Source of the DNA: Desulfocapsa sulfexigens DSM 10523
Lineage (GTDB): Bacteria; Desulfobacterota; Desulfobulbia; Desulfobulbales; Desulfocapsaceae
Length of the DNA: 32,000 nt
NCBI RefSeq assembly: GCF_000341395.1
Contig: NC_020304.1
Location: 330,001 to 362,000 of the forward strand
Direction of reading: 5' to 3'
Positions 1 through 32,000 of this stretch are shown here, in pieces. The notes beneath the pieces are model-generated. The model ran no database searches and was not told where the DNA came from. It saw nothing but the letters and a program-made list of their open reading frames with translations. The position numbers were made by a program, and so were the translations under genes. Every line of letters begins with the position of its first letter. Within the stretch, counting starts at the first letter, position 1.

Positions 1-417
1 GCCTTCTCAGCTGAAAATAAAACAGAACTTTCGTCTGGACAAACGCTTTATGTAGCTATTTATTCAAATGTTTTTATTGGACCGAAAGAGCACCCCTTCA
101 ATCTAGCTGCAATGCTCAGCATAAGAAATACAGATTTATACAATCAACTCACTATCACCTCAGCAGAATACTTTGACAACAATGGCAAAATATTAAAGGA
201 ATACGCTAAAGAACCAATACTTCTTGCTCCTCTGGCGTCACATCACTTTTCAATAAAAGAAAGAGACGAATCTGGCGGCTTTGGCGCAAACTTCATCGTC
301 AAATGGAAAGCAACGAAAAAAATAAATCCACCAATAATCGAAAGCGTAATGATCGGAACAGGATCAGGAATCTCTTTTGTGAGTCAAAGTAAGGTAATTG
401 ATGAAAACACTAAATAA
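1..417 (+). CDS. DUF3124-family protein, 5' end outside the window
   Basis: Frame 1 is open from nt 1 (AFSAENKTELSSGQTLYVAIYSNVFIGPKEHPFNLAAMLSIRNTD...) and continues into the 112..417 track ORF. The GQTLYV.IYS, LSIRNTD, GANFIVKW and IIESVMIG pattern matches my recollection of DUF3124 proteins. Stop codon at 415-417. Confidence 0.7.
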   Translation, partial: AFSAENKTELSSGQTLYVAIYSNVFIGPKEHPFNLAAMLSIRNTDLYNQLTITSAEYFDNNGKILKEYAKEPILLAPLASHHFSIKERDESGGFGANFIVKWKATKKINPPIIESVMIGTGSGISFVSQSKVIDENTK

Positions 418-527
418 AAAGCCACTTGACCTATATATGCACCAGACGCAGAGATACCATTTTTTGCTGACAAACACTGGGTACGCTAGCGATGCATAAC
501 CTTATATTTTGTTAGAAAAACAATGTA

Positions 528-851
528 ATGAAAAAAATTGATTATCGAAATCAGGCGTTAAAAATCCTACCGTGGATCTGTGGTAACTGTGGCCGTGATT
601 TTTCAGGAAAAAAACTCAGAGAGTTGACGGTCCATCACAAAGATCATAATCATAAAAATAATCCCCCTGACGGAAGCAACTGGGAACTATTGTGTCTCTA
701 TTGTCATGACAACGAGCACTCCCGTATCTTGGATTCCGAATGGCTGCCAAGCCACAATTCTGACAACGACCGAAGCCCAGCTGCATACAATACTCCTTTT
801 AAAAACCTCAATAAACTTGTATCTGACAAGAAAAACAACGAACCAGAATAG
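528..851 (+). CDS. yajD: YajD-family HNH endonuclease
   Basis: Near-colinear with E. coli YajD as I recall it: ALKI.PW.CG.C, LRELTVHH.DH.H.NNP.DGSNWELLCLYCHD.EHS. The HNH Cys/His ligands are present. Confidence 0.85.
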   Translation: MKKIDYRNQALKILPWICGNCGRDFSGKKLRELTVHHKDHNHKNNPPDGSNWELLCLYCHDNEHSRILDSEWLPSHNSDNDRSPAAYNTPFKNLNKLVSDKKNNEPE

Positions 852-1085
852 CAAAGGCAGGAAACGCAACACGGCCCCGAAACTGCATTGGGTCGGTTAT
901 CTCGACTTTACAGATACTTGGTACTACAAGGAGCCAATTTCACCACTTAGTTATGTGTGCTTGACTTATTTCCCACTATTGATAGAGTAATTCATTCTTG
1001 GAAGTCTTCAGCGGTAGAGAGTTGGACATAAAAACGCAACAAAGGCCTCGCTCCTTAACCAAAAAGCACTGTAAAGAAAAACCAA

Positions 1086-1450
1086 ATGAGAACAATTAAT
1101 ATAGCAACTTTTTTCATGGCTATTCTATTGCTGAGTGTCAACGCATCTGCCCAACCTTCAGGAGAGGAGAGGCAGGGGAATTCGTAATTCATAATCAATC
1201 AGAAAAAATCGTAGTCGGATTTTATACCAATGATGGGAATGGATGGAGCTCGAACTGGCTTTCAGAAGAGCTTGCCCCGGACCAAGCCGCTACGGCTGAA
1301 TTTGCAGATGACATGGGAGCTTGTGACCAGATACTGCAAGTGGGATGGCTTGGTGAGGATGGCAGTGAAATTCTTGACGATCCAATCAGTATAGATATTT
1401 GCAAAACGTCTAATGTTTATGTTTCAGACAATGAAATATACTATGACTGA
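1086..1450 (+). pseudogene. Small secreted protein interrupted by a frameshift at a G4 run (or an assembly indel)
   Basis: ATG 1086 opens a typical Sec signal peptide (MRTINIATFFMAILLLSVNASA/QPSGEERQG) that stops at TAA 1185-1187. The -1 frame is open from 1100 to TGA 1448-1450. It encodes a coherent roughly 90-aa two-Cys domain (EFVIHNQSEKIVVGFYTNDGNGWSSNWLSEEL...ICKTSNVYVSDNEIYYD) with no start codon of its own. Adding one G to GGGG 1175-1178 fuses the two parts into a 121-aa precursor. Confidence 0.55.
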
Positions 1451-1638
1451 CAGATAAGAGATTGAAGGCCATCTCACTCTCGCGGCCTGCCTGGAGCGAA
1501 CATCGGGGATAATTCATTGTTTTTTTTTAAGTTCTATAGAAACATAGCAGACAGAGATATCAAATACGATTAGACTGAGAAAAGCCAACCCGTCGTTAAA
1601 GACAGGAAGGAGAGCCACTGGCCTTCTGTTATATAGAT

Positions 1639-1677
1639 AGCCGGGTTGCCTTAAATGAGGTGGCCCGGCTTTTTTTG
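1639..1677 (+). terminator. Rho-independent terminator, plus-strand specific
   Basis: A 12-bp stem (1639-1650 with 1659-1670: AGCCGGGTTGCC / GGTGGCCCGGCT) includes 3 G.U pairs that would be A.C mismatches on the other strand. Loop is TTAAATGA, followed by TTTTTTT at 1670-1676. Confidence 0.75.
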
Positions 1678-1766
1678 TTCAGTTCATGGCTATAGTTGTG
1701 GACAGACTCTTATAATGGCATAATTGGATCCGACCACATAACTCATCAGCCAAGGAAACAAAAAAA

Positions 1767-1970
1767 ATGCCTTTTGTTAATATCAAAATCACAAATGAAG
1801 ATGTTACTCCTGAAAAGAAAGCTGAATTAATAAAAGGGGCAACTGAATTATTAAAAAATGTGCTTGGAAAAAATCCGGCAACCACAGTTGTTGTAATTGA
1901 AGAGATAGATACAGACAATTGGGGGATCGGTGGGGAAACTGTCACCCAAAGAAGAAAAAACGGAAAATGA
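1767..1970 (+). CDS. 4-oxalocrotonate tautomerase family protein
   Basis: 67 aa beginning MPFVNIKI (catalytic Pro1 after Met removal) with the typical beta-alpha-beta length and pattern (..PEKKAELIKGATELL...LGK.P..T.VVI.E...DNWG.GG). A perfect TATAAT lies at 1711-1716 upstream. Confidence 0.85.
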   Translation: MPFVNIKITNEDVTPEKKAELIKGATELLKNVLGKNPATTVVVIEEIDTDNWGIGGETVTQRRKNGK

Positions 1971-2061
1971 AAACTGTTTTCATAACCAGAACTTCATATT
2001 CACCCCTGAAACAGCGCCACATCAAATCAGCTCAGTAGTAAGTTTTAAAGGAAACAAAACA

Positions 2062-2478
2062 ATGAAAAAGTTATTTCTCGGAATATGTCTGACTGTATTG
2101 CTGTCAAGTTATGGTTGTGCGCCTCATGTCAACACTTTGTCAGTTGATGTATTAGCCAAGACTACCTCCAGTTGGAACGGCGGAACCTTACCTGTTTATT
2201 CAAAAGGTCAACCCGAAGTAACAATACTAAAAATAATAATACCTCCCAAAATGACCTTGCCTCTTCATCAACATCCAGTAATTAATGCGGGTGTATTGCT
2301 GAAAGGAGAGTTAACCGTTGTAACAACAGACAACAAAACGATACAGCTAGAAGCAGGTGATCCAATCGTAGAGGTAGTTAATACGTGGCATTACGGGAAA
2401 AATGAGGGTAATGAAGCAGCAGAAATAATAGTTTTTTATGCCGGAATCCAGAACAAACCAATAACCATTAAAAAATAG
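2062..2478 (+). CDS. Cupin-domain protein with N-terminal signal peptide (possible lipoprotein)
   Basis: Internal ATG 2062 is preceded by AAAGGAAA. The signal peptide is MKKLFLGICLTVLLSSYGC. Cupin motifs are PLHQHP....GVLLKGELTV and G.......W.YG.NEG. The GTG-1930 extension of the track ORF has no signal-peptide logic. Confidence 0.75.
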   Translation: MKKLFLGICLTVLLSSYGCAPHVNTLSVDVLAKTTSSWNGGTLPVYSKGQPEVTILKIIIPPKMTLPLHQHPVINAGVLLKGELTVVTTDNKTIQLEAGDPIVEVVNTWHYGKNEGNEAAEIIVFYAGIQNKPITIKK

Positions 2479-2733
2479 AATTCATGACATAAAAAGTCAC
2501 TACACTGGATTTGTCACTCCTGTAGACCCAACCATTGCTAAATAACAATATTTGGGAAGGCAATAGAGCAAAAACAAGACTTATTCATTTAACTCTCAAC
2601 ATCGAGTATCAAACAGTGAAAATCATAAAGTCAGACGGTTCACTTGACGCTGAGACCATCTGTGGCACAACGGAGAGTATTGTGGGGATGCAAGTGTCCC
2701 ATATCGTTCAACCTCAAAAAACGGAGATTAAAA

Positions 2734-3276
2734 ATGAAATGGAAAACAAATGATGGGGGATGGAGCCCTTACCTCGCCGGGGCCCTCTTAGGTCTCTTGG
2801 CCATTGCTTCAGTCCTTGCAACAACACAATTCCTTGGTAAAACAAGCTACTTAGGAGCATCAACAACGTTCGTCCGTGCCGCCGGTATTTTAGAGCAGAC
2901 AATTGCTACGGATCATGTGATCTCAAACGAGTATTTCACCAAAACAAAGGTTCGTGTTGACTGGCAGTTCATGCTAGTTGTTGGGATTGTCCTGGGTTCC
3001 CTTATTTCTTCCACTATGGATAAGAGTTTCCGGATTGAGAGCGTTCCTCCCACGTGGAAGAAACGATTTGGCCCCTCTATCGGAAAGCGTGCATTCGGTG
3101 CATTTGTAGGTGGAATTATCGCCATGATCGGAGCTCGTTTGGCTAGTGGCTGCCCAAGTGGACATGGTCTCAGCGGGATGATGCAATTGTCGGTTAGTTC
3201 GTTTGTGGCTTTAGGTATGTTTTTTAGCGTAGGTGTTTTGGTTGCTCATATGGTTTACAAAAGGAGAGCATCATGA
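2734..3276 (+). CDS. YeeE/YedE-family sulfur(selenium)-compound transporter, first half-size subunit
   Basis: ATG 2734 is preceded by GGAG at about 2722. It is a polytopic membrane protein with the conserved SGCPSGHGLSG Cys motif. It overlaps the next gene by ATGA at 3273-3276. Confidence 0.75.
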   Translation: MKWKTNDGGWSPYLAGALLGLLAIASVLATTQFLGKTSYLGASTTFVRAAGILEQTIATDHVISNEYFTKTKVRVDWQFMLVVGIVLGSLISSTMDKSFRIESVPPTWKKRFGPSIGKRAFGAFVGGIIAMIGARLASGCPSGHGLSGMMQLSVSSFVALGMFFSVGVLVAHMVYKRRAS

Positions 3277-3803
3277 ACAGCAGTCAATGGTTGGGTCTAG
3301 TCACTGGTGTACTTTTTGGTTTTCTACTCCAAAAAGGTCGTGTTCTTCGTTTCGACAAACAAGTTGGAGCAATGCTGTTAAAGGATATGACGATATTCAA
3401 ATTCATGCTGTCGGCAATTATGGTGGGAATGGTCGGGATACTCCTGCTCGCAAATTTTGAGGTCATTACTTTGAGCCACAAGCCAATGAACGTAGGTGCT
3501 GTGTTGATAGGAGGCGCCTTGTTCGGTGCCGGATGGGCAATCATGGGTTTTTGCCCCGGTACATCACTGGGTGCTTTGGGCGAAGGTCGCTGGCATGCGG
3601 TGTTTGCTATAATAGGCATGGTGGTCGGAGCAGCCTTGTATGCCGAGCTCTACCCTTTCTTTAAAGCAACCATTCTGGCGTGGAAAGATTTCGGAAAAAT
3701 TGGAATACCGGAAACACTTGGTATTTCGCAATGGATAATCATTCCAGTATTTTGGGTAGGGACAATCACTTTATTCTTTTTATTTGAGAAGAAAAAATTG
3801 TAA
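3273..3803 (+). CDS. YeeE/YedE-family transporter, second half-size subunit
   Basis: AAGGAGAG Shine-Dalgarno sequence at 3261-3268. It is hydrophobic with a GFCPGTSLGALGEG motif, the same family Cys motif as its partner. It is translationally coupled to 2734..3276. Confidence 0.75.
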   Translation: MNSSQWLGLVTGVLFGFLLQKGRVLRFDKQVGAMLLKDMTIFKFMLSAIMVGMVGILLLANFEVITLSHKPMNVGAVLIGGALFGAGWAIMGFCPGTSLGALGEGRWHAVFAIIGMVVGAALYAELYPFFKATILAWKDFGKIGIPETLGISQWIIIPVFWVGTITLFFLFEKKKL

Positions 3804-4111
3804 ATCGTGATGATCTTTGCAACATTGACTGGCTACGTGACTGCCCCGCTTAGTCAGTCTACCTAACCCGGCCTCCTCTTGGGCTGCAGTTCGAATTCGC
3901 CTCTGCAAAAGCTGATAGCCAAAATCGTGTCACGCCGACCCCGCCCGCCGAACATCATCTCGTGTGGTTTACCGACAGACTGTTCAGAAGGGTGGAGGCG
4001 TACTCCTCATCAAAATTCGTTGAAAAATCGGGGAATTTTCTATTTGTGGAAAGCCCACCCAATTTGACCTTAATCGTTGATGAGTTCTGGAAAACACAAG
4101 GATAAACAAAT

Positions 4112-4690
4112 ATGGATACAGCTTTACAGGTCTGGGGAGGTGGCTCATACCTCCTTAATAAAATTTTATTTGCCTTAGCAGAAGGGAAAAAACAAGATAT
4201 AAAAAGAAAGTTAAAGCTATATGCCTGGGTTATATACATTGTTGGAGTCCCTGCGTGGGTGGTAATACTCCTTAGTGAGCAAAACTGGATAGCAGCTTCC
4301 ATAGAAGCTGGCGGAGTGCCATCAATGTGTTTAGGCTTATATACAGTGTATCAGTATTCTAAAGCACCAGGTAGTATTCTTGACAAAGTTGCTTCATTCT
4401 TCACCTATGGTTCTATATTTTTAGGTGTTGGTTACAGCCTGGTTGATTATGGTGGAATAACATCATTTTCCCAGGTTTTAGAAATGGGAGTAATGCTGGG
4501 TTTTCTATTGGGAAGCTATCTATTAGCCAAAAACAATAGAATTGGTTGGTTGTTTTTTATGCTGATGAATGCGAGTATGGCTATTCTCATGCTCACTCAG
4601 CAAAAACCACTCCTGACGGCTCAACAAATTATATCGTTAGGTTTTGTAATCTACGGTTTCAGGGCATCAAGAAAAACAAATCCATTATAA
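4112..4690 (+). CDS. Integral membrane protein, PnuC-like (nicotinamide-riboside-type transporter fold), tentative
   Basis: AAGGA lies 9 nt upstream of the ATG. There are about 6-7 predicted TM helices and two internally similar segments (NKILFALAEG...YAWVIYIVG and LLAKNNRIGWLFFMLMNASMAILM...VIYGF). These resemble the W/N-containing repeats of PnuC proteins. The assignment is from memory only. Confidence 0.45.
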   Translation: MDTALQVWGGGSYLLNKILFALAEGKKQDIKRKLKLYAWVIYIVGVPAWVVILLSEQNWIAASIEAGGVPSMCLGLYTVYQYSKAPGSILDKVASFFTYGSIFLGVGYSLVDYGGITSFSQVLEMGVMLGFLLGSYLLAKNNRIGWLFFMLMNASMAILMLTQQKPLLTAQQIISLGFVIYGFRASRKTNPL

Positions 4691-4771
4691 AAAATTTATT
4701 CACCAGACGCTTAACCAGTATTTGACAAGAGATGAGCCAAAACCGTTCAACCAAACATTCAGTGTAAATAA

Positions 4772-5383
4772 ATGAAAGACTTCATAAGCTCTTCAGCTTT
4801 ATTGTTAATGCTACTCAATCCGTTTCTTGTTGTAGTCTACCTTATCGACGTAATGCAGAAAATGGAGGGGAGGATATTCCGTCACGTGCTGTTGCGCGCC
4901 GCCATGATTTCAAGTGTTGTTTTTTGTGTTTTTGCCATCCTCGGCGATGCTGTTTTTTCAGAAATTGTGCAAGTGGAGTTTGCTTCCTTTCAGATTTTTG
5001 GAGGCATTGTATTTCTGCTCATAGGTCTCCAATTTTTTTTTCGTGGTCCACAGGCAATAGAAATTTTAAGAGGAGAATCAGAGCATTTGGCAGGTGCTAT
5101 TGCCATGCCTGTTTTAATAGGTCCAGGCACTATTAGCGTAAGTGTTATTATTGGAAAAAGGCTTGATCCACTTATGGCATGTATAAGCATATTGTCTGCT
5201 ATCTGTATCTCTATCATCATCATACTTCTACTCAAATCTCTGCATGACATTGTGCGTACAAGCCATGAACGATTGATTCAACGATATATAGAAGTAGCAG
5301 GCCGAATCACAGCACTGTACGTCGGAACAGTATCAATCGAAATGATAATGCAAGGCGTTCGTACATGGGCAGGCAAGTTTTAA
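4772..5383 (+). CDS. MarC-family (UPF0056/NAAT) membrane protein
   Basis: 203-aa six-TM-type protein with an N-terminal LLNPF segment and a GPGTISV motif typical of the MarC family. Confidence 0.7.
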   Translation: MKDFISSSALLLMLLNPFLVVVYLIDVMQKMEGRIFRHVLLRAAMISSVVFCVFAILGDAVFSEIVQVEFASFQIFGGIVFLLIGLQFFFRGPQAIEILRGESEHLAGAIAMPVLIGPGTISVSVIIGKRLDPLMACISILSAICISIIIILLLKSLHDIVRTSHERLIQRYIEVAGRITALYVGTVSIEMIMQGVRTWAGKF

Positions 5384-5510
5384 TACCACCGCACCGAACC
5401 AGTGCGGTCACAAGACGTCAAGAAGTGTCACGTCGCTGACGAGACTGGTATGGAAGGGCCAGCTGACAAGCCCCTGCGGGTCACTATTAGAAAAGGAAGA
5501 ATTCCCATCC

Positions 5511-6008
5511 CTAATCCATCGGAACAAGAGAAAACCCCCTGTTCTGATAGGCAATCATGGAAATGTACCCATTCTGGGTCACTTCTACTTCAGCCCGGAA
5601 ATCCTCCGGGTTGATCCCCTGAAGGTCTGCTGCCATGAGACACTGTTCCATGTGGACACCTTCTTTGGCAAAGGTTTCAAGCCATTCATGTACTTCAGCC
5701 TTTGCCAGCTTTTCCTCTTCCTCAACATACCCGGTACCACTGGTGATAAACTGACTGGCTTTTCCGCGAAAAGCGATAACAACTTCAGGTTTAACGCCAG
5801 CTGCCTTGAGCTGTGAAAGTGTTTTGTCTATAAGTGAAAGACGAAGTACTAACTTTTGCGGATTACCAACGTTGACGTCAAAATAGATTTTTACAGTTTC
5901 AAGTCCTGCCAGAGATTGGCTTTGGGTATATTCCTTCCCCTGGGCGATTCCAAAAGAAAAAAACAGAAATGCAGAAATACATATCAGTAAAAGCGTTCGT
6001 GTAAACAT
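5511..6008 (-). CDS. DsrE/DsrF-like sulfur-relay family protein with signal peptide
   Basis: GGAGG lies 7 nt upstream of ATG 6008. The N-terminal signal peptide is MFTRTLLLICISAFLFFSFGIAQG. The body matches the COG1416/DsrE-like pattern (KIYFDVNVGNP..., VVIAFRGKA, conserved Cys in EQCLMAADLQGI, QNGYISMIAYQNRGF). Confidence 0.75.
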   Translation of the reverse strand: MFTRTLLLICISAFLFFSFGIAQGKEYTQSQSLAGLETVKIYFDVNVGNPQKLVLRLSLIDKTLSQLKAAGVKPEVVIAFRGKASQFITSGTGYVEEEEKLAKAEVHEWLETFAKEGVHMEQCLMAADLQGINPEDFRAEVEVTQNGYISMIAYQNRGFSLVPMD

Positions 6009-6087
6009 GACATACCTCCGGTGTGAGAAATTATTTGGATTTTTGTGATAGGAGCACTCACGCTATTACAAGGACAATATACACGAA

Positions 6088-6122
6088 TGCCACAATGTGC
6101 CACATTATTGTGATTACCACAA
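6088..6122 (-). promoter_or_regulatory. Operator-like array of CCACA/TGTGG boxes and two palindromes upstream of the dsrE-like gene
   Basis: TGCCACA is directly repeated at 6088-6094 and 6098-6104, giving 10-bp phasing. There is a 6-1-6 palindrome AATGTG-C-CACATT at 6094-6106 and a 5-5-5 palindrome TTGTG-ATTAC-CACAA at 6108-6122. All lie 80-115 nt upstream of ATG 6008. Confidence 0.3.
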
Positions 6123-6364
6123 CTAAAGAAATAACACCAGGAGTGGGAGGTTTGGGAATGCCTCATTTCTGGACAGACACTAGATAGCCACCTTTAATAC
6201 CCGTTAAAGATGGATATTAAAGGCGGAGGATTGTTTACAAAAAAACGAGCTTAGAGCTTAGGGCTAACTCGACTGCTCAGTCATCAGAGACAAACAGGCA
6301 GTCAGGTTCTGGGGATACTGTCTGTCTCATACTGTGCTAACAATGAAGGGATAGAATGATTCTC

Positions 6365-7291
6365 TTAAACCTCTTTAATCCCCTCCAGCTTCCAGTCCTG
6401 CGTGCCAAGCGGCCTTGCCCAACTCCACTCTTCAGCAAATTTCACAGGTTCGGTATCACTGCCTGAAATCAGTTCACCGCTCTCATCATCCACGGTATAA
6501 TCAAGAAGGTTGGCTGTGAAAAGAACGGTCACAAAATCCTCTCCACTTTCAGATCCGGCCGCCACAACTTCAACGTTGCGGATGGATATATTTTCCAGTT
6601 TATTAAGTTCTCCTTTAGATTCCATCTCAGCAAACTGCGCTTGGTATTCTGAGGCAAGCTGCTCACCTAAAAGGTGCCTGTACGAGCTAATATCACGTCG
6701 CATCCAGCCAGCCTGAACCTTAAAAAAAACGTCTGAAGCCACTTCTACAAAATAGTTCGCATCAAAATCGGGATCTGCAATGCGTATGATTTCCAGTCCC
6801 TCCTCCAGGCTCGCTTTTTCCGGTTCCTGGGAGGAAGGTGTAAAACCATGCTGAGTCGGAGAATCCTTGCTGTCAAAGTTACCTCCAAAGACATTGTCAT
6901 TCTGAGGTGGTGCCTGATAGCCCGGAGGAGGACCATTGTAAGGACGTGCAGCAAACCTCCTGTACAGAAAGTAGCCAGCGACGCCAAGAAGGATCAGAGG
7001 AAGCATCCCCATCCCCGAGCCACCCATCCCAAACATGCTGCCCAGCAGCATGCCACCAAGTGCCCCACCAAGCAAACCACCCATCAAACCACGATTCACA
7101 CCTGATTTTTGTTGTGTAGCTGGCTGCTGTTTTTTTGTTACTGGCGCACTCTGTCTTGGTGCAGAGCGAAAAGTTCGACCGCCCATACGGGAGCGCGCAT
7201 CGGCGTACTCTGCCATGATGCCAGCCTCGACAAAACAGAGAGTGAAAAAGACGAGAAAAAAAGGAGTGAGATTCCTCATAACCATGAACAT
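6365..7291 (-). CDS. Tim44-like domain membrane protein
   Basis: It has an N-terminal hydrophobic segment, a Gly/Met-rich TM region (GLMGGLLGGALGGMLLGSMFGMGG) and a Pro/Gln-rich linker. The C-terminal domain is DPDFDANYFVEVASDVFFKVQAGWMRRD...LLDYTVDD..G.........F.E.W.W....DWKLEGI, characteristic of bacterial Tim44-like proteins. The exact start (M1, M3 or M5) is uncertain. Confidence 0.75.
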   Translation of the reverse strand: MFMVMRNLTPFFLVFFTLCFVEAGIMAEYADARSRMGGRTFRSAPRQSAPVTKKQQPATQQKSGVNRGLMGGLLGGALGGMLLGSMFGMGGSGMGMLPLILLGVAGYFLYRRFAARPYNGPPPGYQAPPQNDNVFGGNFDSKDSPTQHGFTPSSQEPEKASLEEGLEIIRIADPDFDANYFVEVASDVFFKVQAGWMRRDISSYRHLLGEQLASEYQAQFAEMESKGELNKLENISIRNVEVVAAGSESGEDFVTVLFTANLLDYTVDDESGELISGSDTEPVKFAEEWSWARPLGTQDWKLEGIKEV

Positions 7292-7519
7292 GTGTTGCCT
7301 CCGAAAAAATTCAAAGAAAAGATAATTACAATGTTTGTGTCATCTGACAGCAGTCTCAGCTTTGCCATCTTTGCTGCAAAGGCTAAGACAGAAAAAAACA
7401 CTTAAGGACGGTCAAAACATTACACGAGACCATCAAATTATGATAGTGTATTCCGAATATGTAAAAACAATACCGACCTATCCCAATAGGTTTTACAAAA
7501 TCATACTACAAGGAAAATA

Positions 7520-7906
7520 ATGTTACGCGACTTATCATTAGCAGCGAAGTCTGCCTGCAGCAAAGAAGACCAGGAATCCTTAATCCCATTAATCATTTCT
7601 CTTAAAGAGCTGGGTGCACAGGCCAAAAAAAGAGGATTTCTCTCACTGGAAGATCAACTTGGAAGTATCACTGACAATTTCCTTAAAATAGGTCTGCAAC
7701 TTATTATTGACCAGACAGAGCCCGAAGTTGTCAGCGATATTCTCGACTCCGACATCTACTATAACGAGTCAAATGGAAGGGAGCTCCTCAAAAAAATTAT
7801 TATTCGAGAAGGGTTACTCCGTATTCAGGCAGGAGATACGTCCAGAAACATTTTTCTCTGCACCAGAATTTTTCTTGGCAAAATTGATAACAGCGCATTT
7901 GCTTAA
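7520..7906 (+). CDS. Small soluble protein resembling the cytoplasmic loop of the MotA/PomA stator subunit (no TM helices)
   Basis: AAGGAAA Shine-Dalgarno sequence. KKRGFLSLEDQLGSITDNFLKIGLQLIIDQTEPEVVSDILDSDI parallels the MotA loop pattern (REGLLSLED......DPFLKKGL.L.VDG.EPE.IRDIL..E.). No hydrophobic segments follow. Confidence 0.5.
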   Translation: MLRDLSLAAKSACSKEDQESLIPLIISLKELGAQAKKRGFLSLEDQLGSITDNFLKIGLQLIIDQTEPEVVSDILDSDIYYNESNGRELLKKIIIREGLLRIQAGDTSRNIFLCTRIFLGKIDNSAFA

Positions 7907-7924
7907 CCACTCTGCGCCCATCAA

Positions 7925-9463
7925 GTGCTCCTGATATTTCCACCGCTCGCCAAGGCCTGCGAACCTCCTGCAGGAATAACTCGTATTGCAGGTTTCCTTC
8001 GCGGAAACAAGCAACGGTGCAGACTCTGGGACGCAAACATCGAGGGACAACTCTATTTACTGGGCTTGCAACAGACCCCCATTGACACCTGGAGCAAAAG
8101 AGCCTGGAAGAACGTTCAACCCAACCTCCAAAACCTCCGCGACACGGCTCTTTATGAAAGCAACGACCGCTATCAGAGGGCTGTACGCGATCTGAACCGG
8201 GCAATCAGCCAGAGCTGCAATGTATCTGCTGTCAACATCAGCCTTGCAGACTATCAGGACAACCAGCTCTCCCCGCATCGGAGCCAGGATCTCCTCCTGG
8301 CTGCCGGAAATTTTCAAAACAGCATCTTCTTTCCCTTTTTTCAAGCACGCCTGAAAGATCTTTTTGCCGAAGCAGACCACCAGCACATCGGTATTTCTCT
8401 CAATTATCTCAGCCAGGCCCTTCCCGCCTTTTGTCTTGCCGGTTTGATCAGAGAGGAATATCCAGACATAACAATCATTGCCGGTGGTGGGTTGGTCACC
8501 TCCTGGTTAAGGAGTCCAGGCTGGAACAATCCATTTACAGAACTCTTTGATCATATGGTAGAAGGACAGGGTGAACTGCCATTATTGGAAATCTTATCCC
8601 CTGACACCCCCTCCAGACACCAGCCACCTGATTTTTCAGACCTTCCTCTCGCCCACTACCTCTCTCCCGGCCTGCTCTTACCCTACAGTGCATCCACTGG
8701 ATGCTACTGGAACCGCTGTTCTTTCTGTCCTGAAAAAGCAGAAGGGAGCCCCTACGCAAAACTTTCCACAAAGCAGGTCATGGAGGACCTGAACTCTCTG
8801 GTCAGCAGACATAAACCACGCCTCATCCATCTCCTTGACAATGCCGTGGCCCCCTCCCTAATGAAGCAGATAATACAGGAACCTCCCGGAGCTGACTGGT
8901 ACGGATTTGCCAGGGTTACTCCAGAGTTGGGGGATCTTAGCTTCTGCAAAAAACTCCAAAAATCAGGCTGTGTTCTTTTGAAACTCGGTATTGAATCCGG
9001 GTCCCAGGAAGTTCTTGATGCAATGGACAAGGGGATCGATCTGACAATGGTCGAAGACAGCCTGAGGGCCCTTCGTCTTGCAGGTATTGCAACCTATGTT
9101 TATCTACTCTTTGGAACGCCGACGGAATCCCATAGCGAAGCACGACAGACCCTCGACTTTACTCAACGCAATGCTGAGGCCATCACGTTCCTGAACCTGG
9201 CAGTCTTTAATCTACCCCATAACAGTAGAGAATCCAGCACACTGCAGCTCCGGGAATTTTCCAGTGGAGATTTGGGGCTCTATTCCGATTTCTACCATCC
9301 CAGAGGATGGGATCGGAAAGCTGTGCGGAATTTTCTCTGCAATGAATTCAGAACGGATCCGACAGTCCGCACCATACTGCAGCGGGATCCGCCATTTTTC
9401 ACATCCAACCACGCTCCACTCATTCTACAGAGTGACGCACGATACAGGGAAGGCAATAAATGA
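7925..9463 (+). CDS. B12-binding-domain radical SAM enzyme (class B-like) with a CX4CX2C cluster motif
   Basis: GTG start gives LLIFPPL, the typical N-terminus of this class. Other motifs are IIAGGG (cobalamin-domain Rossmann), the Cys triad GC-YWNR-C-SF-CPE at nt 8702-8728, and LKLGIESGSQEVLDAMDKG (GxExG SAM motif). The start codon has no clear Shine-Dalgarno sequence, so it is uncertain. Confidence 0.8.
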   Translation: MLLIFPPLAKACEPPAGITRIAGFLRGNKQRCRLWDANIEGQLYLLGLQQTPIDTWSKRAWKNVQPNLQNLRDTALYESNDRYQRAVRDLNRAISQSCNVSAVNISLADYQDNQLSPHRSQDLLLAAGNFQNSIFFPFFQARLKDLFAEADHQHIGISLNYLSQALPAFCLAGLIREEYPDITIIAGGGLVTSWLRSPGWNNPFTELFDHMVEGQGELPLLEILSPDTPSRHQPPDFSDLPLAHYLSPGLLLPYSASTGCYWNRCSFCPEKAEGSPYAKLSTKQVMEDLNSLVSRHKPRLIHLLDNAVAPSLMKQIIQEPPGADWYGFARVTPELGDLSFCKKLQKSGCVLLKLGIESGSQEVLDAMDKGIDLTMVEDSLRALRLAGIATYVYLLFGTPTESHSEARQTLDFTQRNAEAITFLNLAVFNLPHNSRESSTLQLREFSSGDLGLYSDFYHPRGWDRKAVRNFLCNEFRTDPTVRTILQRDPPFFTSNHAPLILQSDARYREGNK

Positions 9464-10710
9464 AAAGACAGACAGTGGTGGTTATTGGTGGAGGTGCTGC
9501 AGGACTTATGGCAGCTGGCCAGGCAGCAATTGCAGGTGCACGGGTAATTCTTCTGGAAAAAATGAAACGGCCGGGACGCAAAATATGTATCAGCGGCAAG
9601 GGGCGCTGCAACATCACAAACAGTGCTCCCGTCGCCGATTTCATCGAACACTTTGGCAAAAACGGCCGTTTTCTGAGACAAGCATTCTCCCGTTTTTTTT
9701 CCACCGAACTTATCACTTTCTTTGAGGAAAACGGCCTTCCGGTGAGCCTTGAACGTGGCGGAAGATACTTCCCCACAAGCGGCAATGCTCCTGATATATT
9801 GAAAATATTCCTTACCTGGCTCACTCAGTTGAACGTTGAAATTCGAGACAGTTGTCCTGCAAAGGATATCCTCGTCACAGACGGTAAGGTTAGTGGAGTT
9901 ACCACGTGCCGGGGCAACATTGACTGCGACAGTGTTATTATAGCCACAGGAGGAGCATCCTATCCTGCAACCGGTTCCACCGGAGACGGTTACACCCTTG
10001 CAAAAAAAATGGGCCACACAATTGTTCCTATTCGACCGGCTCTGGTTCCTCTTGAAGTACAGAATGGCATCCATCCCGCCCTTGCCGGACTTGAACTGAG
10101 AAATATCGGTGTCCAGCTCCTGATCAATGGAAAAAAGAAACAGCAACTCTTTGGGGAACTCCATTTTATAAAAACCGGAGTGAGTGGCCCGACAATCCTG
10201 ACACTCAGTGGTGATGCCGTGGATGCACTGCAAAAGGCGGATAAAGTCCATCTGGCGATAGACTTAAAGGCAGCATTAAGCGAACAAAAGCTCGATGCCC
10301 GCTTAATTCGTGATTTCCAGAAACGGACAAAAGAACACTTTGGAGATGTTTTACGCGGCCTCCTCCCGGCTCAACTGGTACCCTTATGTCTGGAACAGAC
10401 GAACATTCCCGCCAATAGACTGGCTGGCGAGATTTCTAAAAAAGAGCGAAAAACATTGTTACACTGGCTGAAGGATTTACGCCTGGAAGTAAGTGGTCAC
10501 CGCTCCTTTAAAGAAGCGATAGTTACTGCGGGTGGTGTAATGCTCAAAGAGGTGAACCCAAGAACCATGGAATCAGAAATTATACCTGGTTTGTATCTGG
10601 CGGGAGAGGTTCTCGATCTGAATGGCAACACTGGAGGCTATAACCTGCAGGCTGCCTTTTCCACAGGCTGGCTGGCAGGACGTTCAGCAGGAGATGTCCA
10701 AAGCACATAG
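9460..10710 (+). CDS. HI0933/BaiN-family NAD(P)/FAD-dependent flavoprotein
   Basis: ATGA overlap with the radical SAM gene. Motifs are VVVIGGGAAGLMAAG (GxGxxG), ATGGASYPATGSTGDGY and the C-terminal GLYLAGEVLDLNGNTGGYNLQAAFSTG signature of the HI0933-like family. Confidence 0.85.
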   Translation: MKRQTVVVIGGGAAGLMAAGQAAIAGARVILLEKMKRPGRKICISGKGRCNITNSAPVADFIEHFGKNGRFLRQAFSRFFSTELITFFEENGLPVSLERGGRYFPTSGNAPDILKIFLTWLTQLNVEIRDSCPAKDILVTDGKVSGVTTCRGNIDCDSVIIATGGASYPATGSTGDGYTLAKKMGHTIVPIRPALVPLEVQNGIHPALAGLELRNIGVQLLINGKKKQQLFGELHFIKTGVSGPTILTLSGDAVDALQKADKVHLAIDLKAALSEQKLDARLIRDFQKRTKEHFGDVLRGLLPAQLVPLCLEQTNIPANRLAGEISKKERKTLLHWLKDLRLEVSGHRSFKEAIVTAGGVMLKEVNPRTMESEIIPGLYLAGEVLDLNGNTGGYNLQAAFSTGWLAGRSAGDVQST

Positions 10711-10745
10711 ACGGACCCACAGGGGACCAGCCTTGAGTCCGTCTA
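10708..10745. terminator. Inverted repeat between convergent genes (possible bidirectional terminator, no U-tract)
   Basis: A 9-bp perfect stem TAGACGGAC (10708-10716) / GTCCGTCTA (10737-10745) has a 20-nt loop. There is no T-run on either strand, so terminator function is uncertain. Confidence 0.35.
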
Positions 10746-10759
10746 TGAAATAATAGCCA

Positions 10760-11188
10760 CTATGCAATCGCAACAAGTTCCAGATCAAAGGTGAGATCTT
10801 TGCCTGAAAGGGGAGGGTTGGCATCGAGCACAATGAAGTCATCGGTCAGATCAATCACCTCAACGGCCATCAGTTCACCAGCCGCTCCACCCACCTGAAG
10901 CTTTTGGCCAATTTCAGGTTTTAAATCTGGTGGTATCTGATCTTTTGGTACCTGCATTACCAGCTCCGCATTATGTTTTCCATAGGCATCATCCATTGGA
11001 ATTTTAACGGTTTTCCTGGAACCAACTTCCATTCCGACAAGAGCTGCATCAAATCCCGGAATCACCGTTCCTGAGCCAAGAACCACATCCAATGGTTTCT
11101 TGCCCTCGGATGAGTCGAAAATTGTACCGTCATCAAGATATCCCTTATAGTTCACCTGAACTTTGTCACCTTTTTTTGCCTGTGTCAT
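10760..11188 (-). CDS. FKBP-type peptidyl-prolyl cis-trans isomerase (SlyD/FkpB-like, with IF insert, no His-rich tail)
   Basis: GDKVQVNYKGYLDDGTIFDSS....PL.VVLGSG.VIPGFD.AL.GMEVG..K.V.IP...AYG and the C-terminal LSGKDLTFDLELV are typical of this family. Confidence 0.85.
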   Translation of the reverse strand: MTQAKKGDKVQVNYKGYLDDGTIFDSSEGKKPLDVVLGSGTVIPGFDAALVGMEVGSRKTVKIPMDDAYGKHNAELVMQVPKDQIPPDLKPEIGQKLQVGGAAGELMAVEVIDLTDDFIVLDANPPLSGKDLTFDLELVAIA

Positions 11189-11269
11189 AAAAATCCTCTT
11201 TTTGTTTAAGTTATTCTATATGTGATGAATTTGTATTTTTTCAAAGGAAAGCACCCTAGCATATCCCGC

Positions 11270-11797
11270 TTAAAAATGATAGAAGGTATCTGGAACTTGT
11301 CTGATTATGGATTGACAGATATCAGAAACAGATCGGTCATTACAATCAATAATAAGATCGGCATTTTGGGTGTAGAGGGGTTGACGTTCTGCAAAAACTT
11401 CAGCAAAAGTCTGATCGGCTGTTTTAACAAAGGCACGACTGCTGAAATCTCCAACCCGCTGTTTCAACGTTGCGAGTCCGACGTCGAGCAGGATCAGCAG
11501 ACTGCTCCTTCGCAGGTGACTGATACCGGCCTGGCCATAAATTGCACTGCCACCCGTTGCAATAACATACTTTCTAAAATCCATAGAAAGCATGGTCTGC
11601 TCTTCCAACCTGCGGAAATTCTGAACACCAAGATCGTTCAGTACTTCCTGCAATGGCAAACCCCTGTCTTTTTCGATAAGGGTATCTACGTCGACAAAGG
11701 CAAGACCAAGGAGATCAGCAAGTTTTCTGCCGACGGTACTTTTTCCGGCTCCAGCCATGCCGATCAGAACAATATTTGTTTTTTTACTATTTTCCAT
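11270..11797 (-). CDS. aroK: Shikimate kinase
   Basis: From internal ATG 11797 the product reads MENSKKTNIVLIGMAGAGKSTVGRKLADLLGLAFVDVD..IE (Walker A plus the shikimate-kinase pattern). The 71-aa N-terminal extension of the track ORF (to 12010) is antisense to arfB and has no homology logic. An alternative start is 11845. Confidence 0.8.
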   Translation of the reverse strand: MENSKKTNIVLIGMAGAGKSTVGRKLADLLGLAFVDVDTLIEKDRGLPLQEVLNDLGVQNFRRLEEQTMLSMDFRKYVIATGGSAIYGQAGISHLRRSSLLILLDVGLATLKQRVGDFSSRAFVKTADQTFAEVFAERQPLYTQNADLIIDCNDRSVSDICQSIIRQVPDTFYHF

Positions 11798-11834
11798 AAC
11801 CAAAATTCTAATAATCTCATCGTACGTCTCTATT

Positions 11835-12248
11835 ATGTTACGCATTGCCGACAATGTAAGTATTCCTGAACAAGAAATCGAGCTAAAATTTATCCGCGCC
11901 CAGGGAGCAGGGGGGCAGAACGTCAACAAAGTCGCCTCTGCCGTACATATGCGCTTTGATATTGCAGCATCTTCCCTTCCGGAAAGAGTAAAAGACAGAC
12001 TCCTGGCCATGCGGGATCAGCGAATAAGCAAAGAAGGTATCCTTGTGCTTAAGGCGCAGCAGTACCGAAGTCAGGAAAAGAATAAAGAAGATGCTCTGCA
12101 ACGCCTGAAGGAAATAATCTTTCGTGCCATGATGCAGTCAAAAAAACGTCGCCCTACCCGACCCGGAAAGGCAGCAAAAAAACGACGACTCGAAGGAAAA
12201 AAACAACGTGGACAACTCAAAGCTGCACGAAAAAAAGTTCACTACTGA
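11835..12248 (+). CDS. arfB: Alternative ribosome-rescue factor ArfB (YaeJ), peptidyl-tRNA hydrolase
   Basis: From ATG 11835 the product reads MLRIADNVSIPEQEIELKFIRAQGAGGQNVNKVASAVHMRFDI.ASSLPE. It has the GGQ motif and a Lys/Arg-rich C-terminal tail (KKRRPTRPGKAAKKRRLEGKKQRG). It is colinear with E. coli ArfB. Confidence 0.9.
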   Translation: MLRIADNVSIPEQEIELKFIRAQGAGGQNVNKVASAVHMRFDIAASSLPERVKDRLLAMRDQRISKEGILVLKAQQYRSQEKNKEDALQRLKEIIFRAMMQSKKRRPTRPGKAAKKRRLEGKKQRGQLKAARKKVHY

Positions 12249-12359
12249 CCTATGCGTTTCTTTGCACCAAAGAATATTTACAACTACCGCAAAAAAGGGT
12301 ACAGCTCCCAGTAATAAGCAATCAAGTTGGCATTACAATAAAAAAAATGAGGTTCAATC

Positions 12360-12641
12360 ATGTTTAAGACCAATGAGTATTTCGACGGAAAAGTAAAATC
12401 AATCGCCTTTACCAGTGAAGACGGCCCTGCAACCATAGGAGTCATGGCTGTTGGTGAATACGAATTCGGAACAGGATCCGTTGAGATTATGTCTGTTGTA
12501 TCCGGAAGTATGGATATCAAACTGCCTGAAACCGACACATGGCAAACATTTACAGCAGGAGAAAGCTTCGAGGTCGCAAAAGACGTCAAATTTGGGGTTC
12601 GCATAACGCAGGAAACCAGTTATATCTGCCTCTACAAGTAA
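12360..12641 (+). CDS. ppnP: Pyrimidine/purine nucleoside phosphorylase PpnP (DUF1255, YaiE)
   Basis: 93 aa. MFKTNEYFDGKVKSIAF......ATIGVM..GEYEFGT...E.M.VVSG......LP....W is the characteristic pattern. GAGG Shine-Dalgarno sequence upstream. Confidence 0.9.
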   Translation: MFKTNEYFDGKVKSIAFTSEDGPATIGVMAVGEYEFGTGSVEIMSVVSGSMDIKLPETDTWQTFTAGESFEVAKDVKFGVRITQETSYICLYK

Positions 12642-12751
12642 TTCCTGACAAAAAGTGCAAGAGCGAAGAAAAAAAGCCTTGCGTCACTTTTGTTATCTTG
12701 TTAAACAACCACCTCCTGCTGCTAAAGACATCACTTAATCACCGCCTACCA

Positions 12752-12796
12752 CAGGAGGGAATAACGTCTTCAATGGTTTTATTCCCTCCTGTTTTA
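12752..12796 (+). terminator. Rho-independent terminator downstream of ppnP
   Basis: A perfect 13-bp stem CAGGAGGGAATAA (12752-12764) / TTATTCCCTCCTG (12779-12791) is followed by TTTT at 12792-12795. Confidence 0.7.
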
Positions 12797-12812
12797 CATA
12801 TATTCGTATCCT

Positions 12813-12849
12813 GGCCTGCTCTTCTTTTTTTGATTTGCAGGCCTTTTTA
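12813..12849 (+). terminator. Second hairpin plus T-tract (tandem terminator or attenuator) 31 nt upstream of the exonuclease start
   Basis: A 7-bp GC-rich stem GGCCTGC (12813-12819) / GCAGGCC (12837-12843) has a 17-nt T-rich loop, followed by TTTTT at 12844-12848. Confidence 0.45.
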
Positions 12850-12879
12850 TGTAATTCACGCACTGGCCTCCTCACATAG

Positions 12880-13704
12880 ATGCTTACTCACAGTTTTATC
12901 CATCTGCCTGGGATTGGCGTTACAACTGAAGAAAAGCTTTGGCAGGCAGGAATACACCGCTGGTCACACTGGTCGGATGCGCCTCCCCTGCGACTTCCGA
13001 ACAGTTCCCTCCCACAACTTTCCAGTTTATTAGAACGCTCCCTTGTAGAACTCAAAAACGGGCCTGATTTTTTCAGCAGACGATTACCCGCCAACCAGCA
13101 GTGGCGCCTCCTCTCCCACTTTCGGGATCGTATAGCATACCTCGATATTGAAACCACAGGCCTTGGCCCTAACGCTGAAATCACCACCATCGCCCTGTAT
13201 GATGGACTTCAAGTGTACTGTTATGTAAACGGCAGGAATCTGGAAGATTTTGAGAAGGACATCTGGAAGTATGAAATACTGGTCACCTACAATGGCAAGG
13301 GCTTTGACATCCCGGTGCTCGAACGCTGGTTTCATACCAGGCTCACCCATTCCCATATAGACCTGCGCTATATCCTTGCAAAACTTGGTTTTAAAGGGGG
13401 ACTTAAGGGCTGTGAAAAACAACTTGGAATAGAGAGGGGTGGCCTCGATGGAATCGATGGCTACTTTGCCGTGCTTCTCTGGCAGGACTATATCGATAAC
13501 AACAACGAAAAGGCGCTGGAAACACTTCTCGCTTACAACATTGAAGACACCGTAAACCTGGAGCGTCTTCTTATTGAAGCCCACAACAGGAATGTTCAGG
13601 ACATGCCCTTTGGAAACGACCTCCTGATGGAACTGCCCGAAACACCTGCAGTCCTTTACCAGCCAGACTTCAACACGGTAGAGCGGATCAGAAACAGCTT
13701 ATAA
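12880..13704 (+). CDS. HhH-motif plus RNase H-like (YprB/MrfB-type, COG3359) 3'-5' exonuclease
   Basis: The N-terminal LPGIGVTTEEKLWQAGI is a helix-hairpin-helix. DEDD-like motifs follow: AYLDIETTGL, LVTYNGKGFDIP, H.DLR and AYNIEDTVNLE. An in-frame TAG immediately precedes ATG 12880, so this is the only possible start. Confidence 0.75.
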   Translation: MLTHSFIHLPGIGVTTEEKLWQAGIHRWSHWSDAPPLRLPNSSLPQLSSLLERSLVELKNGPDFFSRRLPANQQWRLLSHFRDRIAYLDIETTGLGPNAEITTIALYDGLQVYCYVNGRNLEDFEKDIWKYEILVTYNGKGFDIPVLERWFHTRLTHSHIDLRYILAKLGFKGGLKGCEKQLGIERGGLDGIDGYFAVLLWQDYIDNNNEKALETLLAYNIEDTVNLERLLIEAHNRNVQDMPFGNDLLMELPETPAVLYQPDFNTVERIRNSL

Positions 13705-13733
13705 TTCACAAGCCAGCTCACAAGAGAACACAA

Positions 13734-14654
13734 TCAAAGAATAATCTCCGCGCGTTCCGTGGCGAAAAACACCTCAGTATCACCGTATTTCTTAGGCTCA
13801 CAATAGGTTTTTGCCATATTTTCAATCTGTGCATCTGTACGATCCGGGTCATGATGAAAAAGGGCAAGTTTTTTCACCCCGGCCCGATTTGCTGCAGCAA
13901 TGGCCCACTCAAAAGTCGAATGCCCCCAGTTGACTCTGGTCTTATATTCCTCAGCAGTATATTGAGAATCATGCACCAGCAAATCCGCTCCTTTGAAAAA
14001 CTCTTCTACAGCCTGGTTCTGCTCCCGGGCAACCTCTTCACCTTCATAGGCCATCGCCTCATCATATTCCGGATGCTCTGGATCGGTTATAAACAGATTC
14101 CGATAGGGTTCATGGTCGTAACAGGTACAGAAGATTTTGCCCTGGTACTCGAAGCGGTAGCCAAGAGCAGTGATGGGATGGTTTAAAAATTTAGTGGTCA
14201 AAAGCAGGCCATTTCCCAAATCCATATCCGGTTCTTCACGCAGGCGTTTGTATTCAATGTCAGAGGCAAGTTCACCAACATTAATCGGGAAATAACGGTA
14301 TTTCATCTGTCCACCCACGACATCTTTTAATGGATCATCTTCATAGGTCACGGGCCCATGCACCGTCATCCGGGTACCGGGAATATAAATTGGAGTAAAA
14401 TAGGGAAAACCCATGATGTGATCCCAGTGAGTATGGGAAAGATACATGGCAATCTTTAACGGACCAGCGGGGAGATCGTTCTTAACCAGAGCATTACCAA
14501 GCTCCCTAATCCCGGAACCCGCATCAATAATAATAATTTCCTCTCTGTCATCTACCCGCAATTCTATACACGCGCCATTGCCTCCATATTTCATGGTTTG
14601 TGGGCCGGGACAGGGAATAGAACCCCTGACACCCCAGAATTTCACTTTCATCAT
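13734..14654 (-). CDS. MBL-fold metallo-hydrolase
   Basis: KFWGVRGSIPCPG, IIIDAGSG, the LSHTHWDHIMGFP (HxHxDH) motif and a C-terminal LALFHHDP. Confidence 0.85.
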   Translation of the reverse strand: MMKVKFWGVRGSIPCPGPQTMKYGGNGACIELRVDDREEIIIIDAGSGIRELGNALVKNDLPAGPLKIAMYLSHTHWDHIMGFPYFTPIYIPGTRMTVHGPVTYEDDPLKDVVGGQMKYRYFPINVGELASDIEYKRLREEPDMDLGNGLLLTTKFLNHPITALGYRFEYQGKIFCTCYDHEPYRNLFITDPEHPEYDEAMAYEGEEVAREQNQAVEEFFKGADLLVHDSQYTAEEYKTRVNWGHSTFEWAIAAANRAGVKKLALFHHDPDRTDAQIENMAKTYCEPKKYGDTEVFFATERAEIIL

Positions 14655-14671
14655 GCTGTTTTCTGTGCTCC

Positions 14672-15535
14672 CTAACTTTGCAGAAAAACCTGCGCTTTCT
14701 CAATCTCCTCTTCAACACCGAGGGCCACTTCTCCAAACATATCCCATGTCAATCCAGTTATTTTCAGCATCTTATCAGCACCGTCTTCTGCCGGAAAAGG
14801 ATCCCCCGCATAACCCAGATCAAGGATATTTGCATACATGTTGGCAAGCCCAACATAGGCGGCACGTACCCTGTGTTCTTCAGGTGCTTCCTCCACGTCA
14901 TGATGAAAAGCTATCGAGCAGGTCATGGCCTCGTTCAGCTTCCATTTTTCGGCTATCATTCGTCCAACTTCCTGGTGATCGACTCCCAGCATATCACGTT
15001 CTACTGTTATAAGCGGAAGGCACTCCTTCTTCACTCTATTCAGAACATCGATATATTCATCACCAAATGGAATTTTTCCTAGATCATGAAGAAGTCCGGC
15101 TACAAAATACTCTTCACACTCCATCACTGGAACACCATTGGCCTTGGCCAGCAACTTGGCACACACTCCCGTGGCGATGGAATGGGCCCAGAATTTCTTG
15201 GTTGGAAGAGACTGTGACTTTTTGGCACCGGACACCGAGCGAATAATAGCAGTACTTAACGCCATATTCTTAACCGTATTCATCCCAAGCATGGTGATGG
15301 CGCGAGTAAGCGAAGTTACCTTGTTCACAAGAGAGTAATATGCAGAGTTAATAAGCTTCAGAACCTGACCGGTAAGAACCGGATCAAGTGAAATCACCCT
15401 ATTCAACTCATTTGGAGAGGCATCGGTACGACTGCAGATCTCCATCACCTTCCCCACTGTGGTGGAAAGGCTTGGCATTCGTTCGATAAATCTGGTTATG
15501 GCTTTTCTATTGGCTGCGCCATCTTCTTGCATCAT
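14672..15535 (-). CDS. HDOD-domain signalling protein
   Basis: MPSLSTTVGKVMEICS...ASPNELNRVISLDPVLTGQVLKLINSAYYSL and HDLGK are typical of HDOD. It lies 17 nt upstream of the MBL gene on the same strand, so the two are a likely operon. Confidence 0.85.
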   Translation of the reverse strand: MMQEDGAANRKAITRFIERMPSLSTTVGKVMEICSRTDASPNELNRVISLDPVLTGQVLKLINSAYYSLVNKVTSLTRAITMLGMNTVKNMALSTAIIRSVSGAKKSQSLPTKKFWAHSIATGVCAKLLAKANGVPVMECEEYFVAGLLHDLGKIPFGDEYIDVLNRVKKECLPLITVERDMLGVDHQEVGRMIAEKWKLNEAMTCSIAFHHDVEEAPEEHRVRAAYVGLANMYANILDLGYAGDPFPAEDGADKMLKITGLTWDMFGEVALGVEEEIEKAQVFLQS

Positions 15536-15711
15536 TCAATCCGCCTAAAATCCATTATAAATATCAATTACATAATAAAAAAAAAGACAACATTACCATG
15601 TATTCTATAGCAAGCAGAAAAGGAGGTCAAGGAAAGAGGTGAATGGAACAAAAGCTCAAGATTTAATATATCCTGTTGCCCGAAAAGATGCAGATATGGT
15701 AGGCAGATGGT

Positions 15712-16455
15712 ATGGAACGATTTTCAAGAACACGCTGCTTCCTTGGCAATAAAAAATTCAGCGCTCTGCAAAAGGCAACAGTTGCCATTGTAGGTGTCGG
15801 TGCAGTGGGAGGCTATGCTGCTGAAGGACTGGCGAGAGCCGGTGTTGGCCATCTGCGACTGGTTGATTTTGACACTATCCAGCCATCCAACATTAACAGG
15901 CAGATACTGGCCCTTGAAAGCAGTATCGGAAGACCAAAGGTGGATGTCGCCAGAGAGCGGATCGCCCTTATCAATCCAGATTGCCGGGTGGAAGCTTTAA
16001 GGCTTTTTGCCGCAGAGGAAACGCTTGACGAAATACTGTCACCAGCGCCGGATATCCTGATAGATGCCATAGACTCCCTTAACCCCAAAGTTCAGCTTCT
16101 GGCTGGTGCCCACAGGCGAAAGATCACCACATTCTCTTCCATGGGTGCAGCCCTGCGAACAGATCCTTTGAAAATCAAGGTTGGGGACATCATGACATCG
16201 AATCACTGCCCGCTGGCCAAGCATGTTCGCAATCGCCTGCGACGTCAAGGAGTGGGAGGGGGTATATACTGTATCTATTCCACAGAACGGGTGAATTTCA
16301 CTTACCAGGGACCTGAGAAAACCACACAGCCAGCGTCTGCCTATGAGGACAGAGGAAGAACACGCAACGTACTGGGATCATTGCCAACAATCACAGGAAT
16401 TTTTGGACTGATACTGGCGAATGAAGTTATTCTTCACCTGACAAAAGAGATCTAA
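15712..16455 (+). CDS. tcdA: tRNA threonylcarbamoyladenosine dehydratase (ThiF-family, TcdA/CsdL)
   Basis: RF.R...LG...F..L....V.IVGVGAVGGYAAEGLARAGVG.L.LVDFD.I..SN.NRQ, then DAIDS...K, match the TcdA pattern. Confidence 0.85.
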   Translation: MERFSRTRCFLGNKKFSALQKATVAIVGVGAVGGYAAEGLARAGVGHLRLVDFDTIQPSNINRQILALESSIGRPKVDVARERIALINPDCRVEALRLFAAEETLDEILSPAPDILIDAIDSLNPKVQLLAGAHRRKITTFSSMGAALRTDPLKIKVGDIMTSNHCPLAKHVRNRLRRQGVGGGIYCIYSTERVNFTYQGPEKTTQPASAYEDRGRTRNVLGSLPTITGIFGLILANEVILHLTKEI

Positions 16456-16649
16456 AAAGAACCTGATTACCATCGAAACTCAGCTTTGCAACCCAGAGTT
16501 GTTCCGTGTCGATTATATGGGACGCCATAAACCCATCCCTGGGGGCTCAGCTGCGGCCGTCCAGGCCGCAGATGCCCATATAATCAACACGAAACAACTC
16601 CTCCTTAAACGGGTAAGCTGAGGATTAGTGGTAATCAGGAAAAAGAACC
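16454..16649. repeat. 178-bp highly palindromic MITE-like element flanked by 10-nt direct repeats
   Basis: The direct repeat AAAAAGAACC occurs at 16454-16463 and 16640-16649. Terminal inverted repeats are CCTGATTACCA (16462-16472) / TGGTAATCAGG (16629-16639). Nested inverted repeats are 16479-16486/16615-16622 (8 bp) and 16491-16494/16611-16614 (4 bp). A further pair at 16496-16521/16575-16600 is 26 bp with 2 transition mismatches. The apical hairpin is 16551-16571 (8-bp stem). The element fills almost the whole 197-bp spacer between the convergent stop codons of tcdA and the CPBP gene. Confidence 0.6.
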
Positions 16650-16652
16650 AAC

Positions 16653-17372
16653 TTACCAGAACAGCCAGTTTCCGGTCACAACAACATAGACACCCAGGCC
16701 GAAATTTGTGACGCCATGGGCAATCACCACACCCCTTAACTTTTTTTGACGAAGCAGCAATGCTCCATACAGCAATCCTGCTAAAATTCCTGCGACAATC
16801 CTATGGTGCTCCAGACCAAACAAAATTGCCACCCCGAGAAACGACAGCCAGGTAAACGTCCCCAAAGCAACGGAACGAAAATCAACATCAACAAGATAGC
16901 GCATCAGAAATGACCGCCAGAACAACTCTTCCATAACTGGTACAACAATGGATGCACCGATAAGACGTATAGCAATCAAGCCGATTGCCAGCCCCTTAGA
17001 TTCTGCCATGACATAGGGATTAAAACCTGTTCCGGAATCCAACTGATAAAAGAGTCCTTCCGGAACTATCCATAAAACCAGTACAAGCAAGCCACAAAGA
17101 ATCGCGACGACAAACTCACCAGGCGTTAAAACGGTAGCAAAGTCATCTGCATATACATGGCGCCACAACCAGAGCGTCCCACCAACAAGCACAGTTTTGG
17201 TGACATAGAGATAAGGTACCAGTGCAGGAAAATAACGCGCTGGTTCTGTTAGAAGCATAAAGAGAGCAAAGGGGACAACGTAGGGCAGCCAGGGTTTTCT
17301 AATAAAACCAGCCATCGACTTTTTTGGCACGCCTGCCTCCTGCCATTGAATTGAAAGGACTCTCTTCAGCAC
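16653..17372 (-). CDS. CPBP-family (CAAX/Abi-type) intramembrane glutamic endopeptidase
   Basis: Polytopic protein with motifs PVMEELFWRSF (EExxxR), FGLEHH (FxxxH) and AHGVTNF (HxxxN). The start is uncertain: GTG 17372 overlaps the upstream gene by 7 nt, GTG 17330 has GGAGG 5 nt upstream, and ATG 17315 is also possible. Confidence 0.8.
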   Translation of the reverse strand: MLKRVLSIQWQEAGVPKKSMAGFIRKPWLPYVVPFALFMLLTEPARYFPALVPYLYVTKTVLVGGTLWLWRHVYADDFATVLTPGEFVVAILCGLLVLVLWIVPEGLFYQLDSGTGFNPYVMAESKGLAIGLIAIRLIGASIVVPVMEELFWRSFLMRYLVDVDFRSVALGTFTWLSFLGVAILFGLEHHRIVAGILAGLLYGALLLRQKKLRGVVIAHGVTNFGLGVYVVVTGNWLFW

Positions 17373-17548
17373 TCATGCTTGACCAGGAAATCAAGCACCA
17401 TCTCTTCCATAATTTCGAGCTGCTCACGTCCTGTCTCGTTGGTGATGATCCAGGAGCACCGCTGATAGGCTCGATAGAGATGTTCAGGGATTTTAATTTT
17501 TAATTCAACCAGCCCATCGTCCCTTGCAATCAGTTTTTTTTCAGCCAT
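17366..17548 (-). CDS. 60-aa hypothetical protein, possibly ribbon-helix-helix-like
   Basis: It is wedged exactly between the hisA-like stop (2-nt gap) and the CPBP start (overlap). The predicted beta-alpha-alpha layout is ELKIKIP / EHLYRAYQRCSWII / REQLEIMEEMVLDFLVKH. I recognise no family, and coding status rests on this packing. Confidence 0.5.
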   Translation of the reverse strand: MAEKKLIARDDGLVELKIKIPEHLYRAYQRCSWIITNETGREQLEIMEEMVLDFLVKHEC

Positions 17549-17550
17549 CT

Positions 17551-18318
17551 CTACATATGACTCTTGTGGAAGCTTACAGCCTGATCATATGTCATACCAC
17601 TACCACCAAAGATATCCAGGGCACTCCCTACGGTGGCATGTAATCGATTTCGACCAAGTTCAGCAATCAAGTCCATATCACTCATATCTTTTATTCCTCC
17701 GGCATAGGTGGTGGGAATAGGACTCCAGTCAGCCAGTCTCTTCACAAGTTCCGCCTCAATGCCATTGCATTGCCCTTCAACGTCAGCGGCATGGACCAGA
17801 AATTCATCACAGAGGGATGCAAACTGATCCAGTGTTTCCGGGCTGATAATGACATCGGTAAAATTTTGCCAGCGGTCCGTTACAATATAGTAGTCATCCC
17901 CTTTCCGACGACAACTCAGATCAAGAACCAAATTTTCCTTCCCCACGGATGTCACGAGTTTATGCAGCCGATTACTGTCAATTCGCCCTTTAGAAAAGAC
18001 ATAGGACGTTACGATAACATGTGAAGCCCCTCTTTCGAGCCACTCCCTTCCATTCTCAGCCGTTATCCCACCACCAATCTGCATTCCACCCGGCCAGGCA
18101 GCAAGTGCTTCGGCCGCCGCCTCATCATTTCCCGGCCCAAGCTTGATAATATGCCCGCCCGTGAGATTGTCGCGACGGTATAACTCCGAATACCAGGACG
18201 AAGGATGAGTGGCTGTAAAATTTGTCTGGAGGCCCGCAGGGTCATCATCACTCAAAGTTGAGCCGACTATCTGTTTTACTTTACCATTATGAAGGTCGAT
18301 ACATGGTCTGAATTGCAT
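17551..18318 (-). CDS. hisA: Eukaryote-type (His6-like) ProFAR isomerase HisA
   Basis: From ATG 18318 the product reads MQFRPCIDLHNGKVKQIVG.TL. It continues with GGH.I.LG, QIGGGI, H.IVTS..F, LVLDLSCR......Y.V.TD.W, EFL.HA.DVEG...GI and YAGG. This is the TIGR02129-like pattern rather than the usual bacterial HisA. The 20-aa upstream extension of the track ORF is hydrophobic junk. Confidence 0.8.
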   Translation of the reverse strand: MQFRPCIDLHNGKVKQIVGSTLSDDDPAGLQTNFTATHPSSWYSELYRRDNLTGGHIIKLGPGNDEAAAEALAAWPGGMQIGGGITAENGREWLERGASHVIVTSYVFSKGRIDSNRLHKLVTSVGKENLVLDLSCRRKGDDYYIVTDRWQNFTDVIISPETLDQFASLCDEFLVHAADVEGQCNGIEAELVKRLADWSPIPTTYAGGIKDMSDMDLIAELGRNRLHATVGSALDIFGGSGMTYDQAVSFHKSHM

Positions 18319-18349
18319 GGTGAACGGGTACAGGGAGATCAGGTTTACG

Positions 18350-18395
18350 GTTATAAATAAAAAGGCGGGTATCTCCAATTGGAAATACCCGCCTT
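18350..18395 (-). terminator. Strong rho-independent terminator, minus-strand specific
   Basis: The minus strand reads AAGGCGGGUAUUUCCAAUUGGAGAUACCCGCCUU followed by UUUAUUUAU. The stem is about 15 bp including a U.G wobble that would be C.A on the plus strand. It lies 39 nt downstream of the ATPase gene stop. Confidence 0.8.
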
Positions 18396-18433
18396 ACAAC
18401 TTCAGAAAGAAAGTGCTGACTATCTTTTTCTGA

Positions 18434-19186
18434 CTACGCCTTTTTAATCAGCATGGTTGCGGGATCAAGACTCAAAGACTTCCCAGCATCAACGGAACAT
18501 GCTTCAGAACACTTCAACGTTTTCAGTCTGATTTCATCCTTCTCGGGAGATATCAGGAGAACTGTATCGAAAATATCGTCCACCTCATGACATGGTGCAG
18601 GAACACCATTGGCACTGACGCGATTATCGTCACGATGACTGACAGCAGAAAACCAGATCATTTTCAGATCATTTTGTTTCATAAAGCTCTTCAATTCACC
18701 TAAGGCAGCAGCACTGCCAGCTCCAGCAAAATCAAAGCCATCAATAACCAGACAATCAGCCTTGAAGATTCCCTGCTGAGAAAGGTCTTCCATGCGCTCC
18801 TCAAGAGTTGCAACACTGAAACTGTTCTCCTTGAATGTCATAATCATTCGATTCTGCATTACTTCGTCAACAATCTGCTGGTAACTCCCAATGCTCTTGT
18901 CCTGATGATTCATCAGAGAAAGAATATCGTCATACCAGGTTTTGGTTTTTTCCAAACCTTCACCGATGGCGACATGGAGAACTTTGTTTTCCCGGAGCAT
19001 GGAATCCATAGCAATCTGTACCAGAATTGCTGTTTTCCCGAGACCGGCACGCGCCATAACCAGGCCAACGCGACGGCCATCATTACCATCTTCTTTTTCA
19101 AGGCCTAAAGCCCGTAACGGATTGTTTGATACCAGGTCTTCTTTTCCCATGGCAATACCTCTTATATAGTCATTTGCGGCAGCCAT
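18434..19186 (-). CDS. Single-domain RecA/KaiC/DnaB-like P-loop ATPase, function unknown
   Basis: Walker A is GLVMARAGLGKTAILVQIA, the Walker B-like motif is ADCLVIDGFDF, and an acidic residue follows strand 2 (HVAIGEG). A more likely start is ATG 19150 (MGKEDL...), which has AGAGG 8 nt upstream. Confidence 0.6.
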   Translation of the reverse strand: MAAANDYIRGIAMGKEDLVSNNPLRALGLEKEDGNDGRRVGLVMARAGLGKTAILVQIAMDSMLRENKVLHVAIGEGLEKTKTWYDDILSLMNHQDKSIGSYQQIVDEVMQNRMIMTFKENSFSVATLEERMEDLSQQGIFKADCLVIDGFDFAGAGSAAALGELKSFMKQNDLKMIWFSAVSHRDDNRVSANGVPAPCHEVDDIFDTVLLISPEKDEIRLKTLKCSEACSVDAGKSLSLDPATMLIKKA

Positions 19187-19258
19187 TCAGGCTAGCCTTG
19201 ACAGACAGCAATACTGTCCGAAACAAAAATCATTGTACCTTATTCAGAACGGAAAACT

Positions 19259-21343
19259 CTATTTTTCTTTTTTCTCGTCCTGATATTTCTTCACAAGCTC
19301 TTCGCTGACACTCTTCGGAACAGGCTTAAAACTTGCGAACTCCATGGTAAACTCAGCCTTGCCCTGAGTCAGGGAACGCAGTGCTGTGGAATAACCAAAC
19401 ATTTCCGAAAGAGGAACTTCCGCTTCAACCACAGTATAGTTGCCTTCTTCCGTAGTACCGATAATCATACCACGACGCTGATTTATACTTCCCATAACAG
19501 ATCCCTGAAATTCAGAAGGCCCCTCAACAGCCACCTTCATAATGGGTTCCATAATTTTAGGTTTGGCTTTTGCATATCCTTCTCTGAAGGCACCAGCTGC
19601 AGCCAGCTGAAAAGCCACATCGGAGGAGTCAACGGCGTGAAAAGAGCCGTCATTAATAACACAGCGCACTCCGGTAACCGGTGAACCACAGAGAGTTCCC
19701 TTTGCCAGACTCTTTGCGAAACCTTTATCACAGGATGAAATAAACTCGCGCGGAATTGCTCCACCGACGATTTTATCCTCAAATTCATACTCACCCTCTT
19801 CCAGAGGCTCCATATAGCCGGCAACCCGACCAAACTGACCGGAACCACCAGTCTGTTTTTTGTGGGTGTAGTTAAATTCTGCACGGGCAGAAATGGTCTC
19901 GCGATAAGCAACCTGAGGAGCACCAACTTCAACTTCTGCATTGTACTCCCGTTTCATACGCTCGACATAGACTTCAAGGTGCAACTCACCCATTCCAGAA
20001 ATAATAGTCTCATTGGTCTCATGATCAACGAAGGTCTTGAAGGTCGGATCTTCTTTAGTAAAACGGTTAAGAGCCTTGGACATATTGATCTGAGCTTTAT
20101 TGTCAACGGGGAGAATGGCGAGTGAAATAACAGGTTCAGGGATATGCATGGAACTCATGGAACAAGTGATCTTACCATCGGTAAACGTATCACCGGAGGC
20201 ACAATCAACACCAAACAGAGCCACAATGTCACCAGAACCACAGGAGTCAATATCCTCCATGTCGTCGGAATGCATACGAACCAGACGCCCGACTTTTACC
20301 TTTTTACCGGTACGAACATTATAAATCGTATCACCCTTGGTCAGTCTGCCCTGATAGGTACGAACATAAGTGAGCTGACCATAACGTCCATCCTCCAGTT
20401 TGAAAGCCAGCATAACAAGAGGATCGTCATCATTATTTGACACCGGAAACTCTTCTTCATTTTTATCAAGATCAAGTCCAATATTCTCAACATCGGTGGG
20501 ACAGGGAAGATAGTACTCAACGGCATCCAGAAGTGGTTGAACAGCCTTGTTTTTATATGCCGAACCAATAAAAACAGGTGAAAATTCAAGGGCAAGTGTT
20601 CCCGCCCGAACAGCAGCCTTAACCATGTCAGATGTAATCTCAGTTTCCTCCAGCATGGCCTCCATCAGATCATCGGAAAACATGGAAACAGCATCAAGCA
20701 GTTCCTCACGTTTTGCATCTGCTGCATCCTGAAGTTCGGCTGGAATTTCTTCTTCACGAATAATTTCACCATTATCCCCATCGAAATAGAGTGCCTTCAT
20801 GGTGACCAGATCAACCACACCTGCGAGGTCATTTTCAAGGCCAATGGGAAGCTGCAGCATGTGTGCATTCAAGCCCAGTTTATCCTGAAGCTGTCGGGTT
20901 ACCCGCTCGGGATTGGCACCGGTACGATCACACTTGTTGATAAAGGAGATACGAGGGACATTGTAGCGATCCATCTGCCTGTTTACGGTAATGGACTGAG
21001 ACTGCACACCACCAACAGAGCAGAGAATAAGCACAGCACCATCGAGTACACGAAGGGCGCGCTCGACTTCCACAGTAAAGTCAACATGACCGGGAGTATC
21101 AATGATATTGATATTGTTTCCCTTCCAGTTACAATAAGTAGCTGCAGACTGGATGGTAATTCCACGCTCTCTCTCAAGTTCCATGGAATCCATTTTTGCA
21201 CCAACACCGTCTTTTCCACGAACATCATGGATGGCATGGATCCTGTCCGTATAAAACAGGATGCGCTCGGTCAAGGTTGTTTTCCCCGAATCAATATGGG
21301 CACTGATCCCTATGTTTCGCACGTTGCTTAAATCTACACTCAT
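19259..21343 (-). CDS. fusA: Elongation factor G paralog (EF-G2-like), not in an str operon
   Basis: G motifs [14 protein letters not shown] and [23 protein letters not shown] resembles the EF-G2-type variant, whereas canonical EF-G1 has MDWMEQEQERGITITSAAT. The protein is 694 aa with full five-domain length. No rpsL, rpsG or tuf genes flank it. Confidence 0.9.
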
Positions 21344-21414
21344 GTCTGCTACCCTCTACCAGATTCTTCCTGCCGGGAAACCCGGCTCAGCTCGCCTGGG
21401 ACGAACTTAATATG

Positions 21415-21455
21415 AAATAAAAAAATAAGGAGCCACAGTTTTCTGCAACTCCTTA
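21415..21455 (-). terminator. Rho-independent terminator 72 nt upstream of the fusA-paralog start codon
   Basis: The minus strand reads UAAGGAGUUGCAG-AAAA-CUGUGGCUCCUUA followed by UUUUUUUAUUU. The 13-bp stem has 3 G.U pairs that become A.C on the plus strand, so it is minus-strand specific. Confidence 0.75.
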
Positions 21456-21738
21456 CTCAACAATTTAAACAGACCAAAAATACTTTTTCTGCCAGATTCA
21501 CTAAAATATCCGGGAGATTAAGCACTTCAAATCCCCCCTCAAGACCATTCATGGCAAGAAAAAACTCCCAATGATACCCTATTTGCCATTTCAAGGGAAG
21601 TTTTTTTTTCCCTATCCCCAAGGCAACCCTTTTCAACACGCGCTCTGCCCCTATTTCTTGACTTTTCAACCCATTCTCTCATAACCTTACAATAGCAAAC
21701 AAGAAATCCCGTTTACCAAGAGAAGAAAAGTGGCCTTT

Positions 21739-23784
21739 ATGCAAGACATCATGACTATCTGTAATTACTGTGGCTGCGGCTGCGGCGTGTATCTTCGTGT
21801 CGAAGAGGGCCTTGTTGTGGGTTCTCACCCCAGCAGAAGTCACCCCATCAGTCGTGGTAATCTCTGTTCCAAGGGATGGCACCTTCATGAATTTATCCAC
21901 TCTCACAAACGACTGAAAGAACCATTACTCAGGCAAAACGGCATACTTCAAGAGGTAAGCTGGGATGAAGCTCTGGATTTTACTGCCGCAGCACTTCTCC
22001 ATGCAAAAGAAACAACCGGTCCCGACAGCATAGGTGTGCTTTCGAGCGCAAAATGCAGTAACGAAGAAAACTATCTCCTCCAGAAACTCACCCGGGCCGG
22101 GCTCGGCACCAACAATATTGATCACTGCGCACGACTCTGACATTCTTCCACTGTGGTAGGTCTTGCCACAAGCTTTGGATCCGGTGCCATGACAAATTCC
22201 ATTGGTGAACTCATTGATGCCGACGTCCTTCTCATCACCGGTTCCAATACCACGGAGACCCACCCTCAGATTGGCCGTAATATATTAGAAGCTGTGGATC
22301 GCGGGGCAAAACTGCTCGTCATCGATCCACGCAAAACAGATATTGCCAGACAGGCTGATATCCATCTTGCACTCCGTCCGGGAACCGATATTGCCCTGAT
22401 CAATGCCATGATGCGTATCATCCTTGACGAAGATCTTGCCGACGATCTTTTTATCTCCATGCGCACGGAGAATTTCATCGCTCTTCGTGACTATCTCCAT
22501 CGTCTTGATCTTGATGAGCTGGCACGCATCACAGAAATCGACCGTGCCACAATCCGCGAAGCTGCCTGCATCTACGCCAGAAGCAGCAAATCCGTTATCT
22601 GCTACTGCCTTGGAGTCACTCAACATACCTGCGGCACTGATAATGTTCAGGCCGTGGCCAACCTTGCCATGCTCACCGGCAATGTCGAAAAAAAGCATAG
22701 TGGGGTTGATCCCCTTCGTGGCCAGAACAACGTTCAGGGTGCCTGTGATATGGCAGCACTTCCAGCGGTATTGCCTGGCTATCAAAGCCTTGCCGACCTT
22801 GAGGTGCAAAAGCGTTTTCGAGATGTCTGGAAGCATGACGTCCCGACTACTCCCGGAAAAAGCCTGACAGAAATGACCCATTCTGGAAAAGATGGAGCCA
22901 TTAAAGCCATGTTTATCATGGGCGAAAACCCGGCACTCAGCGATCCCCACTTGAACCGTGTGAAAACCACCCTGGAGAATCTCGACTTTCTGGCAGTATC
23001 CGACATATTTCTCACTGAAACGGCACAGCTCGCCGATGTGGTTTTTCCTGCCGCCTCCTTTGCTGAAAAGGGTGGCACCATCACCAACTCCGAACGAAGG
23101 GTACAGATTTGCCGACGTGCCATTCCCCCCATCCACAATTGTCGCCCTGACAGCCACATCATCATGGATCTCGGAAAACGTATTGGCTGCCCCGGCATGG
23201 ACTTTGACAGCGATGCCGAAATAATGGAAGAGATCAGTCTGCTCACCCCCATCTATGGAGGCATGCATCACGACAGACTTGCCCGGAACCACGGCCTGCA
23301 ATGGCCCTGCCTTGATCGGAATCATCCCGGCACCGAATTCCTTCACAAGTATTATTTCGCCAGGGGAAAAGGCCGGTTCACCATCACCAGACACCAGGAG
23401 CCCTACGAGAAGACAGAAAAGAAATACCCATTCACCCTCGTCACCGGCCGTGGCTCCTATCACCACTATCACACGGCAACCATGAGCAGAAATTCCAAAC
23501 GACTGGTACGAGAATATCCGCTGGCTTTGCTTGAAATCAACAGAGCAGACTGTGAAAAATTGCAACTGAAAGACGGCGAGACCGTTGAACTCAGCTCAAA
23601 ACGCGGGACAGTGCGGATAACCACTCAGGTCACCGATCGCGTCAAACCAGGTACTGTCTTTTCCTCCTTCCACTTTTTTGAAGTTCCCATCAATGAGCTC
23701 ACCGTTGATGCCATGGATCCGAAATCAAAATGCCCGGAATTTAAAGTCTGTGCAGTACAACTCAAAAAGGTGGCTCATGATTGA
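21739..23784 (+). CDS. fdhA: Selenocysteine-containing formate dehydrogenase catalytic subunit (FdhF/FdhA-type, cytoplasmic, Mo/W-bisPGD)
   Basis: Track ORFs 21730..22140 and 22153..23784 are in the same frame and are separated only by TGA 22138-22140. The joined product reads [30 protein letters not shown], the canonical FDH active-site Sec context. The N-terminal CNYCGCGC is a 4Fe-4S motif. RGQNNVQGACDMAALP matches E. coli FdhF. There is no Tat signal. The start is ATG 21739, or GTG 21730. Confidence 0.9.
22147..22179 (+). promoter_or_regulatory. Bacterial SECIS hairpin for the fdhA UGA
   Basis: The stem starts 10 nt after the UGA: CUGUGG (22151-22156) / CCAC-A-AG (22166-22172, one bulged A). 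The apical loop UAGGUCUUG contains GGUCU, as in the E. coli fdhF SECIS loop. A lower extension pairs UCCA 22147-22150 with UGGA 22176-22179. Confidence 0.7.
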
Positions 23785-24826
23785 TTTAAAAGAGCTGATT
23801 CTGAGCAAGGACAACCTCTATCCGCTGCTGCGTAAACTAAGGAAGGAAGCCCGACTCATTGCACCGGTAAAAAACGAACACGGGGACACCCTCTTCAGAC
23901 CTGTTGGCGACATAGATACAACGGATATCGATCTGGAAAATCAGCCACAGGAATCTCTCAAACCTTTCTTCCTTCCCCAACAGGAAACACTTACCGGATA
24001 CACAATTAACAAGGGTGAGTACAGTTTCAGCCCGCCGCCCCCTGCCAAGAACACCATCTTCTTTGGTGTCAGATCCTGTGATCTTACTGCCCTTCTCTAC
24101 ATGGACCTTATTTTTTCCAAACCATTCAAAGACGCCACCTATTTTGACAGGCGTAACCATTCACTCATAATTACCCTGGGCTGCAACCAGCCATTTGCCA
24201 ACTGCTTTTGCGAAGCCACGGGCAGCGGTCCATACCTGGAATACGGCTATGGCCTCCAATTTATTGACATTGGAGATCGCTACTACGTCTCGGCAGGTAG
24301 GGGGAAAGGAGCCGACCTCCTTAACAAATGGAGTTATTTTTTTCGTGAAGTTGAGGAAGAAGATCAAAATCGTCGATACCAGCTCTTTCTCGAAGCCCGG
24401 GGACAGTTCACCAGAAATATCCAGGTGCCCCATGCCTGCCGAAAGCTGCAGCAGGAACCTGTGGCTGAAGCAATATGGGAAAAACTCTCCAGCCGTTGCT
24501 ATGATTGTGGCGGCTGCGCCTATGTCTGTCCCACATGTACCTGTTTTTCTGTGGATGACAAACCACAGGACAACAACAGCGGAATCCGGGTTCGAAGCTG
24601 GGACGCCTGCACCAGTAGTGGTTTTACCAGAATGACTGGAGGCCACAATCCTGTCGACCGCACCCGCCATGCCCTGAAAAGACGTTTTCTCCATAAACTG
24701 AAGCATGATTTTGCAAGTCACGGGAAAGCCTCCTGTACTGGGTGTGGACGCTGCATAGATATCTGTTTTGGTGGTGTCGACATCACCACTTTTATTGAGT
24801 TGTTCACACAGCAGGAGAAACCATGA
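23777..24826 (+). CDS. AsrA/HydB-like iron-sulfur subunit (anaerobic sulfite reductase A / sulfhydrogenase beta family)
   Basis: ATG 23777 has AAGGTGG upstream and overlaps the fdhA stop by 8 nt. It has two ferredoxin-type motifs, CYDCGGCAYVCPTC and CTGCGRCIDIC, plus an N-terminal CNQPFANCFC. Confidence 0.75.
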   Translation: MIDLKELILSKDNLYPLLRKLRKEARLIAPVKNEHGDTLFRPVGDIDTTDIDLENQPQESLKPFFLPQQETLTGYTINKGEYSFSPPPPAKNTIFFGVRSCDLTALLYMDLIFSKPFKDATYFDRRNHSLIITLGCNQPFANCFCEATGSGPYLEYGYGLQFIDIGDRYYVSAGRGKGADLLNKWSYFFREVEEEDQNRRYQLFLEARGQFTRNIQVPHACRKLQQEPVAEAIWEKLSSRCYDCGGCAYVCPTCTCFSVDDKPQDNNSGIRVRSWDACTSSGFTRMTGGHNPVDRTRHALKRRFLHKLKHDFASHGKASCTGCGRCIDICFGGVDITTFIELFTQQEKP

Positions 24827-25659
24827 ATAAAAATTTCATTCCTGCCCAGGCCATCATCCGGGAAATTATCCGGGAAAATGAACAGATCGCCACATTTCGT
24901 CTGGAACTGACGAACAAGCGTCTCCCCTTCACCTTTCTTCCCGGCCAGTTTCTTATGCTCTCGGTACCCCATTGTGGGGAGGCGGCCATATCCATCTCAT
25001 CTTCACCGGACAGGCTGCCACTCGTAGATCTCTCTATTCGCAGGGCCGGTGAACTCACGACAGCCATCCACGGAATGAAAAAAGGAGATCAGGTCGGAAT
25101 ACGAGGCCCCTTTGGTAAGGCCTTTCCCATCGAAGACTTTGCGAACCGGGATCTCCTCTTTGTAGCCGGAGGAATTGGTCTGGCTCCGCTCAAAAGCGTC
25201 ATTGACCACTGCCTTTTTCAGAGCGGTCTTGAGGAAGACGCGGTGCAGAGCATCACCCTCCTCTACGGCAGCAGAACACCGTCAGATATCGCCTTCAAAC
25301 AGGCGATAGAGTCGTGGCAGAAGCAGGGAGTGGATTGCAGACTAACGGTGGACGAAAAAGACAGCACCTGGAACGGCCATGTGGGGCTGGTAACAGAACT
25401 ACTCACAGATGTCACCATAACCGGCAACACGAAGGCCCTTGTCTGCGGCCCCCCCATCATGATCCGCTTTGTCATTGCCAGCCTTGCCGATCTGGGCTGT
25501 GGCGACGAGTCAATTTTCACAACTCTCGAACGCCATATGAAATGCGGCATGGGGATTTGCGGGCACTGCCATCTGGACGGCAGGCTGATCTGTCTTGATG
25601 GCCCGGTTTTCAATGTGAGTCAGTTAAAAAAACTTGATGTAATGGAGTTTGCCAGATGA
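24823..25659 (+). CDS. AsrB/PyrK/HydG-like FAD/NAD(P)-binding [2Fe-2S] oxidoreductase subunit
   Basis: ATGA overlap and an AGGAGAAA Shine-Dalgarno sequence. It has an FNR-like fold (PGQFLML.V, RRAGELT, GPFG, LFVAGGIGLAPL, CGPPIM) and a C-terminal CGMGICGHC....C 2Fe-2S motif. Confidence 0.8.
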   Translation: MNKNFIPAQAIIREIIRENEQIATFRLELTNKRLPFTFLPGQFLMLSVPHCGEAAISISSSPDRLPLVDLSIRRAGELTTAIHGMKKGDQVGIRGPFGKAFPIEDFANRDLLFVAGGIGLAPLKSVIDHCLFQSGLEEDAVQSITLLYGSRTPSDIAFKQAIESWQKQGVDCRLTVDEKDSTWNGHVGLVTELLTDVTITGNTKALVCGPPIMIRFVIASLADLGCGDESIFTTLERHMKCGMGICGHCHLDGRLICLDGPVFNVSQLKKLDVMEFAR

Positions 25660-27647
25660 ATACAACACAGGAAACCAGCACTGTTACCTTTCTTCCTGCC
25701 AATAAAAGTATCACAGTGAAAAACAGAAGCACTCTTATGGAGGCAGCCAGGACAGCTGGCGTACATATCAACGCATCCTGCGGTGGTGCAGGGGTCTGCG
25801 GAAAATGCCGGGTAATTATTGAGCAGGGCATGGTGACAGGTGGAGAAAGTGAAAAGCTCTCAGCTACAGAATATGTGCGGGGCTACCGACAGGCATGCAC
25901 GGCAGAGATCAGTCATGACATCACCGTACGCGTTCCTGAAGAATCAGGACGCCAGAAAGGGGGATTAAGTACTGACATTCCCCTTCGCCACCATGCCCGT
26001 ATGCACGTCTTTAATATTGATGAACTCAAGGAGGCAGGCATCTTCTACCCACCGGTGGAAAAACTCTGTCTGGAACTCTTGAAACCTGATGCAAACGACA
26101 ATCGGGCCGATGTAGGACGTCTGATCCAGGGCCTGGCTGATCAGCACAACAAGCATCGACTTGTCACCGGCCTTCCCGTTATGCGGAAAATCAGAGCTGC
26201 ACTGCGGGAAAAAAATTTTCTGGTCACGGTAACCCTGGAACAACCCGTGAACAACAAATCAAAGAGTCACCTCCTTAACATTCAACCGGGCAGATGGGAT
26301 CACCGCAACTTCGGCCTTGCCATTGATATTGGCACCACCACCATCCATGGAGTTTTAATCGATCTTTACAGTGGCAAGATCCTGGCTAAGGATTCCTGCT
26401 ATAATCCTCAAATGAGCTATGGTGAAGATGTCATTTCACGAATCATCTACGCTGAAAAGCCAAAAGGCCTTGCCATGATGCAGGATCTGGTGGTGGAAGC
26501 TATCAACACGCTTATTGGAAACATGCTCAACAAAGCTGTCCCCCCAGAGAATAGCGGCCATGGTGCCATAAGCCGGGATGAAATTAACTCCATCACCATC
26601 GCTGGTAACACCACCATGACCCATCTGCTCCTGCAACTGGAGCCAGACAATATCAGACGTTCCCCCTATGTCCCTGTTTCCACATTTTTTCCTCCCCTGC
26701 GTGCAGCCGACCTCGGGATTGAGTTGCCGCAACACTGTGTATCCCTCCTCTTTCCTGCAATATCAAGCTATGTGGGTGGTGACATCGTGGCGGGAGTCAT
26801 GGGATCCGGTATGTACCGTACAGAACTACTCACCCTGTTTATCGATGTGGGCACCAATGCGGAAATTGTTATCGGCAACAGGGAATGGCTTGCCTGTGCC
26901 GCCTGTTCGGCGGGGCCTGCCTTTGAGGGAGGAGGAATCACCCACGGCATGCGGGCAGTGGAAGGTGCCATCAGTGATTTCAGCCTCAACCCTGAAACCC
27001 TTGAGCCAATGAATGTAACCGAGGGCAACAAGGCTCCCATCGGTATCTGCGGTTCTGGTCTTCTTATCATTGTCGCCACCCTCTTTGAACACGGCGTCCT
27101 CAACCAGAGCGGAAAATTTAACGACCTTGACTCATCCCGCATTCGCAAAGGACGAAGCGGTATGGAGTATGTACTGGCCTGGGAAGATGAATGTGCTGCA
27201 GGTCATGACATCGTGCTCAACGAAGTGGACATCGACAACTTTATCCGGGCAAAAGCGGCAATCTTTGCCGGGGTTTCGACCCTCATGGAACAGGTGGGGC
27301 TGGAGGTGGGTGACCTTGAACAGGTTATCCTGGCCGGAGGCTTCGGTTCTTTTATCGACCTTGACAGCGCCATGACCGTGGGTCTGCTGCCGGAGATAGA
27401 TCCTGACACAATTCTCTACGTGGGAAACGGCTCTCTGATGGGTGCCTGGATGAGTGAACTCTCCAACCATATCCGCCAGGATGTGGTTTCAGTGGTACGC
27501 AAGATGACAAGTTTTGAACTCTCGGAAGTCCCCAGCTTTAAGGATCAGTATGTGGCATCCATATTCCTGCCCCATACCGACCTCAGTCTTTTTCCCGGTG
27601 CTATGCAGCGAAGAGCTGCACGGACCCCACCCTCTATCCCACGGTAA
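25656..27647 (+). CDS. [2Fe-2S] ferredoxin-ASKHA (DUF4445/COG3894, RACo/RamA-like) ATP-dependent reductive activase homolog
   Basis: ATGA overlap with the asrB-like gene. The N-terminal plant-type ferredoxin motif is ASCGGAGVCGKCRV...C. The ASKHA/DUF4445 hallmarks are AIDIGTTTIHGVLIDL.SG, NPQMSYGEDVISRIIYA, IAGNTTMTHLLL, DVGTNAEIV and GFGSFIDL. Confidence 0.8.
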   Translation: MNTTQETSTVTFLPANKSITVKNRSTLMEAARTAGVHINASCGGAGVCGKCRVIIEQGMVTGGESEKLSATEYVRGYRQACTAEISHDITVRVPEESGRQKGGLSTDIPLRHHARMHVFNIDELKEAGIFYPPVEKLCLELLKPDANDNRADVGRLIQGLADQHNKHRLVTGLPVMRKIRAALREKNFLVTVTLEQPVNNKSKSHLLNIQPGRWDHRNFGLAIDIGTTTIHGVLIDLYSGKILAKDSCYNPQMSYGEDVISRIIYAEKPKGLAMMQDLVVEAINTLIGNMLNKAVPPENSGHGAISRDEINSITIAGNTTMTHLLLQLEPDNIRRSPYVPVSTFFPPLRAADLGIELPQHCVSLLFPAISSYVGGDIVAGVMGSGMYRTELLTLFIDVGTNAEIVIGNREWLACAACSAGPAFEGGGITHGMRAVEGAISDFSLNPETLEPMNVTEGNKAPIGICGSGLLIIVATLFEHGVLNQSGKFNDLDSSRIRKGRSGMEYVLAWEDECAAGHDIVLNEVDIDNFIRAKAAIFAGVSTLMEQVGLEVGDLEQVILAGGFGSFIDLDSAMTVGLLPEIDPDTILYVGNGSLMGAWMSELSNHIRQDVVSVVRKMTSFELSEVPSFKDQYVASIFLPHTDLSLFPGAMQRRAARTPPSIPR

Positions 27648-27658
27648 AATAAAACACC

Positions 27659-29440
27659 ATGCGCATACTCATCCTCGAAGACTCCAAAGCCAGCAGGGTG
27701 CTGCTGGAAGCCCGCCTCAACAAAGCAGGCCATACAACTCAATCTGCAGTCAACGGCCGTCAGGGGTTCTTCCTGGCAACATCCAGACAGTACGACGCAA
27801 TCATCAGTGATCTCAATATGCCCGGCTGGGATGGTTTCAAATTTATTGAAGCCATGAAGGTTGTCTGTCCCCGAATTCCCATTATTGTTATAACCGGATC
27901 TGCCAACGAACCAGACACCAAAGAACGTCTTCTTTCCTTCGAAATGGTTATCGGAGTCTTTGGAAAACCGTTTGACTTCGATAAAATCAATGTGCTGCTC
28001 AGCCAGTTAAAAGGGCAAAGCAACAGCTCGGTCAGCAAAATGGCAAGGATCGTCGCAACCATCGGGCCTGCAAGCAACAGTAAAGAAATTCTCGGCAAAA
28101 TGATCGTGGCGGGGATGGATGTGGCAAGACTGAATTTTTCCCACGGAACCCACGAGGAGCACGGCCAAACTCTCGCAAACATTCGTGCCGCCGAGACCGA
28201 ATGGGGAAAACCGATCGCCGTCCTGCAGGATCTCTGTGGACCAAAAATCCGCACCGGACAGATGGAAAAAAATGGTGTACAGCTAACGGTCGGGAAGACT
28301 GTCATTATCCAGGCCGATGAAACAGTCGGGACCGCCAGTCGCTTTTCAACCATTGCTCCCGAAATCCTGATCGATCTCCGGGAGGGCGACCCAATACTGC
28401 TTGACGATGGCCTACTGGAACTGAAGGTTACAAAAGAAGGTGCCAGGGAAGTCCTCTGTAAAATTATTGTGGGTGGCATTTTAAAATCCAGCAAAGGAAT
28501 TAACCTCCCCATGACCCAGCTTTCTCTTCCATCGGTCACTGAAAAGGATAAGCGTGACCTGGCATGGGGACTTGACCACTCCATTGATTATGTGGCCCTC
28601 TCCTTTGTCCGTTCTGCAGCGGAAATTCGTGACATAAAAAAAATCATTGCCGCATCCGGTAAAAGAGATATCCGGGTTATTGCCAAAATTGAAAAACCTG
28701 AAGCAGTGGAGCATATAACAGACATTATCGAGGCTGCCGATGCCATCATGATTGCCCGTGGTGACATGGGGATTGAGCTTCCTGCCGCCCGGGTTCCACG
28801 AATCCAACAGGAAATAATCAACCTCTGCTGGCAACAGAACACACCCGTTATAACTGCCACCCAGATGCTTGATTCCATGACTGCAAACACAATACCAACA
28901 CGGGCTGAAGTGACAGATGTCTCTGTGGCCATCAAAGAAGGAACCGATGCCGTAATGCTTTCCGGCGAAACAGCTGCCGGAAAGGATCCGGTAAATGTGG
29001 TACGAACCATGGCCTCAATTATCACCGAAGAAGAACAGTATCAGTTCAAAGATCCCTTTGAAAATATAAAGGATGACACAACAAGGGCTAACCCTGCAAT
29101 CACCGCAGCAGCCAACCTTCCCGGTGTGGTACTGACAATGCTACTGGACGCACGGGGTGTACTCTACCAGCAGTTGTCAAAGTACAGCCGTAACGAGCCT
29201 AATATCCTGGTGACACGGTCACTCCATGTTGCCAGACATTCAAGCCTTTACAAGAACCTGGTGCCTATCATTATACGAGATGACATTCCACGTGATGAAG
29301 TTGTTTTCAAGGCCATGGGTATAGCAAAAGAGTGGGGGTACTTGAAGACAGGTGACATTTTTGCTGTGGTTGAAGGTGAACGCCTGACCCAGGGAGGGAT
29401 CCCACAGACAGGTGCATTCCAGCTCATCACCGTTAGCTGA
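27659..29440 (+). CDS. pyk: Response-regulator receiver domain fused to a complete pyruvate kinase
   Basis: Residues 1 to about 120 form a REC domain: ILILEDS acidic pocket, phospho-acceptor D51 in IISDLNMPGWDG, VITGS, and the conserved Lys in GKPF. From M128 (nt 28040) there is a full PK: ARIVATIGPAS, MDVARLNFSHG, GPKIRTG, YVALSFVRSA, VIAKIE, MIARGDMGIELP, ITATQMLDSM, PTRAEVTDVSVAI.EGTDAVMLSGETAAGK, plus a C-terminal regulatory domain. Confidence 0.9.
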   Translation: MRILILEDSKASRVLLEARLNKAGHTTQSAVNGRQGFFLATSRQYDAIISDLNMPGWDGFKFIEAMKVVCPRIPIIVITGSANEPDTKERLLSFEMVIGVFGKPFDFDKINVLLSQLKGQSNSSVSKMARIVATIGPASNSKEILGKMIVAGMDVARLNFSHGTHEEHGQTLANIRAAETEWGKPIAVLQDLCGPKIRTGQMEKNGVQLTVGKTVIIQADETVGTASRFSTIAPEILIDLREGDPILLDDGLLELKVTKEGAREVLCKIIVGGILKSSKGINLPMTQLSLPSVTEKDKRDLAWGLDHSIDYVALSFVRSAAEIRDIKKIIAASGKRDIRVIAKIEKPEAVEHITDIIEAADAIMIARGDMGIELPAARVPRIQQEIINLCWQQNTPVITATQMLDSMTANTIPTRAEVTDVSVAIKEGTDAVMLSGETAAGKDPVNVVRTMASIITEEEQYQFKDPFENIKDDTTRANPAITAAANLPGVVLTMLLDARGVLYQQLSKYSRNEPNILVTRSLHVARHSSLYKNLVPIIIRDDIPRDEVVFKAMGIAKEWGYLKTGDIFAVVEGERLTQGGIPQTGAFQLITVS

Positions 29441-29654
29441 CCATTGCACACCGCTCTCTTGACACATTGCGGACGCTGTCAGGTACTGCTTTCTTTCCAC
29501 GAAGGTTAACAAACACCAAGAAAGTGTTTGACCTCTGACACTATCTTTCCTAAATACCATACAATTTCCCATTCTTGGTATTATGGTGTAGAGTAGCTGT
29601 TTCAGCTTGCTTTACTGTGAAATATTCCCCTGAAGAATTTTTTGTCAAACATAT

Positions 29655-31370
29655 ATGAGTACTTTTTTAAGCAAAATCTCGAAACTTGATTCAATTCAAG
29701 ATGTAGCTCTTCTGTCAAACCAGGGCGAAACTCTTTTCTTTGATCAAAAAAACAACACACCGGGAGACAGAGAAAGAGCATCTTCATACTGGAATGAGAT
29801 CATTTCAGACTTAGATCAGCCTCAAATGGCTGAATTTGCGTTTACCAATGGAAGATACTATCTCACCCGCACCCCCATCGGCTATCTGATCATCGGATTA
29901 AAAAATGATAAGGCTCTCGAAAAAATCAAGCAGGCCTGCGCGACCATTCTCACAAAACTCTCCAACCCGGCACTCTGCAAACGACTCCTTTTAAACCTGT
30001 TGACTCAGTCTGAGGATATTCTCAAACCAAACATCATAAGAGAACTGCTTCCCTATGCTGATGAGGAAGTCGCGACTGTTCTTATGTTTCTTCTTCGCAG
30101 GGAAAAGGAGATCGCTCCACTGGTCAAGGAAGAACTGCTGCTGTTGATTTGCCAGACACTCGGATACTGTTCTAACAATGATGCTATAGCTGTTTTGAAA
30201 GCCTTTCTGGCCAGCCGTAAAAGCGGAGTAAACACTCCAGGCGAACAGGTCATAGAAGCAGTAAGGATATCCATAGAACAACTTGAACAGAACCATCCTC
30301 CCAAAACACAGGATGGCCTGCAGAAAGCGCCATCTCCTGGGGTCAGGAAAACAGTTCAAGCAGATATCCCCCAGCAACAACAGATTGATGAACTCCTTAA
30401 CAGGGGGAAGAAAGACGAAGCAGTTGCGCTGATAATGCAGCTCATTGAGCAGTGCGCTGGCAAAAAACAGTTTGAAGCTGCAGATCGATTACGTGACTAC
30501 CTTATTAAAATCAACCCCATGGCGTTGCTTGAAATCATTCGTGCTGCAGATGTGATTGAAGGGGCAAAACAGTCAGGGATAGATAAAAAACACCTGGAGA
30601 CCTGGAGTAAACTAACGGAGATTTTCAGTAGTGAGGAGTTTTCAGCACTCTACCATGCCATGGCTCTGAGAAGTTACACAAAGGGGAAAACAATAGTACA
30701 GCAGGGCTCCACCGCCAGAACACTCCTTTTCATCAACGGTGGCCAGGTACAGCTTCAGGCACTTAATCAGGACACATTGATACCATTGAGTGTGAAGGGA
30801 GCAGGAGAAATTATCGGAATAGAAACATTTTTTCAGGCCTCAGTCTGGACGGATCAGGCTAAAAGTCTTGGTTGCGAGGTCTTTTTACTTTCACGGCAAA
30901 AACTTGACGCCCTCAAGGAACAGCACCCCTCTCTCGAACCAAAATTATCCGACTTCTGCGCCAGCTTCCAGTCGGTTAGTGCAGAATTGACAAAAACCGG
31001 CAGAAACAGAAGGCAATTCAAAAGAAAAAATGTATCGGGAAGAATCAGTTTTGCCGTTCTTAACACAAACGGCACGGAAATCACCACAGAAGCAAAGGGA
31101 GATCTTATTGATATTTCAACGGGCGGAGTGGCGTTTTCCATCCACTCATCCCAGAAGAAGAATGCTGCCGCCCTATTTGGTCGTCAACTCAGAATTAGCT
31201 TCCAGACTACGACAACAACACAGATTATCATTCGGAGAGGAACAGTACAGGCCGTTCGAGATATAGATCTTATCGGAAATGAATACTCCCTGCACCTGGA
31301 ATTCAGCGAACAGTTGAGCTATTCAGAGTTGCAACAGATAGCCGGAGCGTCTCCAGAAGCCAGGTCCTGA
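29655..31370 (+). CDS. Multidomain signalling protein: Roadblock-like N-terminus, helical repeat region, cyclic-nucleotide-binding domain, C-terminal PilZ domain
   Basis: The PilZ motifs are RRQFKRKNV (RxxxR) and DISTGGVAF (DxSxxG) near the C-terminus. The cNMP-binding-like beta-barrel is ...KGKTIVQQGSTARTLLFINGGQVQLQ...GAGEIIGIETFF. The N-terminal 100 aa resemble a Roadblock/LC7 fold, which is a weaker call. Confidence 0.75.
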   Translation: MSTFLSKISKLDSIQDVALLSNQGETLFFDQKNNTPGDRERASSYWNEIISDLDQPQMAEFAFTNGRYYLTRTPIGYLIIGLKNDKALEKIKQACATILTKLSNPALCKRLLLNLLTQSEDILKPNIIRELLPYADEEVATVLMFLLRREKEIAPLVKEELLLLICQTLGYCSNNDAIAVLKAFLASRKSGVNTPGEQVIEAVRISIEQLEQNHPPKTQDGLQKAPSPGVRKTVQADIPQQQQIDELLNRGKKDEAVALIMQLIEQCAGKKQFEAADRLRDYLIKINPMALLEIIRAADVIEGAKQSGIDKKHLETWSKLTEIFSSEEFSALYHAMALRSYTKGKTIVQQGSTARTLLFINGGQVQLQALNQDTLIPLSVKGAGEIIGIETFFQASVWTDQAKSLGCEVFLLSRQKLDALKEQHPSLEPKLSDFCASFQSVSAELTKTGRNRRQFKRKNVSGRISFAVLNTNGTEITTEAKGDLIDISTGGVAFSIHSSQKKNAAALFGRQLRISFQTTTTTQIIIRRGTVQAVRDIDLIGNEYSLHLEFSEQLSYSELQQIAGASPEARS

Positions 31371-31381
31371 TGTAATCGGAG

Positions 31382-32000
31382 TCAGGCACGCGCCTTCAAT
31401 TTACGAAGAAGCTCCTCAACCGGACATTCAGAGGTAACATCCATTCGTGCCGGTGGATTTCCTGGCACCAGAAGAGCAGTCCTGCCGTCCTGTCCTTCAA
31501 TATAAGCAGCCTTAAAAACCCCAAGCCCTGAAGATTTACCCAGCATTGCCAGTTTACTGTTTACAGCTATCATGCTACTTTCACCGGCAATTGCCCCAAC
31601 ACCGGACATCCCGCCCAACTCTTGAATAATAAATTTTTTTAACTCGTCGAGTGACAAATTTTCAGCTCCTTCAGAATTTTGGTTTGCAGCTTCCCTGGCA
31701 GCAGTAGTAGAATCAGCATGTTCATCCTTTGCCACCAAAGCCGCCATGATTATTGTCTGGACTGGACTGTTAACCATATTCTCCATAAATGGACAATCAT
31801 GCCGGAGAAACACAGTCACATCATCCCAGAAGAATACTCTGGTTGCCGCTTTAATCCCTTTATATTTCCCAACTCTGGCATCAAGCAACTGGCCATCTTT
31901 AAGATAGAGTATCCCCCCCTCGTCCGAACCGTTATCAAGCATACGTATGGTACATGTTTTCCCTTCCATCTCCATAAGCTGGAGAAACATTGTTGGGGAA
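31382..32000 (-). CDS. DUF4388 (PATAN-like) domain protein, 5' end outside the window
   Basis: The reading frame stays open upstream of the track Met (31990) to the window edge (..SPTMFLQLMEMEGKTCTIRM....GGILYLKDGQLLDARVG...G..A......W). This is the DUF4388 pattern, which normally begins a few residues earlier. The C-terminal third looks Roadblock-like. Confidence 0.65.
   Translation of the reverse strand, partial: SPTMFLQLMEMEGKTCTIRMLDNGSDEGGILYLKDGQLLDARVGKYKGIKAATRVFFWDDVTVFLRHDCPFMENMVNSPVQTIIMAALVAKDEHADSTTAAREAANQNSEGAENLSLDELKKFIIQELGGMSGVGAIAGESSMIAVNSKLAMLGKSSGLGVFKAAYIEGQDGRTALLVPGNPPARMDVTSECPVEELLRKLKARA

Follow-up and report, generated by a model that had tools for sequence, protein, structure and literature searches.

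In Desulfurivibrio dismutans AMeS2, the FdhA-HydB-HydG trio was proposed in 2025 as a CO2 reductase that depends on NAD(P)H and opens the Wood-Ljungdahl pathway's methyl branch (PMC12142623). It was reported in the same study that FdhA and the HydB-like protein were about 3-fold up in autotrophic sulfur disproportionation, that the trio was low in abundance, and that the main CO2 reductase of this organism is thought to be FdhAB-HdrL, encoded within the Wood-Ljungdahl cluster (PMC12142623). The RACo/AcsV protein of Carboxydothermus hydrogenoformans (3ZYY, 4C1N), one of the RACE-type ASKHA ATPases, contains a [2Fe-2S] cluster with a potential of -340 mV and ligates Co(II) through Ser398 (PMC4934906). 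Desulfocapsa sulfexigens itself is autotrophic, its acetyl-CoA (Wood-Ljungdahl) pathway being complete and including a CODH (UWK_03164), whose activity was measured, and an ACS (UWK_03163) (PMC3739170).

The window analysed here is a stretch of 32,000 nucleotides from D. sulfexigens DSM 10523, in which positions 21739-29440 hold five ORFs on the same strand (Table 1). Their frames and junctions were verified in the sequence as first annotated, and Pfam agrees with the domain identities that had been given for all five proteins. The fdhA and asrA-like genes overlap by 8 nt (CTCATGATTGA), ATGA overlaps with GGAG ahead join the asrA-like to the asrB-like gene (24823-24826) and the latter to the RACo-like gene (25656-25659), and an 11-nt gap (AATAAAACACC), in which no Shine-Dalgarno sequence is recognisable, precedes the REC-PK gene. 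The initial annotation had found no hairpin plus T-tract inside the block; weak hits do exist, among them two plus-strand terminator-type hits within coding sequence (24769-24788 and 27332-27348), but the consensus scan yielded 13 in total versus 13.0 expected from shuffles, so that none is convincing. Co-transcription of the block would start in the intergenic region shared with a divergent EF-G paralog, which presumably holds the operon promoter and in which no Rfam family reached its gathering score. About 125 nt of this region, adjoining EF-G, are 82-88% conserved also where the fdh cassette is absent, and therefore belong to EF-G, and a 60-aa minus-strand ORF (21457-21639) is frameshifted in relatives.

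Table 1. Features of the block in window coordinates
Feature	Position	Strand	Details
Divergent intergenic region, EF-G paralog (minus strand)/fdhA	21344..21738	.	395 nt
fdhA	21739..23784	+	ATG 21739, TGA 23784, 681 aa
Sec codon and downstream SECIS-like hairpin	22135..22193	+	SECIS_3 match from codon
asrA-like (sulfhydrogenase beta-like, HydB/AsrA-like), UWK_00301	23777..24826	+	ATG at 23777, 349 aa
asrB-like (sulfhydrogenase gamma-like, HydG/AsrB-like)	24823..25659	+	278 aa
RACo/AcsV-like	25656..27647	+	TAA 27645-27647, 663 aa
REC-PK, UWK_00304	27659..29440	+	ATG 27659, TGA ending at 29440, 593 aa

The fdhA product contains the Molybdop_Fe4S4, Molybdopterin and Molydop_binding domains, its read-through form passes the FDH-alpha model TIGR01591 (771.5 versus a cut-off of 666.25 bits, with U read as C), and its best PDB matches are the F420-FDH alpha subunit 9T1S (E=4e-193), the HDCR subunit FdhF (7QV7) and 7BKB_D. 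It is thus, by homology, the selenocysteine-containing catalytic subunit of a cytoplasmic FdhF-type formate dehydrogenase/CO2 reductase. The in-frame TGA (22138-22140), in the motif HCARL-U-HSS, is kept in 24/24 orthologs and is followed by a sub-threshold match to Rfam SECIS_3 (31.4 bits, E=7.8e-5), a hairpin whose fold energy alone is no different from that of shuffles; on sequence grounds, this TGA is a real selenocysteine codon. FdsABG of Rhodobacter capsulatus (6TG9), a soluble NAD-linked FDH with a NuoE/NuoF-type diaphorase, is comparable in that its alpha subunit belongs to the superfamily of this FdhA (E=5e-141) and is likewise cytoplasmic and coupled to pyridine nucleotides, whereas the D. 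sulfexigens FdhA lacks the NuoG-like N-terminal extension and its enzyme has the beta/gamma module instead of NuoE/F subunits.

The asrA-like product, to which UWK_00301 is 100% identical, carries the Fer4_22 domain, has a single PDB match, the beta subunit of Pyrococcus furiosus sulfhydrogenase I (9NEZ_B, E=9e-38), and is by this likeness a poly-[4Fe-4S] subunit resembling sulfhydrogenase beta. Its partner, with the FAD_binding_6, NAD_binding_1 and DHODB_Fe-S_bind domains and the corresponding gamma subunit as best PDB match (9NEZ_C, E=5e-50), is in the same manner assigned as an FAD/NAD(P)H/[2Fe-2S] subunit resembling sulfhydrogenase gamma. The label AsrA/AsrB-like is correct as a resemblance but not as family membership. 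Against the equivalog models TIGR02910 and TIGR02911, the asrA-like protein scores 155 bits (AsrA cut-off 323) and the asrB-like protein 217 bits (AsrB cut-off 288.6); asrC is absent, the neighbours being FdhA and RACo, and no gene with a sulfite-reductase domain occurs in the window. Assignment to HydB/HydG of the group 3b [NiFe] sulfhydrogenases was rejected as well, since the scores (155 bits for HydB, 170 bits for HydG) lie under the cut-offs of 750 and 650 and no hydrogenase genes are present. The pair has the same folds as the FeS-rich beta and FAD/NAD(P)H/[2Fe-2S] gamma subunits of P. furiosus soluble hydrogenase I (9NEZ) and Salmonella AsrA/AsrB, and would work like a sulfhydrogenase beta/gamma module without being a member of the family. 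The role in common is likely that of a diaphorase module through which NAD(P)(H) and a catalytic subunit are connected, the latter in D. sulfexigens being an FdhF-type molybdo-/tungstoenzyme and not a [NiFe] hydrogenase alpha/delta pair or the siroheme protein AsrC.

The fourth protein shows the four RACo domains, all above cut-off (Fer2 16-83, RACo_linker 125-214, Raco_middle 219-388, RACo_C_ter 392-647), in the order found in the C. hydrogenoformans protein 3ZYY, with which it aligns over residues 10-648 (E=2e-150, 505 bits). The plant-type [2Fe-2S] cysteines of the ferredoxin domain (C-x5-C-x2-C) are kept, as are the ASKHA phosphate and adenosine motifs (DIGTTT, DVGTN and GGFG) and, in the motif C-S-A-G-P-A-F-E-G, Ser418, which aligns with the Co(II)-ligating Ser398. 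The match to the NCBIfam model AcsV (NF040756) spans positions 2-632 of 632 at 634 bits, under the cut-off of 800, and that to RamA (TIGR04270) is far lower at 116 bits. The protein is accordingly annotated as RACo/AcsV-like, a putative activator that would reduce corrinoid proteins at the expense of ATP. It differs from its C. hydrogenoformans counterpart in having about 15 further C-terminal residues past the alignment and in its genomic setting, downstream of an FDH operon (its orthologs lie there or alone) and away from the acs/CoFeSP cluster. No acs/CoFeSP gene was found near RACo in any of 129 loci, searched with an acsB query sequence. The initial annotation had also noted the absence of any corrinoid or methyltransferase gene from the block and its flanks, which proved true over the entire 32-kb window. 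However, the block need not lack a target for that reason, because the acetyl-CoA pathway with its CODH/ACS is encoded elsewhere in the genome (PMC3739170) and a corrinoid target should therefore exist in D. sulfexigens.

The last gene encodes a receiver domain (Response_reg, 62 versus 30 bits) followed by PK and PK_C domains. The protein passes TIGR01064 (482 bits, cut-off 306), its residues 127-584 align with the full-length pyruvate kinases 2E28, 3T05 and 1PKY, and inspection of the receiver shows its phospho-acceptor residues E7/D8, D51, T79 and K103. UWK_00304 has been listed as a pyruvate kinase, besides which D. sulfexigens has two others (PMC3739170). The position of this gene behind RACo is confined to D. 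sulfexigens and its close relatives (L001, L005, L090 and L091); it is missing in L004, whose RACo is 90% identical, and in all more distant cassette loci, and about 25 full-length orthologs with 55-81% identity occur in unrelated contexts. REC-PK is thus, by its distribution, a lineage-specific addition outside the conserved unit, and nothing ties its mechanism to the other four genes.

The D. dismutans genes P0N66_RS03135-03125 (L069) are orthologous to the cassette, with identities of 58% for FdhA, 51% for the beta-like and 49% for the gamma-like protein. The RACo ortholog RS03120 (63%) starts 5 nt past the HydG-like gene, whereas the D. sulfexigens block has tighter gene overlaps and the extra REC-PK. 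The trio had therefore already been described, but its RACo neighbour goes unmentioned in the main text of that paper, where neither "ASKHA" nor "corrinoid" was found, RS03120 appearing only in the supplementary protein table (PMC12142623). The Wood-Ljungdahl cluster of D. dismutans (RS08740-08760) has the CoFeSP subunits and no ASKHA gene. The initial annotation knew of no characterised system of this composition; the FDH part has in fact been described and interpreted (PMC12142623), and what is new here is fdhA-beta-gamma-RACo as a conserved four-gene order in Desulfobulbales.

This order was present in full at 23 and in part at 4 of the 64 informative RACo loci, over all RACo clades and across several families of Desulfobulbales, and RACo lay downstream of every intact cassette examined, including 5/5 loci reaching past the cassette in the cassette-side search. 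The synteny that the initial annotation had set as a test was thus borne out in many genomes for the four genes, but not for REC-PK. At 36/64 loci, RACo stands alone; two of these, in the Desulfocapsa clade (L009 and L011), are precise EF-G|RACo loci without the cassette. Conversely, in one lineage (L092/L093), the cassette is kept while RACo has decayed. The FDH cassette and RACo are therefore separable units. The pairwise divergences of FdhA and RACo are correlated (Pearson 0.90), pointing to an ancestral cluster from which the cassette was lost repeatedly. In one genome (L039), a different NAD-linked FDH of the FdsABG kind, with NuoE/NuoF and a NuoG-fused Sec-FdhA, lies 36 nt upstream of the RACo ortholog in place of the cassette, which suggests selection for FDH-RACo co-expression.

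One explanation of this neighbourhood is that the FDH-beta/gamma complex is dedicated to supplying RACo with electrons, which would pass from formate or NAD(P)H through the gamma- or beta-like subunit to the [2Fe-2S] cluster of RACo and, with ATP, to Co(II)-CoFeSP. RACo is not known to have an established physiological reductant, and the potential of its cluster is reachable by NAD(P)H or formate. The constant position of RACo behind intact cassettes favours such a route, as does the ATGA overlap at its start, with overlaps or short gaps recurring at many orthologous loci. Additionally, the FDH directly upstream of RACo at L039 is of a second, unrelated NAD-linked type. However, most informative loci have a RACo ortholog and no cassette, the cassette outlives the decayed RACo in one lineage, and two unrelated genes separate cassette and RACo at another locus (L088). 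The covariation of RACo with the cassette genes (Spearman 0.54-0.68) is also looser than that of the cassette genes among themselves (0.77-0.89). A dedicated electron supply is considered unlikely.

A second explanation is that the adjacency was merely inherited, an FDH operon having stood beside a housekeeping RACo in the ancestral order, with the compact junctions reflecting streamlining and no functional link. The independent losses of cassette and RACo agree with it, and the levels of the four D. dismutans proteins (the trio and the RACo ortholog), with log2 fold changes of 1.59, 1.51, -0.10 and 0.86, did not move in step (PMC12142623). Moreover, all loci compared come from one order, Desulfobulbales, so that conservation may be largely vertical. 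On the other hand, the gene order persists through a complete change of flanks, which are of the EF-G kind in Desulfocapsa and of the peptidase M28 / NIL-Fer4 kind in further lineages, D. dismutans among them, and start/stop overlaps are maintained down to about 60% protein identity. The takeover of the same position by a non-homologous FDH type and the fact that FDH and RACo functions belong to one pathway likewise make inheritance without function rather improbable.

It was also considered that the RACo-like protein acts on a target other than CoFeSP, such as the Mo/W centre of the FDH, HgcA or a small MtaC-like protein. No locus has an adjacent CoFeSP gene, the AcsV score is under the curated cut-off, and a relative carries at least two further ASKHA paralogs, HgcA and a small corrinoid protein, for which reason CoFeSP is a target that we infer. 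Nevertheless, the four-domain architecture, the full-length match to a CoFeSP-specific activator with its Co-ligating serine, and the persistence of RACo without an FDH neighbour in most loci make another target very improbable, and RACE-type ATPases are listed with corrinoid targets only and with no molybdo- or tungstoenzyme (PMC7317905). Finally, the original proposal of a self-contained five-gene machine, in which REC-PK would give RACo local ATP on a signal, has next to no probability left, since it can draw only on the 11-nt spacing and the same-strand position of REC-PK, as found in D. sulfexigens and its close relatives, and is opposed by the separability of cassette and RACo, the retention of REC-PK beside a decaying RACo (L092/L093), its absence from other cassette loci, its many unrelated contexts, the two other pyruvate kinases and the missing Shine-Dalgarno sequence.

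The reading preferred here, with a probability of roughly 0.6, is that the block serves the Wood-Ljungdahl pathway as an accessory operon in three separable pieces, namely the FDH cassette, a RACo/AcsV-type activator and REC-PK. Counting against it are the AcsV score under the cut-off, the lack of acs/CoFeSP genes near RACo at the 129 loci, the further ASKHA paralogs and corrinoid proteins of a relative, the low abundance of the D. dismutans trio beside FdhAB-HdrL, and the unequal fold changes of the four proteins there. REC-PK would be a phosphorylation-controlled pyruvate kinase isoenzyme that joined the block behind RACo in the D. sulfexigens lineage alone. FdhA, of the FdhF type with selenocysteine, and the beta/gamma-like pair probably form a soluble heterotrimer, in which NAD(P)H would reduce the FAD and [2Fe-2S] of the gamma-like subunit and whose reaction may be reversible. 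The RACo/AcsV-type ATPase, in turn, would draw on ATP and on its [2Fe-2S] cluster to reduce once more the Co(II) that arises by accidental oxidation in the acetyl-CoA pathway's corrinoid iron-sulfur protein, a target that would be encoded far off in the D. sulfexigens genome.

The block under study reads on the + strand and comprises fdhA, a beta-like (asrA-like) gene, a gamma-like (asrB-like) gene, a gene similar to RACo, the AcsV-type ATP-dependent reductive activator of the corrinoid iron-sulfur protein CoFeSP (COG3894/DUF4445), and a gene for a receiver-pyruvate kinase fusion (REC-PK). It was verified that the five ORFs and all their junctions are exactly as first described in the initial annotation, and the domain calls of all five proteins were borne out by Pfam. 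The statement that no hairpin followed by a T-tract lies in the block needs only slight correction, since weak consensus terminator matches are present within the coding sequences, although their number is that of shuffled sequence (13 versus 13.0). The in-frame TGA of fdhA is a genuine selenocysteine codon, because it is found within the motif HCARL-U-HSS, the same position is TGA in 24/24 recovered homologous fdhA genes, and a sub-threshold SECIS_3 match begins at this codon (E=7.8e-5 in a covariance-model search). The support comes from the covariance-model match and the TGA conservation, and folding adds none, the energy of the 63 nt after the TGA being no better than that of shuffles (z=0.43). 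Additionally, the read-through FdhA scores above the curated FDH-alpha cut-off (771.5 versus 666 bits). At gathering score, Rfam returned no match in the whole window, including no Moco/Tuco riboswitch upstream of fdhA.

Coordinates of features in the window and in homologous loci of other genomes or metagenome contigs
Sequence	Feature	Position	Strand	Remark
Window	fdhA	21739-23784	+	in-frame TGA at 22138-22140
Window	beta-like gene	start 23777	+	8-nt overlap with the end of fdhA
Window	ATGA start/stop overlaps	24823-24826 and 25656-25659	+	junctions inside the block
Window	REC-PK gene	27659-29440	+	last gene, after an 11-nt gap
Window	60-aa ORF	21457-21639	-	probably not a real gene
Window	conserved region, about 125 nt	21344-21470		beside the start of the EF-G paralog
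Window	hairpin	21458-21423	-	16-bp stem, then a T-run on the EF-G strand
Window	gene for a 571-aa cyclic-nucleotide-binding/PilZ protein	29655-31370	+	downstream of the operon
Window	two adjacent half-size YeeE/YedE-type 'Sulphur transport' genes and a nearby DsrE-like gene	2644-3803 and 5511-6008	+ and -	
L039	FDH operon and RACo ortholog	4957-11959		
L088	locus with cassette and RACo	1489-13875		DUF2157 and DUF4824 genes inserted between the gamma-like gene and RACo
L092	RACo remnant	7633-8000		same layout in L093

Some features outside the block were also recorded. The 60-aa ORF is called as a gene on an identical Logan contig and was rejected, being frameshifted in relatives of ~80% DNA identity. 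The region beside the EF-G paralog start is 82-88% conserved in relatives, those devoid of the fdh cassette included, and could serve this second EF-G gene as a leader or attenuator; the hairpin matches no Rfam family. The two YeeE/YedE-type genes and the DsrE-like gene are sulfur-trafficking candidates in a sulfur disproportionator.

Regarding the identity of the proteins, FdhA is a cytoplasmic FdhF-type enzyme, whose closest solved relatives are the F420-dependent FDH alpha subunit (9T1S), the hydrogen-dependent CO2 reductase FdhF (7QV7) and the 7BKB FDH. UWK_00301 of Desulfocapsa sulfexigens DSM 10523 and the asrA-like protein share 100% identity, and Pyrococcus furiosus sulfhydrogenase I (9NEZ) supplies the closest match to the beta-like protein with its beta subunit (E=9e-38) and to the gamma-like protein with its gamma subunit (E=5e-50). 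Since both score well under the NCBI curated cut-offs for AsrA/AsrB and HydB/HydG, and neither AsrC nor hydrogenase subunits are present beside them, the pair falls outside both named families. Judging from sequence, it would resemble the beta/gamma diaphorase module in function as a member of neither the AsrAB nor the HydBG family, so that the earlier label "AsrA/AsrB-like" stands for the resemblance but not for membership. The RACo-like protein aligns over residues 10-648 with the Carboxydothermus hydrogenoformans CoFeSP activator 3ZYY (E=2e-150) and retains the ferredoxin cysteines and the ASKHA nucleotide motifs. Its Ser418 is the equivalent of Ser398 of the C. hydrogenoformans RACo, which is a Co(II) ligand in the RACo-CoFeSP complex (PMC4934906). 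Against the NCBI models, it reaches 634 bits for AcsV, short of the strict cut-off of 800, and 116 bits for RamA. In REC-PK, the pyruvate kinase part is complete (TIGR01064, 482 bits; full-length enzymes align to residues 127-584), and the N-terminal receiver carries the expected acidic pocket, the phospho-acceptor Asp51, Thr79 and Lys103.

The conservation of this gene order was evaluated from the RACo side with one genome per species, yielding 80 loci with orthologs 61-90% identical. Going by record titles, all but one (79/80) derive from Desulfobulbales or from unclassified Desulfobacterota/Proteobacteria MAGs, with Desulfocapsa, Desulfurivibrionaceae, Desulfobulbaceae and cable bacteria among the lineages. 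The exception (L079), an ortholog of 63% identity, lies on a low-coverage contig of 4.6 kb placed in a Promethearchaeota (Asgard) MAG; contamination by a Desulfobulbales genome during binning is its most likely origin. Among the 64 loci with enough upstream sequence to be scored, all comparative loci being from one bacterial order, the full fdhA-beta-gamma cassette lies directly upstream of RACo in 23, is cut by the contig end in 4 and is absent in 36, while one carries a different FDH operon. The cassette-bearing loci are spread across every major clade of the RACo tree, and the fdhA/beta junction overlaps in 20/23 full-cassette loci, the gamma/RACo junction varying between an overlap of 25 nt and a gap of 273 nt. 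When the search started from the cassette, three beta-like homologues of 54-60% identity led to five loci reaching past the cassette, and RACo was found downstream in all five, in one of them (L088) after two unrelated inserted genes. Despite wholly different flanking genes, namely an EF-G paralog in Desulfocapsa and a peptidase with a NIL-ferredoxin in other lineages, Desulfurivibrio dismutans among them, the cassette, where it occurs, always immediately precedes RACo, save for the L088 insertion. In L088, the cassette is preceded by GAPDH and by a 1410-aa PPDK_N/PEP-utilizer protein, a second PEP/pyruvate enzyme beside this cluster.

Divergence between pairs of loci correlates between FdhA and RACo (Pearson 0.90); the three cassette proteins correlate among themselves at Pearson 0.93-0.97 and Spearman 0.77-0.89, and pairs that include RACo are looser, with Spearman 0.54-0.68. 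The most parsimonious history starts from a four-gene cluster in the ancestor, followed by many losses of the three-gene cassette with retention of RACo. In one clade (L056, L070, L072, L073, L075), a conserved opposite-strand gene two upstream of RACo encodes an N-terminal 'putative Fe-S cluster' domain (PF04060) with DUF3786, and a YgiQ-like radical SAM gene and two MreB/actin-like genes lie downstream.

Thus, the fdhA-beta-gamma-RACo order is kept across Desulfobulbales, but REC-PK lies outside the conserved unit. In a metagenome scan that recovered ~30 full-length REC-PK orthologs, the five-gene layout was seen only in two contigs (L090, L091), the genome locus L005 and the window. In L004, whose RACo is 90% identical, the cyclic-nucleotide-binding/PilZ gene follows RACo directly with no REC-PK between. 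The other orthologs (55-81% identity) differ in their surroundings and have neither FDH nor RACo genes close by, so that the fusion predates its position here; its arrival in the operon is recent and lineage-specific. The cyclic-nucleotide-binding/PilZ gene, whose PilZ domain is C-terminal, is a conserved downstream neighbour in close relatives with or without REC-PK (L004, L090-L093). The initial annotation had proposed a self-contained five-component energy module in which REC-PK gives RACo a signal-gated local ATP supply; the synteny check that it proposed contradicts the module, and the ATP supply finds no comparative support, as the layout is confined to a few close relatives.

The host provides the metabolic setting. 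D. sulfexigens is autotrophic and has the full acetyl-CoA pathway, including CODH (UWK_03164), whose activity was measured, and ACS (UWK_03163), and UWK_00304, the REC-PK, is one of three pyruvate kinases listed in its genome paper (PMC3739170), which alone was returned by a literature search on UWK locus tags. Consequently, CoFeSP, on which RACo-type activators naturally act, exists in this genome, ~2,860 locus tags from the block. As previously stated for the block and its neighbours, corrinoid-protein and methyltransferase genes are absent, none occurring in the whole 32-kb window, and CODH/ACS subunit genes are likewise found nowhere in it. No ACS genes were detected near RACo orthologs in 1.8 Mb of loci, a weak negative given that the Moorella AcsB query was an approximate sequence. 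In the Desulfobulbales loci compared, the RACo-type activator lies apart from the acs cluster; because of this location, annotation pipelines finding the activator by acs-cluster context would miss it.

A 2025 study of Desulfurivibrio dismutans AMeS2, whose cluster is among the loci compared here (L069), described a cytoplasmic FdhA (RS03135) flanked by HydB-/HydG-like genes without hydrogenase subunits and proposed that the HydB- and HydG-like proteins hand electrons from NAD(P)H on to FdhA for the CO2 reduction that starts the Wood-Ljungdahl methyl branch (PMC12142623). In its proteome table, the log2 fold changes in autotrophic sulfur disproportionation were +1.59 for FdhA, +1.51 for the HydB-like protein (RS03130), -0.10 for the HydG-like protein (RS03125) and +0.86 for the RACo ortholog (RS03120), FdhA and the HydB-like protein being of low abundance (PMC12142623). 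RS03120 lies 5 nt downstream of the HydG-like gene, a neighbour unmentioned in the main text of that paper, where 'ASKHA' and 'corrinoid' are absent. That genome also encodes two further ASKHA proteins, and in addition HgcA as well as a small corrinoid protein (PMC12142623). Literature searches in the library available found no paper linking DUF4445 with formate dehydrogenase, only irrelevant papers on FDH with sulfhydrogenase- or AsrA/AsrB-type beta/gamma subunits, and nothing on these genes in proteomic papers on other disproportionators.

The reading favoured here, with a probability of about 0.6, is that the block is a Wood-Ljungdahl accessory operon. An FDH with unusual subunit composition would act as an NAD(P)H-linked selenocysteine CO2 reductase/FDH, the RACo-like protein would be the housekeeping activator of CoFeSP, both would be co-expressed because both serve autotrophic CO2 fixation, and a REC-controlled PK isoenzyme would have been appended recently in one lineage. 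We infer co-transcription, complex formation and all activities of the block proteins.

A closer partnership, in which the beta/gamma module of the FDH supplies the [2Fe-2S] cluster of RACo with electrons in vivo, is considered unlikely. The potential of this cluster, -340 mV, is reachable by NAD(P)H or formate, and we know of no established in vivo electron donor of RACo. However, the two parts are separable: RACo occurs without the cassette in cable bacteria, Thiovibrio and many others; in two Desulfocapsa-clade loci (L009, L011), the EF-G paralog directly adjoins RACo and the cassette is cleanly absent; and EF-G, all three cassette genes and REC-PK are intact in L092 and L093, both long metagenome contigs, in which RACo is a 119-aa remnant. 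In this remnant, ~30 N-terminal residues are fused to the last ~120 RACo residues (48% identity), and it is a natural internal deletion of RACo. Neither cassette nor RACo therefore strictly requires the other in cis, which argues against an obligate FDH-RACo partnership, but not against a facultative one. The specific version, in which NAD(P)H- or formate-reduced beta/gamma docks with and loads the mobile RACo [2Fe-2S] domain as a shared electron entry, is doubtful.

Pure historical adjacency of the FDH cassette and RACo is less likely still. An uncultured Desulfobulbaceae genome (L039) has a soluble FDH operon of another type, which ends 36 nt before the RACo ortholog and encodes NuoE-like (2Fe-2S) and NuoF-like (FMN/NADH) subunits along with a selenocysteine FdhA that carries a fused NuoG-like domain. 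Because a non-homologous FDH type occupies the same position, this locus suggests selection for, and not mere inheritance of, RACo co-expression with a pyridine-nucleotide-linked FDH. A second FdhA-like gene lies further upstream in L039. A target other than CoFeSP for the RACo-like protein, whose AcsV score stays below the strict cut-off and whose serine ligand is kept, is very improbable.

An FDH tied to NAD(P)H by a sulfhydrogenase beta/gamma-type module represents a form not known to have been characterised biochemically; sulfur disproportionators, which fix carbon close to the thermodynamic limit, would have in it a compact CO2 reductase, possibly linked to NADPH. Additionally, since RACo holds a conserved position right behind a pyridine-nucleotide-linked FDH, the latter becomes a concrete, testable candidate for RACo's in vivo electron source. 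If that electron transfer were true, a single low-potential electron entry point would serve CO2 reduction as well as the repair of the cobalt methyl carrier, and the NuoEF-type FDH recruited upstream of RACo in L039 would be an independent second solution to the same need.

Follow-up and report, generated by a model that had tools for sequence, protein, structure and literature searches.

A conserved response-regulator pyruvate kinase of Desulfobulbales with an intact receiver pocket and a replaced effector loop, and its possible control by phosphorylation

Pyruvate kinase (PK) is a textbook case of metabolite allostery, and receiver (REC) domains have outputs that are almost always transcription factors or signalling enzymes. 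In the receiver-enzyme proteins CheB, PleD/WspR and RpfG, phosphorylation relieves inhibition or promotes the active oligomer. Among PKs, the pair L113 and K117 is the signature of the K+-independent enzymes (PMC4284704, PMC8835810). VcIIPK of Vibrio cholerae, a K117 enzyme, shows only 0.5% activity without ribose-5-P (PMC5501398), which indicates that PKs of the K+-independent class can depend absolutely on their activator. Within the window (the whole 32-kb stretch of Desulfocapsa sulfexigens DNA analysed here), a single gene encodes a REC domain joined to a PK, hereafter REC-PK. Our literature searches found no published description of such a fusion; the first-pass annotation of this DNA had likewise been aware of no biochemical work on one. 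The features of the gene are as follows.

27659..29440, plus strand: complete REC-PK gene, 593 aa and a TAA stop, ATG start
27659..28003, plus strand: REC domain, aa 1-115, with a (beta-alpha)5 pattern (Pfam, Spo0F alignment, conservation, AF2)
27677-27682, plus strand: E7-D8 acidic pair of the phospho-acceptor quintet
27761..27778, plus strand: alpha2 motif Q35-G36-F37-x-x-A40, invariant in the REC clade
27809-27811, plus strand: D51 of the quintet, in SDLNMPGWDG
27893-27895, plus strand: T79 of the quintet
27965-27967, plus strand: K103 of the quintet, in GKPF
28004..28039, plus strand: linker, aa 116-127 (conservation, AF2)
28040..28042, plus strand: M128 codon, at the position of a normal PK N-terminus, not conserved
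28040..29002, plus strand: PK A (TIM barrel) and B (lid) domains, aa 128-448 (Pfam PK, alignment to 2e28 and 3t05)
28229..28255, plus strand: DLCGPKIRT, aa 191-199, aligned to DTKGPEIRT of 2e28
29003..29437, plus strand: PK C-terminal alpha/beta domain, aa 449-593, divergent
29147..29164, plus strand: replaced effector phosphate loop D497-A-R-G500-V-L502 (alignments to yeast, 2e28 and 3t05)

The ORF contains zero internal stops and begins 11 nt after the stop codon of an upstream RACo-like gene. Its 593-aa product has three parts, REC (aa 3-111), a 12-residue linker and a full PK (aa 128-593). It could be argued that separate REC and PK genes have been fused by a sequencing or assembly frameshift, a reading that can be virtually dismissed. 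An identical single REC-PK ORF is present on an independent 15.5-kb Logan assembly contig, the same architecture recurs as a continuous ORF of about 593-596 aa in more than 160 homologues drawn from cultured strains and numerous assemblies, and the linker, earlier put at about 10 residues, is in frame and confidently placed in the AF2 model. The independent contig and the homologues in many genomes thus rule out a frameshift join: the fusion is no assembly artefact, and REC-PK is a genuine single-chain response-regulator pyruvate kinase, with REC and PK in one gene as first annotated.

The PK part is complete, and the first-pass annotation's statement that all catalytic motifs are present is borne out. 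The 593-aa protein matches TIGR01064 (pyruv_kin, NCBIfam) with 482 bits against a cut-off of 306, and the barrel (aa 128-448) matches PF00224 of Pfam with 361.5 bits against a cut-off of 30. The catalytic and metal-binding residues R157, N159, S161, D191, K343, E345, D369 and T401, which we take to be R73, N75, S77, D113, K270, E272, D296 and T328 of PKM, are present and invariant in 57 homologues. As far as can be read from the sequence, the enzyme is catalytically complete. Within DLCGPKIRT, L192 and K196 occupy the positions numbered 113 and 117 in rabbit PK, residues that assign REC-PK, by sequence, to the K+-independent type. The AF2 model (pLDDT 89.6, pTM 0.89) has the PK fold, with A barrel, B lid and C alpha/beta domain, and Foldseek aligned it to PKs of the PDB at E ~1e-50 with TM scores (target) of 0.73-0.91. 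These PDB matches covered the PK body only, and the same search found no solved REC-PK structure.

The C-terminal domain is less ordinary. Its presence, noted earlier as that of a C-terminal allosteric domain, is upheld, but it is not a normal one: the PK_C (PF02887) match at aa 500-577 reaches just 34.4 bits in Pfam (cut-off 28) and ~30 bits against the PDB, and the effector loop is non-canonical. The loop consensus is D-x-x-G-x-L in place of the canonical T/S-x-S-G-x-T/S. In our alignments D497-A-R-G-V-L502 lies opposite S402-T-S-G-T-T407 of the yeast enzyme, TVSGKT of 2e28 and TESGST of 3t05, so that D497, R499 and L502 stand where yeast has S402, S404 and T407, and a deletion removes the counterpart of yeast W452. 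The 57-sequence alignment shows D497 and G500 as invariant, and 165 of 166 REC-clade sequences have D497. REC-PK therefore lacks the effector loop of the sugar-phosphate-activated PKs (FBP, Rib5P and AMP types). The equivalent of yeast R459 is still basic (K551 here, Arg in the family consensus), suggesting that the effector site has been changed rather than abolished and may bind a different ligand. The loop replacement is a new observation of the present analysis.

The receiver, by comparison with recognised receiver domains, is well preserved. Pfam matched Response_reg (PF00072) to aa 3-111 with 62.4 bits (cut-off 30.2), and AF2 predicts five strand-helix units (E2-6/H10-22, E26-30/H33-42, E47-51/H59-69, E75-79/H85-92 and E97-102/H107-115). 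The closest solved receiver is Spo0F (PDB 1pey, 2jvi; 60 bits over aa 2-113), whose D10/D11, D54, T82 and K104 align to E7/D8, D51, T79 and K103; Spo0F is a stand-alone phosphorelay intermediate, whereas the receiver here is covalently joined to an enzyme. The E7/D8 pair, D51 and K103 were all found where the first reading had located them, in an intact pocket, and this is not a pseudo-receiver, in which pocket residues are missing. Across 120 homologues, D51, K103 and S/T79 are kept in 120 and D8 in 118, and the full quintet (E/D7, D8, D51, S/T79, K103) is found in 161 of 171 PKs with the N-terminal extension. The D-loop persists in four main-clade members in which D8, D51 or K103 is missing. 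At position 101, the place of the aromatic (Y/F) switch residue in beta5, this protein has Phe (F101) and 86 of the 120 homologues have Leu; the alpha4-beta5-alpha5 face, the usual output face of receivers, is poorly conserved. The QGF..A motif of alpha2 could be the surface by which the receiver docks onto the kinase.

These features lead us to propose, with a probability of roughly 0.6, that REC-PK is an orphan response regulator in which phosphorylation of the receiver Asp replaces sugar-phosphate allostery of the PK. The idea of two-component control of this enzyme had been raised at first annotation, and the replaced sugar-phosphate loop strengthens it. Points against the proposal are the weakly conserved output face, the four main-clade exceptions, the basic residue retained in the effector site, the few evolutionary events behind the link between loop and REC, and the lack of a partner kinase at the loci covered (both below). 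In the proposed mechanism, REC would be phosphorylated on D51 by a histidine kinase encoded elsewhere, as is common for orphan response regulators, or possibly by a small donor such as acetyl phosphate. A fixed contact between REC and PK, probably at the alpha2/alpha3 side of the receiver, would relay the phosphorylation state and shift the PK between low- and high-activity states, with activation as the favoured direction. Because the effector loop is replaced, with Asp at the phosphate-binding Thr/Ser site, we infer that REC phosphorylation may now provide the activation for which ordinary PKs rely on ribose-5-P or FBP. D. sulfexigens, a sulfur disproportionator, fixes CO2 and is gluconeogenic, and a signal-gated switch of this kind could prevent flux from PEP to pyruvate while PEP synthases operate in reverse. 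The linker shows the lowest conservation of any segment, and its confident prediction (pLDDT 84-87 in the AF2 model) is consistent with a defined REC-PK arrangement.

The architecture is conserved in Desulfobulbales and rare elsewhere. More than 160 distinct homologues (57-98% identity) contain the same three Pfam domains; all of the best 120, with lengths of 568-634 aa, have REC, PK and PK_C. REC-PK loci were found in 39 species-representative genomes, and every named genome among them belongs to Desulfobulbales. When 1.84 billion cluster representatives were searched exhaustively with the junction (aa 1-200), only 8 hits reached E<=1e-30, and the small number of clusters that span the junction indicates that the fusion is lineage-restricted. 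Much of the junction list consisted of multi-receiver proteins with additive REC matches, which are no PK fusions; P0133 from the same search is a tandem or eukaryote-like PK, and the Elusimicrobia matches of the genome scan are stand-alone receivers. In a neighbor-joining tree of the PK part, all PKs with the N-terminal extension form one clade (bootstrap 76), within which a clade with REC and the D-loop and a pseudo-REC clade each have a bootstrap of 100. Since dS is saturated (>1), only dN could be compared: it is similar in the two parts, 0.07-0.10 for REC and 0.06-0.07 for the PK A/B part in the same three pairs (among the genes of the window, L001 and L002). These data support an architecture that is conserved and under purifying selection. 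A single acquisition of the N-terminal CheY-like receiver is probable, and the REC-PK lineage is now fixed in Desulfobulbales. One REC-less relative, P0140, was considered as a possible REC-less sister family and set aside: it is a singleton of uncertain status on a 3.1-kb metagenome contig, its start lies 34 nt from the contig end and 5 codons after an in-frame stop, and its 119 nearest relatives are all ~590-600 aa long with a Pfam-recognised receiver in all but P0395, whose REC is degenerate. It provides no evidence for such a family.

The pseudo-REC clade (P0166 and P0270-P0273, metagenome proteins of 593-600 aa) is sister to the REC clade in its PK part and shares the N-terminal extension and the QGF..A motif. 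Its receiver, unlike that of REC-PK, is unrecognised by Pfam; S/T79 and K103 are lost in 5/5, and the E/D7-D8 acidic pair is intact in 0/5. The T-x-S-G-x-T loop remains canonical in all five, and their PK_C score is normal at 73 bits. Judged by residue content, this clade fits the description of pseudo-receivers. Among the 171 PKs with the N-terminal extension, 160 have both an intact REC and D497, and none has an intact REC together with a canonical loop; of ~85 REC-less relatives, all but one have the canonical form. This correlation represents essentially one or two evolutionary events rather than many independent ones.

The sister clade brings up a different role for the receiver, that of a structural, oligomerisation or ligand-binding module that tunes PK tetramer assembly or stability without phosphorylation, as pseudo-receivers do. 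That the clade retains the N-terminal domain and QGF..A after losing the pocket suggests that the domain has a value independent of phosphorylation. The four main-clade members with a lost pocket residue, the unconserved position 101 and alpha4-beta5-alpha5 face, and the lack of a linked kinase at the loci described below point the same way. However, the main clade has kept the full quintet in 161/171 sequences across more than 40% sequence divergence, a retention that is hard to explain without phosphochemistry, and the pocket has decayed exactly in the clade in which the metabolite loop is kept. We therefore regard a phosphorylation-free receiver as an unlikely explanation, and control of the PK through D51 as the preferred one.

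The genomic context is that of an orphan regulator. A domain scan of the window, covering ORFs of 150 aa or more (apart from a few inside or overlapping annotated genes) and some shorter ones, found no histidine kinase (HisKA/HATPase), in agreement with the first reading. No conserved kinase neighbour was found across 32 related loci; a hybrid kinase lies ~6 kb from the REC-PK gene in four of them, and a related ORF in a fifth. The upstream FdhA-like, Fer4, FAD-NAD and RACo-like genes accompany REC-PK in two close Desulfocapsa MAGs only, and at the remaining 30 loci the neighbours are unrelated and often convergent. This variability, in 30/32 loci, led us to reject a functional link to the neighbouring genes. 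Such variable contexts might also suit a receiver that acts as a metabolite sensor, one that autophosphorylates without a dedicated kinase, using acetyl phosphate or some other small acyl or amido phosphate, and so feeds back from the pyruvate, acetyl-CoA, acetyl-P and acetate branch onto PK. Autophosphorylation from small donors is a general property of receiver domains, and the closest solved receiver is of the stand-alone Spo0F type. Orphan response regulators, however, commonly have unlinked kinases, and the sensor is a variant of the phosphorylation model rather than an alternative to it; we consider this version, in which small phosphates are the sole donors, improbable. A tblastn search found no second PK or REC in the window, and elsewhere in the genome other PK paralogues exist, as three genes (UWK_00304, UWK_00318 and UWK_00709) are annotated as pyk in the D. 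sulfexigens genome paper (PMC3739170).

The ATG of M128, at nt 28040, is in frame and at the site of a normal PK N-terminus, and the first-pass annotation had pointed out both this and the missing Shine-Dalgarno sequence upstream. One gene might then yield two products, full-length REC-PK and a REC-less PK made by internal initiation, and a 9/12 promoter-like match at 27960-27987 could be taken in the same sense. Of 120 homologues, however, 68 have Lys at position 128, just 36 have Met and 15 have Leu, Gln or Arg, so internal initiation is unsupported as a designed feature. The promoter-like matches (4 observed against 2.8 expected) are at chance level, as were the results of the promoter and terminator scan around the gene as a whole. 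Together with the absence of a Shine-Dalgarno sequence before M128, these findings make a second product very unlikely.

Beyond the phosphorylation model itself, we tentatively put forward a wider scenario, possible though not the one we would expect to hold in full. The exit step of glycolysis in Desulfobulbales may have moved from metabolite feed-forward control to a two-component signal, with a K+-independent PK that has lost its sugar-phosphate site and strictly requires phospho-REC for activity. A sensor kinase responding to environment or energy state, or acetyl phosphate, would then decide directly between PEP-to-pyruvate flux and gluconeogenesis, and the sister clade would represent the alternative outcome of the same ancestral fusion, with the metabolite site kept and the receiver decayed. 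If true, a receiver wired to a glycolytic enzyme that has lost its effector loop would be a clear natural swap of regulatory inputs on one scaffold. It would bear on how autotrophic sulfur disproportionators, sulfate reducers and possibly relatives of cable bacteria avoid futile cycling between PK and PEP synthase, and REC-PK may serve as an engineering part, a compact phosphorylation-switchable PK. The proposal is directly testable because the gene is present in cultured, sequenced strains, namely Desulfocapsa sulfexigens, Desulfobulbus propionicus, D. rhabdoformis and Desulfogranum mediterraneum.

Compared with described PKs, REC-PK shares its catalytic core, L113/K117 (DLxGPKIR) and A/B/C body with VcIIPK and the other K+-independent (Lys117, type II or PykA-like) enzymes, the class in which activity can hang almost wholly on an allosteric activator (PMC5501398). 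Those enzymes have ~470-480 aa and no N-terminal domain, and their T-x-S-G-x-T loop binds the sugar phosphate; in REC-PK, 127 aa of REC and linker stand in front, and the loop reads D-A-R-G-V-L. Of the solved structures, the PKs of Geobacillus stearothermophilus (2e28) and Staphylococcus aureus (3t05) match best in sequence (E = 2e-99 and 1.2e-96 over aa 123-578), and both also carry an extra domain beside A/B/C, a phospho-carrier-like domain of the PEP-utiliser type (PF00391). Pfam found no PF00391 in REC-PK; the extra domain is C-terminal and His-based in 2e28 and 3t05 but an N-terminal, Asp-based receiver here, and these two enzymes, unlike REC-PK, have Glu117 (DTKGPEIR) and a canonical effector loop. 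In domain order REC-PK resembles CheB (REC-methylesterase), PleD/WspR (REC-GGDEF) and RpfG (REC-HD-GYP), with an N-terminal receiver, a complete pocket, a short linker and an enzyme. It differs from them in that the alpha4-beta5-alpha5 face and the aromatic switch are not conserved and that it has no linked kinase or chemotaxis operon. By analogy with CheB, PleD and RpfG, relief of inhibition or formation of an active oligomer would be expected for REC-PK as well, although their outputs are signalling enzymes, whereas the output here is an enzyme of central metabolism that is already an allosteric tetramer.

The first-pass annotation had placed a response-regulator receiver (REC) and a pyruvate kinase (PK) in one reading frame. 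The REC-PK gene is indeed a single uninterrupted ORF with the N-terminus MRILILEDSK, and all domain profiles scored above their cut-offs.

27659..29440 (+): REC-PK, 593 aa
Residues 3-111: Pfam Response_reg, 62.4 bits (cut-off 30.2)
Residues 128-448: Pfam PK barrel, 361.5 bits (cut-off 30)
Residues 129-575: NCBIfam TIGR01064 pyruv_kin, 482 bits (cut-off 306)
Residues 500-577: Pfam PK_C, 34.4 bits (cut-off 28)

The identical ORF was present on an independent Logan assembly contig, which indicates that the fusion is real and not a frameshift or an assembly join. The in-frame Met at the PK N-terminus (M128) lies at nt 28040 as reported, and conservation among the best 120 of 8,000 scored homologues revealed that the internal initiation proposed there is not a family-wide feature. 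An AlphaFold2 model built with 57 homologues (pLDDT 89.6, pTM 0.89) contains five strand-helix units in REC and a confident linker (pLDDT 84-87). A Foldseek search of the PDB returned PK bodies only (TMq about 0.72, corresponding to the PK part) and no solved REC-PK.

The acidic pocket E7/D8, D51 in SDLNMPGWDG and K103 in GKPF were all found as claimed. The nearest solved receiver is Spo0F (60 bits), whose D10/D11, D54, T82 and K104 align with E7/D8, D51, T79 and K103. Among the best 120 of 8,000 homologues, D51, K103 and P104 are invariant (120/120 each), D8 occurs in 118/120, position 7 is Glu or Asp in 118/120 and position 79 is Thr or Ser in all 120. The complete phospho-acceptor quintet (E/D7, D8, D51, S/T79, K103) is present in 161 of the 171 N-extended PKs gathered. 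Five main-clade proteins are without it, one through a truncated gene call and four through point mutation: P0275 (D51N), P0313 (D51N, from a 'Planctomycetota bacterium' MAG), P0389 (D8N) and P0395 (D51V and K103N). Judged from these variants, phosphorylatability is occasionally lost inside the REC-PK clade. Between the closest genomes, dN is similar for REC (0.07-0.10) and the PK A/B part (0.06-0.07), with dS saturated. The receiver is atypical in its beta5 'switch' position 101, which is Leu in 86/120 of the same best homologues of 8,000, and in its weakly conserved alpha4-beta5-alpha5 face. Invariant residues are found in the alpha2 region (N32, G33, Q35, G36, F37, A40) and in the beta3-alpha3 loop and alpha3 (W57, G59, F62, A65).

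In the kinase domain, R157, N159, S161, D191, K343, E345, D369 and T401 are unchanged throughout the family; aligned to solved PKs, we take them to be R73, N75, S77, D113, K270, E272, D296 and T328 of PKM. Aligned with DTKGPEIRT of the Geobacillus enzyme, DLCGPKIRT has Leu and Lys at positions 113 and 117; this pair is the signature published for PKs that are K+-independent (PMC4284704, PMC8835810). One characterised K117 enzyme, VcIIPK of V. cholerae, has 0.5% activity without ribose-5-phosphate (PMC5501398).

The main new point of this analysis is that, by alignment, the sugar-phosphate effector loop of PK is replaced in REC-PK. Matches to the C domain are weak (34 bits in Pfam, about 30 bits against the PDB), and the canonical phosphate loop T-x-S-G-x-T, represented by yeast S402-T-S404-G-T-T407, TVSGKT in 2e28 and TESGST in 3t05, aligns to D497-A-R-G500-V-L502. 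There is also a three-residue deletion at the position of yeast W452, and K551 occupies the position of yeast R459, where the family consensus is Arg. The four pocket mutants retain the Asp-type loop despite their mutations. Canonical loops are kept in a sister clade (P0166, P0270-P0273) of metagenome PKs of 593-600 aa, in which PK_C scores normally and the N-terminal domain is a decayed receiver, below Pfam detection and with S/T79 and K103 gone. Approximately 85 REC-less PKs, the next-nearest relatives among the matches listed, all carry (F/I)T-x-SG-x-TA, P0140 excepted.

Receiver state and effector loop in the N-extended PKs gathered
Intact quintet, Asp497: 160
Intact quintet, Glu497: 1
Incomplete quintet, Asp497: 5
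Degenerate receiver, canonical T-x-S-G-x-T (sister clade): 5
Intact receiver, canonical loop: 0

This correlation reflects few independent events. In a neighbour-joining tree of the PK part alone, the N-extended PKs and P0140 form one clade (bootstrap 76/100) that splits into a REC/D-loop clade and a pseudo-REC/canonical-loop clade (100/100 each). The simplest reading is a single fusion in the ancestor, after which the two clades took complementary courses, a provisional view because the bootstrap is moderate and the sister clade small. The Q35-G36-F37-x-x-A40 motif is common to both clades; its persistence where the phospho-pocket has decayed suggests that this surface serves docking or structure and not the phosphochemistry. 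P0140 (L044 35-1492), a singleton, is the only REC-less member nested within the REC-PK clade. On its 3.1-kb contig it begins 34 nt from one end, with an in-frame stop five codons upstream. Its 119 closest relatives listed (best 120 of 8,000) all have a length of about 590-600 aa, and Pfam recognises a receiver in 118. P0140 could be a secondary REC loss or an assembly problem.

Taken together, the data support a phosphorylation-competent REC permanently joined to a catalytically complete PK of the K+-independent type whose sugar-phosphate loop is replaced. Allosteric input would then come from REC phosphorylation, transmitted through a putative REC-PK contact surface. The main rival is that REC acts as a structural domain independent of phosphorylation; the sister clade and the four pocket-loss variants show that such a role is possible. 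That the quintet is kept almost universally speaks against this being the domain's main function. If phosphorylation is the input, its effect is most likely activation, because PKs of this class can have almost no activity when their activator is absent and because an autotroph that runs gluconeogenesis needs its PK to be inactive by default. D. sulfexigens is a CO2-fixing disproportionator in which glycolysis probably operates in reverse, and its genome lists three PEP synthases (PMC3739170). A second pyk, for which a check had been proposed, exists in the genome annotation, which has three (UWK_00304, UWK_00318 and UWK_00709; PMC3739170); within the 32-kb window, no second PK or REC was found besides REC-PK.

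REC-PK starts 11 nt after a four-gene cluster.

21739-23784 (+): FdhA-like molybdopterin oxidoreductase, in-frame TGA at 22138-22140 (HCARL*HSSTV), N-terminal piece matching Molybdop_Fe4S4
23678-27647 (+): Fer4_22 4Fe-4S protein, FAD/NAD(P) oxidoreductase with DHODB-type Fe-S domain and RACo-like protein (663 aa, 2Fe-2S and ASKHA), with 4-nt overlaps

The first is apparently a selenocysteine-containing catalytic subunit of the formate dehydrogenase type, divided in two by gene callers. Only two Desulfocapsa MAGs (L001, L002) share this arrangement; in the other 30 loci, REC-PK is flanked by unrelated genes, which frequently lie on the opposite strand. A domain scan of nearly all window ORFs of at least 150 aa and some shorter ones bore out that no histidine kinase is encoded there. 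The only kinase seen near relatives' REC-PK is a hybrid histidine kinase, located about 6 kb from the gene in four loci; a fifth locus has a related ORF (L013, L014, L015, L022, L038; several Desulfobulbus loci). In L014 (668-3709) it has 1013 aa and a C-terminal receiver, and lies upstream. Neither adjacent nor family-wide, it is a candidate phosphodonor. REC-PK is therefore an orphan response regulator, for which an unlinked kinase or acetyl phosphate would be the donor.

Other genes of the window were recorded as follows.

29655-31370 (+): 571-aa protein, cNMP-binding domain at aa 339-424, about 330 N-terminal residues without Pfam match, weak C-terminal PilZ (21.7 bits, just under the cut-off of 22.5); an unusual signalling architecture, also downstream of REC-PK in L002 (61% identity)
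31382-31990 (-): DUF4388 protein, signalling-type, not a histidine kinase
14672-15535 (-): HDOD/HD-domain protein, likewise
2644-3803 (+): adjoining Sulf_transp half-proteins, 210 and 176 aa, 4-nt overlap
5511-6008 (-): DsrE-like protein

The genes of the last two entries may handle sulfur, the host being a sulfur disproportionator.

The proposed domain-architecture search showed the fusion to be conserved but lineage-restricted. REC+PK+PK_C occurs in all of the best 120 of 8,000 homologues (identity 59-100%, 568-634 aa), with Desulfobulbus propionicus, Desulforhopalus, Desulfogranum mediterraneum and many Desulfobulbaceae MAGs among the named sources; the closest genome matches are uncultured Desulfocapsa (88%). 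REC-PK is encoded at 39 loci on one-genome-per-species contigs, the named ones all Desulfobulbales, as is the host (Thermodesulfobacteriota; Desulfobulbales; Desulfocapsaceae). Three Elusimicrobia matches were rejected as fusions, their receivers being free-standing. An exhaustive search of 1.84 billion 50%-identity cluster representatives with the junction (aa 1-200) gave only eight matches at E<=1e-30, and junction-spanning ones reduce to the main family (P0030), P0122 (47% identical), fragments and P0166 (34% identical). Junction-spanning clusters are few, which makes the architecture lineage-restricted rather than widespread. A few members bear MAG labels from outside Desulfobulbales, P0313 among them.

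These sequences stand in public databases with the bare automatic annotation 'pyruvate kinase', and full-text literature searching found no description or biochemistry of a REC-PK fusion. REC-PK is worth attention, being conserved, present in cultured strains and open to direct testing. We rate it as a pyruvate kinase whose regulatory module is new or, seen from the other side, a response regulator whose output is new.
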